From the IMG/VR virus record IMGVR_UViG_3300037067_019759: a DNA stretch of 64,000 nt; one strand, given 5' to 3'. The notes beneath the pieces were generated by a model. That model did no database searches, was not told where the DNA came from, and saw only the letters and a list, made by a program, of their open reading frames with translations. The translations under genes and the position numbers were made by a program. The stretch is from a virus. Its lineage: Duplodnaviria; Heunggongvirae; Uroviricota; Caudoviricetes. Positions 1 through 64,000 of the stretch are shown here, piece by piece (the stretch's first letter is position 1; every line of letters begins with the position of its first letter).

Positions 1-44
1 TTAGATTTATGGGAAGATTATTATAAAAATGAATTATTGCCTAA

Positions 45-782
45 GTGGAATCAAAATTTATGAGAAATGCGAAAGGACAATTTATAAAAGGGGAAAAAAA
101 TTATTGGGAGGGAAAACATTTTTTCGAAGAATATAAAAGAAAATTAAGTGAAGCCCATAAGGGTAAAAAAGTTTCTGAAGAAACTAAAAGAAAAATGAGT
201 GAAGCCCATAGTGGAGAAAAAAATCATAATTTTGGTAAACATTGGAAATGTTCTGAAGATACTAAGATAAGAATAGGCAATATAAATAGAGGTAAAAAAT
301 TATCAGAAGAACATAAAAGAAAAATAAGTGAATCGGAAAAGGGAAAAAAAGTTTCGGAAGAGACTAGAAGAAAATTGAGCGAAATAGGAAAAATAAAAAA
401 TAAAGGACGAATTTCTTGGATAAAGGGAAAACATCATACCGAGGAAACAAGAAGAAAAATGAGTAATAGTCGTAAAGGGAAAAAAACATGGAATTGGAAG
501 GGTGGAATTACGCCCATAAATGAAAGAATAAGAAAGGGAATTGAGTGTCGTTTATGGCGTGAATCAGTATTTGCTCGCGATAATTGGACTTGTCAAAAAA
601 CCGGTATAAAGGGTGGTAAACTACATGCTCATCATATAAATAATTTTGCGGACTTTCCAGAGTCAAGAACCTCAATCGAAAATGGTATAACATTATCGGA
701 TAAAGCACATAAAGAATTTCATAAAATATATGGAGTTAAGAATAATACTAGAGAACAACTAGAAGAATTTTTAAAATTATAA
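45..782 (+). CDS. HNH homing endonuclease with N-terminal NUMOD3 repeats. The listed ORF starts at GTG; the true start may be the ATG at 60.
   Basis: Repeated SEAHKGKKxSEETKRKMS units are NUMOD3-like. C-terminal HAHHINNF...NGITLSDKAHKEFH is an HNH His-Me finger. Confidence 0.65.
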   Translation: MESKFMRNAKGQFIKGEKNYWEGKHFFEEYKRKLSEAHKGKKVSEETKRKMSEAHSGEKNHNFGKHWKCSEDTKIRIGNINRGKKLSEEHKRKISESEKGKKVSEETRRKLSEIGKIKNKGRISWIKGKHHTEETRRKMSNSRKGKKTWNWKGGITPINERIRKGIECRLWRESVFARDNWTCQKTGIKGGKLHAHHINNFADFPESRTSIENGITLSDKAHKEFHKIYGVKNNTREQLEEFLKL

Positions 783-786
783 TTAT

Positions 787-1320
787 ATGTCAACATTGAA
801 AACTCTTGATGCCAATTGTCACATAGGTGGTGGATCCCACCTTCCCATTTTAATCAAACTTTTAAATATAACCGAAGGTCCCGTTCTTGAACTTGGTACT
901 GGTTTATTTTCCACGCCCTTTTTGCATTGGGCGTGTTTTGATAAAAAGAGAAAATTAGTATCGTATGAAAACAAAAAGAAATTTTTTGATTTTTGGATTT
1001 ATAATGATGCAAGGGAATTAAATAACGATTACAGTTATCATCAAGTAAAATTTGTGGAAAATAATAATTGGGATGCGATAGATATTTCTGAACATTGGGG
1101 GATAGTATTTATTGACCATAATCCTGGACCAAGGCGGAGGGAGGAGATGAAGCGGGTAGCAAATAATGCTGATTATGTGGTAATACACGATACTGATGAC
1201 AAAAACGATTGGTATTATAAATATTCGGAACATTTTCCTTTATTTAAATATAGATGGGATTCAAAGATTTATCCGCGGACTACAATACTATCTAATTTTT
1301 TTTCGTTAGATAAATTATAA
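787..1320 (+). CDS. SAM-dependent methyltransferase-like protein, family A. One of three paralogs with 5153 and 7132.
   Basis: Conserved HLPILIKL...GPVLELGTGxFSTP glycine-rich motif resembles methyltransferase motif I. Paralogous to ORFs at 5144 and 7060. Confidence 0.4.
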   Translation: MSTLKTLDANCHIGGGSHLPILIKLLNITEGPVLELGTGLFSTPFLHWACFDKKRKLVSYENKKKFFDFWIYNDARELNNDYSYHQVKFVENNNWDAIDISEHWGIVFIDHNPGPRRREEMKRVANNADYVVIHDTDDKNDWYYKYSEHFPLFKYRWDSKIYPRTTILSNFFSLDKL

Positions 1321-1325
1321 AAATT

Positions 1326-2102
1326 ATGCCAAAGATACAATTCGAGAGTAGTGTTCGTTGCAATGCTCGCTGTACTTTCTGCCCTCGTTACGATATTACC
1401 CGTCCGAAGGGAGAAATGTCCGACGAGTTATTTCATAAAATTATACAAGAAAGTAAAGTATTTAGAAGTCCTGAGATCGTACCTTTTCTAAACGGAGAAC
1501 CATTCGTTTTTTCAAGAATATGGGAATGGTTAGACTACATGAGAGATAATAACTGCCGGGTCTATATTTTTACTAATGCAGAATTGATGGATGTGGATAA
1601 AATAATTCAGTACAAAAATATTCGTTATGTTTGTTGCAGTATTAATGCGGCGACTGCGGAAACCCATAAAAAAGTAATGCGTGGTCCTGATTTTAAAACA
1701 GTAGTAAATAAAGTGAGAGATTTGATAGAAAAAGCATCTTTTAGAGTTTATGTTTCAATGGTAATAACAAGTGACAACCAGCATGAAGTAGAAATGTTTA
1801 AGAAACAATGGGGTAAAAATGCGATATTTGGCGAATTTAAGAATTGGGGAGGAGCCAGACATGATAAATTAGAAAAGACGGGTAAAAGAAAACCATGTCC
1901 CTCATTATTAAATTCCATTACTATATTATGGGATGGAAGAGTGGTACCATGTTGTTTGGATTTTGACGGCAAATTAATATTAGGAGATGTTAATAAGCAG
2001 ACTTTAACGGAAATTTGGCAACAAACTGGATGGTTGAGAAGAAAGCATAAAAATTTAATTTTTGACTATCCACCATGTCGTTACTGTAATCAAAATATTT
2101 AA
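1326..2102 (+). CDS. Radical SAM enzyme with C-terminal SPASM-like Cys cluster
   Basis: CNARCTFCP is a CxxxCxxC motif near the N-terminus. C-terminal CPSLL...VPCCLDFDG...PPCRYCNQ is Cys-rich, SPASM/twitch-like. Confidence 0.65.
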   Translation: MPKIQFESSVRCNARCTFCPRYDITRPKGEMSDELFHKIIQESKVFRSPEIVPFLNGEPFVFSRIWEWLDYMRDNNCRVYIFTNAELMDVDKIIQYKNIRYVCCSINAATAETHKKVMRGPDFKTVVNKVRDLIEKASFRVYVSMVITSDNQHEVEMFKKQWGKNAIFGEFKNWGGARHDKLEKTGKRKPCPSLLNSITILWDGRVVPCCLDFDGKLILGDVNKQTLTEIWQQTGWLRRKHKNLIFDYPPCRYCNQNI

Positions 2103-2111
2103 ATATCTTTT

Positions 2112-3131
2112 ATGGATAAACAAATTATTTTTGGACAAAATAAACTTTTAAATCATCCCGAAAAAGTAACTGAATGGTTGCAGGGAGGAGATAGAACAAT
2201 AGTGACGGTTGAATTGGACTTAACCAATAGATGCAATAATAGATGCCCAAAATGTGTTGGTTGGGCGGGTGGAAAGACTAAAGATGAATTGACTATTGAT
2301 GAAGTTAAAAATTATTTACAAAATATTATGTCTTTGGAAGCGAAAGGGGTAATTTTTACGGGTGGAGGAGAACCATTATTACATCCAAATTTTACGGAAG
2401 CATTAAAATATGCGAAAGAGTTAAATTTGCATGTCGGTCTTATCACTAATGGTCTAGCGCTTGCGGAACATAATACAACGTCAATTTTAGAGAATTGCGA
2501 TTGGGTTAGGATTAGTATTGATGCAGGTAATGTTGAGATGTATAAAAAAACGCATGGTATGGATGAAGTCTCATGGTGGGTAGTTATTAATAATATTAAA
2601 AGGTTGATTTTTAATAAAAAAGAATTGAATTCAAAATGCATTATTGGTCTAGGGTATTTAACTGGAAAGGATACTGCGGAAGAAAAAGAAATGGAAGATT
2701 TTGCAAAATTAGCATTAGAATTAGAAGTAGACTATGCTCAATTTAGGCCTTTTCATAATGATTTTACGGATATAAAAGATAAAATTAATATTCTTCAAAA
2801 AAAGTATGGCAATATAATAACCGCTTCTTGGCAAAAATATAACAGATTTAATGATAAAAATAAAAGACCATATAAAAAATGTTATGGTTCGAATTTCGCC
2901 GCAACAATTGGAGCCAATGGAGATATGTTTGTTTGTTGTCACATGAGAGGGATAGATAAATATAAATTAGGTTCCTTGAGGGAGAGTACGATGAAAGAAA
3001 TATGGAAAAAAAGACAAGAAATTTTTGATAAAATTGATTTTAAAGATTGTCCATTTTTTTGCCGTTGCGATGAATTTAATAGATTATTAGATGAAATTAA
3101 AAAACTTAAACAACATGTTGAATTTTTATGA
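2112..3131 (+). CDS. Radical SAM enzyme with C-terminal SPASM-like Cys cluster
   Basis: CNNRCPKCVGW is a CxxxCxxC motif. GGGEPLL is a glycine-rich SAM motif. C-terminal FVCCHMRG...CPFFCRCDEF. Confidence 0.6.
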   Translation: MDKQIIFGQNKLLNHPEKVTEWLQGGDRTIVTVELDLTNRCNNRCPKCVGWAGGKTKDELTIDEVKNYLQNIMSLEAKGVIFTGGGEPLLHPNFTEALKYAKELNLHVGLITNGLALAEHNTTSILENCDWVRISIDAGNVEMYKKTHGMDEVSWWVVINNIKRLIFNKKELNSKCIIGLGYLTGKDTAEEKEMEDFAKLALELEVDYAQFRPFHNDFTDIKDKINILQKKYGNIITASWQKYNRFNDKNKRPYKKCYGSNFAATIGANGDMFVCCHMRGIDKYKLGSLRESTMKEIWKKRQEIFDKIDFKDCPFFCRCDEFNRLLDEIKKLKQHVEFL

Positions 3132-3892
3132 AAAATTTGCTCACACACATCAGCCCTAGCAAGGAATTTTGTAATGATGAACATAAAATGGCTGTAAAAA
3201 TACAGATAGACAATAGTCTTGAGTTAGGCTGGAAAAAGGAAGATATTTCATTAATTACTAATTTTGACTATGAATATAATGGGGTTAAATCTTCAGTAAT
3301 TGGTGGTGAAAATTATTGTTCAATTACCAAAAATCGTTTATGGACAGCGACTAAAATTTATGTTATAGATTATCTTTTTAAAAATAATTTAATTGAAAAT
3401 GATTTATATTGGTATCATGATTTTGATTGTTGGCAATTAAATCCGCTTACGGATATAGAAACGGATATGGTTGGAGTTGATATGGGTTTGACTAATTACG
3501 GCAGAATGCCGAGATTATGTTCTGCCAGTATGTTTTTTAGGAATACAGCAGGCGATATTTTTAGCAAAATAAAAGAAGAAGTTAATAGAGTTCAAAGAGA
3601 TGAAGAAACTGTAATTGCCAGTTTAATAAATTCGGACGTTGATTTGAAAAAGAGAGTTAAATTGTTAAACACAACTTATGCTTTTCAAAAATGGAATATG
3701 CATCATTCTTATCATCGGTCTGACAAGCCAATAAAGGCGGTTCATTTTCACTTAACACCAGATAAATATGATTTTTTTGTTAACGGCAATAATCGGACAA
3801 ATTTAAAAATTATACCTGGGAGATTAATTGATATCTTTAACTATAATGGATTCTATGGAGAGCAAAGTAGCGGTAATAATTCCAACGTTTGA
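3128..3892 (+). CDS. Hypothetical DxD-motif protein, possibly a glycosyltransferase. Paralog of 6426..7127.
   Basis: N-terminal 60 aa near-identical to ORF 6426 (MKNLL...IQIDN..GWKKEDI.L.TNFDYEYNG.KS). WYHDFDCWQ/WFHDFDAHQ is a DxD-like motif. Confidence 0.35.
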   Translation: MKNLLTHISPSKEFCNDEHKMAVKIQIDNSLELGWKKEDISLITNFDYEYNGVKSSVIGGENYCSITKNRLWTATKIYVIDYLFKNNLIENDLYWYHDFDCWQLNPLTDIETDMVGVDMGLTNYGRMPRLCSASMFFRNTAGDIFSKIKEEVNRVQRDEETVIASLINSDVDLKKRVKLLNTTYAFQKWNMHHSYHRSDKPIKAVHFHLTPDKYDFFVNGNNRTNLKIIPGRLIDIFNYNGFYGEQSSGNNSNV

Positions 3893-4508
3893 TTTGTTGG
3901 ATATATTAAAAGATTTGATAAAAAACGTAATTGACTATACTACGGGAGATTACCAAATTTATGTTGTTGAAAATGGGCAAAAAGAGGCAACGATTGATTG
4001 GCTCAAAACTAAAGATAATATTAAATCTATTTTAAATAGTGATAATGCCGGGACTTCCCGTTCATGGAATATGGGGATAAAGGAGGGTTTGAAAGATGGT
4101 TGCACTCATTTCGCACTTTTAAGTGATGATATCCAACTTTCTCCTGGTTGGTGGGACGCTTGTAAAAAAGAATTTGATAATGATTCGCATTTAGTATCAA
4201 TAGAAGCGGGATTAAAAAATATTATTTTTTCTGGGTGGTTTTTTATTATTGATAAAGAAGCATTAGATAAAGTGGGTTATTTAGACGAACAATTTTGGCC
4301 GTTTTATTTTGAAGATTTGGATTATTCTCAGAGATTCGCACAAAGTGGATTAAAATATTCAATGGCGGATACTAAAGTTGTGCATCTCGGCAGTTTGACT
4401 AATCGTGGTTATTTTGAAAAAAAATTTCCTGATTTTTTTATGAAAGTATATCGTAGAAATAAACGTAAATTTAGAAAAAAATACCCTAATTTAAAATTTA
4501 AGATGTAA
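3846..4508 (+). CDS. Family-2 glycosyltransferase (GT-A fold). Start moved to the first ATG; the listed ORF begins at TTG 3828.
   Basis: VAVIIPTFD start motif. YVVENGQ. LLSDDIQLSPGWWD (DD). EDLDYSQR. All are typical of GT2. Confidence 0.55.
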   Translation: MDSMESKVAVIIPTFDLLDILKDLIKNVIDYTTGDYQIYVVENGQKEATIDWLKTKDNIKSILNSDNAGTSRSWNMGIKEGLKDGCTHFALLSDDIQLSPGWWDACKKEFDNDSHLVSIEAGLKNIIFSGWFFIIDKEALDKVGYLDEQFWPFYFEDLDYSQRFAQSGLKYSMADTKVVHLGSLTNRGYFEKKFPDFFMKVYRRNKRKFRKKYPNLKFKM

Positions 4509-4509
4509 T

Positions 4510-5151
4510 ATGGCAAACGATAAAAGCATCATATATTACTCAGCTTCGTCAGAAAATTTTGAGTTTGAACAAAAAATTATAGATGACTTAAAGCAAAAAG
4601 CTGGAGATATCCAAATAATCAGCGTGACACGAAAACCCCTAGACTTAGGAACTAATATTTGTGTAGGCGAAATTCCAATTTCTTATACGAGCGAATGGAT
4701 GCAACTTTTAATCGGGTTAAAAGCAGCTAAAACTAAATTTTGTATTGCAGCAGAATCTGATTGTATCTATCCCGAAGAGTATTTTACTTTTACTCCGCCA
4801 GAAGAAAGAATGATGTATAATTATAATAATATCTGGATGGTGTGGAAACGGCATAACGGTTTTTGGCAAAAAACTGGTTATTGCGAGGGAGCTCAAATGT
4901 GCGGGCGAGAGTATTGGATTGAAAGACTTGCGCCGCTTTTGCCTGAAAAATGGGAACCGTATACTAGAGAACAAGAGAATGAATTGGTTAAAAAAATTTT
5001 TTCTGAAAGAAAAGAATTTACCGGTAATCCAGTTATTTCTTTTAAAACTGGAAATGGTGTGAGTAAAAGAACGACATTTAAAAATAAGAAAGTTCTTAAT
5101 ATTGATTATTGGGGAGATATTGCGCCTTTAAAGAAGAAATATTTTGGTTAA
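4510..5151 (+). CDS. Hypothetical protein, paralog of 8231..8956
   Basis: Shared IYY...I.SV.RKPLDLG.NI motif with ORF 8231. An ExD acidic motif could be GT-like. Function unknown. Confidence 0.35.
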   Translation: MANDKSIIYYSASSENFEFEQKIIDDLKQKAGDIQIISVTRKPLDLGTNICVGEIPISYTSEWMQLLIGLKAAKTKFCIAAESDCIYPEEYFTFTPPEERMMYNYNNIWMVWKRHNGFWQKTGYCEGAQMCGREYWIERLAPLLPEKWEPYTREQENELVKKIFSERKEFTGNPVISFKTGNGVSKRTTFKNKKVLNIDYWGDIAPLKKKYFG

Positions 5152-5152
5152 T

Positions 5153-5665
5153 ATGGAAACATTTACATCTAAAGATTTTAAAGTAAGAGCAGGTTCTCAT
5201 TTACCATTATTAATTAAGTTGGTTTTTATGACCGATGGTCCAATATTAGAGTTAGGAACAGGATTTTATTCTACCCCGGTACTTCACTGGTTGTGTGCTG
5301 AAAATAAAAGAAAATTAATATCATATGAATCTAGTGAACGATATTTCGAAGTAGCAAGGCGATATATTTCTGATTGGCATGAAGTTAATTTTGTTACTGA
5401 TTGGAGTAAAATTGATACCTCTAGCAATCATTGGGGTGTTGTGTTCGTTGATCATTATCCTGCTCAACAACGTAGATTGGAAATAGAACGGGTAGCAGAT
5501 AATGCTGAATTTGTGATAGCGCATGATTCTGAATTAAAGCATGATAAAGACTATCAGTATTCTAAGATTGCTCCGTTATTTAAATATCGGTATGATTATA
5601 ATAAATTTTATCCGAATACTGTGGTATTTAGTAATTTTTTTTCGATAGATAAACTAAAAATATAA
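5153..5665 (+). CDS. SAM-methyltransferase-like protein, family A paralog. The listed ORF starts at TTG 5144; ATG is at 5153.
   Basis: GSHLPLLIKL...GPILELGTGFYSTPVLHW is nearly identical in motif to ORFs 787 and 7132. Confidence 0.4.
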   Translation: METFTSKDFKVRAGSHLPLLIKLVFMTDGPILELGTGFYSTPVLHWLCAENKRKLISYESSERYFEVARRYISDWHEVNFVTDWSKIDTSSNHWGVVFVDHYPAQQRRLEIERVADNAEFVIAHDSELKHDKDYQYSKIAPLFKYRYDYNKFYPNTVVFSNFFSIDKLKI

Positions 5666-5669
5666 ATTT

Positions 5670-6281
5670 ATGACTATTAAAGAGGGTTTAAAATTAAAAG
5701 GATCTCCTGCTCATATTCCAGATTGTAGCAGAACTGATTTGCCTCAATTTTTTGTTGATAGAGGATATAAAGTAGGAGCGGAAATAGGAATATATAAAGG
5801 AGGTTTTACTAAACGATTTTGTGAAGCGGGATTAAAAATGTTCGCGATTGATCCTTGGGTAGCTTATTACGGGGATCGTAACCAAGAAAGAGTAGATTCT
5901 ATTTATGAAGAGGCTCGTCAAACGTTATCTAAATATGATAATTGCACTATTATTAAAAAATCATCAATGGAAGCAGTAAAAGAATTTGCCAATGAATCGC
6001 TCGATTTTGTATATATAGATTCCGATCATAGATTTAAGCAAACGGCTGAAGATATTGTTGATTGGAGTAAAAAGGTCAGGCAGGGAGGAATTGTCGCTGG
6101 ACATGATTATTTTACTTCACTGCCATGGGCACGTAAGTTTCGTTGCCAAGTTGGAGTTGTCGTCGATGCTTACGCAAAAGCATTCGGTTATGATAATTTT
6201 TATACGCTTGGTGATCTTGATTATAAAACTGAACCGGAGTGGATGCAATGGATGTTAACTTGGTTTTTTATTCGTAAATAA
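5670..6281 (+). CDS. Class I SAM-dependent methyltransferase (TylF/CmcI/Methyltransf_24-like O-methyltransferase), family B
   Basis: VGAEIGIYKGGFT (motif I). FAIDPW. VYIDSDHRF...GGIVAGHDY. Paralog at 7608. Confidence 0.55.
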   Translation: MTIKEGLKLKGSPAHIPDCSRTDLPQFFVDRGYKVGAEIGIYKGGFTKRFCEAGLKMFAIDPWVAYYGDRNQERVDSIYEEARQTLSKYDNCTIIKKSSMEAVKEFANESLDFVYIDSDHRFKQTAEDIVDWSKKVRQGGIVAGHDYFTSLPWARKFRCQVGVVVDAYAKAFGYDNFYTLGDLDYKTEPEWMQWMLTWFFIRK

Positions 6282-6425
6282 ATAATAATATGCCATCAGG
6301 AGTTTATACAAGAACAGAACTACATAAAGAAATTTTACGTAAAAGCGTTAATAAAGGTTTTTTTCAAAAAGGACATAAAATTAATGTAGGAAGAAAATTT
6401 AATATACAGATTTTAAGATAAAAGC

Positions 6426-7127
6426 ATGAAAAATTTATTAATATTTGTCAATCCAGAAAAAATTTTTTTAAAGTGGTATGGACCTTCATGTGAAATCCAA
6501 ATTGATAACGCTTTTTTGATGGGATGGAAAAAAGAAGATATTCTATTGGTTACTAATTTTGACTATGAATATAATGGGATTAAATCATTGGTTGTACCCG
6601 ACTATTTGTTTTGTGAACACAGGAGAAGAGCAAGTAAAATAAATGTTATTTATTATTTATTGGAAAATAAAATAATTAAAGATCTTTGTTGGTTTCATGA
6701 TTTTGACGCTCATCAATTACAATCATTGGATGAAATAGAGGCAGAAATCAAGGGATTTGATCTGGCGATGACGGATTATGGTTATTGTGTTCGTCCGAAT
6801 TCAGCTAGTTTCTTTTTTAAACCAGAAAGTAAGGATATTATGGGAGCGGCAAAATATGTTTATGATAAAGATAAGATTAACGAGGAGACCGCATTTGATG
6901 TTTTAGTTAGAAGAAATATAAATAATATCAATGAACGATGTAAAAAATTGAATATTACGTATAGCATGGGAAGAAAAAGACAAGCTGATTATCTTATTTC
7001 TTATGAGCGAGCAATTAAACCATTTAAAGTCGTAAATATAAATCCAAGATATCCAATTTTTGAGGGATTTAAACCGTTTATGTCAAAAGAATTATTGGAT
7101 ATATTTAAACGTCATGGATTTAATTAA
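6426..7127 (+). CDS. Hypothetical DxD-motif protein, paralog of 3128
   Basis: See 3128. Same N-terminal block and HDFD motif. Confidence 0.35.
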   Translation: MKNLLIFVNPEKIFLKWYGPSCEIQIDNAFLMGWKKEDILLVTNFDYEYNGIKSLVVPDYLFCEHRRRASKINVIYYLLENKIIKDLCWFHDFDAHQLQSLDEIEAEIKGFDLAMTDYGYCVRPNSASFFFKPESKDIMGAAKYVYDKDKINEETAFDVLVRRNINNINERCKKLNITYSMGRKRQADYLISYERAIKPFKVVNINPRYPIFEGFKPFMSKELLDIFKRHGFN

Positions 7128-7131
7128 AAAT

Positions 7132-7611
7132 ATGAATTTAAAATTTGGCAAAGAGACGGCTACCCATTTACCAATTTTAATTAAATTAGTAAATATGACA
7201 AATGGTCCAATTCTTGAATTGGGTACGGGCATATTTTCGACTCCTTATTTGCATTGGGCATGTTTTGAAAATAAACGAAAACTCGTGTCCTATGAAGAAA
7301 AACAAAGTTATTTTGAAATGGTTAAACAATATGTTTGTGATTACCATTTTATTTTTACGGATTTAAATAAAATTGAAGAGGAGCATTGGAGTATTGTATT
7401 AGTTGATCAATATCCTTCAGGTAGAAAAGAATCAATAAAAAAATTGGTAAATTCGGCTGATTATATTGTTCTTCATGACTCTAATGATGAGTATGATGAA
7501 ACTTATAAGTATTCGGAAATTTATCCGTTATTCAAGTATAGATATGATTTTGACAAAGTATTGCCAAGAACAACAGTAGTTTCTAATTTTAAGGATTTAA
7601 CAAATTTATGA
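7132..7611 (+). CDS. SAM-methyltransferase-like protein, family A paralog. The listed ORF 7060 overlaps the upstream gene; the internal ATG at 7132 was chosen.
   Basis: MNLKFGKETATHLPILIKLVNMTNGPILELGTGIFSTPYLHWACFENKRKLVSYE parallels ORF 787. Confidence 0.4.
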   Translation: MNLKFGKETATHLPILIKLVNMTNGPILELGTGIFSTPYLHWACFENKRKLVSYEEKQSYFEMVKQYVCDYHFIFTDLNKIEEEHWSIVLVDQYPSGRKESIKKLVNSADYIVLHDSNDEYDETYKYSEIYPLFKYRYDFDKVLPRTTVVSNFKDLTNL

Positions 7612-8222
7612 AATTTTTAGACGCAATTAAACAAAAAGGAAATCCATTTATAATTCCCGATTGTGGAAGGGATAATTTACCCGGATTTTTTGTTGAAATG
7701 GGATATAAGGTAGGGGTAGAAATAGGAGTATTGAGAGGTAAATTTAGTAAAAAATTAAGTCAGGCGGGATTAAAATTATACGCCATTGATCCCTGGATTG
7801 GTTTTCATGGACAAGGACGCACTCAAAATGAACAAATTGTTCAAGATGGATATTATGAACAAACTAAAAAGATTTTAACTCCTTATAAAAATTGTACTAT
7901 CATTAGGAAAACATCAATGGAGGCATTGGTTAATTTTAAAGATAAAAGTTTGGACTTTGTTTTTATCGACGGGGATCATGATTTTAGGCATGCGGCAGAA
8001 GATATTTTTGAATGGAGCAAGAAAGTTAGGGCGGGTGGAGCGGTGGCAGGGCATGATTATTTTGATACAGCTCCATTTGCTCGTAATATGGTATGTAATG
8101 TAAAATCAGTATTGGATGCCTATGTTAAGGCGTTTGATATTACGGATTGGTATTTATATAGACCGGATGGGGCGACCGATGCGGATGATAAATGTTACTC
8201 GTGGATGTTTATTCGTAAATAA
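7608..8222 (+). CDS. Class I SAM-dependent methyltransferase, family B paralog
   Basis: VGVEIGVLRGKFS. AIDPW. VFIDGDHDF. AGGAVAGHDY. Same order and motifs as 5670. Confidence 0.55.
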   Translation: MKFLDAIKQKGNPFIIPDCGRDNLPGFFVEMGYKVGVEIGVLRGKFSKKLSQAGLKLYAIDPWIGFHGQGRTQNEQIVQDGYYEQTKKILTPYKNCTIIRKTSMEALVNFKDKSLDFVFIDGDHDFRHAAEDIFEWSKKVRAGGAVAGHDYFDTAPFARNMVCNVKSVLDAYVKAFDITDWYLYRPDGATDADDKCYSWMFIRK

Positions 8223-8230
8223 ATAATTAT

Positions 8231-8956
8231 ATGGAGAAAAAAGTAGGAGCGATATATTATACTGACTTTCACGCGGATTCATTGATTATGAATATATGTT
8301 TAGAACAACTTAAAAAAAGTTTTAACGGAGAAATTGTTTCCGTTTCATTAAAACGACCATTGGATTTGGGAAAAAATATTATTTTAAATGAAGTTAGAAG
8401 TTATCCTACGATGTCTTTACAAATTTTAACTGCGCTAGAAGCATTAACTGCAGATTATGTTTATTTTTTAGAGCATGACGTTTTATATGCATCCGAACAT
8501 TTTTCTTTCATTCCAGATAGAGATGATATTTATTATTATAATGTTAATAATTATCGCTGGGCTTTTGGTGCTGATACTGCGATAACTTACGATGGCTTAA
8601 CTTCGCTTTCAGGTATGTGTTGTAATAAAGAATTGGCGATTAGACATTATAAATACAGATTAAAAATAATAAAAGAACAAGGGTTAGATAAAATGAGAAG
8701 CAGGGAACCCCGCTGGGGTCGAAAATTTGGTTATGAACCAGGGACGAAATCAAAAAGAAATGGTGGTATAACTGATGAAGGACACATAAAACGAAAGTCT
8801 ATTGTTCCTAATATAGATATTAGACATAGATATACTTTTAGTGCACCTAAAATTACGTTAGAATCATTTAAACATAAACCTACGGGATGGATAGAAAAAC
8901 CTATAGAAGAAATAGAAGGTTGGAATTTGCGTAGTTTATTCAATCTTAAAAAATAA
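8231..8956 (+). CDS. Hypothetical protein, paralog of 4510
   Basis: AIYYTDF...IVSVSLKRPLDLGKNI matches ORF 4510. LEHDVLYASEHF acidic motif. Confidence 0.35.
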   Translation: MEKKVGAIYYTDFHADSLIMNICLEQLKKSFNGEIVSVSLKRPLDLGKNIILNEVRSYPTMSLQILTALEALTADYVYFLEHDVLYASEHFSFIPDRDDIYYYNVNNYRWAFGADTAITYDGLTSLSGMCCNKELAIRHYKYRLKIIKEQGLDKMRSREPRWGRKFGYEPGTKSKRNGGITDEGHIKRKSIVPNIDIRHRYTFSAPKITLESFKHKPTGWIEKPIEEIEGWNLRSLFNLKK

Positions 8957-8980
8957 AAATATAAAAAATTAATAAAGTAT

Positions 8981-9748
8981 ATGCCAGCTCCAAAAGATAT
9001 AAATAAAATTAAAAAATGGAAAGAGAATATTAGTATAGCTAACAAAGGTAGAATTTTTACTAATGAGTGGAAAGAAAAAATTGGTAAAGCTAATAAAGGT
9101 AAACATTTGACTAATGAAACTAAAGAAAAAATTAGACAAAAAGCATTGGGAAGGAAAATGCCATCACGATCAAAGGAATATAGGGATAATGTTTCAAAAC
9201 GTCATAAGGGTAGAATAGTATCAGCAGAAACAAGAAAAAAAATAAGTGAATGGCATAAAGGGAAAATTATATCTCAGGAGACTAAAGATAGAATGAGTAA
9301 AGCACACAAAGGTGAAGGATATTCAAATAGTGGACAATTTGTAAAGGGACAAGTAATATCAGGGGAAACGAGAAAAAAATTAAGTATGGTTGGCAAGGGG
9401 AGAATACCATGGAATAAAGGAAAAAAATATAAAAGTCCTAAACAATCGTTAGTTACTAGTGGTAGTAATAATCCAAATTGGAAAGGTGGAATATCGTTTG
9501 AAAAATATGGGCAAGATTGGACTGATGATTTGAAAGATAGTATTAGAAAAAGAGATAATTATACGTGTCAAGAATGTAGAATTTTGCAAGATGAATTAGA
9601 TGAATTTATTAAAGTTTTGGATGTTCATCATATTGATTATAATAAATATAATTTAAATCCAAAAAATCTTATTACACTTTGCAGAAGTTGTCACGCAAAG
9701 ACAAGTTTCAATAGAGACTATTGGATTAATTATTTTAATAATAAATAG
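8981..9748 (+). CDS. HNH homing endonuclease with NUMOD3 repeats
   Basis: Repeated KANKGKHLTNETKEKI / SKAHKGE units. C-terminal VHHIDYNKYNLNPKNLITLCRSCHAK is an HNH motif. Confidence 0.65.
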   Translation: MPAPKDINKIKKWKENISIANKGRIFTNEWKEKIGKANKGKHLTNETKEKIRQKALGRKMPSRSKEYRDNVSKRHKGRIVSAETRKKISEWHKGKIISQETKDRMSKAHKGEGYSNSGQFVKGQVISGETRKKLSMVGKGRIPWNKGKKYKSPKQSLVTSGSNNPNWKGGISFEKYGQDWTDDLKDSIRKRDNYTCQECRILQDELDEFIKVLDVHHIDYNKYNLNPKNLITLCRSCHAKTSFNRDYWINYFNNK

Positions 9749-9749
9749 T

Positions 9750-10745
9750 ATGGATAAAAGAAAGTATTTATTATCGATCGTCATTCCAACAAGGTCAGAA
9801 ATGTTTTTAGCTCGCACTATTGAAGATTTAATACAAAATACTTCCGATCAAACCGAAATAATCGCCGTATTGGATGGAAAATGGAGTGATCCGCCGATTG
9901 CTGACCATCCACGAGTTAACTTAATTTATTTACCAGAAAGTGTCGGTCAACGTGCCGCTACAAATTTGGGTGTAAAACTTTCTAGAACAAAATATGTGGC
10001 CAAAACAGATGCGCACTGTGCTTTCGACAAAGATTTTGATTTAAAAATGTTAGAGGCATTTAAAAGGACAGGAGATAACGTCACGATGGTGCCAGTTATG
10101 AAAAATCTGCATGCCTTTAGTTGGAATTGCCGAGATTGTAACTGGAAGTTGTATCAAGGCCCTACACCCAATAAATGTGGAAGATGCGGAGGAGCTAACC
10201 TCAGAAGGAAGATGATTTGGCAACCAAGGGCACATGTTAACAGCACTAGTTACTGTTTCGATGCCGAACCGCATTTCCAGTATTTTGAAGATTATAAACA
10301 TAGACCCCAATATATAAAAGATAAAGCGGAAACGGGTTTAACGGAAACTATGTCATTACAGGGTAGTTTTTTCATGTGTACAAGAGAAAAATATTGGGAA
10401 CTTAAATTATGCGATGAAGAATTTGGTTCGTGGGGGAATCAGGGGATTGAGGTAGCTGCGAAAACTTGGCTTTCAGGAGGTCGTGTTTTGTGTAATAGCA
10501 AATGTTGGTATGCCCACATGTTTAGAACTCAGGGAGGCGATTTTAGTTTTCCCTATCCTCAGTCTGGTCGTGAAGTTGCTAGATGTAAAGCAAAAGTTAG
10601 GGATATGTTTTGGAAAAATAAATATCCTAATCAGATATATCCGCTTTCATGGTTAGTGGAAAAATTCTGGCCGATACCTGGGTGGAGTGAACAAAATCTA
10701 CAAGACTTAAAAATTAGTGGAAGTAATTTTGTAAATTTAAAATAA
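9750..10745 (+). CDS. Family-2 glycosyltransferase with inserted CxxC zinc ribbon
   Basis: LLSIVIPTRSE. AVLDGKW. DAH. CRDCNW...CGRCGG insert. Confidence 0.55.
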   Translation: MDKRKYLLSIVIPTRSEMFLARTIEDLIQNTSDQTEIIAVLDGKWSDPPIADHPRVNLIYLPESVGQRAATNLGVKLSRTKYVAKTDAHCAFDKDFDLKMLEAFKRTGDNVTMVPVMKNLHAFSWNCRDCNWKLYQGPTPNKCGRCGGANLRRKMIWQPRAHVNSTSYCFDAEPHFQYFEDYKHRPQYIKDKAETGLTETMSLQGSFFMCTREKYWELKLCDEEFGSWGNQGIEVAAKTWLSGGRVLCNSKCWYAHMFRTQGGDFSFPYPQSGREVARCKAKVRDMFWKNKYPNQIYPLSWLVEKFWPIPGWSEQNLQDLKISGSNFVNLK

Positions 10746-10783
10746 GTCGAAAACAACAAAAAATAGAACAATTTTGAGATTTA

Positions 10784-10798
10784 TGTTATAATATAAAC
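10784..10798 (+). promoter_or_regulatory. Extended -10 promoter (TGtTATAATATAA) upstream of 10856
   Basis: gatttatgtTATAATataaac shares the GATTTATGkTATAATATAA motif with 17701-17719. Confidence 0.35.
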
Positions 10799-10855
10799 GC
10801 TTACTTAATAACAACTAATTGTCGCTGATACCGCCTTTTAGTTGAAGGAAATTAT

Positions 10856-11143
10856 ATGGACAAACAAACAGTGATGTCTATGATGAAGAACACCGTAGAT
10901 CAAAATCTTTATTTTACATCGAGGGGACAAGATGTCGGCGGATCCTGCTGGCATTATTGGCAGAATTGGTATTATCCTGAAGTTATAAGAGAATCTTATC
11001 CAGTGTATATTCAAGAAAAAGCGATAGATACGGGAAAAAAGGCTTTTGAAATTATAAAAGGGATGGTTGACAAAAATTTTGTAAAACTTAATACAGTTAA
11101 GGATTTTATTGAAATAATGGATTTTTTTATAAAGAATTTATAA
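10856..11143 (+). CDS. Hypothetical protein
   Basis: ORF only. No recognisable motif. Confidence 0.3.
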   Translation: MDKQTVMSMMKNTVDQNLYFTSRGQDVGGSCWHYWQNWYYPEVIRESYPVYIQEKAIDTGKKAFEIIKGMVDKNFVKLNTVKDFIEIMDFFIKNL

Positions 11144-11186
11144 TTTATGCCAACCGGAATATATAAACATACTTAATAAAAATATT

Positions 11187-11420
11187 ATGAAAAAATTATT
11201 AGAAGAAGCAACATTAGAAGAATTAAAGAGTGCGGCTTATGATACTTTACGTTTTATTGAAGCTTACCAAACGCAACTTCGGGCGATTAATGAACGCATA
11301 TTAACATTAGAAAATAGTCAAAAAGAGACTTCAAGCACAAAAGAAGCTAAGGTAGAATCAAAGTTAACACCAGAACAACAAGAAGCAGTAGCGAAAATAA
11401 GAGGTGAGGTGAGTAAATAA
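11187..11420 (+). CDS. Hypothetical small helical protein
   Basis: ORF. Charged and helical. A stem-loop plus T-run at 11457-11522 follows. Confidence 0.3.
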   Translation: MKKLLEEATLEELKSAAYDTLRFIEAYQTQLRAINERILTLENSQKETSSTKEAKVESKLTPEQQEAVAKIRGEVSK

Positions 11421-11456
11421 TTTTTAATTCTCGACAAACGAGAAAACTTATGAAGA

Positions 11457-11522
11457 ATAAATAGCCCCTAGGAAATAGTAATTTTAGATAAATAATCCTA
11501 TTTGGGGTTATTTATCTTTTTT
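11457..11522 (+). terminator. Putative rho-independent terminator after gene 11187-11420
   Basis: AATAAATAGCCCC...GGGGTTATTTAT stem followed by CTTTTTT. Confidence 0.35.
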
Positions 11523-11530
11523 ATAATATA
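11520..11530 (+). promoter_or_regulatory. TATAATATA -10 element upstream of fibre gene 11548
   Basis: ttttTATAATATAgtttattaacaaaaaaaATG. Short leader without a Shine-Dalgarno sequence. Confidence 0.3.
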
Positions 11531-11547
11531 GTTTATTAACAAAAAAA

Positions 11548-14500
11548 ATGTTTAATTTTAATGAAAAATTTTTTGAAAAATATCAAAAACAATTATTATT
11601 TATTGCAAATTGTTGGTATTTGCGATGGTTTTTGGGTTTGCATCGGTTGTCTAAAAAGATAAAAAAAGAAACAAAAATAATTTCAAAAATAACACCAAAT
11701 TCAATCTACGTAAAGATAAATGATGTAAAATATAAAAAATATTGTTTTGTTAATAATCGTTTTGCGGAATCATTATTTTATAATTTTTATCCTTTTTATT
11801 ATTTTCGATCATTGAAAAAAAATTCTTTTTGGAGATTAAGTCCGATAAAATTAGCATATCAAGTCTTTTTTTATATTATTGGAATCAAATTTTTTAATAT
11901 ACCTTTTATTATTTTTGGAACAACGGTAACTGATTTTTATTCTGGTTCTGGTGATGGGGAAGTGGCCAATTACAATGCCTCGTGGGATACTTGCCAATCG
12001 GCGACGGACGGAGTAGATGCCTTACCAGCCGGAGCGAGTAGAATAGCTGGAATTTATAAGCAAGGTGGTGGTGATTACAGCATTGAAAGATTATTTACTC
12101 CTTTTCTCACTTCCGATTTGCCTGATGATGCAAATATTACAATAGTAACTTTGACTTTATTTACCGTGAATGAAGTTATAGATAATGATAATGATGGCAA
12201 TGATTTTCTGACGGTAGTGCAAACCTCGCAAGCGGACAATACTACCTTGGGGACTGCTGATTTTGACAAGTGCGGCGATGCCATTACTAATCCAACGGAG
12301 GGAGTGGATAGTGGAAACAGAATTGATATTTCCGGTATTTCCACTTATTCATCAATTACTTTCACGCTTAATTCCACTGGCAGAGGCTGGGTTAATAAAA
12401 CGGGATATACTCTATTGGGAGTACGTGAAGGACACGATGTTTTAGACGATCCACCAACATTATCAAATGGACAAGGAAATTATGTTAGGTTTTATATGTC
12501 GGAACAGACAGGATCGGATACTGATCCTTGTTTAGAAATTACTTATGTTAGTTCCAGTACATCTCCTAGTATTTCTCCTTCCGCTAGTCCTTCGACGTCT
12601 ATCTCTCCTAGCATAAGCCCCAGTATTTCCCCTTCTGTTAGTCCATCTACATCTATTTCTCCAAGTATAAGCCATAGTGTTAGCCTTTCAATATCTCCCT
12701 CTAAAAGTCCTAGCTTTTCTCCCTCTATTAGCCCTTCTTTATCTCCTTCTAAAAGTCCCAGTATCAGTCCCTCTGTTAGTCCTTCCGTCTCTATCTCTCC
12801 TTCTAAAAGCCCTAGTGTTAGCCCTTCTTTATCTCCTTCTAAAAGTCCCAGTATCAGTCCCTCTGTTAGTCCTTCCGTCTCTATCTCTCCTTCTAAAAGC
12901 CCTAGTGTTAGCCCTTCTTTATCTCCTTCTAAAAGTCCCAGTATCAGTCCCTCTGTTAGTCCTTCCGTCTCTATCTCTCCTTCTAAAAGCCCTAGTGTTA
13001 GCTCTTCAATGTCTCCGTCCGTTAGTCCTTCTGCATCACCTAGCACTAGTATATCACCGAGTATTTCTCCTTCAATTTCTCTTTCATTTTCACCCAGCAT
13101 CAGTCCTTCTGTTAGTCCTTCTGTTTCTATAAGTCCCTCTATTTCTCCTAGTTTTTCTTTTAGTATTAGTCCCTCTATCAGTCCGAGTACTTCACCATCA
13201 GCGAGTATATCTCCCTCTATCAGCCCGAGCTTAAGTCCTTCATTAAGCTCTAGTTTTTCTTTTTCATTGAGTCCATCTTTTTCGCCATCTATTAGTCCCT
13301 CTACTTCTCCTAGCGTTAGCATCAGTCCTTCAAAATCTCCAAGTATAAGTCCAAGTAAATCTCCTTCTTTTTCTCCTAGTTTCTCTCCTTCTGCCAGTCC
13401 TTCAATTTCACCATCTGTGTCTCCTAGTACATCTTTGTCACCTTCTTTGTCTCCCTCTATTTCTCCCAGTAATTCACCATCTTTTAGCCCTTCCGTTTCT
13501 CCATCTGTTTCAATATCGCCATCCTTATCACCAAGTTTTTCTTCTTCTAAAAGTCCTAGTATTTCTCCTTCTATCAGTCCCTCTGTTTCTCCTTCAATTA
13601 TTTCTAGTTTTAGTCCATCGTTGAGTCCTTCTGTTAGTCCTTCCATATCTCCCTCTTTAAGTCCCTCTCTTAGTCCTTCTTTTTCTCCTAGTTTAAGCCC
13701 TAGTATCAGTCCTTCGGAATCTCCTAGTACTAGTATCAGTCCTTCCAAATCTCCATCTATTAGTCCTTCTTTTTCTCCTAGTTTAAGTCCCAGTATTAGT
13801 CCCTCCGAATCTCCTAGCACCAGCATCAGCCCTTCTAAATCTCCTTCTTTAAGTCCCAGCATCAGCTTTTCTTTTTCTCCCAGTTTTAGTCCAAGTGTTA
13901 GCTTTTCTAAATCTCCTTCTTTAAGTCCTAGTATCAGTCCTTCCGCATCTCCTAGTGTTAGTATTAGCCCCTCAATATCTCCTTCTTTAAGCCCCAGTAT
14001 CAGTCCTTCAATTTCTTCCTCCTTAAGTTCTAGCGTCAGTTCTTCTTTTTCTCCTTCTCTGAGCCCTAGTATTAGTCCTTCTGTTTCTCCTAGCGTTAGT
14101 ATCAGTCCTTCTTTGTCTCCCTCTTTAAGTCCTTCTCTTAGTCCTTCCGTTTCTCCTAGCGTTAGTATCAGTCCTTCTTTGTCTCCCAGTCTGTCTCCGT
14201 CTTTAAGTCCCTCAATTTCTCCTTCTTTTAGTCCTTCTTTTTCTCTTTCTTTAAGCCCAAGTATTAGTTTATCTTTTTCTCCCTCTATTAGTCCCTCCAT
14301 ATCCCCCTCTCCAAGTCCCGGCTGGTTAGATTATACGAGAGGCGATTACGCTGATTTACCTAACGATGATAACTATTTAGAAACTAATTATTCCGCACAG
14401 GATTATTTAGATGTAGCGGAAAAAGATAATATTAGAGTGGATCAGACAGCAACAGTAGAATATGCGATTCATGAATTTAAGGAATATGCTGGCGTAGTAA

Positions 14501-14727
14501 ATTCTTGTACTATAGAATGGTATGGCAGAACTAACTGTGATGCTTCTTTAAGTGCGGTTTATTTACAAATTTATAATTATATTACTCCTGGTTGGGAAAC
14601 GATTGATTCTAATAACACGGTGGCAGAAGATGTTAATTTTTCTTTAACTGCCTCTAAAGCAAATTTAACTAATTATAAAAATGGAAGTGGAGTGGCTACT
14701 TTTAGAGTATATCAATTAGCATTATAA
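11548..14727 (+). CDS. Virion fibre-like protein. N-terminal globular domain, then roughly 590 aa of (x)SPS tandem repeat, then a C-terminal domain.
   Basis: ATG at 11548. The core is hundreds of ISPS/VSPS/KSPS/LSPS units encoded by near-perfect 90-bp DNA tandem repeats (12710-12990). Flanking domains are low-complexity-free. Confidence 0.55.
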   Translation: MFNFNEKFFEKYQKQLLFIANCWYLRWFLGLHRLSKKIKKETKIISKITPNSIYVKINDVKYKKYCFVNNRFAESLFYNFYPFYYFRSLKKNSFWRLSPIKLAYQVFFYIIGIKFFNIPFIIFGTTVTDFYSGSGDGEVANYNASWDTCQSATDGVDALPAGASRIAGIYKQGGGDYSIERLFTPFLTSDLPDDANITIVTLTLFTVNEVIDNDNDGNDFLTVVQTSQADNTTLGTADFDKCGDAITNPTEGVDSGNRIDISGISTYSSITFTLNSTGRGWVNKTGYTLLGVREGHDVLDDPPTLSNGQGNYVRFYMSEQTGSDTDPCLEITYVSSSTSPSISPSASPSTSISPSISPSISPSVSPSTSISPSISHSVSLSISPSKSPSFSPSISPSLSPSKSPSISPSVSPSVSISPSKSPSVSPSLSPSKSPSISPSVSPSVSISPSKSPSVSPSLSPSKSPSISPSVSPSVSISPSKSPSVSSSMSPSVSPSASPSTSISPSISPSISLSFSPSISPSVSPSVSISPSISPSFSFSISPSISPSTSPSASISPSISPSLSPSLSSSFSFSLSPSFSPSISPSTSPSVSISPSKSPSISPSKSPSFSPSFSPSASPSISPSVSPSTSLSPSLSPSISPSNSPSFSPSVSPSVSISPSLSPSFSSSKSPSISPSISPSVSPSIISSFSPSLSPSVSPSISPSLSPSLSPSFSPSLSPSISPSESPSTSISPSKSPSISPSFSPSLSPSISPSESPSTSISPSKSPSLSPSISFSFSPSFSPSVSFSKSPSLSPSISPSASPSVSISPSISPSLSPSISPSISSSLSSSVSSSFSPSLSPSISPSVSPSVSISPSLSPSLSPSLSPSVSPSVSISPSLSPSLSPSLSPSISPSFSPSFSLSLSPSISLSFSPSISPSISPSPSPGWLDYTRGDYADLPNDDNYLETNYSAQDYLDVAEKDNIRVDQTATVEYAIHEFKEYAGVVNSCTIEWYGRTNCDASLSAVYLQIYNYITPGWETIDSNNTVAEDVNFSLTASKANLTNYKNGSGVATFRVYQLAL
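12356..12454 (+). repeat. 99-bp segment of fibre gene 11548 with an exact inverted copy at 36009-36107
   Basis: The reverse complement of 36009-36107 equals 12356-12454 base for base (TTACTTTCACGCTTAATTCC...GTTTTAGACGATCCAC). Confidence 0.7.
12543..14310 (+). repeat. Coding tandem repeat (TCN-CCN-AGN periodic, SPS) including three near-identical 90-bp units at about 12710-12990
   Basis: Visible DNA periodicity. Blocks such as tctaaaagtcccagtatcagtccctctgttagtccttccgtctctatctctcct recur exactly. Confidence 0.7.
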
Positions 14728-14734
14728 GAAATAA

Positions 14735-17683
14735 ATGAATAAATTACTTGCCAATTTAATACGAATTATAACGGAAATACTACATTGGATTTTGTCGTTT
14801 TTTGTTGATGAACAAGTATTATCAGAGTGGAAATTTTTACATCTTTGTTGGTGGTTTCGTAAACACGGGTTAAAAATTCCGAAGTATTTTATTGGGGCGG
14901 ATACTGGGGCGTTAAGTCCAGGAACAATGGCAGATGACGCAACAGTCGGCACTGTGGCGTGGACGAATCCTGATAATGCGAAGGTGAGTGATAATGTGTA
15001 TGCGAGTGCCGTATTATCGGGAGATTCTCATTATCTCAAAGCAACTAATTTTGGATTTTCTATTCCTAGCGGAGCAACTATAAACGGAGTTGTTGTAGAG
15101 ATACAAAAAAAAGGTTCATATCCAGTAGGAGACTTTCTTGTTGATAAATATGTGAAAATAGTTAAGGCAGATGGAACTATTGGAACAACAAATAAGGCAG
15201 ATACAACAACAAATTGGCCTACTAGCGAAGCATATAAAACCTATGGAGCGAATAATGATTTATGGGGAGAAACTTGGACGGCAGAAAATATAAATGATGT
15301 AGATTTTGGAGTAGTTATTTCTACACAATATACAGGAGTAAATGCTTACATTGACCACATCCGTATCACAGTTTATTACACGGAAGCAATTTCAACTTCG
15401 CCATCTATTAGTCCTTCTATTTCACCAAGTATATCATTTTCCACTTCATTAAGTCCTAGCATTTCTCCTTCTGTTAGTTCTTCTTTTTCTCCCTCTGAAA
15501 GTTCTAGTATTTCACCTTCAGTATCTCCGCCACCTCAAACTAATTTACAGACAGATTATTGGAAAGTTATTTTTGGAGAAATTCCAAGTTTTAGTCCTTC
15601 TGTTAGTCCTAGTATTAGCCCTAGTTTTTCTCTTTCAATTTCTCCTTCCGTTAGTCCTTCCGCTAGTCCAAGTACTAGTATTAGTCCTTCTATTAGTCCT
15701 AGTGTTAGTCCTAGTTTTTCTCCTTCAATTTCTTTTTCCATTAGTCCTTCTGTTAGTCCTAGCGTTAGTATTAGTCCTTCCATTTCTCCTAGCATCAGTC
15801 CATCTATAAGTCCTAGTGTTAGTTTTAGTTTTTCTCCTTCCATCAGTCCTTCTGTTAGTCCTAGCGTTAGTATCAGCCCTTCTCTTTCTCCTAGCATTAG
15901 TCCGTCTGCTAGTCCATCCATTTCTATTAGTCCTAGTTTTTCACCAAGTATTAGTCCAAGTAAAAGTCCTAGCATTTCTTCAAGTATTTCTCCTTCCATC
16001 AGCCCTAGCGCTAGTCCTTCTGCTAGCGTTAGTCCTTCCATATCTCCATCTATTAGTCTGAGTATTTCACCCTCTATATCTCCTAGCTTTAGTCCTTCCG
16101 TTTCTCCTAGCATTAGTATCAGTCCTTCATTCAGTCCTTCATTAAGTCCAAGTGTTAGTCCTTCACTAAGTCCAAGCGTTAGCTCTTCAATATCATCTTC
16201 TATTAGTCCTTCCGTTTCTCCTAGCAACAGTATCAGTCCTTCGTTAAGTCCTTCGTTAAGTCCAAGTGTTAGTCCCTCAATATCGCTTTCCGTCAGTCCT
16301 TCCGAATCTCCTAGTGTTAGTATCAGTCCTTCTATTTCTCCGAGCATTAGTCCTTCCGTTAGTCCTTCAATATCGTCAAGTTTTTCACCCTCTGTTTCAC
16401 TGAGTGTTAGTATCAGTCCTTCTTTTTCTCCCTCTGTCAGTCCTAGCTTTTCTCCCTCTGTCAGTCCTTCCGTGTCTATCTCTCCAAGCATAAGTCCTAG
16501 CGTTAGTCCTTCAATGTCTCCCTCTAAAAGTCCTAGCTTTTCTCCCTCTGTCAGTCCTTCTTTTTCTTTCTCTATTAGTCCATCTACATCTATTTCTCCA
16601 AGTATAAGCCCCAGTGTTAGCCCTTCAATATCTCCCTCTAAAAGTCCTAGCTTTTCTCCCTCCGTCAGTCCTTCCGCGTCTATCTCTCCAAGCATAAGCC
16701 CCAGCATTAGTCCCTCTGTTTCTCCTTCAATTATTTCTAGTCTTAGTCCATCGTTGAGTCCTTCTGTTAGTCCTTCCATATCTTTATCCCAGTCTCCGTC
16801 TATATCGATAAGCCCATCTTTATCGCCAAGTTTTAGTGTTTCGATTAGTTCATCTATTTCTCCGTCTATTAGCCCCTCAATATCTCCTTCTTTAAGCCCC
16901 AGTATTAGTCTCTCAATTTCTCCCTCCTTAAGCCCCAGTATCAGTCCTTCTTTTTCTCCTTCTTTTTCTCCTTCTGTCAGTCCTAGCTTTTCTCCCTCCG
17001 TCAGTCCTTCAATTTCTATAAGTCCATCATTATCACCAAGCATTAGTCCTTCCATTAGTTTTTCTTTTTCATTATCCCTTAGTCCTTCTGTCAGTCCTAG
17101 CTTTTCTCCTTCCGCCAGTCCTTCAATTTCTATAAGTCCATCAATATCACCAAGCATTAGTCCTTCTGTTAGTCCGTCTGTTTCACCGAGCGTTTCTCCC
17201 TCAATTTCTTTTAGTTTAAGTCCGAGTTTCAGTCCGTCCTTCTCTCCTAGCTTTAGTCCTTCCATTAGTTTTTCAATATCTCCTAGTGTTTCACCAAGTT
17301 TTTCATCGAGTTTTTCACCATCTTTTAGTCCATCTGTTTCACCGAGCTTTTCACCATCTTTTAGTCTATCTGTTTCACCTAGTATTAGTCCTTCTTTTAG
17401 TACTTCCATCTCTCCAAGTTTAAGCCCGAGTATAAGTCCTTCCATTAGTCCGTCGTTTTCGCCAAGTGTATCTCCCTCTATTAGTCCTTCAGTTAGTCCT
17501 TCGCCTAGTTTTGAAATCAACGATTGGGTTCCAATTGGTGAAATTGAAGTTGAATATATAAATGGATGTATAGAAACAGAAACTATGACGGGTGAAATAG
17601 ATACTGAATATATGCGCGGATGTATAGAAACAGAAACGATAATAGGCGAAATAGAGACTGAAGATATAAGAGGAACGAGATAA
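14735..17683 (+). CDS. Virion fibre-like protein with a roughly 700-aa SPS-repeat core and a C-terminal GEIETE/GCIETET repeat tail
   Basis: Same repeat class as 11548. The N-terminal domain differs. C-terminal 3x repeat EYINGCIETETM.GEI.TE. Confidence 0.55.
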   Translation: MNKLLANLIRIITEILHWILSFFVDEQVLSEWKFLHLCWWFRKHGLKIPKYFIGADTGALSPGTMADDATVGTVAWTNPDNAKVSDNVYASAVLSGDSHYLKATNFGFSIPSGATINGVVVEIQKKGSYPVGDFLVDKYVKIVKADGTIGTTNKADTTTNWPTSEAYKTYGANNDLWGETWTAENINDVDFGVVISTQYTGVNAYIDHIRITVYYTEAISTSPSISPSISPSISFSTSLSPSISPSVSSSFSPSESSSISPSVSPPPQTNLQTDYWKVIFGEIPSFSPSVSPSISPSFSLSISPSVSPSASPSTSISPSISPSVSPSFSPSISFSISPSVSPSVSISPSISPSISPSISPSVSFSFSPSISPSVSPSVSISPSLSPSISPSASPSISISPSFSPSISPSKSPSISSSISPSISPSASPSASVSPSISPSISLSISPSISPSFSPSVSPSISISPSFSPSLSPSVSPSLSPSVSSSISSSISPSVSPSNSISPSLSPSLSPSVSPSISLSVSPSESPSVSISPSISPSISPSVSPSISSSFSPSVSLSVSISPSFSPSVSPSFSPSVSPSVSISPSISPSVSPSMSPSKSPSFSPSVSPSFSFSISPSTSISPSISPSVSPSISPSKSPSFSPSVSPSASISPSISPSISPSVSPSIISSLSPSLSPSVSPSISLSQSPSISISPSLSPSFSVSISSSISPSISPSISPSLSPSISLSISPSLSPSISPSFSPSFSPSVSPSFSPSVSPSISISPSLSPSISPSISFSFSLSLSPSVSPSFSPSASPSISISPSISPSISPSVSPSVSPSVSPSISFSLSPSFSPSFSPSFSPSISFSISPSVSPSFSSSFSPSFSPSVSPSFSPSFSLSVSPSISPSFSTSISPSLSPSISPSISPSFSPSVSPSISPSVSPSPSFEINDWVPIGEIEVEYINGCIETETMTGEIDTEYMRGCIETETIIGEIETEDIRGTR
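15400..17510 (+). repeat. Coding SPS tandem repeat region of gene 14735
   Basis: Same repeat class. About 2.1 kb. Confidence 0.7.
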
Positions 17684-17700
17684 AAGTACCAAAAATACTG

Positions 17701-17719
17701 GATTTATGGTATAATATAA
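17701..17719 (+). promoter_or_regulatory. Extended -10 promoter (TGgTATAATATAA) upstream of structural gene 17738
   Basis: gatttatggTATAATataat lies 19 nt before the ATG. Confidence 0.4.
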
Positions 17720-17737
17720 TTAACTAATTTTACCAAA

Positions 17738-19123
17738 ATGGTCAATATTAAAGCCCAAAATAATATTTTGCTTAAAAGCGCAAAATTCTCCTACCTATCG
17801 GCGAATTATTTATCTGGAGTGACTTCTTTGGTTTTGTCTAATAGTGATGGATTCTATCCGTATACGATCGGCGCGTCCAGTACACAATTCGACATCACAA
17901 ATACTACCGGGACTACCTTTCGGTATACTTATGATACAACCGGTACAGACCCTGAAATAGGAGAGAATATCCAAGTAAATTCGCAAGTAGTTATTAATGG
18001 TCAAAATTTTACGGTTGCCAATAATGGCACATTTACGGTTACTGCGTTTAGCACTAATTATTTCGAAGTTACCAACGCTAGCGGGGTAGTAGAGTCAAAC
18101 AAAACTCTAGGCACGGGGTCACTTTCTGTGGGAAGAAATAATTTTGTTTTGCTCGGTGAGTTTGGTTCTGAAACGTCGGAAATAGTGACGGTGAGTAGTG
18201 TTAATAAGAGTACGCATACACTTACTTTGAGCGCGGCGACTAAATTTTCACATAGTCAAGATACTAAAGCGTATGTATTAGGTTATGATAAAGTAAAATT
18301 TTTTCATACAACGACAGCGACTTTTAATACAACTACTCCCATAAGTGGATATCTTGATATATCTGCAGATTCGTTATATACGACAGGATCAGACGCTGCA
18401 AATTCTACCGGTTTTGGTTGGTTTTATTTCTATAATAGTATTACTGCCAAAGATTCAGCTACGAGTAATGCTGTTCCATATTCTTCGTTTGGAGAAAACA
18501 GCGTTAAAAGTATATTAGAAATTTTTTATAGTTTGCTTAATGATAAAGAACGGAAATTGATAACTGATACTGACTCTTTACATTGGCTCAATGAAGCTTA
18601 TTCGATTGCTCAAAATTCTTTAAATTTGGTAAATAGAGAATATTTTGCGGATAGTATAGATACTATAACTTCTGTTTCTGGTACTGCTGAATATGATTTA
18701 GAAAATGATTTTTCATCTGTAATTAATATTTATGATGAAACTAATGAAAAAAATATAGAATGGATAGATTTGAGAAATGTATCTTCTTGGAATTATGATT
18801 CTAACAATACTACTCATTATTATTTAAAAGGAGGAAAAATTGGATTTTCTCCAATTCCCAGTTCTGCAATAGAATATTCAGTCCGTTATAATTATAAAAC
18901 AACAGCGGTTAGTTCTTATTACGAAAACATAGATTTGCCAAATGGAAATTTTTATTGTGTTATAAATTTTATGTTGCATCGTGCTGGAATAAAATTGGGT
19001 AAAAGTGATGCAATGAATTATTTAAAATTATTTGATAAAGATATTGAACGAATGAAGTTAACTAGTTTTAAACAGAATGCGAATTTAGACAGTTGGGGAA
19101 TGGAAAAAAGTAGTTGGGTTTAG
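17738..19123 (+). CDS. Virion structural protein (baseplate or tail-associated candidate)
   Basis: Thr/Ser/Asn-rich, beta-rich composition in the structural block. An extended -10 promoter lies immediately upstream. Confidence 0.4.
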   Translation: MVNIKAQNNILLKSAKFSYLSANYLSGVTSLVLSNSDGFYPYTIGASSTQFDITNTTGTTFRYTYDTTGTDPEIGENIQVNSQVVINGQNFTVANNGTFTVTAFSTNYFEVTNASGVVESNKTLGTGSLSVGRNNFVLLGEFGSETSEIVTVSSVNKSTHTLTLSAATKFSHSQDTKAYVLGYDKVKFFHTTTATFNTTTPISGYLDISADSLYTTGSDAANSTGFGWFYFYNSITAKDSATSNAVPYSSFGENSVKSILEIFYSLLNDKERKLITDTDSLHWLNEAYSIAQNSLNLVNREYFADSIDTITSVSGTAEYDLENDFSSVINIYDETNEKNIEWIDLRNVSSWNYDSNNTTHYYLKGGKIGFSPIPSSAIEYSVRYNYKTTAVSSYYENIDLPNGNFYCVINFMLHRAGIKLGKSDAMNYLKLFDKDIERMKLTSFKQNANLDSWGMEKSSWV

Positions 19124-19214
19124 ATATTATGAAGGTTTTGTTCGTTTATAGATAAAAGTTTATTTAAAAAATCTTTTTTAATCAGTATATATTTTTCATT
19201 ATTAATTTGTTCGG

Positions 19215-19580
19215 CTATCGTAGCCCATTGACAATTAAGAAGTTCATATCATCTTTAAAATTTTTAAATTCTAACCATCTATCACAAACTTTAATTCCTT
19301 TTGCTCCATAATATTTATATACTTTACGGTTAGAATTCAAACATCTTTGCTTCATTCCATGCCAAATAGCATAAAATCTTGTTTTAGATAATTTATGAAT
19401 ATTATGTGAACACCCACAACTTTTAATACCGCCACTTGTTAAATGTCGAGCTACTACAATATGTTGGTTGCCACAATTACATTTACAATACCAATAAGAT
19501 TGATGATTTTTCATATAAGCAAAACTGACAACGGTTAATTTATTAAATTTTTGACCGATTAATTTTAACTTTTTACGCAT
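19215..19580 (-). CDS. Small zinc-binding phage protein. Likely a free-standing mobile-gene or homing-endonuclease-associated DNA-binding module.
   Basis: Motif LTVV...WYCKCNCGN...SCGCS...IWHGMKQRC...YKYYGAKGIKVCDRW, a Cys4 cluster common in phages. Carries the same promoter/pseudoknot leader topology as the HNH genes. Confidence 0.4.
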   Translation of the reverse strand: MRKKLKLIGQKFNKLTVVSFAYMKNHQSYWYCKCNCGNQHIVVARHLTSGGIKSCGCSHNIHKLSKTRFYAIWHGMKQRCLNSNRKVYKYYGAKGIKVCDRWLEFKNFKDDMNFLIVNGLR

Positions 19581-19723
19581 AAAATTATAATTTATAAACA
19601 GAAAATCCCGCCTTAATAAATAGTAATCTTTCGCAAAAACTATCTATTAAAACGAGATTCTCTGTGCGAAAGATTAAAAGTAAGTTATAAATACAGTATA
19701 TCATACTTCTTAAATAAAGTCAA
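19581..19723 (-). promoter_or_regulatory. Promoter (TTGACT-17-TATACT) plus sequence-divergent pseudoknot of the same topology, upstream of zinc-protein gene 19215-19580
   Basis: -35 at 19718-19723, -10 at 19695-19700. Stem 1 is 19666-19673 with 19627-19635 (TCTTTCGCA/TGCGAAAGA). Stem 2 is 19653-19665 with 19598-19612 (13 bp including two G-U pairs). Confidence 0.45.
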
Positions 19724-19740
19724 GTATTAAATTAAATTAT

Positions 19741-21846
19741 ATGATCAGTAATTCAAATCTTCCTCTCAGAGTCGAAATTTCATATTGGGATGGAATAAAT
19801 TCCGCAGTTTCTTCATCTTTGGTTAAAAAAAATGAACTGAGTTACGCCATAAACGCCAGATCAAAATCCATTGGTAGCATAGAAAAACGTGAAGGAACAA
19901 AAAAATTAGGCAATAGTATCGTAGCTACCGCTAACTATGATATTTTTTACTTCGAGAATGCTCGAACTCCTATTGCAAGTCTTTCTCCTTCAATTTCGCC
20001 ATCAACTAGTCCTTCTATTTCTGTTAGTCCTTCAATTTCGCCATCAGAAAGTCCTTCAATTTCCCTCAGTCCATCTTTTTCGCCGTCAATTAGTCCCTCT
20101 ATTTCGCCATCAGTAAGTCCTTCGCTTTCTCCATCCTTTAGTCCATCTATTAGCCCCTCAGTAAGTCCATCTAATTCGCGTAGCCCCTCTATTTCGCCAT
20201 CTGTTAGCCCCTCGATTTCTCCCAGTTCATCCCCCTCCTCTAGTGTATCACCATCAGCTAGCACTACTACTATTAATGGTTTTTACCGCATTTCTAAAGT
20301 TGGTGGTGTAACTTCTGTTTATTATTTAGATGGTTCTGATACTTGGGTGGCGCTTATAGGAAATGGTACCAATCTTACCGCCGCTAATTTTTCTCATACC
20401 ATTACTGAAGATTGTTGTTTTTTTGTCAATGGTTATGATCTTAATCGTTATATACATTCTGACGGGGTTACTGTTACTACCGCTACAGGTTCTACGGGTC
20501 ATTTATATAATTCTCCTACGGCTCATAAAATAAATTATTATAAAAATAAATTATATTTAGGTGATTATACTGTCGGAGCGAATCGCTACAAAAACGGTAT
20601 AATGATGTCTTCGGAACCATTAGGAATTATTTCTCTTGTTAACGGCGATCATTTATCTGGTGTTACTACTATAAATGTTACTGATAGTAAATATATTTAT
20701 GCGACTGATAGTTTGGACGTATATAGAGGAAATACAAAAATCCAAACATTAACCGTATCTGCTAAAACAGAAAATACAATTACAGTTACTGCGACTACTA
20801 ATGCTTTATTAAGTTCTGATGAACTTTGGGTAAAAGATACTTATGACGGTACTACTTCTAAAAAATTCCGTTGGGCTGGCAATCCGGCAAGCGGAATAAA
20901 TGTCAAACAGTACGATACGATGTTTCTAAGCGGCGGTCAAAACGACGCGATTACGATGATGACAAATATAGGAGATGTGATGATGATAGGGAATAAACAC
21001 AATCTTGCTGTCTGGAATAATAGTAGTCTACAAAATATAGATATCGGAGTAGGTTGCGTAAGCGAACGCGGGTACGTTAAGAATGATGGCGTTTTATATT
21101 TTCTTGATTATTCCGGTGTCTATGCTACTACCGGTGGATTGCCTAAACAAGTATCTGCCAAGGTGCAGAGTTACTTCGATGGTTCTACGAAGGCGGGATT
21201 AGAAGCGGGAGCTATGGGGAAAAAAGGTTCTAGTGTCTTTTGCTCCCTTGGCGACGTTACATTATATTGGCCGGATGGATCGATACGTGAAACGCTTACT
21301 GACGTAGTAATGGAGTTCAACGTACAGCAACAAAACTGGTATATTTTAACTGGAATTTCGTCCACGCAATTTGCTACTTATATTACGTCTAGTGACACAG
21401 ATAGATTGGAGTATAGTGATGATGGTACAAATTGCGATATCCTCGAATTTTTATATAGTGGATCAGCGGTCGATAACGATGGCGTTACTAATAAAGAAAT
21501 ACTTTTTGAAATTGAAACAAATAATATAAATTTTTCAAAGCCATTTGAACGAGTGGTATTCCCGATTGAGGTAATCTTAGAAGCAGAACGCGGGCATGCC
21601 ATCCAATGTTTTGTTAAATTAGATGATGGACAACCGTACGAACTTTCGGGTGAAGGTGTCAAAGGATGCACCGTTTTCCGTATAAAGAACAAAGATATTA
21701 ATAATTCCGTTCCAGTTCGTTGTCGTAACTTGTCTGTAATTTTAAAGGATTTTAGCAAGAGTTTATGCAAAATTACAAGGATTGCAGTGACGTACCTTCC
21801 GTCTAATGAAGAATATACCCAAGATTCAGTTACTTATGGAAAATAA
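19741..21846 (+). CDS. Virion structural protein with an N-terminal roughly 90-aa SPS repeat segment and a large C-terminal domain
   Basis: ISPSTSPSISVSPS... repeat at aa 80-175, then non-repetitive beta-rich sequence. Confidence 0.5.
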   Translation: MISNSNLPLRVEISYWDGINSAVSSSLVKKNELSYAINARSKSIGSIEKREGTKKLGNSIVATANYDIFYFENARTPIASLSPSISPSTSPSISVSPSISPSESPSISLSPSFSPSISPSISPSVSPSLSPSFSPSISPSVSPSNSRSPSISPSVSPSISPSSSPSSSVSPSASTTTINGFYRISKVGGVTSVYYLDGSDTWVALIGNGTNLTAANFSHTITEDCCFFVNGYDLNRYIHSDGVTVTTATGSTGHLYNSPTAHKINYYKNKLYLGDYTVGANRYKNGIMMSSEPLGIISLVNGDHLSGVTTINVTDSKYIYATDSLDVYRGNTKIQTLTVSAKTENTITVTATTNALLSSDELWVKDTYDGTTSKKFRWAGNPASGINVKQYDTMFLSGGQNDAITMMTNIGDVMMIGNKHNLAVWNNSSLQNIDIGVGCVSERGYVKNDGVLYFLDYSGVYATTGGLPKQVSAKVQSYFDGSTKAGLEAGAMGKKGSSVFCSLGDVTLYWPDGSIRETLTDVVMEFNVQQQNWYILTGISSTQFATYITSSDTDRLEYSDDGTNCDILEFLYSGSAVDNDGVTNKEILFEIETNNINFSKPFERVVFPIEVILEAERGHAIQCFVKLDDGQPYELSGEGVKGCTVFRIKNKDINNSVPVRCRNLSVILKDFSKSLCKITRIAVTYLPSNEEYTQDSVTYGK
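19980..20262 (+). repeat. Coding SPS tandem repeat region of gene 19741
   Basis: agtccttcaatttcgccatca-type units. Confidence 0.6.
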
Positions 21847-21937
21847 AATTTAATATAATTGGGTGGTAGCTCCCGTAAGTGGGAAGAGGGGTCTAGTCTC
21901 TCTTCCCAGCCCATTAATAATTAACTAGACTAATTAT
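21847..21937 (+). ncRNA. Conserved two-stem RNA element upstream of HNH gene 21938 (copy 1)
   Basis: Outer stem tggg...ccca. Inner stem GGGAAGAG/CTCTTCCC with loop GGGTCTAGTCT. Conserved CGTAAGTGG and TAATTAACt.GACTAATTATATG. Confidence 0.45.
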
Positions 21938-22765
21938 ATGACTAAAATTTGTACAAAATGCGGGCAGGAAAAAGAATTAAGTGAATTTTATAAACAGAAA
22001 ACTCATAAAGATGGATTATCTTCATGGTGTAAAAAATGTTATAGTTTATATTATTCAAAAAATGAAAAACGTTTAGCTTATCAAAAAAAATATTATTCTA
22101 ATCCAATAGTTAAAGAAAGAGTAAAAAAATATCATAAAGAATGGAGAAAAAATAATATAGAAACAGTATTAATAAAAGGAAAAATCTATTATCAAAATAC
22201 TAAAATAATACGAAGAGAAAAAAGTAAAAATTATAGACAGAATCATAAAGAATATTTTAAGGAATATAATAAACAATATTATCAAAATAATTTAGAAAAA
22301 TTAAAAGAACAACATGAAAAATATCGTCAAAACAATTTAGAAAAAATAAAAGAACAAGCTAAAAAATATGAAAAAAATAATTGTGAAAAAATAAATGAAC
22401 GAAAACGCAATAGAAAAAAAAATGATATTCATTATAAATTAAGATTAAATATTTCCAATTTAATATATATGAGATTAAAATTTAGATTGTCTAACAAAAA
22501 TGGAAAATCTACTTTTTCCTTTCTCCCATATACTGTAGATGATTTAATTAAGCGTTTAGAGTCTTTATTCAAACCTTGGATGAGTTGGAAAAACTATGGT
22601 AATAAACCAGGATATTGGAATATTGATCACAAATATCCTGATTCTTTATTTGATTATAAATCTGTAGAAGACGAGGAATTTCAGAAATGCTGGGCATTGG
22701 ATAATTTACAACCGATGGAATATATAGAAAATATTAAAAAAAGCAATAAATTAATATATGAGTGA
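21938..22765 (+). CDS. HNH-family endonuclease, free-standing. Lys-rich with an N-terminal CxxC ribbon.
   Basis: CTKCGQEK...WCKKCY ribbon. C-terminal WNIDHKYPDS...N..P is His-Me-finger-like. Preceded by the covarying two-stem element. The 3' end overlaps the next gene by 8 nt. Confidence 0.5.
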   Translation: MTKICTKCGQEKELSEFYKQKTHKDGLSSWCKKCYSLYYSKNEKRLAYQKKYYSNPIVKERVKKYHKEWRKNNIETVLIKGKIYYQNTKIIRREKSKNYRQNHKEYFKEYNKQYYQNNLEKLKEQHEKYRQNNLEKIKEQAKKYEKNNCEKINERKRNRKKNDIHYKLRLNISNLIYMRLKFRLSNKNGKSTFSFLPYTVDDLIKRLESLFKPWMSWKNYGNKPGYWNIDHKYPDSLFDYKSVEDEEFQKCWALDNLQPMEYIENIKKSNKLIYE

Positions 22766-25700
22766 AGTTAAAACATATTCAAGCATCCAGAATCCCTACG
22801 ATTCTAATCTCCAGCGGTCATCTAACTCCTCTGACGCTGTTAGTGTTGGCGATAGTAGCAGTGATTTCAGCGACGGGGGGAGTAGCGGAGGTTCAAATAG
22901 CGGTATAACTGTTAGTAACACAGCAACCGAAACACCCTCAAATACCGCCACTATTATTGGTGATTCCTTAAGTGACTTATATCTTGAGACATGGATTCGC
23001 AGTAGATCATATATGCCTAAAGTACAAGGCATACTGATCGACGGTCGCACCGGATATTTTGAAGCGCAAAAAGCCGTAATTACTGGAGATATAACTGCGG
23101 AGACTGGATATATAGGTGGTACCACTGGCTGGACTATCGCCGCTGGTTCTATTAGTTCGGTTAATGGAAGCAACACTACCACGTTATCATCTGGCGGAAC
23201 TAACGCGTTTATTGCTGGGCCAACGGTATTGCCTACAATAACTATTTCACATGCAGGCGTACTTACAGCTACAGGAGCAATAATTAGCGGGACGTTAACA
23301 GCTACTGCAGGTTTTATCGGCGGGTGGACTATAAATACTAATTCTATAACTGATACGGCAGGAACAGTTGGTCTTTCATCAGCGATAACAGTAGGTGACG
23401 ATATTCGCTTTTGGGCTGGACATGCTACCCCTGCCAGTGCTCCTTTTAAAGTAACGGAAGCGGGCGTGTTAACAGCTACATCAGGTGCTATTGGTGGTTG
23501 GACATTAGGGGCAACTACTTTAACTGGAACTGGCGTTACTTTATCAAGCGTGGGCGACGCTTATTTAGCAATCGGAACAACCCCTCCTACTGGAGTTTCT
23601 ACTGGCACGGGAATTTTTATAAATAAAACTGGTTTATTTGGTTTAAATGCTAACGTACAAAATTTTAAAATAGACGCAACTAACGGTAATATAACAGCAA
23701 TCGCAGGGGCAATAGGCGGATTTACGATATCTTCGACTGCTTTATATGCAGGAAATGCGGCTACTAGAGTTCAATTAGACACAACATCAGGAATTCATTT
23801 AGGAGCAACTGCATTTGGGGATGCTCCGTTTAGCGTATCCTTAGCAGGATCATTTATAGCTACTAGCGCTACGATTACGGGTGCAATTACTGCTACATCA
23901 GGGACGATTGGTTCGTTTACAATCGGAACATATCTATATACTGGAACAAAGACTGCGTATAATGATACAAACGCTGGAGTTCATCTTGGCTCCGATGGTA
24001 TTGGAATAGCAAATAATCTATTTACGGTTTCGGCGGCAGGCGTTATTAATGCCGTATCGGGTACGGTAGGTGGTTGTGCCCTGGGAACCACTTCTATTGG
24101 TTCGACTGCTTTTGTGTCTGGGTCAACAGGCTGGAATATTTCCAACGTTGGTACTGCTGAATTTGAAAATATGATAGCAAGAGGAGAATTTAGAACAGCT
24201 GTTTTTGTTAAAGATGAAATTCATGCGACTGGAGGTTCTTTAATAATTTTAAGTGCTTCTACTTTAAAAACTGATTTTACTTCAGTAACTACGCCAACAA
24301 CTTCTACTTTAGATTTAACCGATCCACCATCAGGACACGCACAATTATTTTCTGTTAATGACATTATTAGAATAAAGGACGGTTCTGGAAAAGATAATTG
24401 GTTAAAAGTTACAGGCATATCGGATCAAACTACTTTTTATAGATATACCGTTGATAAGCAAAGCGGAACAAATGGAACTTTTACTGCCGGTGTCGCAGTT
24501 GTTAATTATAAACAATCTACTAACGGACATATACTACTTACGTCTGATGCGACAAATTCTCCTTATATTGACATTGCATTAAATGGTGCAACTCCATGGA
24601 CGGCATCAACATTAGACACAAAAGTTCGCTTAGGATGGTTACAAGGAATTATTGATGCGGATGTTGGATTAAATACAACGGACGTTTGGGGTTTATATAC
24701 TGACAATGCATATATTAAAGGAGTTATTGTCGCTGATACTGGTTATATTGGTGGCACCACCGGTTGGACAATTGCTACTGGTTCCATCAGTTCAATAAAT
24801 GGAGGTAACACTACGACAATAGCTTCGGGGGGAACTAATGCTTATATTGCGGGGACTACTGGATCACCACAATTTATTGTTACGCATGCGGGAGCATTAA
24901 CAGCTATCTCTGCGGATATTACCGGTACAATAAATGCTACAGCGGGATATTTTGGAGATAGCATAAATAGAATTGCAATTGAGTCAGGTGGATTAAATAT
25001 TGGAAATACAGGAGCAATTAGAGGGGGGCAGACCGCTTATGCCACTGGGACTGGTTTTTTTCTTGGTTATTCTGGTTCTGCTTATAAATTTTCTTTAGGA
25101 AATACTGCTAATTATTTTAAATGGGATGGTTCAGATCTACATCTTTCTGGTACGTTAGATGCTCCCTCCGGTTATTTAGGACATATTATTCTTTGTTCTG
25201 TGTGCCACGGATATATAAGTAGCGGTTTAACTACTTATAATTCAGGATCTGGATTTTGGATAGGACATGATGTAGCTGATAATATTTACAAAATATCAAT
25301 AGGAGATGGAACGGTTGAGGGTAGTATGACTTGGGATGGAACTAATTTATTAGTTAGAGGAACTTCGCTTGCCAATCAAAATATTTTTGGCGATGGTTCA
25401 GATGGCGATGTTACAATTTCGGCGGATACAACTTTGTCGTCAGATATGTATTATAATAACTTAACAATTAATACAACAAAAATTTTAAATACTGGTGGAT
25501 ATAGAATATTTGTAAAAGAAACTTTAACAATCAATGGTACTGGAAAAATAATAAGAAATGGAAACACTGGCGGTAATGGCGCTGATGCAACTGCATGGGA
25601 TACTCCTGGTACAACTGGAGGTGCGGGTGGTGCGGCGTTAGCGGATGGTTCAATTAAGGGAGCATTAGCTGGAATTGATGGCGTTAATGGAGTAAGTGGA

Positions 25701-26450
25701 TCGCAAGCAGTAAATGGTCCCGTGACTGGAGTTAATGGAACAGCTGGTAGTTCTGGCGTAAATATAGCAAAATCATTAGTATCTGCTGATGGTGTAAGTG
25801 GAAAGAGTGGAGGAACGGGAGGAAATGGAACAGTTGGAGCTACTACTGCCGTTGGAGGAACGGCAGGTGCTGCAGGATCGGCGGGCACAAGAACGGGAAC
25901 TGTATATAATATCATTAAAAATGCTTATTCCGCTTATTTATTATATGATTTTTTGCCAACAGGAGATAATTTAAAAGCAGCTCCTTCTAATGGTGGGGCG
26001 GCTGCTGGGTCAAGTGGCGGGGCAATGGCAACTCTTGGAGATGGTTGTAGAAGTGGAGCGACTGGAAGAAGTGGAGGTGGGGGTGGTAATGGAGGTATTG
26101 TTTCTATTTTTGCAAAAACTATTATAAATTCTGGTACTATCTCTGCAAATGGAGGAGCAGGAGGAAATGCGGGCACTACTTGGAATAGTGATGCTAGCGG
26201 TACGACAAGTTCAGGCGCTGGAGGGTCAGGCGGTTCCTCTGGAGGATCGGGTGGAAATGGTGGAATATTAATTTTAGTTTATCAAAGTTTAACTAACACA
26301 GGAACAATTCAAGCGATTGGCGGATCTGGCGGAACAAAAGCCGTTGCTGGAACAAAAGCAACGCATGGCTCGGGAACGGCAACGGACGGAACGGACGGAC
26401 AAAATGGAACAACTGGTAACGACGGTCAAATTATATATTTAGTAGTCTAA
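22758..26450 (+). CDS. Tail fibre / tail spike protein, 1230 aa, with a glycine-rich C-terminus
   Basis: Internal approximately 90-aa duplication (TGYIGGTTGWTIA.GSISS.NG.NTTT..SGGTNA.IAG at about aa 115 and 655). C-terminal GGxGGxGG collagen-like or beta-helix-like Gly-rich region. Confidence 0.55.
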   Translation: MSEVKTYSSIQNPYDSNLQRSSNSSDAVSVGDSSSDFSDGGSSGGSNSGITVSNTATETPSNTATIIGDSLSDLYLETWIRSRSYMPKVQGILIDGRTGYFEAQKAVITGDITAETGYIGGTTGWTIAAGSISSVNGSNTTTLSSGGTNAFIAGPTVLPTITISHAGVLTATGAIISGTLTATAGFIGGWTINTNSITDTAGTVGLSSAITVGDDIRFWAGHATPASAPFKVTEAGVLTATSGAIGGWTLGATTLTGTGVTLSSVGDAYLAIGTTPPTGVSTGTGIFINKTGLFGLNANVQNFKIDATNGNITAIAGAIGGFTISSTALYAGNAATRVQLDTTSGIHLGATAFGDAPFSVSLAGSFIATSATITGAITATSGTIGSFTIGTYLYTGTKTAYNDTNAGVHLGSDGIGIANNLFTVSAAGVINAVSGTVGGCALGTTSIGSTAFVSGSTGWNISNVGTAEFENMIARGEFRTAVFVKDEIHATGGSLIILSASTLKTDFTSVTTPTTSTLDLTDPPSGHAQLFSVNDIIRIKDGSGKDNWLKVTGISDQTTFYRYTVDKQSGTNGTFTAGVAVVNYKQSTNGHILLTSDATNSPYIDIALNGATPWTASTLDTKVRLGWLQGIIDADVGLNTTDVWGLYTDNAYIKGVIVADTGYIGGTTGWTIATGSISSINGGNTTTIASGGTNAYIAGTTGSPQFIVTHAGALTAISADITGTINATAGYFGDSINRIAIESGGLNIGNTGAIRGGQTAYATGTGFFLGYSGSAYKFSLGNTANYFKWDGSDLHLSGTLDAPSGYLGHIILCSVCHGYISSGLTTYNSGSGFWIGHDVADNIYKISIGDGTVEGSMTWDGTNLLVRGTSLANQNIFGDGSDGDVTISADTTLSSDMYYNNLTINTTKILNTGGYRIFVKETLTINGTGKIIRNGNTGGNGADATAWDTPGTTGGAGGAALADGSIKGALAGIDGVNGVSGSQAVNGPVTGVNGTAGSSGVNIAKSLVSADGVSGKSGGTGGNGTVGATTAVGGTAGAAGSAGTRTGTVYNIIKNAYSAYLLYDFLPTGDNLKAAPSNGGAAAGSSGGAMATLGDGCRSGATGRSGGGGGNGGIVSIFAKTIINSGTISANGGAGGNAGTTWNSDASGTTSSGAGGSGGSSGGSGGNGGILILVYQSLTNTGTIQAIGGSGGTKAVAGTKATHGSGTATDGTDGQNGTTGNDGQIIYLVV

Positions 26451-26464
26451 AAATAAAATTATTT

Positions 26465-26743
26465 ATGATAAAATATTTTTTATACGAAAAATTAAACGGA
26501 CGGCTAGCATCTTATTCAGATGATGTTATTAAATTTGATAAAAATAAATTTGAATTAAAAAAGATAAATTTAACGGAAGAAGAGTTAACAAATTTACAAA
26601 ATAATAAATATGATAAATTTAAGGATGAAAAGTTAATAATAAAAGATGATATTCAAAAAGCGATAGATGTTAAAGAAAAAATAAGTAAAGCAACAACAAT
26701 GGAAGAACTTAAAAATGTTATATTAACAGATTTAATAAAATAA
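26465..26743 (+). CDS. Hypothetical small protein
   Basis: ORF. Lys/Glu-rich. Confidence 0.3.
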   Translation: MIKYFLYEKLNGRLASYSDDVIKFDKNKFELKKINLTEEELTNLQNNKYDKFKDEKLIIKDDIQKAIDVKEKISKATTMEELKNVILTDLIK

Positions 26744-26747
26744 CAAT

Positions 26748-29579
26748 ATGCGTGTTCAAAAAGGAAATCAAATACAAGTAATAAATCCAATGGATTTAGG
26801 ATTATTTCAAGGTATGGGGTATACGATTTATAATCCTACTGATGTGAATACTTCCGCCCCGTCTAATTTATATAAAAATGAAAACGGTGGTTATGTTTTT
26901 TTTGTCAACAAAATTCAACATCCCGTGTCTGATCCTGATTCTGTAGAAAAATTATGGGGTACCAATATTAAAGATATTAGAGATATGCCAGAATACGGAG
27001 TATCGGGTACTACAGGAGCAACGCAACCATTAATAAAATCATGGCAAATGCAACCAGAAGTAATGAATGGTGGATTACCAGCTACACCAGAACTTTACGC
27101 GCAGGGGCAAAGAGATACTGGACCATTGCAACAAAGTCAAAGTGCTACTCCAAACCCAGCCACAAGTGATATTTTATCTCCAATTCAAAATGGATATGTT
27201 TATGGCGCTGATGTTTTAAATAAAAAAGCTAATGACGCATCGGTTAATACTTTATATCAAGCATATTTTAATAGAGATGCTAATGCCGCTGAATTAAAAA
27301 ATTGGGGAGTGCAAGGTGGCGCGGATACTACTGTTAAAGCATTAGAAGATTTTCTTAAAAGTGAAAGAACAAAATATAACGTAACTACTCCCGTAAAAAC
27401 CTTGGCGGAAATTACTTCTACCCCTATTCCCACTACACCTGCTGCACCTACTGCACCTACTGCACCTACTGCACCTACTGCACCTACTGCACCTACTGCA
27501 CCTACTGCACCTACTACACCTACTGCACCTACTGCACCTACTGCACCTACTGCACCTACTACACCTACTACACCCACTACCCCTACTGCGCCTGTTGCAC
27601 CCACTACACCCATAAATTCGTCTACATCAAATATCCCTTTTATAAATAGTTTAACCGACACTCAAAAACAAAGTATAATTACTCTTTCAACTAAACCAGC
27701 AGATCAGTGGACTACTACGGATAAAACTAATTGGTCATGGGCGACCAATAACTCTTCTATTCCATCAGTATCTGCTCCCACCACTGTTACTCCAACTGTT
27801 TCTGCTAATCAAAATAATATATCAGAATCTTTGATACCGTTTAGAGATGGACTTACCGACGCTCAAAAACAAAGTATTGTTACTCTTTCAACCAAGTCGG
27901 CAGATCAATGGAATGATACTGATAAGGCTAATTGGAAATGGGCGACTAATAATGCTGCGTTACCTATAACGGAACAAGCACCTAAATTGCCAGAAACTTT
28001 ACAAAATAAATTATATGATGCTTTTGGTAGATTTCCAACTGATGAAGATATAAAAAATTATCAATATAATTCTGCTCTTTTTGAAAGACAGTTAGACGAT
28101 GCTATCACGGTAAAAAATAAAAAACAAACAGATGAAACAACACAAATAACTGAACAACAAAAGGCGGATGAAGAAGCAAAAAAACAAGCGACTGATGCCG
28201 CAAATAACGATGCGTTAAAAACTATTTACGGCACAACCAAGCAACCTCTTAACGTAGAACAAAAAGTGGCTAATTTAATCGGCCAAATTTTTACTGCCAT
28301 AAAAAAAAAGGGTGGAATAATAGAAGATACTTTTAAAAACAATATTTTAAATAATCCTACGCAACTGGCAAAATACACTTCTGCCTTGCTTTATGGCGGA
28401 TATACTATTGATGACATTTATCGCGACTTAAAAATTAAAGAATTGGCGGCGCAGGGCATGACGGATTATCAAGGAAAAAGTGGTATTAGCGAAACAATGA
28501 AAGCAACGGAATGGTATAATACTTCCGAAGGGCAATCAAGCAAAAATAATCCCGTATTGGTACCGCCAACTGACACAATGGAAATTAGTGCGGAATTATT
28601 TAACAATCCTATATTTGCTATACCGGCGCAAGCTTTCTCCACATTAGTAGAACCATTAGATAAAAATTCGGCTGAATTTAAAGCTGAGGCGGAAAAGATA
28701 CAAGCGTCATATTATGATATAATGACGCAAAAAGCACAGGCGGAAACGGAACAACAAAAAGCGGTAGCGGATGAAAGTTATCGATTATTTAAAGATAAAT
28801 TAAATAAAACTTACGGAATACAATTAAGTGATAATGCTAATACCGCTTGGGGGCAACTTAATAATCTATTTTCCAGTGCAAGTGAAAAAGGATTAGGGAG
28901 TAGCGGATTACTTGCGGAAGCGACGGACAAATATATGGCGGATATAAGAAAGAAAGATCAAAGGTTAAGAGATGAAAAAGCGACTACAGCTACTACAGAA
29001 GAAATCAACCAATTATTGAAGAGCGGATCAAGTGCTGATATCCAAGCGTATATTGCCAAAGTGGGAGCGGAACGAGCAAAAGAGTTAGGGTTAGTGCCGA
29101 GCGATGAAGTAGCAAATTGGTATAGTACGAGTAATCTGAAAACTCTTTATCCCAATATGAGTGATACGGAAATTGCTAATATCAGAAACACAATGTTGGA
29201 TGAAAATGGAAATTATCGAAGTAATATTTACCAAACAATGTACGGCAATAAATATGATTTAGGACAACAAAAAAAGACTTATCAGGAAGGAAAATTAGAA
29301 GAACAAAAATTAGCGGAAGAGAAGAAAGCGTACGCTCCATTTACAGAAACTAATCCTTTCGTTGATTTAGGAATAAACGAAACAGAAACAAATACAGGAA
29401 CGCAATCTGCTACTCAAAATTATACTTTGCCGAATGCAGGAACGTCAGATATTGATACATCGGATACTAGTGGTAGTTTAGAAAATAGAACGCAGAAAGT
29501 AAAAAATAAAACTACCGGAGAAATTATTTCAGTTTATAAAGATGACGATTGGTGGAAAAATGATTACCAATCGGTTTAA
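26748..29579 (+). CDS. Large virion protein with a (TAP)n repeat and helical Gln/Lys-rich segments. Possible tape-measure-like protein.
   Basis: [10 protein letters not shown] x about 20 encoded by a 9-bp tandem DNA repeat (27430-27610). Long helical regions. Directly upstream of the M23 peptidase. Confidence 0.4.
27430..27610 (+). repeat. 9-bp tandem repeat CCTACTGCA (PTA)n, about 20 copies, in gene 26748
   Basis: Exact copies with occasional ACA/GCG variants. Confidence 0.7.
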
Positions 29580-29588
29580 CATAAAAAT

Positions 29589-30257
29589 ATGAGCGATTTA
29601 CCAATGGCAACTAAATACCAAGATTTAAGCGGAGCAATCTCGCCGATGTTGCAAGCGTCTAAAGAAATAGGGGCGAGTGTCAGTAACGCGCGAAGAAAGA
29701 GCAAGAAAGCGGTGGATGTGTCGCAATATAAAGATTTTACCAGTACGCTGGGGCAGTATAGCGGGGGACAGACGGGGACGGCGAATAGTACACCGGCGAG
29801 TATAAGCGCCCTTGGTAATATTACAACTCCCTATATGGGTTCTACAATTTATGAACCAGGTGGAGCTCCCGGTGGTGCTAATGCACATAAAGGGATAGAT
29901 ATTGCAAATTCGATTGGTACTCCAATTAGAGCTTTTGCAGGAGGAACGGTTACTGAATCTATTACTGGAAAACAACATGGTGAATCAGGGTATGGAAATT
30001 TCGTAAAAATAGTTGATGATTCAGGAAAAGAATGGCGATATAGTCATTTGTCAGAAAATTGGGTCCCTACTATTGGGACTAAAGTTTCTAAAAATCAAGA
30101 AATTGGAAAAATGGGAGCAAGTGGAAGCACTTATTCATCCCATTATGACTATGATCCAAATAATCAAAATACGTGGGGTTCTCATCTTGATTTACGAATT
30201 AAGGATTTATTTGCTGGTGGAAAATATGTAGATCCATTAAGTGTTATTAAATCTTAA
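29589..30257 (+). CDS. M23 family metallopeptidase (virion-associated peptidoglycan hydrolase candidate)
   Basis: HKGIDIANSIGTPIRAFAGGTV ... GNFVKIVDDSGKEWRYSHL ... SHYDY is a LytM/M23 signature. Confidence 0.6.
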   Translation: MSDLPMATKYQDLSGAISPMLQASKEIGASVSNARRKSKKAVDVSQYKDFTSTLGQYSGGQTGTANSTPASISALGNITTPYMGSTIYEPGGAPGGANAHKGIDIANSIGTPIRAFAGGTVTESITGKQHGESGYGNFVKIVDDSGKEWRYSHLSENWVPTIGTKVSKNQEIGKMGASGSTYSSHYDYDPNNQNTWGSHLDLRIKDLFAGGKYVDPLSVIKS

Positions 30258-30362
30258 AATAATATAGTATAATACTATTAGGTTCTTAGCGGACGTAAGT
30301 GGAGTGAGGGGTCAAGTCTCTCACTCCAGCCTAAAATTATAATAATTAACTTGACTAATTAT
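30258..30362 (+). ncRNA. Conserved two-stem RNA element upstream of HNH gene 30363 (copy 2)
   Basis: Outer stem ttagg...cctaa. Inner stem GGAGTGAG/CTCACTCC with loop GGGTCAAGTCT. Compensatory changes in both stems relative to copy 1. Confidence 0.45.
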
Positions 30363-31112
30363 ATGGTTACACTTAAATGTAAAAGATGTGGTAAAGAAAT
30401 AATAACTTATGAATGGTTAAAAAATAGAAAAAAATATTGTTCTAAAAAATGTCAAAAGGTTATTAAAATTAAAAAACAATGTATCATATGTAATAAAATT
30501 TTTGAGGTATATAAATATAGAGAAAATACGGCGAAATTTTGCTCTGATAAATGTCATCGTAAATATAATAAAGGTAAAAAAGCAGTATGGTATGGAAAAC
30601 ATCATTCTGAAAAAACGAAAGAAAAAATAAGTAAAGCAAATAAAGGAAAAAAATGTTCAGAAGAGCAAAGAAAAAAAATGAGTAAAATACAAAAAAATAG
30701 AAAACATTTACCTTGTTATGAATCAACAAAAATAAAAATAGGATTAGCAAATAAAGGAAAAAATAATGGGCAATGGAAAGGAGGAATAACTCCTTTAAGA
30801 GTAACAATTTGGCAAAATATTAAATCAAAAGAATGGCGTTTATCAGTATACGAACGAGACAAATTTACCTGCCAAATGCCAAATTGTGATAGAACAGAAA
30901 CATTTTTAAATGCACATCATATAAAAGAATTTTCTAAAATTTTAGAAGAGTATAATATAAAAACTATAGAAGATGCAATTGATTGTGAGAAACTATGGGA
31001 TATAAATAATGGTATAACTCTCTGTAAAAAATGCCATGGACTAACAAAAATGAGAGAAGAACAATACGCCTCTTTATTCCAAGAAATAGTAAAACTAAAT
31101 TCAATAATATAA
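30363..31112 (+). CDS. HNH homing endonuclease with NUMOD3 repeats. The listed ORF begins at TTG 30351; ATG is at 30363.
   Basis: SKANKGKKCSEEQRKKMSKIQ / GLANKGKNNGQWKGGITP. C-terminal NAHHIKEFSK...NGITLCKKCHG. Preceded by the covarying two-stem element. Confidence 0.65.
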   Translation: MVTLKCKRCGKEIITYEWLKNRKKYCSKKCQKVIKIKKQCIICNKIFEVYKYRENTAKFCSDKCHRKYNKGKKAVWYGKHHSEKTKEKISKANKGKKCSEEQRKKMSKIQKNRKHLPCYESTKIKIGLANKGKNNGQWKGGITPLRVTIWQNIKSKEWRLSVYERDKFTCQMPNCDRTETFLNAHHIKEFSKILEEYNIKTIEDAIDCEKLWDINNGITLCKKCHGLTKMREEQYASLFQEIVKLNSII

Positions 31113-31116
31113 CAAT

Positions 31117-32925
31117 ATGTCTGCAACAACAACAATACAGGATCACATGCAAAAATCGAAAGCTTTCGCTATACGATCTATTATGGGAGACCAAAAACTT
31201 TCCCGCGTGTTGAGCGATGCCGTAAACGCTCCAGCCGGGTCTTTGAAAAAAGCAAAAGCCAAAGCAATTCTTGAATCTTTCTCTAATGCGCATAAAAATT
31301 ATTTGGCGAGTAAGGTGGTAGAGGATGGCAAGGGAGGCGTTGGATTACCGGCAAGTACGGGGTTTAGTATGAATAATGCGCCATTTGCGAAATATGCTCC
31401 GACCGGGTTTAGTTTATTGCCGTACCAACAGAATAAGACACCACAAGTAAACGCTAGTATTGATTCTTCTACTGGATTATTTAGTATACCATCTACAACT
31501 ACTTCAACCCAAACATCTGCTCCGTCGTTAACAAGCGCTCCATCTAGTGTTACCAATCTAGGATATAGTATTAATCCCTCTACTGGTTTGATGGAAAAGT
31601 CAGGATTTCAACTGCCAAAAACGCCAACCTCTGCGACTGTCACTAAACCGACCGCTCCGACCGCGCCTACTTCTGTCGTGTCTGCCACACCAATTGTCCC
31701 GACAGCAACTCCTACTACGCCGATTGCACCTAAAAATATTGAAACTCCAGAGGCAAAAGATTTTTCTACTTTAAATAATATAAAGTCTAGTTTTGGCGAT
31801 AGTTATTTTGAATCGTTTGTAAGTTCTTTAAGCGACTCAGAAAAAGAAAGATTATCGCCAGTAATAGAATCTATCAGATTGGGTGAAGGTGAATCAACTT
31901 TTGTTACTAAAATTCTTAATGATAAAACACAATTAGCCAAAATTTTAGGTACGCCGTTAGAAGTAGTAAATAATTTTCCCACCGGTTTACTCTCAAAAAA
32001 TTTAGGAGAACTTCAAGACACGGTAAAACAAAAATATAAACTCGATGAACAATTAGATAATATTACTAATCTTACCAACCAAAATGTTTCCGTTAAATCT
32101 GATTTAGAGCATTATATTAGAATACAGGATACTTATCTATCAGCGATTGATAAATTATTGAACGATTTTGAATATAATCGCAGTTATCAAGATGAGTCAA
32201 ACCCGAACACAAAATTACGTAATGATAATTATGCCTCGTATTTAAATTTGCTTAAAAATCGCCAAAATTCTCGATATGTCAATTACCTCGATACAGCCGT
32301 AACAACACAAAATAATAAATTAGAACGCGCACAAAATACTTATAATGCTATATTAGGACAAGCGGAGAAAGAATATACAAAACAAGCGGCGATTACGGAA
32401 GAGTCGTACAAAACGGTGAGTAATATGTTATCAGATTTATTTAAAAATGTGGCTGGACGTAGTGATGATTTGAGACAGCTGGAGACGTATGAATTAAGCA
32501 AAACAAAAACTTTGCAAAACATGGTAGATGATTTTAAGAAAAAACAAGATACGGAAACTTATAGTTATAGTAATGTTAAACAAATATTAGAATCATCAAG
32601 AGGGGATGATTTTGGCTCGATTATAAATCCTAACAATATTCCAAAACAGGGTTATGTTGATACTGGTATATATAAAGAATATCGTGATAAAGCAAGCGAC
32701 AAAACGAGTTTCGATAAAAATTTCAGTTATCTCCTTAATCCTAACGATACTACGGCACAAGCATTTATTAAAGAATCAAATTCTGATTTAAGCCAATGGG
32801 AATATGACGCACTCATTTGGCAATGGTTAGCATCTGATGGCAAAGATGCGTCAGACGAAGAAAAATCACAACAAATTAAATCATTAGGCAGAAATCCTGA
32901 ATCTTTTGGAATTTATGGTTATTAA
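31117..32925 (+). CDS. Virion structural protein (unknown role)
   Basis: Large ORF in the structural block. Ser/Thr/Pro-rich linker followed by a helical domain. Confidence 0.4.
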   Translation: MSATTTIQDHMQKSKAFAIRSIMGDQKLSRVLSDAVNAPAGSLKKAKAKAILESFSNAHKNYLASKVVEDGKGGVGLPASTGFSMNNAPFAKYAPTGFSLLPYQQNKTPQVNASIDSSTGLFSIPSTTTSTQTSAPSLTSAPSSVTNLGYSINPSTGLMEKSGFQLPKTPTSATVTKPTAPTAPTSVVSATPIVPTATPTTPIAPKNIETPEAKDFSTLNNIKSSFGDSYFESFVSSLSDSEKERLSPVIESIRLGEGESTFVTKILNDKTQLAKILGTPLEVVNNFPTGLLSKNLGELQDTVKQKYKLDEQLDNITNLTNQNVSVKSDLEHYIRIQDTYLSAIDKLLNDFEYNRSYQDESNPNTKLRNDNYASYLNLLKNRQNSRYVNYLDTAVTTQNNKLERAQNTYNAILGQAEKEYTKQAAITEESYKTVSNMLSDLFKNVAGRSDDLRQLETYELSKTKTLQNMVDDFKKKQDTETYSYSNVKQILESSRGDDFGSIINPNNIPKQGYVDTGIYKEYRDKASDKTSFDKNFSYLLNPNDTTAQAFIKESNSDLSQWEYDALIWQWLASDGKDASDEEKSQQIKSLGRNPESFGIYGY

Positions 32926-32929
32926 ATAA

Positions 32930-35572
32930 ATGGCAAAATCACTTCAACAATTTATACAAGATAAAGGATTAAAAACTCCAAATATTGGCGTTACTTTGCC
33001 AACTGTTTCTACTAAGGTGACTACTCCCATTGCTACTATTGATAAAGTAACTCCTTTAGACGTTATAAAAGAAATGCCCGCGACAGCTGGCAAAGGGTTA
33101 AGATGGATAGGCAGTCAACTCATGAAACCAGTTTCTACGGTAGCAGTAACGACTGAACAGGTAGGGAAAGCAATTGGTACGGGTGATGTTAGCCAATTAG
33201 GTCAAATCCCTAGTAAGATTGGTAATATTTTAACCGGTAAAACGACTAGAAGTTTTTCTGATATTTGGCGTGAAAGTTTACCTAATCATCCTACTGCTGG
33301 CACTGTTATCGGGACAGTTATTGATATTGCCGCTGATCCATTAAATTTTACTGGAGGCGCTTTATGGAAAGGAACGCAATTAGCGGGCAAAGGATTAACT
33401 AAAATACCTGGTGTCCAAGGAGCGATAGATTTAACTAAACCTCTTTTTTCTACTGCTACAAAAAATAAAGAGTTTGATTTAATGATACAACATTTTAGAG
33501 ATTTAGGAGATTATCGGAGGGCAGATATTATAGAACAATCTAAAAATGTTCAAAAAGAAGTAGCAAAACTAAAACCAAATGAGATAATTGAAGTTTCCAA
33601 TAAAATAGAAAAAGGAATAAAAAGTAATAATGAAATTATTAATACTTTAGCTGACAAATTAAAAAATACATATAAAAATTGGAAAACAGTAGAAAAAGAA
33701 TTGGGAATTAAAGGTGGTGAATTGGCGCAATATGCGCCACATGTTTCCACCTCTAAATTAGAAGGAGGCAAAGGACTATTAGGAACAATAAAAGAATTCA
33801 CTAGTAAATTAGGCGGGGCGGAAAAGAAGAGAACTATATTGAAATTTGTAGCTGATGATGGAGAAGAATTAATAGGTAAATTTGGAACGTTAGGATTAAG
33901 AGAAGTAAAAGATGGGTTTAAAGATAAGACAGGAAAATTATTTAAACCAGAACAGGCATCAATTGACGAAATTAATAAAGCGTTTGAGACTAAATTTTTT
34001 GAAGAAAATCCATCTATCCAAATGGCTTATCGCGGATTAGGACATGTAAAAGCGGTTACAGGAAAAGAATTTTTTGAAGGAGTAAAAAAATTTGCTAATG
34101 ATAGTTTAGGTACTGTTGCTTCTACCGCTCCTGATTTAAAAGGTTTGAAATTTGAGCCGGATGTAGCAAGGGCAATAGATACTTATTACCAAAGTATTCA
34201 ACCTGAAGAAATAAATGCTTTATTTAAAACATACGATTCAGTGTTAAATTGGTGGAAAGCCCAGGCTCTCCTTGGCCCAAGTTATCATACTCGTAATTTT
34301 GTATCCAATATTTGGAATAATTTTTTAGCTGGCGTGAAGAGTCCAATAGAATATATCCAAGCTGGTATGCTACAAAAAGGTGGTAAGTTAAATATTACTG
34401 ATAAAACTGGTAAAGTATGGGCTGAAAAAGGATTAATTGATTCTGCTAAAAGAACAGGTGTAATAAACGAGGGTTGGTATGCGAAAGATATTCCTGAAGC
34501 GCTTGATGTTGAAATGTCAAAAGGAAATTGGAATCCGCTTTCTCGTAAATTTGTAGGATTTAAATTAAATAAACAAATTGGATCAGCCGTAGAAAATAAT
34601 GCTCGGCTAGCTTTATTTTTAAAAGAGATCAAAGATGGAAAATCAATAGACCAAGCGGCAATGACCGTAAAAAAATATCTTTTTGATTATGGAAATTTAA
34701 CTAAATATGAACAAAGTATATTAAAAAGAGTATTCCCATTTTATACATGGTCTAGATTTAATGTACCTCTTCAGCTTGAAAATTTAATTAGACAACCCGG
34801 AAAATACGCCGGATTGGAGAAAGTAATTGGTGCGGTAGAAAAAATAACGATGGGTGATAATAAACCAGCTAATGAAAAATATTTGTCTGATTATATAAAG
34901 AACAACACGGCGATGCGCGTAGGATATAATGACAAAGAAAAAACTTATTATTATTTTTTGCTTGGTAATTGGATGCCTGGATATCAAATGATGGACTTTT
35001 TATCACAGCCAGCAACTAATTTAATGCAATCCATGACTCCGATTATAAAAACTCCAATAGAAATGTTGTCTAATAAATCAAGATTTTTTAAGGATACTTT
35101 AGGAGAATACGATACTATAGAAAATTATCCGGGAGAAACAACCAATTTTTTAGGTTTTAATATGTCTAAAAAGACGGCGACTGTATTAAGAAATATTAGA
35201 ATTTTAAACGAATTAGACAAATTAAACCCAGGCAAGATATTTGGCGGTAAACAAGGAGAATCTAGTATTTGGGCAAAAGCTAAAATACCAGCAGTTGAAA
35301 TACCTAAGTTAGGATCTATTTCTCCAGCAATGGAAAAATATCGTAAAACAGAACCAGCTCCTCCCATTTCTGCCAGAACTAGTAATTTATTTTTAGGAAA
35401 ATTACAATCTTATAAAGAAGCATCTTCTAGAGATTACTATCAACAAGATACAGATAGAAGAGTTGAGGAATACAAAAGACAAATAAAAGCTTCCGCTAAA
35501 AAAGGAGATAAAGAAAGAGTAAAATTACTTAATAAACAATTAAGAGATTTTATTAAAGAAAGAGGACGTTAA
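32930..35572 (+). CDS. Large virion protein (portal or other structural candidate; uncertain)
   Basis: 880-aa ORF ending the plus-strand block. No diagnostic motif recognised. Confidence 0.35.
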   Translation: MAKSLQQFIQDKGLKTPNIGVTLPTVSTKVTTPIATIDKVTPLDVIKEMPATAGKGLRWIGSQLMKPVSTVAVTTEQVGKAIGTGDVSQLGQIPSKIGNILTGKTTRSFSDIWRESLPNHPTAGTVIGTVIDIAADPLNFTGGALWKGTQLAGKGLTKIPGVQGAIDLTKPLFSTATKNKEFDLMIQHFRDLGDYRRADIIEQSKNVQKEVAKLKPNEIIEVSNKIEKGIKSNNEIINTLADKLKNTYKNWKTVEKELGIKGGELAQYAPHVSTSKLEGGKGLLGTIKEFTSKLGGAEKKRTILKFVADDGEELIGKFGTLGLREVKDGFKDKTGKLFKPEQASIDEINKAFETKFFEENPSIQMAYRGLGHVKAVTGKEFFEGVKKFANDSLGTVASTAPDLKGLKFEPDVARAIDTYYQSIQPEEINALFKTYDSVLNWWKAQALLGPSYHTRNFVSNIWNNFLAGVKSPIEYIQAGMLQKGGKLNITDKTGKVWAEKGLIDSAKRTGVINEGWYAKDIPEALDVEMSKGNWNPLSRKFVGFKLNKQIGSAVENNARLALFLKEIKDGKSIDQAAMTVKKYLFDYGNLTKYEQSILKRVFPFYTWSRFNVPLQLENLIRQPGKYAGLEKVIGAVEKITMGDNKPANEKYLSDYIKNNTAMRVGYNDKEKTYYYFLLGNWMPGYQMMDFLSQPATNLMQSMTPIIKTPIEMLSNKSRFFKDTLGEYDTIENYPGETTNFLGFNMSKKTATVLRNIRILNELDKLNPGKIFGGKQGESSIWAKAKIPAVEIPKLGSISPAMEKYRKTEPAPPISARTSNLFLGKLQSYKEASSRDYYQQDTDRRVEEYKRQIKASAKKGDKERVKLLNKQLRDFIKERGR

Positions 35573-35742
35573 TTGCATCCTCCCATATAGTTCGGTTCGC
35601 ATTGATAACTATCTTTTGGAATATTATAATTAGTATCGTAAGATACTGTATCTTTTGTTGAATACCAAAAAATTAAAGAGGTACAAATAAAACCTATTAT
35701 AATTCCTAAAAAAATTGAATTAGGGTCTAATTCTTTTGTCAT
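35570..35742 (-). CDS. Small membrane peptide (holin-like candidate), about 57 aa. Not in the ORF table because it is under 60 aa.
   Basis: Translation MTKELDPNSIFLGIIIGFICTSLIFWYS... has one clear TM helix. Located at the strand-switch next to another membrane protein. Confidence 0.25.
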
Positions 35743-35751
35743 ATATTTTAA

Positions 35752-36297
35752 TTATTTATTCATTCCTACTCCAGTAATAACAGATGCTATTAATGTTATA
35801 AATATAGCAAACATTACTATTAGAAATATTTCTATTAAACCACTAACAAAAGCTGGAAATAAATAAAATAAATATTTAACTAAAAAATAAAATCCTATAA
35901 GGATTAAAATACCAATAGAGGAAACCCAACCTCCATTTTTTTTATCATTAATCCAATTTAATGATTTATCAAATTTATCCATTATTTTTTCTTTTAAATT
36001 ACGGATGAGTGGATCGTCTAAAACATCGTGTCCTTCACGTACTCCCAATAGAGTATATCCCGTTTTATTAACCCAGCCTCTGCCAGTGGAATTAAGCGTG
36101 AAAGTAAAAGTTTTAGATTTTTTATATTCATAAATTGTAATCATCAAAAATCCATAAAAATAAGTAAATACAAAATTACCTATAAAAAATCCTATTTCAT
36201 CTCCTTCTCCCATGGTATCGTTTAAATATTCTAATAATAATACAAAAATTGCTGTTGTTAGAAAATAAGCGATAGTTTGTTTTGTTTTTTTTGTCAT
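35752..36297 (-). CDS. Membrane protein carrying an embedded 33-aa segment identical to fibre protein 11548
   Basis: Hydrophobic N- and C-terminal helices. The central FTFTLNSTGRGWVNKTGYTLLGVREGHDVLDDP is encoded by a 99-bp exact inverted copy of 12356-12454. Confidence 0.3.
   Translation of the reverse strand: MTKKTKQTIAYFLTTAIFVLLLEYLNDTMGEGDEIGFFIGNFVFTYFYGFLMITIYEYKKSKTFTFTLNSTGRGWVNKTGYTLLGVREGHDVLDDPLIRNLKEKIMDKFDKSLNWINDKKNGGWVSSIGILILIGFYFLVKYLFYLFPAFVSGLIEIFLIVMFAIFITLIASVITGVGMNK
36009..36107 (-). repeat. Inverted exact copy of 12356-12454 embedded in membrane-protein ORF 35752-36297
   Basis: See partner feature. Confidence 0.7.
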
Positions 36298-36302
36298 ATA
36301 AT

Positions 36303-36917
36303 TTATTTTTCTTTATAAGCAAATTTACCATAATATTTTTGTTCAGCTTCTTTACGAGCATTAATAGCATCTTGTTCTTCTTTGAAATAACCTAAATTAA
36401 CTTTTATACTATTTATTTGAATATATGTTTCCCATCTTTTATATTGTTTATTCCAACAATATCCTTTACATTTTTTGTTCATTGAATTTTGTTGATGCGT
36501 AACAAATCTTAAATTACTTTTTCTATTATCTAAAGTATTTCCAAAACTATGGTCTACTTCATATCCTTTGGGTGGATTTCCAAATATTAAATGATGTAAA
36601 AAATATTTTTTTTTATTAATCGTTGTAATTATATATTTTTTACCTTTTTTTGCTCTTATCCCCCATTTATATCCCTTAATTTTCTCCAAGTCTTCTTTAT
36701 CTATCAATGCTCTTGCAACTTCTATTTGTTCCCCACTACCTTGATATAAACAAATCTCATAATAATCACCGCAGTCTATAATTTCATTAGGATCATATCT
36801 TGTTCTTTTTAATATTTTTCCATAAGTACGAAATTGTAAATAATGTCTTCCGCAGTATCCTTTTTCAAAATATTTATTTTCACAATTATCAACTTTACAT
36901 TTTTTTCCTTCTAACAT
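36303..36917 (-). CDS. HNH-AP2 homing endonuclease
   Basis: CKVDNCENKYFEKGYCGRHY zinc motif. HHLIFG...YEVDHSFGNTLDNRKSNLRFVTHQQN (HNH_3). C-terminal WETYIQINSIKVNLGYFKEEQDAINARKEAEQKYYG (AP2 fold). Confidence 0.6.
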   Translation of the reverse strand: MLEGKKCKVDNCENKYFEKGYCGRHYLQFRTYGKILKRTRYDPNEIIDCGDYYEICLYQGSGEQIEVARALIDKEDLEKIKGYKWGIRAKKGKKYIITTINKKKYFLHHLIFGNPPKGYEVDHSFGNTLDNRKSNLRFVTHQQNSMNKKCKGYCWNKQYKRWETYIQINSIKVNLGYFKEEQDAINARKEAEQKYYGKFAYKEK

Positions 36918-37043
36918 AAATTTTATAAATAAAAGCCCAGAATCTATTAGTAACCTGTTGAGAAAACTAATAGAATATCCGGGTTTTTATTTCAACAGGT
37001 TAATTAACTCCTTCCATTATATCATACTTTTATTATTTGTCAA
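36918..37043 (-). promoter_or_regulatory. Promoter (TTGACA-16-TATAAT) plus 5'-UTR pseudoknot cassette upstream of HNH-AP2 gene 36303-36917
   Basis: Minus strand: -35 at 37038-37043, -10 at 37016-37021. Stem 1 is 36993-36999 with 36954-36960 (CCTGTTG/CAACAGG). Stem 2 is 36977-36992 with 36927-36940. The two stems are interleaved. Confidence 0.5.
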
Positions 37044-37203
37044 TACTTACGCTAATCCTTCCCTCGCAAAGGGCAACGTCATCGGCTTTGCTAGATATTT
37101 CCTGCATTATATTTCAAATGCTATCGGTTTTTACGCCTAATATCCGCCATGGCTTGGCCGAGAGGAGATCCAAAGACCTCACGTTGCCCTATGCCAAGAA
37201 ATA

Positions 37204-37461
37204 TTATTCCTTACGTTCTTCATCTTTATAACCACAATGGGGGCATTTCCAATTATTCCATAAATCCTTACTTTTCTTCGGCACGAAATCTAATTTTGTC
37301 TTTTCACCGCATTTACTGCAAATAACTTCTGGTAAATTTAATCTTCCTTCCTTTAGTGCCTTGTTATAATTATCTTTATAACACTTCATTGTACAAAATT
37401 TTTTTCTATTGCGGATAGTATAAAACTTTTGGCCGCAGCCTAAACATAGTTTGGTGTGCAT
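37204..37461 (-). CDS. Small zinc-ribbon protein
   Basis: CLGCGQKF...CSKCGEKT...CPHCG. Three CxxC pairs. Confidence 0.4.
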   Translation of the reverse strand: MHTKLCLGCGQKFYTIRNRKKFCTMKCYKDNYNKALKEGRLNLPEVICSKCGEKTKLDFVPKKSKDLWNNWKCPHCGYKDEERKE

Positions 37462-37565
37462 GGTACCTCCTATGGTTAATTTAATATAATTTTAATAATA
37501 ATAACAGATACTATTATCGCCGTTAATAATATGGCGAGTATGATGATGGGATCGGTTTGCCACAT

Positions 37566-37931
37566 TTAGATACCGGCACTGTTACTAAGCTCCGCCAATA
37601 ATCCACGTTGTAGAAATTTTAATGAACCAATATACATCTCAATATTTGAAAGTTCACCTTTTGCGATAGCAGATTCTCTATATTGGTCGGTATCTCTAAT
37701 AAGAATATCACATTTAGCTACGCTTATAGGTTTTAAAGTTGATTCATCGATTGAATTGGCAGTTTCCACATAGCGTTTATTAAGTTTTTCTTCTTTAGAG
37801 ATTACGATTAAATTAGCATCGGCATAATATTGGGCAAGTCTGCAAATCAATATTCCTACATCCTCCGGACTAATGGCTGTTTTTTTATAATTATTTACGA
37901 ATTCATTAAATTCTTCTTGGTACGTTGGCAT
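37566..37931 (-). CDS. Hypothetical protein
   Basis: ORF only. Confidence 0.3.
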   Translation of the reverse strand: MPTYQEEFNEFVNNYKKTAISPEDVGILICRLAQYYADANLIVISKEEKLNKRYVETANSIDESTLKPISVAKCDILIRDTDQYRESAIAKGELSNIEMYIGSLKFLQRGLLAELSNSAGI

Positions 37932-37944
37932 AAGATTATTTTAA

Positions 37945-38721
37945 TTAATTATTATTGTTATTAGTATATTCCCCGAAATATGTCTGTTCAGCCTTTTTGC
38001 GAGCATTGATAGCGTCTTGTTCATTGATAAAATATCCTAAAAAAATAGATTTATGGTTTGTTGTTATTCTTACCCTCCATTTATTATTTGATTTATGCCA
38101 AGAATATCCTTTACTTTTGTTATTCATTCCATTTTGACTTCGTGTAGCAAATCTTAAATTTTGTTTTCTATTATCTAAAGTATTATGATTAATATGATCT
38201 ATTTCATACCCTATTAATGGTTTACCTAAAATTAGATGATGTAAAAATAACATTTTTTTTGTGTAAATAGTTTGTATGTTAGTTATTACGTAACCTTTAT
38301 TAAGACCCCATATATATACTTTAACTTTTTCCAAGTCTTCTTTATCTATTAATGCTCTGCCAACCTCTTTATGTTTTACATTATAAAGATAAATTTCATA
38401 ATGATTGTTGCAGTCTATTATTTTATTTTTATCTTTGATTGTTCTTTTTAAAATTTTTTTGTATTTTTTAATTTGTGCATAATGTTTCATGCAATATCCA
38501 CATCTTCCATGATTTTTCCAGTATGAACTTCTATTGCATTCTTCCACCTTACATATTCTATTTTTTCTTTTCTCTTTTTCTTTTGTCCGTTGTTCATCCA
38601 TTATTTTTCCATATTTTTGCATTTGTTGATAATGTTTACAACAATATTTGTTATGTCCATTATCTTTAAATAATGAACTATTTTCACAACTACTTACCTT
38701 ACACTTTTTGTACGTTTCCAT
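37945..38721 (-). CDS. HNH-AP2 homing endonuclease (duplicated N-terminal zinc motif)
   Basis: CKVSSCEN...CCKHY and CKVEECNR...CMKHY. HHLILGKPLIGYEIDHINHNTLDNRKQNLRFATRSQN. C-terminal AP2-like segment. Promoter and pseudoknot leader upstream. Confidence 0.6.
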   Translation of the reverse strand: METYKKCKVSSCENSSLFKDNGHNKYCCKHYQQMQKYGKIMDEQRTKEKEKRKNRICKVEECNRSSYWKNHGRCGYCMKHYAQIKKYKKILKRTIKDKNKIIDCNNHYEIYLYNVKHKEVGRALIDKEDLEKVKVYIWGLNKGYVITNIQTIYTKKMLFLHHLILGKPLIGYEIDHINHNTLDNRKQNLRFATRSQNGMNNKSKGYSWHKSNNKWRVRITTNHKSIFLGYFINEQDAINARKKAEQTYFGEYTNNNNN

Positions 38722-38867
38722 ATACTTTTCCTATAACACAAATCCCATCAACAAGAACAGCTAGTTACCCGCAAAGATAATTGTTGCTATTCTACGTTAA
38801 TGGGATTTGTGTCTTTGCGGGTTATAAATTATATCACCAGTATACCAAAAGTATATTAAGTTGTCAA
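38722..38867 (-). promoter_or_regulatory. Promoter (TTGACA-17-TATACT) plus 5'-UTR pseudoknot upstream of HNH-AP2 gene 37945-38721
   Basis: -35 at 38862-38867, -10 at 38839-38844. Stem 1 is 38813-38821 with 38768-38776 (CCCGCAAAG/CTTTGCGGG). Stem 2 is 38800-38812 with 38746-38758 (ACACAAATCCCAT/ATGGGATTTGTGT). Confidence 0.55.
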
Positions 38868-38871
38868 ATTA

Positions 38872-39201
38872 TTATATCACAATCCAGTCCCCTCCATTCG
38901 TATCACCTTCGCTCACTACCCAATTATAAAATTTATCATCTTCTTTGTGTAACATTAAATATCCGTCTTTCATTAATCCATAAATATTTTTATTACCCCA
39001 TTCCACTTTAGTGACTTTTTTCCCATCAATAACCTCTCGGATAGCAGCACTAAACCCCATTTCTTCGTCAATTAGCACCTCATCGAACTCTTCTTTAACT
39101 ACTTCGGTAGGAAGTACGTCGGATGGCAAAGGACTACGTGAAATTTTGTTTTCCATAGATTTTAATTTAGTTAGTAAATTTTTAAAGTATTCAGTTAACA
39201 T
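38872..39201 (-). CDS. Hypothetical protein
   Basis: ORF only. Confidence 0.3.
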   Translation of the reverse strand: MLTEYFKNLLTKLKSMENKISRSPLPSDVLPTEVVKEEFDEVLIDEEMGFSAAIREVIDGKKVTKVEWGNKNIYGLMKDGYLMLHKEDDKFYNWVVSEGDTNGGDWIVI

Positions 39202-39208
39202 ATGTTAA

Positions 39209-39802
39209 TTAATTGTTTTTATATGCGAATTCGCCGAAATAACGTTGGCGAGCTTCTTGAGCTACTTTGGCGGCGGTTTGTTCATTTTCGAAACGACCTA
39301 AATTAATTTCTTTTTTATTTATTTTTATTCTTACTTGCCAACAATTATTATCCCATTTATATCCTTTACATTTTTTATTCATCCCATTTTGACTTCTAGT
39401 GGCAAATCTTAAATTTTTTTTTCGGTTGTCAAATTTGTCATGGTTAATATGATCTATTTCATATCCTTCTTTTTTTCCTAAAATTAATTGATGTAGTTTT
39501 GTAGTATAATTTTTTTTTCTTGTAGATACGTAACCTCTACTTAAATACCACTTATATCCTTTAATTTTTTCTAAATCTTCTTTATCTATTAATGTTCTGC
39601 CAACTTCTTCATGTTTTCTATTATATAGACAAATCTCATAATAATCATCACAGTCTATAATTTCATTTGGATCAAACATTGTTCTTTCTAAAATTTTTCC
39701 ATGTTGTTTTATTTGTTGATAATGTTTACAACAATATCCTTTTTTTAAATATTTTTGTTTTTTTCCACAATTAGTTACCTTACATTTTTTAAACGTCTCC
39801 AT
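39209..39802 (-). CDS. HNH-AP2 homing endonuclease
   Basis: CKVTNCGKK...CCKHY. LHQLILGKKEGYEIDHINHDKFDNRKKNLRFATRSQN. AP2-like C-terminus. Promoter and pseudoknot leader. Confidence 0.6.
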   Translation of the reverse strand: METFKKCKVTNCGKKQKYLKKGYCCKHYQQIKQHGKILERTMFDPNEIIDCDDYYEICLYNRKHEEVGRTLIDKEDLEKIKGYKWYLSRGYVSTRKKNYTTKLHQLILGKKEGYEIDHINHDKFDNRKKNLRFATRSQNGMNKKCKGYKWDNNCWQVRIKINKKEINLGRFENEQTAAKVAQEARQRYFGEFAYKNN

Positions 39803-39937
39803 ATACTTTTGTCCTCAACACAAAACCCAGTCTCCTAACAGCCAACCTTCAGAGAAAGCCGTTATTTAACTGGGTTTTGTGTCTGAAGGTTAATTAAATT
39901 ATGAACCCAGTATACCAAAAGTATTTTAAGTTGTCAA
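39803..39937 (-). promoter_or_regulatory. Promoter plus 5'-UTR pseudoknot upstream of HNH-AP2 gene 39209-39802
   Basis: -35 at 39932-39937, -10 at 39909-39914. Stem 1 is 39883-39889 with 39846-39852 (CCTTCAG/CTGAAGG). Stem 2 is 39870-39882 with 39818-39830. Confidence 0.55.
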
Positions 39938-42039
39938 ATAACAATAACACTACTATTCCCATTTAACTTAGTTACTTCTATACGTTCCTCAAAAATATCC
40001 TTAATTTCCTGTAGGTGACTTATCACTAGCAACTGTTGTGTTTCTTCTTTAAGTTTTAAAATCACTTCTGCGAATGAAGACACCATTTCGCTATCAAGAC
40101 CTGTTATTGATTCATCAAGAATTCTCCAACCAAATCTTTGAAGCCCGCCCAGACCTTCATGGATAGCAGTTAAAATTTTACATTTTTCTCCGCCGCTAAA
40201 ATTTGAAAGTTCCATCTCCTCATTTTGATCGTTGATAATATTTAAAAATAAGCCCTCCACTAATTTTTCTCCATCTGCGCTAGATCGTTGAGTATCAATG
40301 TGAATTTTTAAGTCTGATAATTTACTGAGCACTTTATTAATTTTATCTTCTAATTCTGGTACAAGGTAATCTATAACCATAGCTTTGACCCCGTTTGGAG
40401 ACAGTGCCATTTTAAGTAGTTCTAATGCCTCTATTTTAATATCAAGGTCATTAGCGCTACCCTCTATCCTTTTAAGACTTTCCTCGCTAGAAACAGCGCG
40501 TAGCACAGCATTTTTAGCCAAGGATGCCCCTTCCACAACTAACCTCAACTCCATTTCTATCTTAAACTTTTCACCATTCAACTCCATCTCCTGTTTCTTA
40601 ATATCCTCACTTCCCATTATTTCAACCATTAACGCTTGTATTTCCGCGATTAACACTGTTATTTTACCTTCTTTCTCTACTTTTTCCGCTTCTTTAGCAG
40701 TTATTTTCTCCTGAAAAGTAGTCTTTCTTAAATCTCTAGTGTTGATAATATTGTTTATATTAACCAATTTCTGTTCCTTATTGTAAATATCAACTTCCAA
40801 CGCCCTTATTTTGCTACTATCAACTGCCGGACGTTCTCCCAACGCTTTTACTTTGATTTCGTACTCTTCAAGTCCTTTGTTATAATCAATTCTAGCTTGG
40901 TTTGTGTCGGCTAGAACGCGTTCTAATCGCTTAGAGGTACTATCTACCGTCTTAGGCGCAAATTTATGTCCACACTGAGGGCATTGCTCCTGCGGATATG
41001 TCATCAATTCAATCAGTTGTTTGTTGATTTCCGCTATTTCTTTATCAAAATCTCTAGTAACCGGCTTATCCTTCATAATATCCAGCATTTTGACGTTCCA
41101 TTCGTTGCCAATAGTTTCTACCACCTTTAATCCATTCAGTTCCGCTTTTAAAGAACTTATATCCCCTACCTCCGCTTGCATCGCGGTTATATCCATCTCG
41201 TCAATCTTTTTTATTTCATTTTTAAAAGTGTTTATCTCAATATCAATTATTTGGATTGATTGCTTGGTAATGTTTAATTCTCGTTCTTTTTCCGCTTTAC
41301 TGGTAATTTTAAAATCTATATTGGCTAATTGAGAGGTAATTGATTTTAGATTGGTGTTAACTATTTCTAACTTTGCTTTTATTTCTTGCTCTTGTATTTC
41401 CAGAGTTGGCAAATTGGCGGCGACTTGTCTGTCGGCGATGAGGGATTGGTTAATAATGACCGAGTTGCTTTCGTTATTTGATTTTTCTTGCTCAAATTCA
41501 GATAATTTTTCCTTGGTTTGTTTTAGGTAGGTGTCTAGATCGTTGATATTTACTATTTGCAAGAGTAAATCTTTTCTGGCAGAAGCTGGCAAATCAGTAA
41601 ACGATTCATTGTTAGCTTGGGGTGACACTACAGAATTAACAAACAATGTATAGGAACAATGGAGTATCTGTTTTTCTAGATATTCTTGAGTAGTTTTTAA
41701 TCCTGATATTTGTAGGGGTTTATATGCTTTATCTCCGTCTTTAATATGAATTTCTAATGAATTTTTACCTTTTGAGTCCACGCCTCGTTCTATTCGGTAT
41801 GTCAAGTTATCGTCCGTAAAAGTAAGCAACACAGAACATGCTTTTTTGCTTTTTTTAATTAAAAAACGATTGTCTACTCGACCTTTGCCGTAAAATGCAA
41901 ATATTATCGCTTCCACAAGCGAACTCTTACCAGAACCGCTAATTCCAGTAATTGCTATCTTACAATTTTTTTCAAAATCAATGGAAGTAGATGAATGAGA
42001 TAGAAAATTATTTAGTTTTAGACTCTGGATCAATATCAT
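39934..42039 (-). CDS. sbcC: SbcC/Rad50-like SMC-family ATPase (recombination nuclease complex, large subunit)
   Basis: Walker A GISGSGKSSLVEAIIFAFYG. Long coiled-coil middle. C-terminal signature LSGGEKCK plus a Walker B-like ILDES.TGLDSE. Confidence 0.6.
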   Translation of the reverse strand: MILIQSLKLNNFLSHSSTSIDFEKNCKIAITGISGSGKSSLVEAIIFAFYGKGRVDNRFLIKKSKKACSVLLTFTDDNLTYRIERGVDSKGKNSLEIHIKDGDKAYKPLQISGLKTTQEYLEKQILHCSYTLFVNSVVSPQANNESFTDLPASARKDLLLQIVNINDLDTYLKQTKEKLSEFEQEKSNNESNSVIINQSLIADRQVAANLPTLEIQEQEIKAKLEIVNTNLKSITSQLANIDFKITSKAEKERELNITKQSIQIIDIEINTFKNEIKKIDEMDITAMQAEVGDISSLKAELNGLKVVETIGNEWNVKMLDIMKDKPVTRDFDKEIAEINKQLIELMTYPQEQCPQCGHKFAPKTVDSTSKRLERVLADTNQARIDYNKGLEEYEIKVKALGERPAVDSSKIRALEVDIYNKEQKLVNINNIINTRDLRKTTFQEKITAKEAEKVEKEGKITVLIAEIQALMVEIMGSEDIKKQEMELNGEKFKIEMELRLVVEGASLAKNAVLRAVSSEESLKRIEGSANDLDIKIEALELLKMALSPNGVKAMVIDYLVPELEDKINKVLSKLSDLKIHIDTQRSSADGEKLVEGLFLNIINDQNEEMELSNFSGGEKCKILTAIHEGLGGLQRFGWRILDESITGLDSEMVSSFAEVILKLKEETQQLLVISHLQEIKDIFEERIEVTKLNGNSSVIVI

Positions 42040-42328
42040 TTGTTTTATTTATTAATTGGTAAATTACAGAGCTCGTATCTTCCGGACCAAAAATATTATT
42101 TTTATCTTCTAACCATTCCATTGCTTTTTGTTTTTCTTTTTCATCAAAAAATTTTATAGTTTTTAATTGTTGTTTTACTGTTTCTTTTGCTTTATTTATA
42201 TTTTTTTTAGATAATATCCAATTTAACCACGGAGGAATAAGCGCGATAGAAATAACAATATCTTCGTTACATTCTGGACATTTGACATTATACATTAATT
42301 TAATTGTTTCATCTTTTTCTTTTGACAT
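42008..42328 (-). CDS. Small zinc-ribbon protein
   Basis: CPECNEDIV motif. ORF overlaps the sbcC start. Confidence 0.3.
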   Translation of the reverse strand: MSKEKDETIKLMYNVKCPECNEDIVISIALIPPWLNWILSKKNINKAKETVKQQLKTIKFFDEKEKQKAMEWLEDKNNIFGPEDTSSVIYQLINKTNDIDPESKTK

Positions 42329-42340
42329 AATATATTTTAA

Positions 42341-43090
42341 TTAATTTTTTATATAAGCAAATTCACCAAAATATTTTTGTTCAGCTTTTTTACGAGCGTT
42401 GATGGCATTTTGTTCATTGATAAAGTATCCTAAAGTAATTTGTTTATGGTTTATATAAATTTGTACTTTCCATTTTTTTACATCCTTAACCCAAATATAT
42501 CCTTTTGATTTTCTATTCATTGAATTTTGACTATATGTGACGAATCTTAAATTTTGTTTACGATTATCTAATGTATTATGGTTAATATGATCAATATTAT
42601 ATCCCCTTAATGGTTTTCCTAAAATTAAATGATGTAATAATATAATTTTTTTATTTTTTATTGTCATCACATATCCAAAATTATTTAAACACCATTTATA
42701 TCCCTTAATTTTATCTAAATCCTTTTTATCTATTAACGCTCTACCAATTTCTTTATGTTTTACGTTATATAAACATATCTCACGATAATTTCCGCAATCT
42801 ATAACTTCATTAATATCAAATTTTGTTCTTTTTAATATTTTTTTATATTGATATATTTGTGATTGATGTTTATTACAAAAACCATTAGCACCGCCTTTTT
42901 TATAATAAGAACTATTATTACAATTCTTTACTTTACATACTTTGTTCATTCTTTTTTCTTTTTCTTGTTTCTTTTGTTCATCTATTATTTTTCCATATCT
43001 CCATATTTGCATGTAATGAGAAATGCAATATCCTTTACTACGATATTTATTTTCACAATTTTTTACTTTACATTTTTTAAATATTTCCAT
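42341..43090 (-). CDS. HNH-AP2 homing endonuclease inserted between sbcD and sbcC
   Basis: Two CxxC...H zinc motifs. HHLILGKPLRGYNIDHINHNTLDNRKQNLRFVTYSQN. AP2-like C-terminus. Promoter and pseudoknot leader. Confidence 0.6.
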   Translation of the reverse strand: MEIFKKCKVKNCENKYRSKGYCISHYMQIWRYGKIIDEQKKQEKEKRMNKVCKVKNCNNSSYYKKGGANGFCNKHQSQIYQYKKILKRTKFDINEVIDCGNYREICLYNVKHKEIGRALIDKKDLDKIKGYKWCLNNFGYVMTIKNKKIILLHHLILGKPLRGYNIDHINHNTLDNRKQNLRFVTYSQNSMNRKSKGYIWVKDVKKWKVQIYINHKQITLGYFINEQNAINARKKAEQKYFGEFAYIKN

Positions 43091-43228
43091 ATTTTTGCTA
43101 ACACAAAACCCATCTATCGCTTGGCTATACCGACTAAGATATAATTTGCCATTAAATAAATGGGTTTTGTGTCTTAGTCGGTTATTAAGTTATGTATCTA
43201 TCGTAGCAAAAGTATATTAAGTTGTCAA
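43091..43228 (-). promoter_or_regulatory. Promoter plus 5'-UTR pseudoknot upstream of HNH-AP2 gene 42341-43090
   Basis: -35 at 43223-43228, weaker -10 TACGAT at 43200-43205. Stem 1 is 43173-43181 with 43130-43138 (CCGACTAAG/CTTAGTCGG). Stem 2 is 43160-43172 with 43101-43113. Confidence 0.5.
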
Positions 43229-43230
43229 AT

Positions 43231-43578
43231 TTATATTATATTTTCTTTTTTTAACATCTTCAAAAGTTCATAAAAATCATTTTTATTCATAGTTATAAAT
43301 TCTCCTACTGATACTACTTTTGTAAACACTATATTATAGTTACTATCTTGTGGCATTTCCATTAAAACATGAGTAGGATTGCCAAATTTATTTTTACATT
43401 TTGCTTGTACTGAAAAAGGTATAGTATTACAAAGATCTATTTTTTTGCTATCAGTATTTCTACTTTCTGCGCGAGCAGTAACACAATCATGCCAACCTAG
43501 TTCTCTAAATTCTTGAGCTAATTGTCTTTCATAATTATTTCCTCTGTTTCGTACTCCTGCACCTCCTTTATGAATCAT
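43231..43578 (-). CDS. Small nuclease-like protein (Hjc/RecU-type Holliday-junction-resolvase-like PD-(D/E)xK candidate)
   Basis: RGNNYERQLAQEFRELGW...ARAESRNTDSKKIDL...FSVQAKCK matches the G-ER-L-L-G...D...Q-K pattern of archaeal-type resolvases. Not verified. Confidence 0.3.
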   Translation of the reverse strand: MIHKGGAGVRNRGNNYERQLAQEFRELGWHDCVTARAESRNTDSKKIDLCNTIPFSVQAKCKNKFGNPTHVLMEMPQDSNYNIVFTKVVSVGEFITMNKNDFYELLKMLKKENII

Positions 43579-43584
43579 ATAAAA

Positions 43585-44604
43585 TTATTTTATCAAGTTA
43601 AAAGCAAAGTTGAGTTTATCTAGCGGCACATTTTTCTCTCTACTATATAATTCGAGCAAATTGTTTATTCCAAAGTCCATCATCTCTCCTTGCTTTATAT
43701 TATGTATTTTTTTTCTTTCGGTTGTTATATTTTCTAATATCATATTTGCGTCAAATCTTTCAAGTGTCGTCTTTATTTTATCTATATCTTTTTTTGCTTC
43801 TGCGGTGGTTATCGTCACCTTCACTATCGAATTGGCAGGGAGTTCTTCTAGGTCGGCAACAGTTGGATTTTCTAATCCATAAATACCGCGTCCTGGTAAT
43901 GCTATTTGTTTTATTTCTAAAGTATTTTCATCTAAAATATGAATATATTTTTGGATTTCTCCTACTTCGTTATTTATAATAGATCCATTTACTATCACAT
44001 TATTAGATAAAATACTATTTTTATGAATGTGTCCTCCAAATACAAATTTATATTTTTTTGATAATTCTTTCCAAGGCAATACAATTTCGTCAAAAAAATT
44101 AGTATTACAACCAGACGTTGTTTTACTGTCAGACATTGAAAAATGATGAAAAAGAAAATCACCCTCTGGCAACATTTTAATTAATTTTTTAGTTGCTGAA
44201 ACATTATCTTTACAATTTAAAAAATTTTTTGTGATATATGGAGCAAATACAAAATTTTTTATTTTTTTAGGTTCTTTAGTTATAACATTCCATTTTTTGT
44301 CAAGAATTTCATTAATATAATCTAATGCCGTTTCTCCATTATCTTTTAAACAGTGGTTTCCTGATATTATGAATATTTCTTTATCTTTAAATTTTTCAAG
44401 AAATGATGTAAATTCTTTTATAGTTTCTGACAATGGATTTTTTACATTAAAAATATCACCTAAAAAAATTATTTTTTCACAGTTTTTAAACGAATCAACA
44501 ATAAAATTTAATATTTCTTCTTTTTCTGATATTCTTTTATCTTTAATATATTCAGAATATCCTAATTTTTGGAGATGCAAATCTCCGAGTATACCAGTTA
44601 ACAT
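43585..44604 (-). CDS. sbcD: SbcD/Mre11-like calcineurin-fold nuclease
   Basis: GDLHLQ, IIFLGDIFN, ISGNHC, FGGHIHK are metallophosphoesterase motifs I-V. Confidence 0.65.
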   Translation of the reverse strand: MLTGILGDLHLQKLGYSEYIKDKRISEKEEILNFIVDSFKNCEKIIFLGDIFNVKNPLSETIKEFTSFLEKFKDKEIFIISGNHCLKDNGETALDYINEILDKKWNVITKEPKKIKNFVFAPYITKNFLNCKDNVSATKKLIKMLPEGDFLFHHFSMSDSKTTSGCNTNFFDEIVLPWKELSKKYKFVFGGHIHKNSILSNNVIVNGSIINNEVGEIQKYIHILDENTLEIKQIALPGRGIYGLENPTVADLEELPANSIVKVTITTAEAKKDIDKIKTTLERFDANMILENITTERKKIHNIKQGEMMDFGINNLLELYSREKNVPLDKLNFAFNLIK

Positions 44605-44689
44605 AAATTAATTATTATTTTTTCTTTTTATAATTATATTTTTAACCTTTCCTTTAATTCTTTAACACTCCCACAAAAACTAAAAATTT

Positions 44690-44977
44690 TTAATTTAAAT
44701 ATTTACCGCATTTACTGCAAATATAACTATGCCCATATTGTGTAATCCCAATATAATCATGTTCTCCATTTTTACAATATGCAGATTCTCTTTTTTCCTT
44801 TTCTAATTTATATTCTTCTTGATGTTTTTCTTCTAAACATTTTTGACATAAATCTTCTCCTTTGTAACCTATTTTCCACCTCCAATCATCAATTCCACAT
44901 TTACTACATTTAATAAATACTTTTTGTTCATTTTCTTTTTCTTCTTTAGTTTTAAAATTAATTCCAAATATTTTCAT
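44690..44977 (-). CDS. Zinc-ribbon protein
   Basis: CSKCG...CQKC...C..NGEHDY...CSKCG. Confidence 0.35.
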   Translation of the reverse strand: MKIFGINFKTKEEKENEQKVFIKCSKCGIDDWRWKIGYKGEDLCQKCLEEKHQEEYKLEKEKRESAYCKNGEHDYIGITQYGHSYICSKCGKYLN

Positions 44978-45109
44978 ATATTTAATATACTTTAATTAAA
45001 CGTAAAGGCTGGTCCTAAGTATCATAGGAATTTCACCTATACCCATTTATCCTATCCTTGGCGGTGTTAACTCGCGTCTTAACTCGTTGACAATAGGCAC
45101 CTTATTTAA

Positions 45110-45910
45110 TTATTTAATCACATTTAGAAACGGAACCGCACCTCCTGGAATCATAGCCGCTGGCACCTCTCCTTTCCATTTTTCAATCGCTTTCATCTGT
45201 ACTTCTAATGCTTTCAACTGGACATACTTGTCATTATTTGCTGCTTCCGACTGTAATTTAATTGCCTCTGCTTCTGCTCTTGCTTGTGCTACTCTTTGCT
45301 CGGCTTCGGTTTTTATTCTATCCAAATCATTCTTGGCTTTTAAAGCATTTTGCTGGGCTACCTGTTTTTGTTCAACTGCTTTTTCATATTCATCACTAAA
45401 ATCAAAGTTAGCGATAGAAAATTCATCAACACTAATATTCCAAGTGCTTAATCTGTCTTTTAAAGATGTCTTAATCCCCTCTTTAACCTTTGGTCTTTCT
45501 TCAATCAATTCTTGGGCATTAAATTGGGCTGTTATCGCTTTTACACTTTCTTGGATAGCTGGTTGAATTATAGTGTCTACAAAATTAGTACCTACTTTTT
45601 GATAAACATTATTCACTCCCTCTGGCAATAAGTGGTAATTTAAAGCAATTTTAGAGTTGACTGTCTGGATATCCTTGGAGTAAGTAGCCACTTCTACCTC
45701 AATTTTTTGAGTACGCACATCCATTTTATGCACTTGCTGCTTAATAGGCACCACCCAATGTATTCCTTCATTTAAAACTTTATCACTAACTGCTCCCCAA
45801 TTAGTTACCACTCCTCGGTAACCTGCTTTTACAATCACCATCGGATTGATAATCAGGAATAAAATAAATGCCACTGAGATTATTATTCCTGCTACAACTT
45901 TTTTTGTCAT
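45110..45910 (-). CDS. SPFH/band-7 (stomatin/prohibitin-like) membrane-associated protein
   Basis: N-terminal TM. VIVKAGYRGVVTNWGAV...NEGIHWVVP. C-terminal Ala/Glu-rich coiled coil EAEQRVAQARAEAEA. Confidence 0.55.
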   Translation of the reverse strand: MTKKVVAGIIISVAFILFLIINPMVIVKAGYRGVVTNWGAVSDKVLNEGIHWVVPIKQQVHKMDVRTQKIEVEVATYSKDIQTVNSKIALNYHLLPEGVNNVYQKVGTNFVDTIIQPAIQESVKAITAQFNAQELIEERPKVKEGIKTSLKDRLSTWNISVDEFSIANFDFSDEYEKAVEQKQVAQQNALKAKNDLDRIKTEAEQRVAQARAEAEAIKLQSEAANNDKYVQLKALEVQMKAIEKWKGEVPAAMIPGGAVPFLNVIK

Positions 45911-45961
45911 AATTTTAGCACAATTTAATTAGTTAATCGCTTATTTAATTTATTTAATTGG

Positions 45962-46282
45962 TTAATTATTTTTTTTAAATTCTTCAAAACATTCCAGCAT
46001 TTCTTCTCCCATTTCACTTCCAAAAAAAAATATAGATTCTACTATAAAAATAATAATAGATGACATCAATCCCAATGCTGCTCTGTTCTCCATAAAAGCA
46101 AGAATATCGTATCCAAAAAATACCCAAACAACAAAAGCAATAAAAAATAAAATAAAGAAAATGGCAGAAAATAAAGCAGGAAAAATACCAGCCACTAAAA
46201 ATATTTTAGTTCTTAATCTTAACAATTTCCAATATTCTTTAAATTTCATATTCCTCCTTACTTTCATTTTCTTCACTTTCAT
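45962..46282 (-). CDS. Small membrane protein (NfeD-like partner candidate of the SPFH protein)
   Basis: Two hydrophobic helices. Directly upstream of the SPFH gene. Confidence 0.3.
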   Translation of the reverse strand: MKVKKMKVRRNMKFKEYWKLLRLRTKIFLVAGIFPALFSAIFFILFFIAFVVWVFFGYDILAFMENRAALGLMSSIIIFIVESIFFFGSEMGEEMLECFEEFKKNN

Positions 46283-46393
46283 CTTCTTCTTTGTTTTTCT
46301 CTTTCGAAAATAGAAAGCGATATACTACGAAAGCAGCCATTATTAAAATAGCGGCTAAAATAATTTCAAATAATATACGCATAAATTTTTATA

Positions 46394-47233
46394 TTAAAAT
46401 ACATTAGGTAATTTTTTTAATTGTTCAATAATAGATGGTAAATTAGCTTCCACGAATGCTAATCCGGTAGCGGACATAACTTTGCTTGGTATTTCTTCCG
46501 GCACGGTTACGTTCAATTTTATTAATGCCAATTCATTAATCTCCAATAACATTTGTTCTTTTATTTTAACGCTATCAACATTTTTTGTTGGGGAATCCTC
46601 AAAAGGTGCTTCTGTAGTAACGTCAGGCATGGCAGTATCCGTAGTTTCTTCTGCCGGAGTATATTGCAATTTGGGAATAATATTGCTTTCAATATATTGT
46701 TGCAAAAATTTTCTTGTTCCTAAAAAATAAATTTTCCAATCGTCGCTATCGTATTCTTTAATCTCTTTAGTAAATCCCGGATATCCATTGATTGGTTGAT
46801 TATTTGTATCATGAAAATAACTTTTAATTTTTTGTCCGTTTTGAATAATGGATATTCCTTTTTTTAATTTCTTTTTATCGTCTTCAAAAGCGTACGGTTT
46901 GAATATTACTATATTGTCTAAATTAATATTAGGAAGTTTTTTCATTAAATCTTCCGCAAAATTAGTGGAAACATTCATGCACAATACTATTTCTTCTTCA
47001 TTGTCAGACACGGTTACTTGCAATATTTTTCCGTAATCTCCTTCGTAAAAAGCAAGAGCAGTGATAATACCGGATAGTTCGTTATAAACTCGTTCTATTT
47101 TTGTGCCTTTTGTGCCGTCTTTTAATTCGTAGTCTCTTTTCACTGCTTTGGGATCGCTTTCGTCGCATTTGATGCGGATAGTTCCATCGCTAATGATGTT
47201 CGCGTATGTTCGTTGTTCGTAAGAAGTTAACAT
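46394..47233 (-). CDS. Hypothetical protein
   Basis: ORF only. Confidence 0.3.
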   Translation of the reverse strand: MLTSYEQRTYANIISDGTIRIKCDESDPKAVKRDYELKDGTKGTKIERVYNELSGIITALAFYEGDYGKILQVTVSDNEEEIVLCMNVSTNFAEDLMKKLPNINLDNIVIFKPYAFEDDKKKLKKGISIIQNGQKIKSYFHDTNNQPINGYPGFTKEIKEYDSDDWKIYFLGTRKFLQQYIESNIIPKLQYTPAEETTDTAMPDVTTEAPFEDSPTKNVDSVKIKEQMLLEINELALIKLNVTVPEEIPSKVMSATGLAFVEANLPSIIEQLKKLPNVF

Positions 47234-47251
47234 AAGTTTTTTATAAGTTAA

Positions 47252-47815
47252 TTAATTATTTATATTATCTTTCCATTCCCCACAAATTTCACAATATTCA
47301 TCTTCTGTCCATGGCTCTTTGCACCAATTTTGATGTTTACAATTAAAATTACCAATACGTGTATTGCAATATCGGCATACTCCAAAACAATCAGCTTCGT
47401 GGTTGCATTGTTTTTGCGCTTGACTTAAATCCAGTCCACATTTTTTACAAGAGATATACGCCGACTTAACCCCATATCGCGTAAAAGGATTAGTTTCAAT
47501 TGATATCATTTCATGTTGGCAGTACGGTTTCTGATCTAATGTTTCCCAATAATCAAGAGTGTCTTGCAAATAATTAATTATATTTTTGATTTCGTTTTTA
47601 TCCGCTAAAATTCCGTAGTTCTCAAATTCACCCGTTTTTAAAATCGACCAAATTGTTTTTAATTTATCAATACCGGAAATACGATGATCGCCAACGAAAT
47701 TAATATAAATTTCTCTATCTTCTTTATTCCCAAACGGTTCTTGTTCAAAGGAAAGAAATTTGAGTATTTCGTCCCCATCACAAGAGCAATTAATTAATAG
47801 TTTTTTATTTTCCAT
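47252..47815 (-). CDS. Cys-rich hypothetical protein. Promoter abuts the start codon, so it is probably leaderless.
   Basis: Multiple CxxC pairs. The -10 lies about 8 nt upstream of the ATG. Confidence 0.35.
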   Translation of the reverse strand: MENKKLLINCSCDGDEILKFLSFEQEPFGNKEDREIYINFVGDHRISGIDKLKTIWSILKTGEFENYGILADKNEIKNIINYLQDTLDYWETLDQKPYCQHEMISIETNPFTRYGVKSAYISCKKCGLDLSQAQKQCNHEADCFGVCRYCNTRIGNFNCKHQNWCKEPWTEDEYCEICGEWKDNINN

Positions 47816-47823
47816 ATAGTCAC

Positions 47824-47852
47824 AGTATACACCTAAAAAAATAACTTGTCAA
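47824..47852 (-). promoter_or_regulatory. Consensus promoter CTTGACAAGTTAT-N-TATACT, abutting the start codon of gene 47252-47815 (leaderless-type)
   Basis: Minus strand TTGACAagttatttttttaggtgTATACTgtgactatATG. Confidence 0.5.
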
Positions 47853-47859
47853 GTGTACA

Positions 47860-48144
47860 TTATTTATCTAAAAATTGTTCTAAATATTTTAATGGATTTT
47901 CTTCTAAAATCATTTGTTGTAGATTTATTTTCCATATAGGAATATTTCCAATTTGAGTACCATTTAAATTTACTTCTGGTCTTATTTCTTCTCCAAAAAA
48001 TTTTTTAGCGAAATCGTGAGAAAAAATAAGAGTATAATAAGTGCCTTCTTCAATTATTTTATTAAAATATTTTTTTGTCTGTATGTCCATTTGTCTATTA
48101 GCACATTTTTCAATCACTTTTTTTAAAATTTCTTCATTTGTCAT
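47860..48144 (-). CDS. Hypothetical protein
   Basis: ORF. Overlaps the next gene by 4 nt (ATGA). Confidence 0.3.
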   Translation of the reverse strand: MTNEEILKKVIEKCANRQMDIQTKKYFNKIIEEGTYYTLIFSHDFAKKFFGEEIRPEVNLNGTQIGNIPIWKINLQQMILEENPLKYLEQFLDK

Positions 48145-48533
48145 ATTTTTTTTAATTTCATTATTTTAAAATTTATTATAGTCATTTGCCCCGTGCTATG
48201 ATATGATCTGTAATCGTCTTCATTTAAATATATTGATGAATTTATACATGGATTATCATTTTTTTTATTAAAATCTACATTGCATTTTCCTTTCCATTTT
48301 TCAACATCTCCGAGCATTATAATTTGAGTATAAATATTATTTTCTTTGTCTTGAAATTGAATTTTATCTCCAATATAAAGTTTTTTATTATCCATATCAT
48401 AAAAACCGGTAAATTTACTCCTTTTAAAAATCTGCCATTCTATTTGTTCTTTTACGGGATAAATTAAATTTTTTATTTTTCCTATATATTCTTTTTGATT
48501 GTTGTTCAGATTTACTTTTTCTTTATTTTCCAT
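48141..48533 (-). CDS. Hypothetical protein
   Basis: ORF. Leaderless-type promoter at 48543-48580. Confidence 0.3.
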   Translation of the reverse strand: MENKEKVNLNNNQKEYIGKIKNLIYPVKEQIEWQIFKRSKFTGFYDMDNKKLYIGDKIQFQDKENNIYTQIIMLGDVEKWKGKCNVDFNKKNDNPCINSSIYLNEDDYRSYHSTGQMTIINFKIMKLKKI

Positions 48534-48542
48534 ATAGTTACA

Positions 48543-48580
48543 GTATATACCTAAAAAATTAGCTTGTCAAGTGTATAAAT
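48543..48580 (-). promoter_or_regulatory. Consensus promoter (near-identical cassette to 47824-47852) for gene 48141-48533, leaderless-type
   Basis: Minus strand TTGACAagctaattttttaggtaTATACTgtaactatATG. Confidence 0.5.
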
Positions 48581-49083
48581 TATTTATTTAATGTATTCCT
48601 TCCTCTTTTTGTTTTATTATGACATTCTTTACATAATGTAATACCATTATTTAAGTCCCATAATTCTTTACAATTTTCTGCATCTTCTATTGTTTTTATA
48701 TTATGTTCGTTAATAATAACGGAAAATTCTTTTCTATGATGTGCTTCTAAATAAATTGTTTTTCCAATCCCATTCCCATTACGCAAACCACAATATTGAC
48801 AAGTAAAATTATCTCTTTTAAATATTGTTGTGTGCCATTGTTTATATATTTTGCTTTCACGTATTTTTTTAATTAAAGGTGTAATTCCATTTTTCCAATT
48901 CCAATGTAATTTTCCTTTTTTAAATTCACTTTTTGGACTAAGCCTTCTACCTTTTAAAATAATGCTATTTTTTTTGCTTATTTTATCTTTGGTAGATTCT
49001 GAACGTTTTTTGCCTATCATCCATTTGCCATAACCTCTTTCTTTTGCAACTTTACTTTTTTTTAATCTTTCCTCCATTGGCAT
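48580..49083 (-). CDS. HNH homing endonuclease (NUMOD-like N-terminus)
   Basis: WHTTIFKRDNFTCQYCG...EAHHRKEFS...NGITLCKECHN. Pseudoknot leader at 49256-49331, then about 165 nt of additional leader. Confidence 0.6.
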   Translation of the reverse strand: MPMEERLKKSKVAKERGYGKWMIGKKRSESTKDKISKKNSIILKGRRLSPKSEFKKGKLHWNWKNGITPLIKKIRESKIYKQWHTTIFKRDNFTCQYCGLRNGNGIGKTIYLEAHHRKEFSVIINEHNIKTIEDAENCKELWDLNNGITLCKECHNKTKRGRNTLNK

Positions 49084-49255
49084 TGTTCTTCTTCGACACT
49101 TACTAGAACAAAATTTTCTATTTTTTATATAATTAAAACTAAAAAATACTTTATTACATGTTAAGCAAATAAATTGATACTTTTTATTTTTATATTTACA
49201 TTGTTTATTTTTCCAATATCGTTTATTTTTTAATGTTTTTATACTTTTGTCCTCA

Positions 49256-49377
49256 ACACAAAACCCATCCGCCTAGTGGCAACCTATCAGAGTTAATCCA
49301 CTAAAAGCAAATGGGCTTTGTGTCTGATAGGTTATAAATTATATAACCAGTATACCAAAAGTATATTAAGTTGTCAA
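49256..49377 (-). promoter_or_regulatory. Promoter plus 5'-UTR pseudoknot upstream of HNH gene 48580-49083, with an additional roughly 165-nt leader
   Basis: -35 at 49372-49377, -10 at 49349-49354. Stem 1 is 49324-49331 with 49283-49290 (CCTATCAG/CTGATAGG). Stem 2 is 49311-49323 with 49256-49268. Confidence 0.5.
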
Positions 49378-50688
49378 ATATTTATTATTTTTAATAATTT
49401 TTAATAAATCATTAACTAAGTTATCTTGTTGTTTTTTTAACAAATTTTCTTTCTTTTTTTCATCGCTTATTCTAAAAGTAAATAAAGGTTTGTTTGTTAT
49501 AATTCCCACCTCAGTTTCTATTCTATCTCTAAATCCGTCATCCTCTTTGGTAATAATAATGGTTTCTGGTCTGCCTAATTTTTTGATTGTATCAGTACAG
49601 TCAACAACTAAAAAATTTTTTTTACTTGGATGGGGACGAAAACCGCGACCAATCATCTGGTACAACAATGCCAACGAAATAGTTGGTCTAGCTAAAATTA
49701 TACAATCAAGTTCTGGAAAATCAAAACCGAGCGTAAGGACTTTAACATTTATTACGATTCTATTTTTACCGCTTTTAAAATTATTTATTATCTCATCTCT
49801 TTCCCCTGCTGGCGTATGTCCAAATACCATTTCATTGCCAAAACTATTCTCTTGCAATAACTTGCTTAATTCATTTGCTTGTCGTATTGATGATGCAAAA
49901 ATTAAAAAATATTTACGTTCATTATAATATTTTGCTACTGAATATAATACTTTTTTAAGACGACTGGGATTGGTAGTATAATTTTCCAAACTTTCACTAT
50001 CAAAATCATTACCAATTGAATTCATTTTTATTTCTTCTGATTTAAAATTAGGATCAGGAAATACGTATGTTGGTTTGGCTAAGTAGCCTTGTTCAATTAA
50101 TTCATGGTTTTCAATTTTATAAATTATATTTTTAAAGAAAAATGGATGAATTCTATTAAGCATTTGCAGGTGTCCAGTATAAAATAAATCATTTCCTTTC
50201 TTAGTATATTTATTTACTATTCTGTATGGCGTGGCTGTGAGTCCAACAATGTGAGGATCGCCAATAGCTCTAAAAAATTTATTGTACATGCCATCTATAT
50301 TTTTTGGTGAATACAGATGCGCTTCATCAATTAAAATAACTTTAAAGTGTTTGAATAGTTCAGGCTTTTTATATATTGAACCGATTGTTGCGTAAGTAAA
50401 TCGTCCTATCTTTTTAGAATTAAAACTGGCTGAATATATTTTAATATCATTAAAACCATACATCAGCATCTTATCATAATTTTGCTGTAATATTTCTTTA
50501 GTTGGTTGTAAAATTAAAATATTATCATTAATTTCATGAGCTATGCCTGAAATTACATGTGATTTACCTCCACCTGTCGGAATAGATATAATGCCAGCGT
50601 TATTTTGGGTTTTTAAATACTCAACACCTTTGGCAACAGCTATTTTTTGATAAGTTCGCAATTCCATAATTCTTCTAATTAATGTCAC
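49366..50688 (-). CDS. Superfamily-2 DEAH-box DNA helicase
   Basis: PTGGGKSHV (motif I). ILIDEAH (II). GLTATP (III). QMIGRGFR (VI). Confidence 0.6.
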   Translation of the reverse strand: MTLIRRIMELRTYQKIAVAKGVEYLKTQNNAGIISIPTGGGKSHVISGIAHEINDNILILQPTKEILQQNYDKMLMYGFNDIKIYSASFNSKKIGRFTYATIGSIYKKPELFKHFKVILIDEAHLYSPKNIDGMYNKFFRAIGDPHIVGLTATPYRIVNKYTKKGNDLFYTGHLQMLNRIHPFFFKNIIYKIENHELIEQGYLAKPTYVFPDPNFKSEEIKMNSIGNDFDSESLENYTTNPSRLKKVLYSVAKYYNERKYFLIFASSIRQANELSKLLQENSFGNEMVFGHTPAGERDEIINNFKSGKNRIVINVKVLTLGFDFPELDCIILARPTISLALLYQMIGRGFRPHPSKKNFLVVDCTDTIKKLGRPETIIITKEDDGFRDRIETEVGIITNKPLFTFRISDEKKKENLLKKQQDNLVNDLLKIIKNNKYLTT

Positions 50689-50689
50689 T

Positions 50690-50851
50690 TATAATATTCA
50701 AATCCTTAAACCGCCATTTCTTATCCGAGAAATTAAATTCTTGCCAACCGTATTTTTCTTTCAAAGAACGGCAAAATTCCACCACCGCCATATCAAAATC
50801 ATAGACAAAAGCATACTGGTAATATTTAGTCGATTCTTTTAAAATGGTCAT
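50690..50851 (-). CDS. Small hypothetical protein (about 53 aa, not in the ORF table)
   Basis: ATG overlaps the stop of the SPOUT gene (aTGAcc). Translation MTILKESTKYYQYAFVYDFDMAVVEF... Confidence 0.2.
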
Positions 50852-51282
50852 AATTTATTTTTTCTGTCAAACATAACTATTGATCCCGCTACTGCTACAT
50901 TAAGACACATAGGAGTATCAATAAATACTTTTTGATGACCAATCATTATATCCTCTGGTATTCCATCATCCTCTGCTCCCAATATATAAATAGCATTTTC
51001 GGGATGAATCATATTTTTAATATCTCTTGATCCTTCCGTTTGTTCAATAAAAACAAGATGACATTTGATTGGCAAATTATTTTTAAAATCTTCAAATGTT
51101 TTATATTCATATAAAGGAATATGCTTAGATGCATCGGTAGTGTCACTACCTTGTTTTTTATAACGAAAACCAATAGTAAAAATAAAATCAGCTCCAAAAT
51201 TATGGGCAGACCTCCATAATGTTCCGATATTGGTTTCAGTCTTTGGCCGGTATATTCCTATACCAAAATATCCTCTTTTCAT
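50848..51282 (-). CDS. SPOUT-class (SpoU/TrmH/TrmL-like) RNA 2'-O-methyltransferase
   Basis: IYILGAEDDGIPEDIM ... VFIDTPMCLNVAVAGSIVMF matches SpoU motifs II and III. Confidence 0.5.
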   Translation of the reverse strand: MKRGYFGIGIYRPKTETNIGTLWRSAHNFGADFIFTIGFRYKKQGSDTTDASKHIPLYEYKTFEDFKNNLPIKCHLVFIEQTEGSRDIKNMIHPENAIYILGAEDDGIPEDIMIGHQKVFIDTPMCLNVAVAGSIVMFDRKNKL

Positions 51283-51283
51283 T

Positions 51284-51643
51284 TTATTTCTTTATTTTTT
51301 TCCATCCTGCCGCCTTCATTAAATCTTCATTATTTTCTGATTTTAAAAAATCTTTATAAGTAATTATCAACCATTCGCTTCCGCAGGCGCTAAAAAAAGG
51401 ATCTTCTTCTTTTTTGCAAATAGAACACATGCAAGAAATTATATATTTTTCAGTTAATTTTTTTGTTTTAAACCATTTATTATATTCTTTATCTTTCGGA
51501 TAACATGGAAGATAATAAGCAACCCAACCTTTTTTTCCTTCAGCTTCTACGAGTTTATGTATTCTCTCGCTATATTTTTTGAAACGTGGGTCTTTTCTAG
51601 CTTCAGCCATTACGTCAATATTTTTTTTATGAATTAATGACAT
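51284..51643 (-). CDS. Hypothetical protein
   Basis: ORF. Confidence 0.3.
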   Translation of the reverse strand: MSLIHKKNIDVMAEARKDPRFKKYSERIHKLVEAEGKKGWVAYYLPCYPKDKEYNKWFKTKKLTEKYIISCMCSICKKEEDPFFSACGSEWLIITYKDFLKSENNEDLMKAAGWKKIKK

Positions 51644-51645
51644 AA

Positions 51646-51876
51646 TTATTTGTCTAATATATTAACAATCTCTTTAGTAGTTTTTCCTTCGCTTTGCAAC
51701 TTTTTTACTTTTTCCATTTTTTCAACTGTTTTATTTTCATCAAACAGCATTGTCCGCCCTCTTAAAGTCATCGGTTCGATAATCCCCATAAGGTAATAAT
51801 AATTCAATTTTGATTTATTGATTTGCATTTTCAACGCTAACTCGCTTAACGTCGTTATTTTGTTTTTTTCCGGCAT
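51646..51876 (-). CDS. Hypothetical small protein
   Basis: ORF. Confidence 0.3.
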   Translation of the reverse strand: MPEKNKITTLSELALKMQINKSKLNYYYLMGIIEPMTLRGRTMLFDENKTVEKMEKVKKLQSEGKTTKEIVNILDK

Positions 51877-52004
51877 ATTTTATTTTAGTAATTTTATTAA
51901 TTTTTCAAAATCAAAAATTCCATTCATAATAACAAGACCTAACTCATCATAACTTATATATTCAGTTTTTCCTTCTTTTTTTAACCATTCTTCTATTTTT
52001 TTTC

Positions 52005-52550
52005 TTATTTTTTGTTCTCTATCAAACATATTTTTTTAATTTGTTTTTTAACATCTTTCATCCTGCCAAGAATTATATTTTTATGTTTTTCCGCCTGCTT
52101 TTCATTACCGTAAAAAGTTATTTCCCAAATAAAATGAGCAATAATATCCTCAAATGAATAATGGGATATTGTATCGTGGCTGATCGGCATATTAACCAAT
52201 TTTTTCCAAGGGATAAATGAAATAGACCAATGAATTTTTTCTATATCGTTCTGTTTTATCATGCAAATGCCATAGCCAGTATCATCCATCATTTCCTTAA
52301 CATCATTTAAAAATTTTTGCACTCGCTCCGGGTGTTCTGTGTAAAATGGAGTATTTAAATCTCTGCCACCATAAATTTTTAATTTTTCATTTGGTCTAAC
52401 TTTTATTTTTGGCATCTTTCCCAATCGATAAAATAATTTTTCGTAATTATTATGATCGGTTGCATAATGGTATCTGAGAGCACGTTTAACTTCTATCCAA
52501 TTAATGCATGGAATTAAATCTCTGATAGTAAGTGTTATCTTTGTAGGCAT
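52005..52550 (-). CDS. Hypothetical protein
   Basis: ORF. Confidence 0.3.
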   Translation of the reverse strand: MPTKITLTIRDLIPCINWIEVKRALRYHYATDHNNYEKLFYRLGKMPKIKVRPNEKLKIYGGRDLNTPFYTEHPERVQKFLNDVKEMMDDTGYGICMIKQNDIEKIHWSISFIPWKKLVNMPISHDTISHYSFEDIIAHFIWEITFYGNEKQAEKHKNIILGRMKDVKKQIKKICLIENKK

Positions 52551-52552
52551 AA

Positions 52553-52834
52553 TTAATATCTAATACCCATTATTTTATGACCGTTAATTTCATCATATAC
52601 AAATCCAGTATCATCCTCTAACGTCAATTCGCCTTCACCGGCATCTCCCAATAAAGAATAATTTTTCATAGCAACTTCAATCATATTCCAAACATGTTCA
52701 ATATAATTAGCATCATAATGAGCATAAATTATTGTTCCGTTATCTAATATTAATTCAGTAGTCGCCCATTCTATTTCTGGCTCTTTTTTTATTTCTTCTT
52801 GTTTAACAATCGCGGTTTCTTTTTTGTTTGACAT
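52553..52834 (-). CDS. Hypothetical small acidic protein
   Basis: ORF. Confidence 0.3.
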   Translation of the reverse strand: MSNKKETAIVKQEEIKKEPEIEWATTELILDNGTIIYAHYDANYIEHVWNMIEVAMKNYSLLGDAGEGELTLEDDTGFVYDEINGHKIMGIRY

Positions 52835-52848
52835 AAAATTATGTTTAA

Positions 52849-53250
52849 TTAATTAATTAATATATCTAATGATTTAACGTATCTTTCCAACATTGATGGA
52901 GAAATTATTGATATTGTATCTGATAAATTATCAATAATATCCGCTATTTTTATTTCTGCGGCGGTTTCATGAAGAGAAATTTTTTTGATATAATCAAAAT
53001 ATTTTTCTTCCTTTTTTCTCGATAATAAACCAATTACAACAACAACATTTTTAGGAAATAATTTATCCAAATCTTCTAATGTCGTATCAGTATCTTCCAC
53101 TACATCATGCAAAATAGCAATTGTCTTTTTTAAATCATCATTAAAATATCCGCTTACTCTGATAGGATGGACTATATAGGGAACATTACTATCTTTTCGG
53201 CATTGATTTTTATGAGCTTTATAAGCTATTTTTAAGGCTTTAAGATACAT
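52849..53250 (-). CDS. HD-domain hydrolase of the RelA/SpoT (p)ppGpp-hydrolase type (small alarmone hydrolase-like)
   Basis: AYKAHKNQCRKDSNVPYIVHPIRV ... AILHDVVEDTD ... IKIADIIDNL is a classic HD/SpoT hydrolase motif string in a 133-aa protein. Confidence 0.5.
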   Translation of the reverse strand: MYLKALKIAYKAHKNQCRKDSNVPYIVHPIRVSGYFNDDLKKTIAILHDVVEDTDTTLEDLDKLFPKNVVVVIGLLSRKKEEKYFDYIKKISLHETAAEIKIADIIDNLSDTISIISPSMLERYVKSLDILIN

Positions 53251-53582
53251 AGTTTATATTTTATCGTTTCCCAAAGGATGTCGCAAAGTTGTTCTAAATT
53301 TATAATTTCTGCTATTTGAAAATCAGAATTTAATGTTATCACAATTCCAATATGTATTTTTTTCGTTACTAAATTTGTGCTTGTATGTTTTATTTTTATA
53401 TCATTATCTAAAAATTCAATCATTTGCCCAATATTTGGTAATTTAAATATTCTAAATAAAAAAGTAGCTGTTTTCCATAATTCTTCTTCATCGATATATT
53501 CTTTATAAAATATTTTATACCATTTTTTTTGTTGTTCTTCATTCAATTCATTCCATTGTTCTTTTGTTATATTTTGTTTCAT
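53232..53582 (-). CDS. Hypothetical protein
   Basis: ORF. Confidence 0.3.
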   Translation of the reverse strand: MKQNITKEQWNELNEEQQKKWYKIFYKEYIDEEELWKTATFLFRIFKLPNIGQMIEFLDNDIKIKHTSTNLVTKKIHIGIVITLNSDFQIAEIINLEQLCDILWETIKYKLCILKP

Positions 53583-54151
53583 ATTTTATTTTTATTTTTA
53601 TGATATCTGTCTCTCATTCTTTTCAATAGTTTATCTCTATTCTTTAAATAATATTTTTTTCTAGTTTTATTTATTCTATCACAATTTTTTTTTCTCCACT
53701 TTCGCAAATATTCATTAATTTTTTCTTTATTATCTTTACGATATTTTAAAATTTTTTCTTTATTTTTTTGATAGTAACGCTTTGTGTATCCGTTTTTAAT
53801 GTGACGTTCATTGTTTAATTTATAACGTTCTTTTAACCGTCCTTTTCTTTCCTCGGGAGATAATTTTTGACAATTTTTATCACAATATTTACGATTTTTC
53901 CATGACGGATTAACTAAAAAAATTTTACCACAGCGTAAACAAGTTATATTAATTCTCTTCGCTATCCTTTCCTTTCTTTTCTGTTCCATAAATTCATCTC
54001 TCGCTTCTTTTGGAACAATTTTTTTTATTATTTGGTCAACTCGTTGCCGGGAGATATTATATTTTTTACCAATATTTAATACTGATTCTCCGTTTAAAAA
54101 AGAATCTACTATTTCGAGATTGCGATCTAATTTTAATTTGTTAGATGACAT
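53579..54151 (-). CDS. DNA-binding protein with a sigma-70 region-4-like HTH and a zinc ribbon (putative transcription regulator or late-gene activator)
   Basis: VLNIGKKYNISRQRVDQIIKK is an HTH. CLRCGKIF...CDKNCQ. Very basic C-terminus. Confidence 0.35.
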   Translation of the reverse strand: MSSNKLKLDRNLEIVDSFLNGESVLNIGKKYNISRQRVDQIIKKIVPKEARDEFMEQKRKERIAKRINITCLRCGKIFLVNPSWKNRKYCDKNCQKLSPEERKGRLKERYKLNNERHIKNGYTKRYYQKNKEKILKYRKDNKEKINEYLRKWRKKNCDRINKTRKKYYLKNRDKLLKRMRDRYHKNKNKI

Positions 54152-54554
54152 AATTTTAATTATTTTCTATTTTCATATCTTTTAATCAATTCTTTTTATT
54201 CCGTCTATTGCCCATTTAGTATCCTTTGTACTCTTTATAATTTCTGTTATCATATGCTCCATACTTCTATAAAATGGACGATATATCCATCTTTTTTTTC
54301 TTTCCATTTCATTTCTTGTTACTAAATTTATCTCGTAAGTTTTCATATTTAAAAATTATTTATTATCCTAACGACTAAATAGCAGGTAAAGATTTGACCG
54401 AGATACGCTCCATTGATGCTATCGCTGGGAATACAACTCGTATAGTCACTTTACATATTTCTTAGCTATTATCCACAAAGAATGACTTTATGTCCAAGAA
54501 ATTAGTGGCGTCTACCTATTCCGCCACTGCTATTTATGCGTAAGAACAATAAAC

Positions 54555-54857
54555 TTATATTTTAAAACTTTCTTGCTTAAACATCGGTTGACATTTTAAC
54601 TTTTGTTGATCAATGGCTTGATTCATAATCGTATCTACCAATTCTTTTCCACAATATCGATAAAGCACACAGCCATCTACAATTTTCTTTTCAAAAATAC
54701 CTTTATTAACCAACTCTCGGCATCTCCTAGCGGCATTATCGCCCTCATAATGAAGTTGATTAATCACCATCTTTTCTAATTCTCCTTTATGCGCCCAATT
54801 TGGATAAATAGACATTACATAGTCTACCAAATATTGACGCAACGATTGTTTAATCAT
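54555..54857 (-). CDS. Hypothetical protein
   Basis: ORF. Confidence 0.3.
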   Translation of the reverse strand: MIKQSLRQYLVDYVMSIYPNWAHKGELEKMVINQLHYEGDNAARRCRELVNKGIFEKKIVDGCVLYRYCGKELVDTIMNQAIDQQKLKCQPMFKQESFKI

Positions 54858-54991
54858 ATGAGAAAATTAATGGTTCGGGTTCAATTCTAATTTCTTTAAC
54901 TTTTTTATTTTTAGGTTTTGCTTTCCAATCTATTTTGTCAAAATTTTTGTTAAAATCATCATTAATACTTACATTAGCTTTGGTACGATGG

Positions 54992-55312
54992 TTAGTTTTT
55001 ATCAACATAATGTTTATTTTTAAGTATTGATATATTTAAAGTCTCACCTGGGTTTATATCTCCTAAAATATTCCCCAAACACCATTCTTTCTTAGCAAAC
55101 CAAATCGTATCTATGCCTTTTTCTTTTATCAATTCTTTTAATTCTTTTTCATTATGAATTTTCTCATCCCATTCTCCTACTTCATCTTCACTATACGTCC
55201 AATTATAATTTTGATTTTTATCTAAAATTTTAACTAAAAGTCCAACTATAATTTTATATCCAAAATATAAATCATATTTTTCTAATAATTTTTTAGCTGT
55301 TTTAACTAACAT
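54992..55312 (-). CDS. Hypothetical protein (first gene of the minus-strand transcription unit from the 55339-55367 promoter)
   Basis: ORF. Consensus promoter 27 nt upstream. Confidence 0.3.
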   Translation of the reverse strand: MLVKTAKKLLEKYDLYFGYKIIVGLLVKILDKNQNYNWTYSEDEVGEWDEKIHNEKELKELIKEKGIDTIWFAKKEWCLGNILGDINPGETLNISILKNKHYVDKN

Positions 55313-55338
55313 AATTTTAATTTATTTTAAATATATTA

Positions 55339-55367
55339 CCAGTATATACCTTATCTTATAACTTGTC
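55339..55367 (-). promoter_or_regulatory. Consensus promoter heading the minus-strand block (gene 54992-55312)
   Basis: Minus strand TTGACAagttataagataaggtaTATACT. 27-nt leader. Confidence 0.5.
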
Positions 55368-55375
55368 AAGCTAAA

Positions 55376-55418
55376 ACAAAAACTCCCGCCTATTTAAAGA
55401 CAGGAGTTTTTGCGTTTT
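55376..55418. terminator. Perfect 9-bp hairpin flanked by T/A runs (bidirectional terminator or insulator-like) at the strand-switch
   Basis: AAAAACTCC-N16-GGAGTTTTT followed by GCGTTTT. The reverse complement also gives a hairpin plus T-run. Confidence 0.4.
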
Positions 55419-55643
55419 CCCCATGCTTTGGGAATCCGTGTTGTGTGCTTATTAACACTCGGCATTATCAGTATAGCGTGAATCCGTTTTTTGTCAATAC
55501 AAAAGGCCATCTTCAAAAGATGACCCTAGTGCGTCCCACTCATGGAGGGAACTAAAATACAATACAATTTAATTTAGTTAGGTTGAAAATCCTTTTCTCG
55601 TTTCTATAATATTAATTTGTATAGCGTCCAGTATCGAGTATGT

Positions 55644-55713
55644 GGGGATGGCAGGTTTGCGACATACCTGGTTATCCAGCCCGGAGTCAGGGGTTCAATT
55701 CCCCTCATCTCCA
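55644..55713 (+). other. tRNA-like fragment: acceptor stem plus canonical T-arm without a valid D or anticodon arm
   Basis: GGGGATG pairs with CATCTCC (one G-U). T-arm AGGGG-TTCAATT-CCCCT. Discriminator A. The middle folds as a 4-bp tetraloop hairpin instead of an anticodon arm. Confidence 0.35.
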
Positions 55714-56336
55714 CATGCTCTTAAAACTAGACATTACAAATGTTGTTAAGTTAAATACCATTATACCACTTTTTAATAATATGTCAATACTTTGGATTTA
55801 TGGTATAATGGGGATATTATTAAATAATATGAAATGTATGCAAAATGAAGAGTATTTTTCGACGAGGGACATCTCGTTGGCCGCGACACTTTTAACGCTT
55901 AAATTTAAAATGGTTGGATTAGATATGCAATATGAAGGAACAGTATCTCGACCAGTTGGTTATTTTTTATTTCAACGCACAGAAGATGTACTCGAAACAG
56001 AAAAAAAATATTGGGCGAGATCTCTGGCTATCGAACCCATGTTGTACCAAACACATTTAAAGAGTTTGAAGGCGCAAGTAATGAATGTGTATAAGTCTCC
56101 CCAAAGTGGATATAATAAAAAATATAAGACATATTAAGGGGTTGACTTTTCCCAGGATTTTGCTTATACTGACAATAGATAATAAAAATTGAATATATGC
56201 TCAAAAAACAAATTCATAAACAAAGAATCCTTACTAATGGTTCATGCCACAAAGGCATGGCAGTCACGAATTTGTACTGTTGAGCAACTATTGGTAAGGT
56301 TTTTTTGTTTATTTTTGATTAATTAACTATAAAAAT

Positions 56337-57374
56337 ATGCAACACAAAGAACATCATTTCATTGTGGAAGAAGCCACAAAATATGGAGTAGAAAAAGCTA
56401 TTCTACTCTACAATATTAGATTTTGGCTAGATAAAAATAAAGCTAACGATAAACATATCCACCAACATTCAAACGGAAAATATTATTATTTTACTTATAA
56501 TAGCGGTACAGCATTTGGAAAATTATTTCCCTATATGAACGCTAAAAGCATAAATAGATGGTTATTGGAACTAGAAAACGATGGTATTCTAATAAGCGGA
56601 AATTTTAATAATACTTCGTATGATAGAACAAAATGGTACTCTATTATCCAAGAATTTGAATATAATGAGAAATCCATTACGCTAGATGAGAAATCCATTA
56701 CGCTAGATGAGCAATCAAATACGCTAGATGAGCAATCAAATACGCTAGATGAGCAACCAATACCAGATAATAATACACATAATAATACAAATAATAATAC
56801 TCTCTCTTGTGCAGCTGACGCTGCACCAGACATCAAAAATGAAACTGACTCTACCAATCTCTTTATTGATACTCCCCCTCCAGTTTCTGAACCCACGGAT
56901 CTAAAGCCCAAGAAAGACAAACAGACAATGACAGAAGAAGACTTTGGTAAATTTTGGAATATCTACCCCAGAAAAAAAGGAAAGGGAGATGCGTTAAAAA
57001 AATTTCTTAAAATTAATAAAGATAAATTTGATGTTATTATAAAAGCAGTGGGAGAATGTAAAAAAACTAAACAATGGCAGGATGTACAGTATATACCGTT
57101 CCCTGGTACTTGGTTAAACCAAGAAAGATGGGAGGATGAATCTTCATCCACGGATTATATTGCCTTAAGTGGCGAAGAACAAATATTGGCAAGACAGAAG
57201 GTAGATGATTCCTACCAAAGGGGAGAGATAACTATCGAAGATGTGGCGAGAGCTTATGTTGCTATAAGTAATGATACTTTAGAAACCGGCCATTGCTACG
57301 CTATTTTCCCTTTTTCTACAAAATACGGAGATCAAATGCTACTAAAACTCAAGAATCTGTTCCCCAACTTTTAA
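56337..57374 (+). CDS. Replication initiator / replisome-organiser-like protein with origin iterons inside the gene
   Basis: N-terminal winged-helix-like domain. Four 21-bp tandem repeats followed by an AT-rich tract inside the ORF (lambda O-like arrangement). Primase-helicase immediately downstream. Confidence 0.4.
   Translation: MQHKEHHFIVEEATKYGVEKAILLYNIRFWLDKNKANDKHIHQHSNGKYYYFTYNSGTAFGKLFPYMNAKSINRWLLELENDGILISGNFNNTSYDRTKWYSIIQEFEYNEKSITLDEKSITLDEQSNTLDEQSNTLDEQPIPDNNTHNNTNNNTLSCAADAAPDIKNETDSTNLFIDTPPPVSEPTDLKPKKDKQTMTEEDFGKFWNIYPRKKGKGDALKKFLKINKDKFDVIIKAVGECKKTKQWQDVQYIPFPGTWLNQERWEDESSSTDYIALSGEEQILARQKVDDSYQRGEITIEDVARAYVAISNDTLETGHCYAIFPFSTKYGDQMLLKLKNLFPNF
56667..56750 (+). repeat. 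Four direct 21-bp iterons (2x GAGAAATCCATTACGCTAGAT, 2x GAGCAATCAAATACGCTAGAT) plus a degenerate fifth. Candidate replication origin.
   Basis: Exact tandem copies read from the sequence, followed by AT-rich 56757-56805 (ATAATAATACACATAATAATACAAATAATAATAC). Confidence 0.5.
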
Positions 57375-57394
57375 CCATTGGTATTGTCCGTGGT

Positions 57395-57430
57395 ATCTGT
57401 TCCGAAATTATTATAATATAAAAGTTAATT
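57395..57430 (-). promoter_or_regulatory. Possible minus-strand promoter antisense to the 3' end of gene 56337-57374
   Basis: Minus strand TTGACAagaattaacttttatatTATAAT with no gene downstream on that strand. Could be an antisense RNA or non-functional. Confidence 0.25.
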
Positions 57431-57664
57431 CTTGTCAATTAAATGGTTAAATCACAGAGGGCAGTTCCGTTTTTTAGACGGCTAAAATGGTACATACCCA
57501 TTTTAAGCCGTGTGGAGTGCCTTTAAAACGTAGTTGCTAGTCGAGACGGTAGATTAGACCTTTAAGGGGTGCAACGCGTGTTTAAGACATCACCATCAAT
57601 GACAGAATGGCAAGGAATTGATTCTATCGCTCGACTGCAGTCGTAAAATTATAAATTTAAAACC

Positions 57665-59344
57665 ATGCTTAACAACCTCACAATCAACAAATTAGATTCG
57701 CTCCTTGGCAAGGCAGAGTTAAGCGTGGAAGCGTCAAGAGAAGAATTACGAACGGCCGCTATCGGTTATTGCAAGAAAAATATATCCGTAATACCCGTGG
57801 CGAAAGACAAGAAACCCCTAGTAAAATGGCAAGAGTTCCAGACTAGGCGCGCTAATGAGCAGGAAATAAATAAATGGTTCAAACAATTTCCCGACATGCA
57901 GATAGCAATAGTTTGCGGAAAAATTTCCGGGTTGATAGTCGTCGACATAGACAAACCGGATATGGATTTATCTTGGTTGCCAGAAACGTCAATCATAAAA
58001 ACAGGGTCGGGAGGATTTCATTATTACTATAAATATTGTCCGGGCGTTAATAACAAGGTGCGGATTAAAGATTATATTGACTTGAGAGGGGATGGCGGTT
58101 TTGTGATCTGCCCCCCCAGCGTAAATTTAAAAGGAAAATATGAAATTATAAATAGAAAAAATTTAGCGTCATTCCCAATTAATCTTTTTTCTCAAAATAT
58201 AGATCTGTTAGCATATCGGCAATCATACCAAGGCGATTATATCGGTTACGGTCAAGGTGAACGGAACGACCAGATGACGAGGTGGATTGGTCATTTATTG
58301 GCAAAAATACATCCGTCCGAATGGGAGAGTATCGCTTGGAACGCGGTGGTTGACGCTAACGCTAAAAATATTCCTCCGCTTGGAGAGGGAGAATTACGGT
58401 CTATTTTTAATAGTATATCCGGCAAGGAGCGTAATAATACTACCGAACGTTGGTATAAAAAAGCGGAAGATGAAAAAATAAATTTAATCGTTAAGAATGA
58501 TTACAAGAGTCGTTATACTTGGGGCACGAATGAATTAGATAGTCATTTCGCGATTATCAAACGAGGAAATTTTATTATAATCGGCGCACGAAGAAATTCT
58601 GGAAAAACTGTTTTTTCGTTTGACATGGCGTTTAAAAATGCTTTGCTTGGGCATAATGTTCTTTATTTATCGCTTGAAATGGACGAGGAAAAAATACTTT
58701 CCGATTTTGCTCGCAAGTATGCTGGGATTAGCATTGAGGAGGAATATAATTATTTGATACCGGATTATAAACAGCAAGCGTTCCAACGGAAAATAGCGGA
58801 AATAAAATCAGTCGGTAATTTATATTTTCGCGGGATGCGGCGAGGCAATGGCACAACTTGGAATATTATCGTTAAAAAGATAAATGAGTTTTCGGATTTG
58901 GATTTAATTTTTATTGATAATTTGGATTTGATTGACGGCGAGGTAAAGGAGAACGATTTTGACAGACAGAAAAGAATTTCCAAGTTGATAATGAATTTTA
59001 CGGAGGAGAAGAAAATACCAGTGGTGTTAATCCATCATCATCGCAAAATACAAGCGAAAGATTTCGGCGCGGATGAATTAGCAGGGTCGGGAAAGATAGC
59101 TGACAACGCTGATATAATTTTAAAAATTCAGAGGAATGATGATCCCAATTCTGTCTATCCTGAAAAATATAAAAGTAAGTTGTTTCAACAAAAAGGTCGT
59201 GGATATGGCGAGGCAAGTTGCAGTATATATTTTGTTAGAGGTACTTTTTGTGATACTTATCCGTCAGTACCTCCAAATTGGGACGAACCAACAGAAGAAG
59301 AAATTAAAAAAGCCCAAGAGAAAATGAGTTGGGCTGATAAATAA
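57665..59344 (+). CDS. Bifunctional primase-polymerase (Prim-Pol) N-terminal domain fused to a DnaB-like replicative helicase ATPase
   Basis: VIPVAKDKKP..VKWQEFQ...IAIVCGKISGLIVVDID is a Prim-Pol signature. GARRNSGKTVFSFDMA...LYLSLEMDE is DnaB-type Walker A/B. Confidence 0.6.
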   Translation: MLNNLTINKLDSLLGKAELSVEASREELRTAAIGYCKKNISVIPVAKDKKPLVKWQEFQTRRANEQEINKWFKQFPDMQIAIVCGKISGLIVVDIDKPDMDLSWLPETSIIKTGSGGFHYYYKYCPGVNNKVRIKDYIDLRGDGGFVICPPSVNLKGKYEIINRKNLASFPINLFSQNIDLLAYRQSYQGDYIGYGQGERNDQMTRWIGHLLAKIHPSEWESIAWNAVVDANAKNIPPLGEGELRSIFNSISGKERNNTTERWYKKAEDEKINLIVKNDYKSRYTWGTNELDSHFAIIKRGNFIIIGARRNSGKTVFSFDMAFKNALLGHNVLYLSLEMDEEKILSDFARKYAGISIEEEYNYLIPDYKQQAFQRKIAEIKSVGNLYFRGMRRGNGTTWNIIVKKINEFSDLDLIFIDNLDLIDGEVKENDFDRQKRISKLIMNFTEEKKIPVVLIHHHRKIQAKDFGADELAGSGKIADNADIILKIQRNDDPNSVYPEKYKSKLFQQKGRGYGEASCSIYFVRGTFCDTYPSVPPNWDEPTEEEIKKAQEKMSWADK

Positions 59345-59351
59345 TAAAATT

Positions 59352-60191
59352 ATGAATATACTATCAGAGTATCAAAAATTTTGCGAGAATGAAGGAATTT
59401 TTTTAAAAGTAGATAATAACGTGAAGTCTTATGATGACACAACATTATTTTGTCCCGCGGGGATGCAACAATTCAAGGATAAATTTATCGACAAGAGTTA
59501 TAAGGGGACGATTGCTAATGTTCAAAGTTGCATTAGGTTAAATGATTTTGACGAGATTGGCGATGGAACGCATTTCGCTTATTTCAACATGCTTGGGTTG
59601 TTCTCTTTCAGAGAATTATCAGTTAAACAAACAATTAATCTTTTTTTAAAATTTATAAAAAATTTAGGATTAAAGATTGATTACGCGACAATTCATCCTG
59701 ATAAAAGAGATTGGAAATATTATTATCCTGATTATATGCCATTAAAAAATGATGATGATTGTAAATGGACGGATGGCAAAATTGGCGGTTATTGCACGGA
59801 ATTTTATGTTGACGGCATAGAAATTGGGAATATAGTTAATCCGCTCGGAGATTGTATTGATGTTGGTTTTGGATTAGAAAGATTAGACATGCTAGTTAAT
59901 GGTAAAAAACAAAAGAGTAGAATTGAATTATTAAAAGAGTGCGCTTTAAAAATAATAGAAGCCGGTTTTAAGCCGAGTAATCTAAAACAAGGATATGTTT
60001 TAAGAAAAATTTTAAGAGAAATATATAAAAGTGGTGAAGTTTTGGATCATCAATATTTTAAAGATGAAATAGAGAGGCAGAAAATAATAAAAAATAGATA
60101 TGAAAAATTAAAAAATAAAAATAAAGATAAAACTAAGGAGTGGTGGTTTGATACTCATGGGATAGATTTAGAAGAAGTTAATAACAAATAA
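59352..60191 (+). CDS. Hypothetical protein
   Basis: ORF. Confidence 0.3.
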   Translation: MNILSEYQKFCENEGIFLKVDNNVKSYDDTTLFCPAGMQQFKDKFIDKSYKGTIANVQSCIRLNDFDEIGDGTHFAYFNMLGLFSFRELSVKQTINLFLKFIKNLGLKIDYATIHPDKRDWKYYYPDYMPLKNDDDCKWTDGKIGGYCTEFYVDGIEIGNIVNPLGDCIDVGFGLERLDMLVNGKKQKSRIELLKECALKIIEAGFKPSNLKQGYVLRKILREIYKSGEVLDHQYFKDEIERQKIIKNRYEKLKNKNKDKTKEWWFDTHGIDLEEVNNK

Positions 60192-61010
60192 ATGGAAATA
60201 AATACTATCATAAATGAAAATTGTTTAAATATTTTATCACAAATGCCGGAAGAATCGGTTGACTTAGTTGTTTCAGATATCCCCTATAAAATAATTGCGG
60301 GAGGAGTAAGAGTAATTTATCAAAGTGATGAATGTGGTGGAATATTTAATAAAAGGGATTATAGCAAAACCGATCCGCAAGGAGTGCTAGGGAGAGGAAG
60401 AGTGATTGTGCAGACGGATGATAATCCTATTGGCAGAAAGTGTCTTAAGAAAGGAGGCAATACTCCATCAGCGGTAAAAGACGGCAAGATGTTTGAGCAC
60501 AATGAAATAGAATTCAGTGAGTGGTTGCCGTTGGTGTATAAAGTGTTAAAAAAAGGAACACATTGTTATTTGATGATTAATGGCAGAAATTTAGCGGAAC
60601 TTACCAAACAGGCGGAAAAAGTTGGTTTCACTTGGCAGCAATTGTTGGTGTGGAAAAAAGGGAATGCAACTCCTAATAAATATTACATGAACGCTTGCGA
60701 ATATATTTTAATGCTTTCCAAACGTCCGGCACGCAATATAGATAACATGGGAAGAAAGAATGTGATCGAAGTAAATAATATAATCGGTAATAAAACTCAT
60801 CCGACAGAGAAGCCGTTATCATTATTAAAAGTATTGATAGAGGCAAGTTCAAATAAGGGAGATTTGGTGTTGGACATGTTTTGCGGAACGGGTAGTGCTT
60901 GCGTATCGGCAAAAGAATTAGGCAGAAATTATATCGGCGTGGATATTGATGGCGGGTATTGTAAAGTGGCGAGAGAAAGATTGAATAGAGTGCAAAGTAA
61001 TATGTTTTAG
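60192..61010 (+). CDS. DNA methyltransferase (beta-class N6-adenine or N4-cytosine amino-methyltransferase)
   Basis: LVVSDIPYK (motif IV DPPY variant) N-terminal. LDMFCGTGSACVSAKELGRNYIGVDID (motif I FxGxG) C-terminal. Confidence 0.6.
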   Translation: MEINTIINENCLNILSQMPEESVDLVVSDIPYKIIAGGVRVIYQSDECGGIFNKRDYSKTDPQGVLGRGRVIVQTDDNPIGRKCLKKGGNTPSAVKDGKMFEHNEIEFSEWLPLVYKVLKKGTHCYLMINGRNLAELTKQAEKVGFTWQQLLVWKKGNATPNKYYMNACEYILMLSKRPARNIDNMGRKNVIEVNNIIGNKTHPTEKPLSLLKVLIEASSNKGDLVLDMFCGTGSACVSAKELGRNYIGVDIDGGYCKVARERLNRVQSNMF

Positions 61011-61018
61011 TTATTAAC

Positions 61019-61046
61019 TTGACAAGTTATTTTTTTAGGTGTATAC
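61019..61046 (+). promoter_or_regulatory. Consensus promoter on the plus strand (same 32-bp cassette as 47824-47852) followed by a leader hairpin
   Basis: TTGACAagttatttttttaggtgTATACT. Hairpin CGCCTTGC-N15-GCAAGGCG at 61076-61106. Confidence 0.5.
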
Positions 61047-61110
61047 TGTTTATAGATGATTTATTTTTAATTTCGCCTTGCGGAGAAAGTATCAAAGCAA
61101 GGCGAATTGG

Positions 61111-61261
61111 TGGCTTGATGAATTGTTTATTGTTGACGGCGGCAAGTATACTAATGGCTCTATTTATTTATACAACAATCTTCTATTATATGGTGCTCAT
61201 CAGTTTATTTGTTTTGATTGTTTATTGTCTCTTTAACGAGAGACAAGAGATAGATAAATAA
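61111..61261 (+). CDS. Small hydrophobic peptide. The ORF table's 61019 start is a TTG that overlaps the promoter; ATG is at 61111.
   Basis: MNCLLLTAASILMALFIYTTIFYYMVLISLFVLIVYCLF is TM-like. Preceded by a promoter and an 8-bp perfect hairpin. Confidence 0.3.
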
Positions 61262-61303
61262 CCATTACTGCCGTCAATAGTAAATAACTTTAAATTAAAA
61301 GAT

Positions 61304-61411
61304 ATGCGCAAAACTTGTTCTCATTATATTAAAAGAAAAAAGAAAAAGATATTAACTAAAAAAGGATTTTCTCCTTATTTGTGCGGGAAATGTAATTGTT
61401 ATGTGGTTTAA
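61304..61411 (+). CDS. Micro-protein, zinc-ribbon (35 aa)
   Basis: MRKTCSHY...CGKCNC. Preceded by the junction motif AACTTTAAATTAAAAGAT. Confidence 0.3.
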   Translation: MRKTCSHYIKRKKKKILTKKGFSPYLCGKCNCYVV

Positions 61412-61432
61412 AATAACTTTAATTTAAAATAT

Positions 61433-61570
61433 ATGAAATACATATGTCCAGAATGCGAAGAAGAATATTCAAGTAAAGACGCAGACGCTTTGCATTTTAT
61501 TTGTCCTGTTTGTGAAAAAGACCTTATTTCTAAATTTAGCAAAGAAGAAGCAATAAATTTATTCAAATAA
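61433..61570 (+). CDS. Micro-protein, zinc-ribbon (45 aa)
   Basis: CPECEEEY...CPVCEK. Junction motif upstream. Confidence 0.3.
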   Translation: MKYICPECEEEYSSKDADALHFICPVCEKDLISKFSKEEAINLFK

Positions 61571-61586
61571 CTTTAAATTAAAAGAT

Positions 61587-61751
61587 ATGAAAACAATTAA
61601 AGAATTAAGAGAAGAAGTAAGCAAAATGGACCCACAAAAAATAGATGCAGAAACTTTATTAGTTCAAACAAGAATAGCAAGAGCTTGCGAAAATATTGCT
61701 TTTAACTTAGAAAAAATCAGTGATAATATAGAGAAGTTTAAATTATATTAA
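61587..61751 (+). CDS. Micro-protein (54 aa), helical
   Basis: Junction motif upstream. ORF. Confidence 0.3.
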   Translation: MKTIKELREEVSKMDPQKIDAETLLVQTRIARACENIAFNLEKISDNIEKFKLY

Positions 61752-61760
61752 ATTAAAACT

Positions 61761-62054
61761 ATGACAAAACAAGAAGTACAACAAAGAGTTTTACAAAACG
61801 GCAAACCGCTTGATTTAGAAAAATTTGAGTGGGATGAAAAAACTAATGTATTCTCAAGTGAAGAAAATGGTTTAGTTTTAGATTTTAAGGGTATAGACGA
61901 CTGTACCTTTAAGACTTGGTTTGACTGTACCTTTAAGACTGGGTCTGGCTGTGTAGTTGTAAGACGAGATATTTACGAAGTTATTGAGTTAAAAGAAAAT
62001 CAAAAAATTAAACTGCACGATTATAGTGTAAAAGGATTTGATATTTTAAATTAA
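61761..62054 (+). CDS. Hypothetical small protein
   Basis: ORF. Contains an exact 18-bp direct repeat (gactgtacctttaagact x2). Confidence 0.3.
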   Translation: MTKQEVQQRVLQNGKPLDLEKFEWDEKTNVFSSEENGLVLDFKGIDDCTFKTWFDCTFKTGSGCVVVRRDIYEVIELKENQKIKLHDYSVKGFDILN

Positions 62055-62070
62055 CTTTAAATTAAAAGAT

Positions 62071-62421
62071 ATGACTTATAATTTTATATCATTTGAAAAT
62101 AAAAGAAAAAATTTAGATTGTTATATTTGTTCAGGAAAAGGTTCGGGTTCAATAATTTTCAAAAAAAAATTTGTAGATAAAATAAAAGATAAAAATTTTA
62201 AATATGTTAATTTATTTTATGATGAAAATAATAAAACGCTTGCTTTTAAATTTTTAGAAAGTAAAGAAAGAAATTCTTTTCTTCTTTCTGGAAAACAATA
62301 TGCTTTAAATTCAGTTAGATTTTTTAGAGTAAATAATCTATTAAATATAAAAGACAGTTTTAAAATTGAAGAATATCAAGATGAAAAATTAGGTATGCTT
62401 TATTTAGTAAAATTTTGTTAG
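62071..62421 (+). CDS. Hypothetical small protein
   Basis: Junction motif upstream. ORF. Confidence 0.3.
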   Translation: MTYNFISFENKRKNLDCYICSGKGSGSIIFKKKFVDKIKDKNFKYVNLFYDENNKTLAFKFLESKERNSFLLSGKQYALNSVRFFRVNNLLNIKDSFKIEEYQDEKLGMLYLVKFC

Positions 62422-62446
62422 AAAAAATAACTTTAAATTAAAATAT

Positions 62447-62866
62447 ATGGTCAATAAAACTTTATTAAAAAGTTTAAAGCAAGACGCAATGGCAGAAGAA
62501 GCGATAGCGAGCGCGGAATTAGCGTCTAACAAAACTGAAAACTGGGAAGAAGAATTTAATGCAATTATAAATGAATGGAAAGAACCATACTATTGTTTTG
62601 AAAGACACGATGCTTTAATTGATTATATGAATATAGTAATTAAAAAAATGAAATTATTGATTGAGAAAATTTTAAAACAACAAGGAGAAGAAAACTTCCA
62701 CTCAACTTGCCCGACTTGCAAAAAGTTAATACCTAACAAGCATTTTGATTGCGAGAGAGAAATGAAAGAACATTTTTTAAAACAACAAAAATTAGAAATT
62801 AAAAATCAATTATTATCCAAAGGACACGGAGGTGGAAATTGGAGAAGATTGATAATGGAATTATGA
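62447..62866 (+). CDS. Hypothetical small protein with a CxxC pair
   Basis: Junction motif upstream. CPTCKK...C. Confidence 0.3.
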   Translation: MVNKTLLKSLKQDAMAEEAIASAELASNKTENWEEEFNAIINEWKEPYYCFERHDALIDYMNIVIKKMKLLIEKILKQQGEENFHSTCPTCKKLIPNKHFDCEREMKEHFLKQQKLEIKNQLLSKGHGGGNWRRLIMEL

Positions 62867-63201
62867 CAAATAAAACTGAAAAAATAAAAGAAGAATTTTT
62901 AAAAAATTTTTGGGAAGCATTGGAGATGTCAAAAAAAACAAATTATCCTTGGCTACACCATTTTAATATTCATTTTGAAGAAATTGAAAATCTTTTAAAA
63001 CAGCAAAGAGAAGAAATTATTAAGATAGCAGAGAGGATGAAAATAGACGATGAGATGAAAATTTATTCAGAAGAAGAAATGGAATTATTAAAAAAATTAT
63101 ATAGCTCCAATACTGATTTAAAAAATTATCTCGTGGCAGTTAAAACGGGAGCAAACTATATTATGGATTTATTCATCTCAAAAATTAAAGAACTAAAATA
63201 A
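62839..63201 (+). CDS. Hypothetical small protein
   Basis: ORF. Confidence 0.3.
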   Translation: MEKIDNGIMTNKTEKIKEEFLKNFWEALEMSKKTNYPWLHHFNIHFEEIENLLKQQREEIIKIAERMKIDDEMKIYSEEEMELLKKLYSSNTDLKNYLVAVKTGANYIMDLFISKIKELK

Positions 63202-63205
63202 CTTT

Positions 63206-63382
63206 ATGAAAATTATTTATAAATCAGTAAAGATGATAATGCCCTCTTGTCCCGTTTGTAAATCCATATTAGGCGGAAATGGAAGCCAATTATTGCCTTA
63301 TTATTGTAAATGTGGGGAGTGGCTAGCAAAAGATTTTTTTGATTTTAAGGGTGAATACGAAATTGTTAAAAAACTAACTTAA
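63206..63382 (+). CDS. Micro-protein, zinc-ribbon (58 aa)
   Basis: CPVCKS...CKCGEW. Junction-like motif AAAATAACTTTATG upstream. Confidence 0.3.
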   Translation: MKIIYKSVKMIMPSCPVCKSILGGNGSQLLPYYCKCGEWLAKDFFDFKGEYEIVKKLT

Positions 63383-63396
63383 TTAAATAAAAAATT

Positions 63397-63738
63397 ATGT
63401 CAACACAAAAGTACCAAGGCGATGTGTCTATAATAAACGCAGATACACCGCAAGCAAAAGAATTTTTAGCTAAAACAATTTTTAAAAAATTTCCCAAAAA
63501 AGGATTAACTGTCGCTTATGGGGAAATCACGGGTCATCATCACACTATTGTCGCCGAACGCGAAGCGGATGTGGAATACGCGGAAACAGAATTTGGTTTT
63601 GTGATGAAAATAAATTCAGGTGAAACAACGGTTACTCATCAAGAACACAAAAATTATACATTAGGAAAAGGAATTTATTTTATTGGCAGACAAGACGAGT
63701 ACGACCCAATTTTGGAATTCAAACAAGTACAAGATTAA
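63397..63738 (+). CDS. Hypothetical small protein
   Basis: ORF. Confidence 0.3.
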   Translation: MSTQKYQGDVSIINADTPQAKEFLAKTIFKKFPKKGLTVAYGEITGHHHTIVAEREADVEYAETEFGFVMKINSGETTVTHQEHKNYTLGKGIYFIGRQDEYDPILEFKQVQD

Positions 63739-63747
63739 ATAATAATT

Positions 63748-64000
63748 ATGGATTACTCACAAGAAACAAAAGACCTTATAGACCGTATATGTCGCAATGT
63801 AGAACGCGAAGATTTTAAATTAAATAAGGAAAAAGCAGGTGAATGCTTAATGAAAACTTATGATTTATTTAATTTAAAACGTCCAAAAAAAGTTGTGTGG
63901 TGTATAGATATTTTTGATAAAAAATTTCAAAACGCGGCGCGGTCGGCGCGGTCGGCGCGGTCGGAGGGGTCGGCATGGTCGGCATGGTCGGCGCGGTCGG
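63748..64000 (+). CDS. Partial CDS running off the window. C-terminal part is an (ARS)n repeat encoded by a GC-rich 9-bp tandem repeat.
   Basis: ATG at 63748. Frame stays open through CGGCGCGGT repeats to the window end. Confidence 0.3.
   Translation, partial: MDYSQETKDLIDRICRNVEREDFKLNKEKAGECLMKTYDLFNLKRPKKVVWCIDIFDKKFQNAARSARSARSEGSAWSAWSARS
63931..64000 (+). repeat. GC-rich 9-bp tandem repeat CGGCGCGGT (variants CGGAGGGGT, CGGCATGGT), at least 7 copies, truncated by the window end
   Basis: Read directly. Sharp compositional contrast with the surrounding AT-rich DNA. Confidence 0.7.

Follow-up and report, generated by a model that had tools for sequence, protein, structure and literature searches.

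Two copies of an ~80-nt leader RNA lie on the plus strand of the window, by which we mean the whole 64,000-nt stretch of viral DNA analyzed here, each at the start codon of an endonuclease gene (copy A, 21860-21940; copy B, 30278-30365). Covariation shows that the leader folds into a three-way junction of helices P1, P1a, and P2, followed by a hairpin, P3, near the ATG. Members of the same RNA family precede about 30 different HNH homing endonuclease genes in phage contigs from IMG/VR, JGI, ENA, and NCBI, and the family is apparently widespread among phages and undescribed so far. On balance, we favor the view that each copy is a 5' untranslated leader that would act in cis as a translational brake on the mRNA of a free-standing HNH endonuclease.

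The 5' arm of P1 pairs with its 3' partner around the junction in both copies (TGGGT, 21860-21864, with GCCCA, 21909-21913, in copy A, where the top pair is the conserved U.G; TTAGGT, 30278-30283, with GCCTAA, 30329-30334, in copy B). A preliminary description of this DNA had reported two repeats with an outer and an inner stem, and both repeats and the outer stem, our P1, were found as described. P1 encloses P1a, a newly recognized hairpin of 2 to 3 bp (GG-TAGCT-CC, 21865-21873; TC(T)-TAGC-(G)GA, 30284-30293), the junction strand CGTAAG (21874-21879; 30294-30299), and the inner stem, our P2 (21880-21908; 30300-30328). P2 is present in both copies, but it has 11 bp (21880-21890 with 21898-21908 in copy A) rather than the 8 bp originally assigned, the extra pairs being a U-A pair involving the final T of CGTAAGT plus, at the apex, one G.U and one G-C pair. 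Its loop has 7 nt (GUCUAGU, 21891-21897, in copy A; GUCAAGU, 30311-30317, in copy B) and not 11, and the two copies differ in P2 by three compensatory pairs and not four, with one further compensatory difference in P1 (G-C to A-U).

The CGYAAG segment is the only unpaired strand of the junction. An A-rich linker follows the three-way junction and leads to P3, an AU-rich hairpin that ends at the ATG. The conserved tail attributed to both copies is indeed common to them, but it is itself this hairpin, in which two TAATTA arms flank a 7-nt loop (P3, 21918-21936, loop ACTAGAC at 21924-21930, in copy A; P3, 30343-30361, loop ACTTGAC at 30349-30355, in copy B). In each copy, the P3 loop is complementary to the P2 loop. 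The sole variable base of the first loop (T/A) covaries between copies with the sole variable base of the tail (A/T), a relationship missed previously.

Structure statistics were derived from an alignment of 27 distinct members (alignment A7). P1 was 97% paired, with its second pair being G-C, U-A, or A-U and its top pair U.G in 26 of the 27 members. P1a was 100% paired, and both of its pairs covaried across the family (UA in 15 members, AU in 8, and GC in 4; CG in 16, GC in 5, UA in 4, and UG in 2). Every alignment cell of P2 was paired, and 9 of its 10 modelled pairs changed on both sides. The junction strand, in contrast to these stems, was nearly invariant, the exceptions being AGTAAT in two members and CGAAAG in one. 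Overall, 99.5% of the alignment cells formed pairs versus 78% in shuffled alignments, and the covariation score was 0.604 versus 0.165. Changes on both sides affected 18 of 30 pairs and 164 cells, compared to 41 cells expected. None of 500 shuffles reached the observed values for four of the five measures, the covariation score among them, and two did so for the number of pairs with double changes. When the 3' partners were slid by 1 to 3 columns, pairing fell to 33 to 45% and the score to 0.05 to 0.10, versus 0.60 in register. The compensatory changes that mark a structured RNA were therefore in excess of both the shuffled and the slid controls, and RNAalifold, run as the preliminary description had proposed, recovered P1, P2, and P3 without guidance from our structure. 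The alignment also contained 47 G.U cells, all of which would be C.A mismatches on the opposite strand, showing that the leader has sense-strand polarity.

In each of the 27 aligned members, the 7-nt loops of P2 and P3 were perfect complements of one another. Seventeen distinct loop sequences occur among these members, with compensation at the four central bases in every case; of the seven pairs in the loop-loop helix, five vary at both bases, and as many as four pair types are seen at a single position. Because this kissing helix is absent from the covariance model, it did not shape the alignment. P3 is an invariant TAATTA palindrome in most members, an invariance that the search pattern partly forced. 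A separate set of members was fetched with a pattern spanning P1a and the junction only, and these retained both P3 and the loop-loop pairing with different sequences. The evidence for covariation of the P3 stem comes from three divergent members that were retrieved without use of the TAATTA pattern: L379 (stem ATCCC/GGGAT, loops CUGUAG/UUACAG), L382 (stem ATTACT/GGTAAT, loops CTGCTAT/ATAGCAG), and L020 (stem TACA/TGTA, loops GTTAGAT/ATCTAAC). In GC-richer members, P3 contains the Shine-Dalgarno sequence. It lies inside P3 in L379 and L382: GGAGGGG occupies part of the loop and the 3' arm in L379, where the ATG follows 3 nt later, and GAGG is found in the loop in L382. The predicted free energy of P3 by itself is about 0, while the loop duplex of 7 bp is predicted to contribute -2.7 to -7.7 kcal/mol and P2 averages a predicted -15 kcal/mol.

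A covariance model built from nine members of other phages, with the window sequence left out, hit exactly two sites in the window, which were the two copies (64.4 and 58.2 bits; E = 4e-13 and 1.6e-11). The motif CGTAAGTGG-N6-GGGTCNAGTCT and the motif TAATTAACTNGACTAATTATATG each occurred exactly twice in the window, versus 0.02 and 0.00 occurrences predicted by dinucleotide shuffles. Family members with compensatory changes occur in many other phages; the observation of the preliminary description was confirmed and is stronger than first stated. Rfam 15, with its curated riboswitch, ribozyme, group I/II intron, and leader families, gave no match at the gathering threshold in the 64-kb window, and a permissive search of copy A (21830-21960, E up to 10) returned two miRNA matches by chance (E = 4 and E = 7) and nothing else. 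No resembling element was found in Rfam 15 or in the literature searched.

The leader sits at the start codon of endonuclease genes and is exclusively associated with them. In 26 of the 27 aligned members, the ATG either overlaps the 3' arm of P3 or lies no more than 4 nt beyond it; in the remaining one (L085), the distance is 9 nt. Across all members, the stretch from about -20 to the ATG is covered by P3 together with the kissing helix. The downstream genes encode HNH, HNH_2, HNH_3, HNH_5, and NUMOD3 endonucleases, or their decayed remains, with proteins of 116 to 305 aa from several unrelated Pfam families. In the window, gene A (21938-22765, plus strand) encodes 275 aa, and its product has 199 homologs at E < 1e-5. 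Its stop overlaps the start (22758) of a 1,230-aa structural gene. Gene B (30363-31112, plus strand) encodes 249 aa and starts at the ATG at 30363, not at the in-frame TTG at 30351. The two proteins, as previously stated, are unrelated (BLASTP E = 0.58), and the resulting view that the shared element is no by-product of gene duplication was judged correct. Gene product B is a NUMOD3 protein with an HNH domain (HNH_2), as described, and gene product A, described as a Lys-rich HNH protein, combines an endonuclease-VII-like zinc finger N-terminus with an HNH-like C-terminus. The window carries two leader copies and another contig (L314) carries three; decayed copies without a gene were seen at 15930-15986 of L082 and in L020 and L378.

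Both copies lie between genes of a co-directional structural operon, 13 to 21 nt past the upstream stop codon. A TATAAT hexamer resembling a -10 element abuts P1 in copy A (21854-21859), where it lacks a good -35 and its promoter function is putative, and lies 4 to 5 nt upstream of P1 in copy B (30268-30273). Similar hexamers occur -2 to 9 nt before P1 in 12 of the 27 members, compared to 10.5% at random positions of the same loci, and a full sigma-70 promoter scan called no promoter at either window copy. Transcripts starting at these hexamers would lose P1 only. P2 does not qualify as an intrinsic transcription terminator, a G+C-rich hairpin with a U run directly after it: it is followed by AGCCCAUUAAUAAUUAA, and a terminator scan called none at either site.

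Because the leader fold buries the start of the gene, it most likely limits the amount of endonuclease made. The P2 and P3 loops would pair base for base in an intramolecular kissing complex with a geometry like that of ColE1 RNAI/RNAII, and this helix would lock the otherwise unstable P3. The ribosome-binding stretch, from about -20 to the start codon, would thereby be held in stacked helices, as would the Shine-Dalgarno sequence in hosts that use one, and any transcript with the full leader should yield little endonuclease. Low output could spare the phage from harm by a DNA-cutting selfish gene and the surrounding structural operon from disturbance. That the leader represses translation is what we infer from geometry alone, and the fold could serve to enhance or to time translation instead, the A-rich linker acting, for example, as a ribosome standby site. 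More speculatively, transcripts from the gene's own promoter, perhaps starting at or inside the 5' arm of P1, might evade the brake in the way that T4 late transcripts avoid the I-TevI hairpin.

For I-TevI, I-TevII, I-TevIII, segB, and mobE, control comes from RNA structures that mask the ribosome-binding site (PMC2988022). Our best explanation is that the leader is a more elaborate analog of the T4 I-TevI and mobE hairpins, and like the members of this T4-type class it takes in a homing endonuclease gene's ribosome-binding region or start codon. As in the T-even cases (I-TevI, I-TevII, I-TevIII, segB, and Aeh1 mobE), it is a cis-acting leader structure of a gene embedded in a longer transcription unit, and a promoter element, here a putative one, often marks the structure's 5' edge (PMC2988022). 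The T4 structures, however, are single idiosyncratic hairpins with no sequence common between genes, whereas the leader here is one family, defined by sequence and structure, that combines a conserved strand at a three-way junction with a loop-loop tertiary contact and is common to unrelated endonucleases across many uncultured phages. In addition, a promoter adjoining P1 would remove P1 only and not the start-site helix. A second leader family in the window, upstream of four HNH_3 paralogs on the minus strand, also has covarying stems. It resembles the present family in being a structured element between promoter and HNH gene whose last arm ends beside the ATG, but it is unrelated in sequence and fold, consisting of two long stems that interleave. 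Its promoter, TTGACA-17-TATACT, is clear, and the spacer contains a 5' arm complementary to the start region, which shows the same regulatory logic at another place in this phage.

The loop-loop contact has well-known parallels. In the ColE1 RNAI/RNAII and HIV TAR-TAR* complexes, 7-nt loops are complementary over their whole length and a stacked helix continues through both stems. Those complexes join two molecules, for antisense control or dimerization, whereas both loops here belong to one leader, ~25 to 35 nt apart, and the second hairpin carries the start site. In pseudoknot translational operators and small pseudoknot riboswitches, such as the T4 gene 32 leader, rpsO/S15, preQ1-I, and SAM-II, a hairpin loop pairs with a downstream segment beside the start codon, which makes initiation dependent on a tertiary fold, and each is tied to a known protein or ligand. 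The present leader has no sequence or model similarity to these (Rfam), and its downstream segment is itself a hairpin loop. HEARO (HNH Endonuclease-Associated RNA and ORF)/IscB omega-RNA is likewise a structured RNA of mobile DNA, encoded just before a gene for an HNH-domain nuclease, but it has about 300 nt, versus ~80 nt here, is in Rfam, and acts as the guide of IscB, a nuclease that has both RuvC and HNH domains. It was rejected as an identity for the leader, since neither the window at the gathering threshold nor copy A at E values up to 10 gave a match to it in Rfam. The downstream proteins, which are small classical homing endonucleases, were also rejected as IscB-like, since at 116 to 305 aa they have HNH/NUMOD3 domains only and no RuvC found by Pfam.

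Of the roles proposed in the preliminary description, that of a regulatory leader of mobile genes has held up, the element being a conserved 5' leader directly upstream of HNH homing endonuclease genes that ends at the start codon. An element acting as DNA, whether an endonuclease recognition or cleavage site, the remnant of a homing or insertion site, or a recombination sequence that moves cassettes, now appears very unlikely. It would fit the travel of the element with mobile genes and the gene-less decayed copies, and identical stretches of ~20 to 25 nt between copies (TAATAATTAAC..GACTAATTATATG) could support recombination, which could explain how unrelated endonucleases gained the same leader. 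The same element nevertheless precedes unrelated endonucleases at different insertion sites in different phages and is not tied to one endonuclease or locus, its stems and loops change sequence freely provided that pairing stays, and the G.U pairs are possible on the sense strand only, whereas a DNA site recognized by a protein would conserve sequence and not pairing. Together these observations indicate pairing in RNA and not a DNA target. At the orthologous locus of L085, the flanks are better conserved than the leader interior, with no sharp cassette boundary. We give least credence to a free-standing small regulatory RNA acting in trans, also raised earlier; the element is compact and structured and some members follow a promoter-like hexamer, but no terminator follows it, it runs directly into the start codon and open reading frame in essentially every intact member, and its most variable segment pairs within the same molecule.

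Two further readings are both unlikely but less remote. A plain hairpin suffices to hide a ribosome-binding site, and the brake model leaves the conserved CGYAAG, the conserved U.G, and the three-way junction unexplained, which hints at an extra partner such as a ligand or protein. The leader might be a sensor, riboswitch-like or a protein-binding operator, in which binding of a small molecule, phage protein, or host protein at the junction decides whether the P2 loop reaches the P3 loop and so switches translation; this extends the brake model rather than excluding it. It would account for junction nucleotides that are near-invariant while all stems vary freely, for an architecture beyond the needs of occlusion, and for a marginal loop-loop helix and unstable P3, conditions under which a ligand or protein could be decisive; the absence of the family from Rfam 15 is also compatible with it. 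Gene context, however, yields no candidate ligand or protein, autoregulation by the product is unlikely because the downstream proteins have only the HNH core in common, and conserved junction bases can be purely architectural. An element for mRNA processing or stability, which we regard as unlikely, would shield the 5' end of the endonuclease transcript from 5'-dependent decay, or would be cleaved so that the endonuclease message is detached from the long structural-gene transcript or inactivated within it. Cleavage could be due to RNase III, with the stacked P2/kissing/P3 helix (~24 bp) as its target, since in antisense systems RNase III is known to cut kissing helices that stack coaxially, or the RNA could itself be an unrecognized self-cleaving ribozyme, which a small three-way-junction RNA with loop-loop contacts and a conserved core recalls. 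The position just after an upstream stop codon between co-directional operon genes suits this role, and several members follow a terminator-like hairpin or promoter-like motif and hence would lie at a transcript 5' end. Against it, no ribozyme or RNase III-site family in Rfam matched, even at E up to 10, the junction has no hammerhead core, and neither the tight, conserved spacing to the start codon nor a Shine-Dalgarno sequence within P3 is needed for such a role.

While a translational brake remains our preferred explanation, we tentatively raise the prospect, to which we attach a low probability, of a new class of sensing RNA for selfish endonuclease genes. The three-way junction, with its invariant CGYAAG strand, would serve either as an aptamer that recognizes a metabolite, an ion, or a phage protein or as the core of a new self-cleaving ribozyme. 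The kissing loops would supply the expression platform, and the hypervariable 4-nt loop core a private address for each cassette. If so, expression of phage homing endonucleases would be confined to a defined cellular state (co-infection or late infection, for instance), and the private loop addresses would keep the several leaders of one genome from cross-pairing.

Two copies of the leader are present on the plus strand of the window, copy A at 21860-21940 and copy B at 30278-30365, at the positions claimed for them and with a mutual identity of 83 to 86% over about 90 nt. Each starts 13 to 21 nt downstream of the stop of a structural gene in the same direction (for copy A, the 701-aa ORF ending at 21846; for copy B, the M23 peptidase ORF ending at 30257) and extends to the ATG that opens an HNH endonuclease gene, endonuclease A (21938-22765) or endonuclease B (30363-31112, NUMOD3 plus HNH_2). 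Two motifs shared by the copies each occur exactly twice in the window, against shuffle expectations of 0.02 and 0.00, and the two endonucleases are unrelated in sequence, as the preliminary description had stated (BLASTP E = 0.58). Single-sequence folding of both copies recovered the claimed inner and outer stems and added a small AU hairpin immediately 5' of the ATG. The loop and tail described as conserved are so apart from one variable base each, with T (copy A) or A (copy B) in the loop and A (copy A) or T (copy B) in the tail, and their complementarity had been overlooked. The AU hairpin has as its 7-nt loop the tail segment ACUAGAC (A) or ACUUGAC (B), to which the loop GUCUAGU (A) or GUCAAGU (B) is perfectly complementary. 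The variable bases therefore make up one further compensatory pair, and a kissing contact between the two hairpin loops is possible. At 22758-22765, the stop of endonuclease A overlaps the start of a 1230-aa structural gene by 8 nt, and three metagenome contigs, L085 to L087, show the same overlap at the orthologous locus, so translation of this essential downstream gene may be coupled to the endonuclease A ORF.

The window copies had no Rfam 15 match (gathering threshold for the entire window, E values up to 10 for copy A). A megablast search of 19700-31200 against INPHARED phages returned no match, leaving this region without a close relative among deposited phages. Exact scans found neither the copy-specific 20-nt core in IMG/VR and JGI metagenomes nor the exact tail pattern in IMG/VR. 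A single GTDB match to the core was dismissed as chance, as it lies within a Saprospiraceae coding region and has no stem.

Endonuclease A has 199 homologs at E < 1e-5. The closest are at the same locus on the short contigs L085 to L087 and are preceded by a homologous leader, which is also present in L088, in L089, and before a paralog at a different locus in L082, a 105-kb contig of a related phage. In the leaders of L082 and L085 to L089, the inner stem is wholly different in sequence with its pairing intact, and the loop pairs are GUUAUCU/AGAUAAC or GUAGUAU/AUACUAC. Comparison of the window with L085 at the orthologous locus gives 70 to 93% identity for the end of the flanking gene and for the ends of the endonuclease, and about 50 to 65% for the leader interior, in which every helix is nevertheless kept. 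Generalized pattern scans of IMG/VR raised the total to at least about 25 distinct leaders among the matches listed; the first such pattern, anchored on AAGT, was too loose, and its matches (at least 120, mostly chance) needed filtering. A covariance model built from nine leaders of other phages, window copies excluded, scored the window copies at 64.4 and 58.2 bits and found no third copy in the window, which covers 64 kb of a 98-kb source contig; searches with proteins from the window ends, aimed at the rest of that contig, returned only short Logan and ENA contigs. The model added two further cassettes in L314, where three lie in tandem, a decayed remnant in L082, and the divergent member L020, which is also the only member at loci around distant relatives of the 1230-aa neighbor. 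Compensatory changes, on which the original claim of an RNA element was based, recur in further copies in other phages. About 150 of 160 loci holding endonuclease A homologs lack the leader, which indicates that it is a module that goes with a group of phages and is not tied to a single protein family.

The fold was read from A7, a model-based alignment of 27 distinct sequences, and RNAalifold recovered the outer stem P1, the inner stem P2, and the start-proximal hairpin P3 unaided from the family alignment. P1 has 5 bp (N-G/U/A-G-G-U with G-C-C-C/A/U-N) with a conserved U.G as its top pair. It is followed by the mini-hairpin P1a (2 to 3 bp, 4- to 5-nt loop), a single-stranded CGYAAG junction, P2 (9 to 12 bp) with a 7-nt loop of the form G-U-NNNN-U, the 3' arm of P1 directly after P2, an A-rich linker of 6 to 16 nt, and P3, usually TAATTA/A-NNNN-AC/TAATTA. 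The ATG overlaps the final base of P3 or lies no more than 4 nt after it (9 nt in L085). Paired cells make up 99.5% in A7 versus 78% in shuffles and 33 to 45% in slid controls, and the covariation score of 0.604 (0.165 in shuffles) was reached by none of 500 shuffles. Both sides change in 9 of 10 pairs of P2, 2 of 2 of P1a, and 2 of 5 of P1. The loop-loop helix is 100% paired, both sides changing in 5 of 7 pairs with up to four pair types per position and 17 distinct loop sequences among the 27 members; A7 was not fitted to this helix, since it is absent from the covariance model. Covariation at this level suffices for submission of the family to Rfam in its present form.

Most IMG/VR members were retrieved with a pattern requiring TAATTAA-N6-TRATTA, so the search itself accounts for part of the P3 invariance seen in A7. 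As a control for this bias, a second scan was restricted to P1a and the junction, and the new matches kept the architecture with different sequences. L379, from a GC-richer phage, has P3 ATCCC/GGGAT, loops CUGUAG/UUACAG, and a GGAGGGG Shine-Dalgarno sequence within the P3 loop and 3' arm, with the ATG 3 nt downstream. L382 has P3 ATTACT/GGTAAT, loops CTGCTAT/ATAGCAG, and GAGG inside the loop, and P3 of L020 is TACA/TGTA. These sequences show that P3 covaries too and that the Shine-Dalgarno sequence, where one exists, sits inside the locked hairpin. Most genes of the window lack a Shine-Dalgarno sequence. A7 contains 47 G.U cells, among them those of the U.G pair that 26 of 27 members retain, and these would be C.A mismatches on the opposite strand. 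Together with the conservation of pairing rather than sequence, this assigns the structure to the sense-strand RNA, which is the endonuclease mRNA.

The genes after the leaders encode HNH, HNH_2, HNH_3, HNH_5, and NUMOD3-HNH endonucleases, as well as other small proteins without a Pfam match, several with zinc-finger or HNH-like motifs by eye. The L382 leader precedes a gene for a 359-aa protein with a weak zinc-ribbon match, and the L379 leader precedes a 71-aa ORF with no assigned function. Visibly decayed ORFs follow the leaders of L249, L305, L377, L020, and L378. Leaders outlive genes in L381 and at several of these loci: L020 (921-1007) and L378 have the full fold with no intact ORF after it, and in L249, L305, and L377 the leader is followed by ORFs of 3 to 16 codons. 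In L082, a decayed remnant at 15930-15986 retains P1, P1a, and the junction and has lost exactly P2.

A -10-like hexamer ends -2 to 9 nt from P1 in 12 of the 27 members, compared to 10.5% at random positions. A perfect TATAAT precedes both window copies (21854-21859 and 30268-30273); a -35 is absent at both, and a sigma-70 scan made no call at either. L382 has a TTGACA-17-TATATT promoter whose end lies about 5 nt upstream of P1. Transcripts from a promoter that abuts P1, with predicted starts near 21866 and 30281 for the window copies, would lack just the P1 5' arm, which might loosen the lock. Complementarity of TATAAT to ATTATA in the start region was set aside, as 6 to 8 AU pairs are expected by chance in such AT-rich DNA. 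The motif TATAATAT(A), without a -35, occurs at approximately 10820-10840, 11515-11530, 17700-17715, and 55605-55620, upstream of several structural and other plus-strand genes (starts 10856, 11548, 17738, and 55640). It is possibly a phage late-promoter motif, and the TATAAT before both leaders may be in the same class. In one phage group, an approximately 27-nt motif, GCGCCGA[AT]TATC[CT]G[AT]ACATTA[AC]AATT, lies just upstream of P1 (L256, L371, L376, and all three tandem cassettes of L314, at approximately 6410-6450, 7470-7510, and 8370-8410) and could be a phage-specific promoter.

No selfish genes are commoner in phages than those for homing endonucleases, and to our knowledge their control is understood only in a few cases from T4, where each gene has an ad hoc hairpin of its own. 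The predicted free energy is about zero for P3 alone and -2.7 to -7.7 kcal/mol for the 7-bp loop duplex; P2 is very stable (mean, -15 kcal/mol). In the simplest reading, the three-way junction would hold P2 in place for its loop to capture that of P3, and the stacked P2, kissing, and P3 helices would keep the initiation region closed, limiting translation of a nuclease otherwise able to damage the phage or disturb the structural operon. We consider such a brake on endonuclease translation the probable function of the leader. The closest functional precedent is the set of ribosome-binding-site-sequestering structures of T4 I-TevI, I-TevII, I-TevIII, and segB and of Aeh1 mobE, inside which late promoters relieve the block (PMC2988022, section 12).

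Hiding a start site would take no more than a plain hairpin. The invariance of the CGYAAG junction, together with conservation of the U.G pair and of the positions at which both loops end, suggests a precise tertiary fold. The same features would fit a leader that has a partner, either a ligand or a protein, which we regard as unlikely, or one with cleavage activity, which seems slightly less likely still; either would extend the translational brake, not replace it. Readings in which the element is something other than an mRNA leader were rejected. The preliminary description had raised a homing-site remnant and a small RNA, but in a DNA site recognized by a protein the sequence would be conserved rather than the pairing, and the same element stands before unrelated endonucleases at different loci. 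A trans-acting RNA is opposed by the lack of a terminator after the element, which runs straight into the start codon. A terminator scan called nothing at either copy, which disposes of a terminator. HEARO was discarded given the lack of an Rfam match and the downstream proteins, which are small HNH/NUMOD3 endonucleases, and a group I intron fragment given the lack of an Rfam 15 match in the window. A tRNA scan found none.

The window carries an unusually heavy endonuclease load, with at least nine HNH or NUMOD3 endonuclease-like genes in 64 kb by Pfam (60-782, 8981-9748, 21938-22765, 30363-31112, 36303-36917, 37945-38721, 39209-39802, 42341-43090, and 48580-49083). The genes at 8981 and 48580 are preceded by neither of the two structured leader families present here. 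The second family, on the minus strand at 36936-37043, 38737-38867, 39819-39937, and 43102-43228, precedes the four paralogous HNH_3 genes at 36303-36917, 37945-38721, 39209-39802, and 42341-43090. It consists of a TTGACA-17-TATACT/TATAAT promoter followed by two long covarying stems, interleaved in the order S1-5', S2-5', S1-3', S2-3'. In three of four copies, the promoter spacer ATACTTTTG has its complement, CAAAAGTAT, immediately 5' of the ATG, so that only read-through transcripts could hide the start site, as with T4 I-TevI. This family is a close fit to the T4/Aeh1 precedent.

Elsewhere in the window, 11548-17683 holds two very large ORFs (1059 and 982 aa) full of diverged 12-nt-period repeats, with long ORFs antisense to them at 12543-14300 and 15556-17520; this stretch shows a local inversion of both GC and AT skew, and its GC rises to about 40%. 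A 9-nt-period tandem array (ACTGCACCT-like, about 20 units in its densest stretch) occupies 27377-27646 within the 943-aa ORF at 26748-29579. Two adjacent radical SAM/SPASM genes at 1326-3131, one matching a QueE-like PHROG, hint at nucleotide or peptide modification chemistry in the phage.

We found no report of the motif in the literature searched, which included two large Weinberg motif surveys whose main texts do not contain "endonuclease" or "homing." A structured leader controlling a phage homing endonuclease is of an already known kind; what is new is that unrelated endonucleases share one conserved, modular family built on a three-way junction and kissing loops. The leader is a portable conserved RNA module, acquired repeatedly by unrelated endonucleases in uncultured phages of many environments. 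If the brake model holds, it would provide a natural intramolecular 7-bp kissing complex as a translational lock, whose loop sequences are interchangeable and apparently orthogonal and may interest RNA designers. It would also provide a sequence marker to annotate free-standing endonuclease cassettes and their start codons, decayed ones included, and a general testable rule for how endonuclease genes are kept harmless within essential operons.

Follow-up and report, generated by a model that had tools for sequence, protein, structure and literature searches.

A candidate replication origin within the initiator gene of a tailed phage

Replication origins inside initiator genes

An origin composed of repeats and an A/T-rich tract, set in the part of an initiator gene that encodes a disordered linker, is a known design, exemplified by lambda O, SPP1 gp38 and pSK41 Rep. 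In lambda, the annotation places the iterons inside gene O: the central part of the gene contains four of them and then an A/T-rich region, between the parts encoding the DNA-binding N-terminal domain and the C-terminal domain. Each lambda iteron has the form of an inverted repeat, to which O binds as a dimer. The binding sites of the Rep protein of plasmid pSK41 are four Rep boxes in the central part of the rep gene, and the linker that they encode is dispensable; a winged-helix N-terminal domain of ~110-120 residues binds the repeats and a helical C-terminal domain recruits replication proteins (PMC5703833). Iterons of the RepA_N group are semi-palindromes whose inverted repeats converge on a poly-A tract (PMC7145576). 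In Bacillus phage SPP1, the replisome organizer gp38 binds the oriL repeats inside gene 38, beside an A/T-rich unwinding element, and a gene for a DnaB-family helicase lies downstream (PMC6316719).

We analyzed a 64-kb stretch of DNA from a member of the Caudoviricetes (IMG/VR record IMGVR_UViG_3300037067_019759), hereafter the window. The initial annotation of this DNA had recognized an initiator in ORF 56337-57374, four tandem 21-bp iterons inside it, an A/T-rich stretch directly after them, and a Prim-Pol/DnaB-like helicase as the next gene, and had regarded the iterons and the A/T-rich stretch as a candidate origin with the same architecture as ori-lambda. The features themselves were all confirmed (Table 1), and the central claim gained support from family matches of the protein, the predicted linker, repeats across the family and a conserved box described below. 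We consider that the repeats and the A/T-rich tract at 56667-56800 are probably the replication origin of the phage, located inside its own initiator gene.

Table 1. Features of the candidate origin locus (positions in the window)
Feature	Position	Strand	Remarks
Promoter-like site TTGACT-17-TATACT, initiator operon	56142..56170	+	consensus scan 10/12; putative function
Structured 5' leader of initiator mRNA	56216..56312	+	long stem enclosing two hairpins, then U-run; attenuator-/terminator-like
Replication initiator gene, 345 aa	56337..57374	+	winged-helix N-domain aa 1-112; disordered linker aa ~113-190; helical domain aa ~195-265; C-terminal helices aa 279-341
Iteron array	56667..56763	.	four full 21-bp units (2x GAGAAATCCATTACGCTAGAT, 2x GAGCAATCAAATACGCTAGAT) and partial fifth; encodes linker aa 111-142
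Family-conserved box CCAATACCAGAT (family consensus CCTATACCAGAT)	56757..56768	.	iteron-A/T tract junction; encodes PIPD
A/T-rich tract, three 12-mers CAGATAATAATA / CACATAATAATA / CAAATAATAATA	56764..56800	.	candidate DNA-unwinding element
Intergenic spacer	57375..57664	+	between initiator and primase-helicase genes
Prim-Pol / PriCT_1 / DnaB_C (SF4 helicase) fusion	57665..59344	+	Pfam; presumed to be loaded at the origin

Concerning lambda, the likeness lies in the four iterons followed by an A/T-rich region between two domain-coding parts of the gene. On the other hand, the lambda iterons are palindromes of ~18-19 bp with an irregular spacing of 20-24 bp, whereas the units in the window are head-to-tail 21-mers without dyad symmetry (a dyad scan of the array gave at best 5/10 matching positions within iterons). 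Lambda O recruits the host DnaB via P, whereas the phage studied here encodes its own primase-helicase; none of the adjacent genes is P/DnaC-like, and a helicase loader was not identified. Homology to lambda O was considered and rejected, as the family profile and lambda O aligned with a probability of only 0.1% in hhalign and Phage_rep_O matched 0/64 members. The candidate origin is lambda-like in layout only.

The three-part layout and the approximately four central in-gene repeats that encode a linker are also those of pSK41 Rep and the RepA_N initiators (also PLE RepA, Vibrio cholerae). The consensus iteron of the family examined here resembles the RepA_N type, whereas the window's own units have no inverted repeats, and the RepA_N Pfam model (PF06970) is matched neither by the window protein nor by 63 relatives. 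In addition, pSK41-type replication belongs to a plasmid and relies on the host DnaG and helicase; here a Prim-Pol/DnaB fusion is encoded by a phage of the ~90-kb class. SPP1 is alike in having direct repeats in the initiator's own gene, an A/T-rich element and a DnaB-family helicase gene downstream. SPP1, however, has a separate loader, gp39, uses the host primase, and carries a second repeat site, oriR, a counterpart of which is absent from the window.

The initiator family and its gene neighborhood

The protein encoded by ORF 56337-57374 matched PHROG 270 (E-value 1.6e-29 over aa 48-273) and PHROG 11233 (5.7e-21), both labelled 'replication initiation protein', in agreement with its initial assignment. 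These family names are annotation labels, and no experimental origin mapping for members of either family was found in the literature searched. Further matches were to phrog_6493 'DnaD-like helicase loader' (1.2e-11) and, weakly, to phrog_678 'O-like' (1.3e-6), the sole link to lambda O. Neither Pfam (E-value of 0.1 or below) nor NCBIfam gave a match to the initiator, and when 64 family members were compared with the Pfam models RepA_N, Phage_rep_O and any other replication family, only weak generic winged helix-turn-helix matches were obtained. Sequence searches of the PDB, whether started from the single protein or the family profile, returned nothing relevant, and the profile did not recover the RepA_N entries 4pql, 4pt7 and 5kbj.

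An AF2 model was confident for the N-terminal domain (aa 1-112) and for the helical C-terminal domain. Between them, pLDDT was about 42 over aa 120-180 and rose towards aa 190, and the linker is predicted to be disordered. This predicted linker holds both the iterons and the A/T-rich tract. In Foldseek searches with the N-terminal domain, the best PDB matches were RepA_N plasmid initiators, with modest structural similarity, while the C-terminal domain gave no informative structural match and no match to the DnaD-like helical domain by which RepA_N initiators bind primase. As modelled, the N-terminal domain looks more like the winged helices of the RepA_N/DnaD type than like lambda O. It defines a very large initiator family without a Pfam model, comprising 3,997 clusters at 50% identity (E-value of 1e-10 or below) from phages of Proteobacteria, Bacteroidota and Firmicutes. 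Among the cultured members of the PHROG 270/11233 families that share the linker layout are Vibrio phage VH-8, Lactobacillus phage phiLdb and Bacteroides phages.

The domain composition of the next gene was confirmed with Pfam, which identified Prim-Pol (aa 34-171, E-value 7e-24), PriCT_1 (aa 195-255) and DnaB_C (aa 287-512, E-value 1e-21); PHROG matches were DnaB-like helicase (1.7e-35) and DNA primase/helicase (4e-28). In the closest relative, L081, the N-terminal domain of the initiator is 83% identical (91/110 aa). A primase-helicase of 86-90% identity lies immediately 3' of the initiator cassette of L081, and the pairing of the two genes is thus conserved. As the L081 contig is 95.9 kb in length, the window does not cover the whole genome. 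When the nucleotide sequence of the locus was compared with 50,697 phage records, the sole match was to the AlaRS-like gene of a 634-kb phage.

Among the genes of the leftward operon are those for SbcCD-like proteins (AAA_23/SMC_N, Metallophos) and for an SF2 helicase. GC skew had been proposed in the initial annotation as a check on the origin. The cumulative minimum, at 56-57 kb, is consistent with an origin at this locus, but it does not discriminate, because it coincides with a switch in gene orientation from the minus to the plus strand at 55.3-55.6 kb, where the genes diverge.

Upstream of the initiator gene, both hexamers of the promoter-like site are conserved in L081. The leader that follows contains an inverted repeat with 27-nt arms that are 85% complementary, and the RNA fold of 56178-56345 has an energy of -43.3 kcal/mol (z -5.25, with 0/200 shuffles as good). 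It is 86% identical to its counterpart in L081, where one pair of the first inner hairpin differs (C:G to U:A), and has no match in Rfam. A strongly structured and conserved leader is therefore present upstream of the initiator gene, and not in the spacer between the two genes, where the initial annotation had described a 230-bp leader that was structured, richer in GC and without an ORF. The spacer indeed has no ORF longer than 42 aa. Its G+C content (0.31-0.44), however, is similar to that of the neighboring genes and not clearly richer, and as RNA it folds only moderately better than shuffled sequences do (z -2.56 on the plus strand and -1.56 on the minus strand).

Repeats, box and A/T-rich tract

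The two copies of GAGAAATCCATTACGCTAGAT occupy 56667-56687 and 56688-56708, the two copies of GAGCAATCAAATACGCTAGAT occupy 56709-56729 and 56730-56750, and the partial fifth unit, GAGCAACCAATAC, extends over 56751-56763. TRF reported a period of 21 with 4.6 copies and 94% matches over 56665-56760. The iteron junction motif TACGCTAGATGAGMAATC occurs four times in the 64-kb window, every time inside the array, whereas 0.03 occurrences were expected from shuffling and at least four copies were present in 0/100 shuffles. The array is thus far beyond chance and unique within the window, in which there is no second iteron copy or site. It is not an assembly artefact, since an independent JGI contig (L089) contains the identical four junctions and an ENA contig (L084), 100% identical over 2009 bp, differs only in having exactly one 21-bp unit fewer.

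Iteron-type theta origins are recognized by at least three helically phased direct repeats of ~17-22 bp beside an A/T-rich unwinding element; here, the 4.6 copies at 21-bp spacing are followed by a tract with 86% A+T. DnaA boxes are a feature of many iteron plasmids, but not of all systems. With one mismatch at most, TTATCCACA was found 24 times in the window against 20.8 expected, and 0 times in 56100-59400. In L081, the iterons are represented only by degenerate 21-bp units with the common skeleton T..A....ATG...AA. Taking into account that the N-terminal domain of L081 is so similar to that of the window, the perfect copies in the window look like the result of recent homogenization, and the protein may recognize something other than the exact 21-mer.

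We then compared the segment between the YDRTKWY and PIPD motifs in 65 non-redundant homologous loci. With a score of at least 12 as the threshold, DNA direct repeats were present in 39/65, and a strong linker repeat was not seen in the other 26 by this score. Flanking coding segments of equal length contained repeats in 0/65 cases upstream and 0/65 downstream. The period was 22 bp in 23 loci, 44 bp in 11 and 21 bp in five. As the 22- and 44-bp periods (34/39) are not multiples of three, the repeat appears to be maintained at the level of DNA, not of peptide. Across the family, the repeats are phased with the box, and their 22-bp consensus is TGGATTTGCC(C)AAAATGGC(A)AA. In the form TTTGCC-CAAAAT-GGCAAA, the family consensus iteron consists of inverted repeats converging on an A-tract.

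Nucleotide conservation of the box was measured over 62-70 non-redundant genes. The box CCTATACCA is kept at synonymous sites: Ile is encoded by ATA in 70/70 genes, against a background of 40%, and the codons CCT and CCA are used in 60/70 and 68/70 genes, respectively. In these genes, the synonymous sites of the conserved YDRTKWY motif vary freely. The A/T-rich tract is real but not exceptional for an A/T-rich genome: 56766-56801 belongs only to the top ~5% of 36-nt stretches in a window of 67.5% A+T, and the stability of 57001-57040, also within the ORF, is slightly lower. In the 65 homologous loci, A+T reaches a peak of 0.78-0.86 at +10 to +30 nt past the box, against a baseline of ~0.6. On comparative grounds, the succession of repeats, box and A/T-rich tract at this exact position of the linker was shown to be conserved family-wide at the DNA level.

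Proposed initiation and alternative explanations

These features suggest how replication of the phage might begin. The winged-helix N-terminal domain (aa 1-112) would bind the four to five 21-bp iterons at 56667-56763 and, as 21 bp corresponds to two helical turns, all of the sites would lie on one face of the DNA. The resulting nucleoprotein complex would destabilize the box CCAATACCAGAT together with the 12-mer tract at 56764-56800. The C-terminal part of the initiator would bring in the Prim-Pol/DnaB-type primase-helicase of the phage, encoded 290 bp downstream, which would then unwind and prime. Recruitment may proceed through the C-terminal tail (aa ~285-345); we propose this because the tail is conserved in L081, which has the same helicase, while the middle of the C-terminal domain is replaced there. 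The origin DNA would be translated into a disordered linker whose amino acid sequence matters little, so that coding sequence can accommodate a cis-acting site. We also raise, tentatively and at somewhat less than even chances, the possibility that the box and not the iterons is the conserved start for melting or helicase loading. The family would then follow an in-gene grammar in which lineage-specific 21/22-bp iterons are phased onto a near-invariant CCTATACCAGAT, followed by A/T-rich 12-mers.

Could the array simply be a peptide repeat (EKSITLD/EQSNTLD) made by slippage in a low-complexity linker, with no function as DNA? A 21-bp period is a multiple of three, copies 1 and 2 as well as copies 3 and 4 are identical, and copy number varies between contigs, as slippage predicts; the encoded segment is predicted to be disordered, and L081 has only degenerate units. 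We nevertheless judge this very improbable. The mainly 22/44-bp periods of the family, the absence of repeats from flanking coding segments and the phasing with a box conserved at synonymous sites argue against a merely repeated peptide, the outcome that the initial annotation had named as fatal to an origin, and the protein encoded is by its PHROG matches a replication initiator. It is also unlikely that the repeats are initiator-binding sites used mainly for control (autorepression, titration/handcuffing or a fork barrier like SPP1 oriR), with replication starting elsewhere, possibly outside the window or in a recombination-dependent manner. The array directly adjoins the conserved box and the A/T-rich tract, a combination expected of an initiation site, it has no second copy in the window, and, by analogy, in-gene repeats are the origin in lambda, pSK41 and SPP1 oriL. 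A role in control would agree with plasmid iterons commonly serving control too, with the proposal that SPP1 gp38 stalls forks at oriR (PMC6316719), with the leftward SbcCD-like and SF2 helicase operon, which suits recombination-dependent replication, and with the partial coverage of the genome by the 64-kb window.

As for the spacer, replication might start there, at a structured single-stranded DNA site for initiation or priming by Prim-Pol or at an RNA-primed origin, with the iterons only positioning the initiator. The lack of an ORF, a G+C content like that of coding sequence and a fold of moderate stability that includes a long-range stem are compatible with such a site, as is a sigma70-like promoter on the minus strand with a perfect score of 12/12 (57438->57410), which reads into the initiator gene from its 3' end, towards the iterons ~650 bp away. 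It is reminiscent of the transcriptional activation that ori-lambda undergoes. However, the z-score of the fold reaches no more than -2.56. No match was found in Rfam, either at the gathering cut-off or at an E-value of 1 or below, and when the spacer was compared by blastn and tblastx with every fetched locus, the remainder of the window and the corresponding region of L081, the only similar sequences were copies of the same phage. No relatives of the primase-helicase were found in IMG/VR; those in JGI metagenomes were limited to the same phage, L081 and a locus of 29% identity with an unrelated upstream region. With no homologues to align, the fold has no support from covariation. L081 carries an unrelated 157-aa ORF in place of the spacer and keeps both the initiator and the primase-helicase genes, indicating that conservation of the replicon does not extend to the spacer. 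A start site in the spacer is thus highly unlikely.

With the origin placed in the iterons and the A/T-rich tract, the phage gains a concrete and testable module of origin, initiator and primase-helicase. Non-triplet periods, phasing with the box and conservation at synonymous sites together provide a computational argument that a repeat in a coding region is a cis-acting DNA element. The signature YDRTKWY, repeats, CCTATACCAGAT and A/T-rich 12-mers, in this order, might serve for annotating origins in many metagenomic phages, and could supply compact ori+rep cassettes for vectors in genetically intractable hosts. If the family-wide grammar is true, origins would be readable from sequence in thousands of uncultured phage genomes.

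Iterons within the initiator gene

An array of tandem 21-bp repeats (iterons) inside the initiator gene (ORF 56337-57374, 345 residues), noted in the initial annotation, was confirmed in the window sequence, by Tandem Repeats Finder (56665-56760; period 21, 4.6 copies, 94% matches) and in independent assemblies. Two head-to-tail copies of GAGAAATCCATTACGCTAGAT are directly followed by two of GAGCAATCAAATACGCTAGAT and then by a partial fifth unit, GAGCAACCAATAC. The 64-kb window has four occurrences of the iteron junction motif (0.03 expected from shuffles), all of them inside the array. Adjoining the array are a box, CCAATACCAGAT, which codes for the protein motif PIPD, and three 12-mers, CAGATAATAATA, CACATAATAATA and CAAATAATAATA. 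The 12-mer tract is 86% A+T, which ranks merely in the top ~5% since the window itself is 67.5% A+T; a segment at 57001-57040, also within the initiator ORF, is slightly less stable. We found no dyad symmetry in the iteron units on scanning the array, no DnaA boxes in the locus 56100-59400 and no DnaC/P-like loader near the initiator gene. The downstream neighbour encodes a primase-helicase with Prim-Pol, PriCT_1 and DnaB_C domains.

Two further contigs of the same phage carry the array. The JGI contig (L089) has four units, as in the window, and over 2009 bp the ENA contig (L084) differs from the window solely in having exactly one 21-bp unit fewer; its positions 498-557, the counterpart of window 56667-56763, hold three full units, and the encoded protein (P0001) has 338 residues. 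This difference could reflect natural variation or assembly collapse. The closest relative, a locus on a 95.9-kb contig (L081), shares 91 of 110 N-domain residues and is 86-90% identical in the primase-helicase. As its units (TCCACGAGCAAAAATGGCGAA, TGGAACGGCAATACATGCGAA, TCAAACAGCAAAGTTTGCTCA) are degenerate, the perfect copies in the window look like the product of recent duplication or homogenisation, in agreement with the one-unit polymorphism.

Cumulative GC skew, which had been proposed as a check, does reach its minimum at 56-57 kb. The minimum is nevertheless uninformative, because it coincides with a divergent switch in gene orientation (plus strand to 35.5 kb, minus from 36 to 55.3 kb, plus from 55.6 kb).

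Control regions and neighbouring features

The spacer between the two replication genes (57375-57664) had been described as a GC-richer, structured leader. Its G+C content (0.31-0.44) resembles that of the neighbouring genes, and its structure is weak (fold z-score -2.56). It matched no Rfam family, and no homologues outside the same phage were found in the fetched loci, IMG/VR or JGI metagenomes; in L081 an unrelated 157-aa ORF takes its position. Two perfect minus-strand promoters, one in the spacer, read TTGACA-16/17-TATAAT, with ~0.01 expected by chance in 3 kb by our own estimate. Strong structure in the replicon is found not in the spacer but in a leader upstream of the initiator gene (56178-56345, plus strand), in which a long stem around two hairpins precedes a U-run (-43.3 kcal/mol, z -5.25). 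This leader matched no Rfam family. Its L081 counterpart shows 86% identity, and one or more of the differences are compensatory; the element may be an attenuator controlling initiator synthesis. In the divergent control region, each of two terminator-like hairpins sits downstream of an 11-12/12 promoter match, which suggests that short minus-strand transcripts, roughly 85 and 250 nt long, are produced.

Features of the window
Feature	Coordinates	Strand	Remark
Iterons GAGAAATCCATTACGCTAGAT, two copies	56667-56708		
Iterons GAGCAATCAAATACGCTAGAT, two copies	56709-56750		
Box	56757-56768		
Three 12-mers	56764-56800		
Primase-helicase ORF	57665-59344		
Sigma70 promoter	57438->57410	-	12/12; in spacer, antisense into initiator 3' end, towards origin
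Sigma70 promoter	55787->55760	-	12/12; antisense across mini-tmRNA
Conserved promoter	56142-56170	+	upstream of leader hairpin
Long hairpin and U-run	56216-56312	+	3' of the 56142-56170 promoter
Terminator-like hairpins	55413-55376 (16 pairs); 55527-55503	-	within 55376-55527
Mini-tmRNA	55644-55716	+	~73 nt
AlaRS-like gene	59352-60191	+	279 aa
Repeat-bearing ORFs	11548-14727 (1059 aa); 14735-17683 (982 aa); 19741-21846 (701 aa)	+	
9-bp repeat ACTGCACCT	27432-27610		19.9 copies, inside ORF 26748-29579
9-bp repeat CGGCGCGGT	63935-64000		7.3 copies, running off window end
Leftward operon	36303-44604	-	
SbcC/Rad50-like ATPase	39934-42039	-	leftward operon
Mre11/SbcD-like phosphoesterase	43585-44604	-	leftward operon
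Three HNH_3 endonuclease genes	36303, 37945, 42341	-	leftward operon, interspersed
SPFH/Band 7 protein	45110-45910	-	leftward operon
SF2 helicase	49366-50688	-	leftward operon

The mini-tmRNA consists of a tRNA-like domain only. It scored 42.3 bits against Rfam tmRNA, below the gathering score of 47 (E 8e-15), with 19 nt in place of the central 322 model positions, and was not called by ARAGORN. Its acceptor stem, GGGGAUG/CAUCUCC, contains the alanine identity element G3:U70; A73 and a T-arm are present, without an anticodon arm or encoded CCA. A promoter-like site lies at 55583-55610. L081, whose slot holds tRNA-Ile(TAT), retains promoter and leader with ~95% conservation. A 'TLD only' tmRNA is known from mycobacteriophage DS6A, and a comparable molecule acts as an inhibitor of trans-translation, perhaps via SmpB titration (PMC4131195). 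The AlaRS-like gene, 3.6 kb away, resembles alanyl-tRNA synthetase (AlaRS) in the N-terminal catalytic core alone (Pfam tRNA-synt_2c, E 1e-20; TIGR00344 over residues 24-155), and its product has no tRNA-recognition or editing domains. L081 has no counterpart, and a search of 50,697 phage records yielded a single true homologue (58% amino acid identity). It belongs to the 634-kb phage LR745206.1 and is flanked there by tRNA arrays; tRNA-Gly and tRNA-Ala(TGC) follow 190-480 bp downstream. The AlaRS-like gene of the window and the mini-tmRNA may constitute a phage module for alanylation or for interference with trans-translation.

Elsewhere, 12540-17400 and 19986-20179 are extremely repetitive (periods 24, 36, 48, 54, 66, 90, 114 and 138 bp), with raised local G+C and inverted GC skew. 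The ORFs bearing these repeats, mirrored by long antisense ORFs on the minus strand, probably encode fibre or surface proteins. The terminal CGGCGCGGT repeat is G+C-rich, which is odd for a 32% G+C genome.

Linker DNA across the initiator family

Homologues of the initiator were compared using 80 IMG/VR loci plus relatives, with the protein motifs YDRTKWY (the N-domain end) and PIPD as landmarks. Between them, a strong direct repeat was present in 39 of 65 non-redundant loci, and in none of the 65 equal-length controls from either N-domain or downstream coding sequence; codon-shuffle controls were also used. The initial annotation had recognized that the repeats might merely encode a repeated peptide. 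In the window the period is 21 bp, but this belongs to a minority of the family (5 loci, against 23 with 22 bp and 11 with 44 bp). A 22-bp repeat changes frame with each copy and cannot encode a repeated peptide, which argues that the linker repeat is maintained as DNA. Throughout the family the repeats keep their phase relative to the box. Their consensus, TGGATTTGCC(C)AAAATGGC(A)AA, consists of inverted repeats that converge on an A-tract, as has been described for RepA_N iterons (PMC7145576). The window units have only the skeleton in common with it (T..A start, ATG near position 14-16, AA end), and the initiator probably reads this skeleton rather than all 21 positions.

Codon usage indicates that the box is conserved as nucleotides. 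ATA encodes its Ile in all 70 genes, against a background of 40%; CCT is used for the first Pro in 60 and CCA for the second in 68, whereas YDRTKWY, equally conserved as protein, varies freely at synonymous sites. Within 30 nt past the box, A+T peaks at 0.78-0.86 over a baseline of ~0.6. From these comparisons, the order of phased iterons, box and A/T 12-mers appears as a property of the family, and the same grammar is found in Vibrio phage VH-8 and Lactobacillus phage phiLdb. With this comparative support, we consider it likely that the region is the origin of replication, or an origin.

The initiator and a proposed mechanism

No Pfam or NCBIfam model matched the initiator. Among PHROG families, it matched phrog_270 (E 1.6e-29) and phrog_11233 (E 5.7e-21), both annotated as replication initiation proteins, a DnaD-like loader family (E 1.2e-11) and an 'O-like' family (E 1.3e-6). 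The family is large: searched with the N-domain alone, a set of 1.84 billion representatives gave 8,253 clusters (50% identity) with the cutoff at E<=1e-3 and 3,997 with the stricter E<=1e-10, and 528 IMG/VR stretches encode members. Hosts of cultured members are Vibrio, Psychrobacter, Pseudomonas, Flavobacterium, Bacteroides, Lactobacillus, Bacillus and Staphylococcus.

An AlphaFold2 model based on 64 homologues predicted an N-terminal winged-helix domain (residues 1-112, pLDDT above 92), a disordered segment (about 42 over residues 120-180, rising towards 190), a confident helical domain (~195-265) and less confident C-terminal helices. The iterons code for residues 111-142 and the A/T tract for 143-155, so that the entire putative origin falls within the linker. 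Modelled separately, the C-terminal half gave a confident structure, for which no informative structural neighbour was found. Its middle (residues ~200-270) is non-homologous between the phage and L081, while the last ~60 residues are kept along with the primase-helicase, which points to this tail as a possible site of contact with the helicase.

The proposed likeness to lambda O holds for the arrangement, as iterons are also annotated inside gene O, and fails for the protein, for which no homology to lambda O was detected (hhalign probability 0.1%). Pfam did not place the initiator in RepA_N by sequence; in structure, the protein may be distantly related to RepA_N/DnaD. Origins in linker-coding DNA have experimentally established precedents in lambda O, SPP1 gp38, which binds oriL within gene 38 beside an A/T-rich unwinding element (PMC6316719), and pSK41 Rep, which has four Rep boxes central in rep, a primase-binding C-domain and an encoded linker that can be dispensed with (PMC5703833). 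The kind of origin is already known, and the initiator is predicted to work like both lambda O and RepA_N. The mechanism is most likely that of a classical iteron origin. N-domains would bind four to five sites, two helical turns apart, and the nucleoprotein complex would distort the DNA and open the adjoining box and A/T tract. The C-terminal part would then bring in the phage-encoded Prim-Pol/SF4-helicase fusion, which would unwind and prime.
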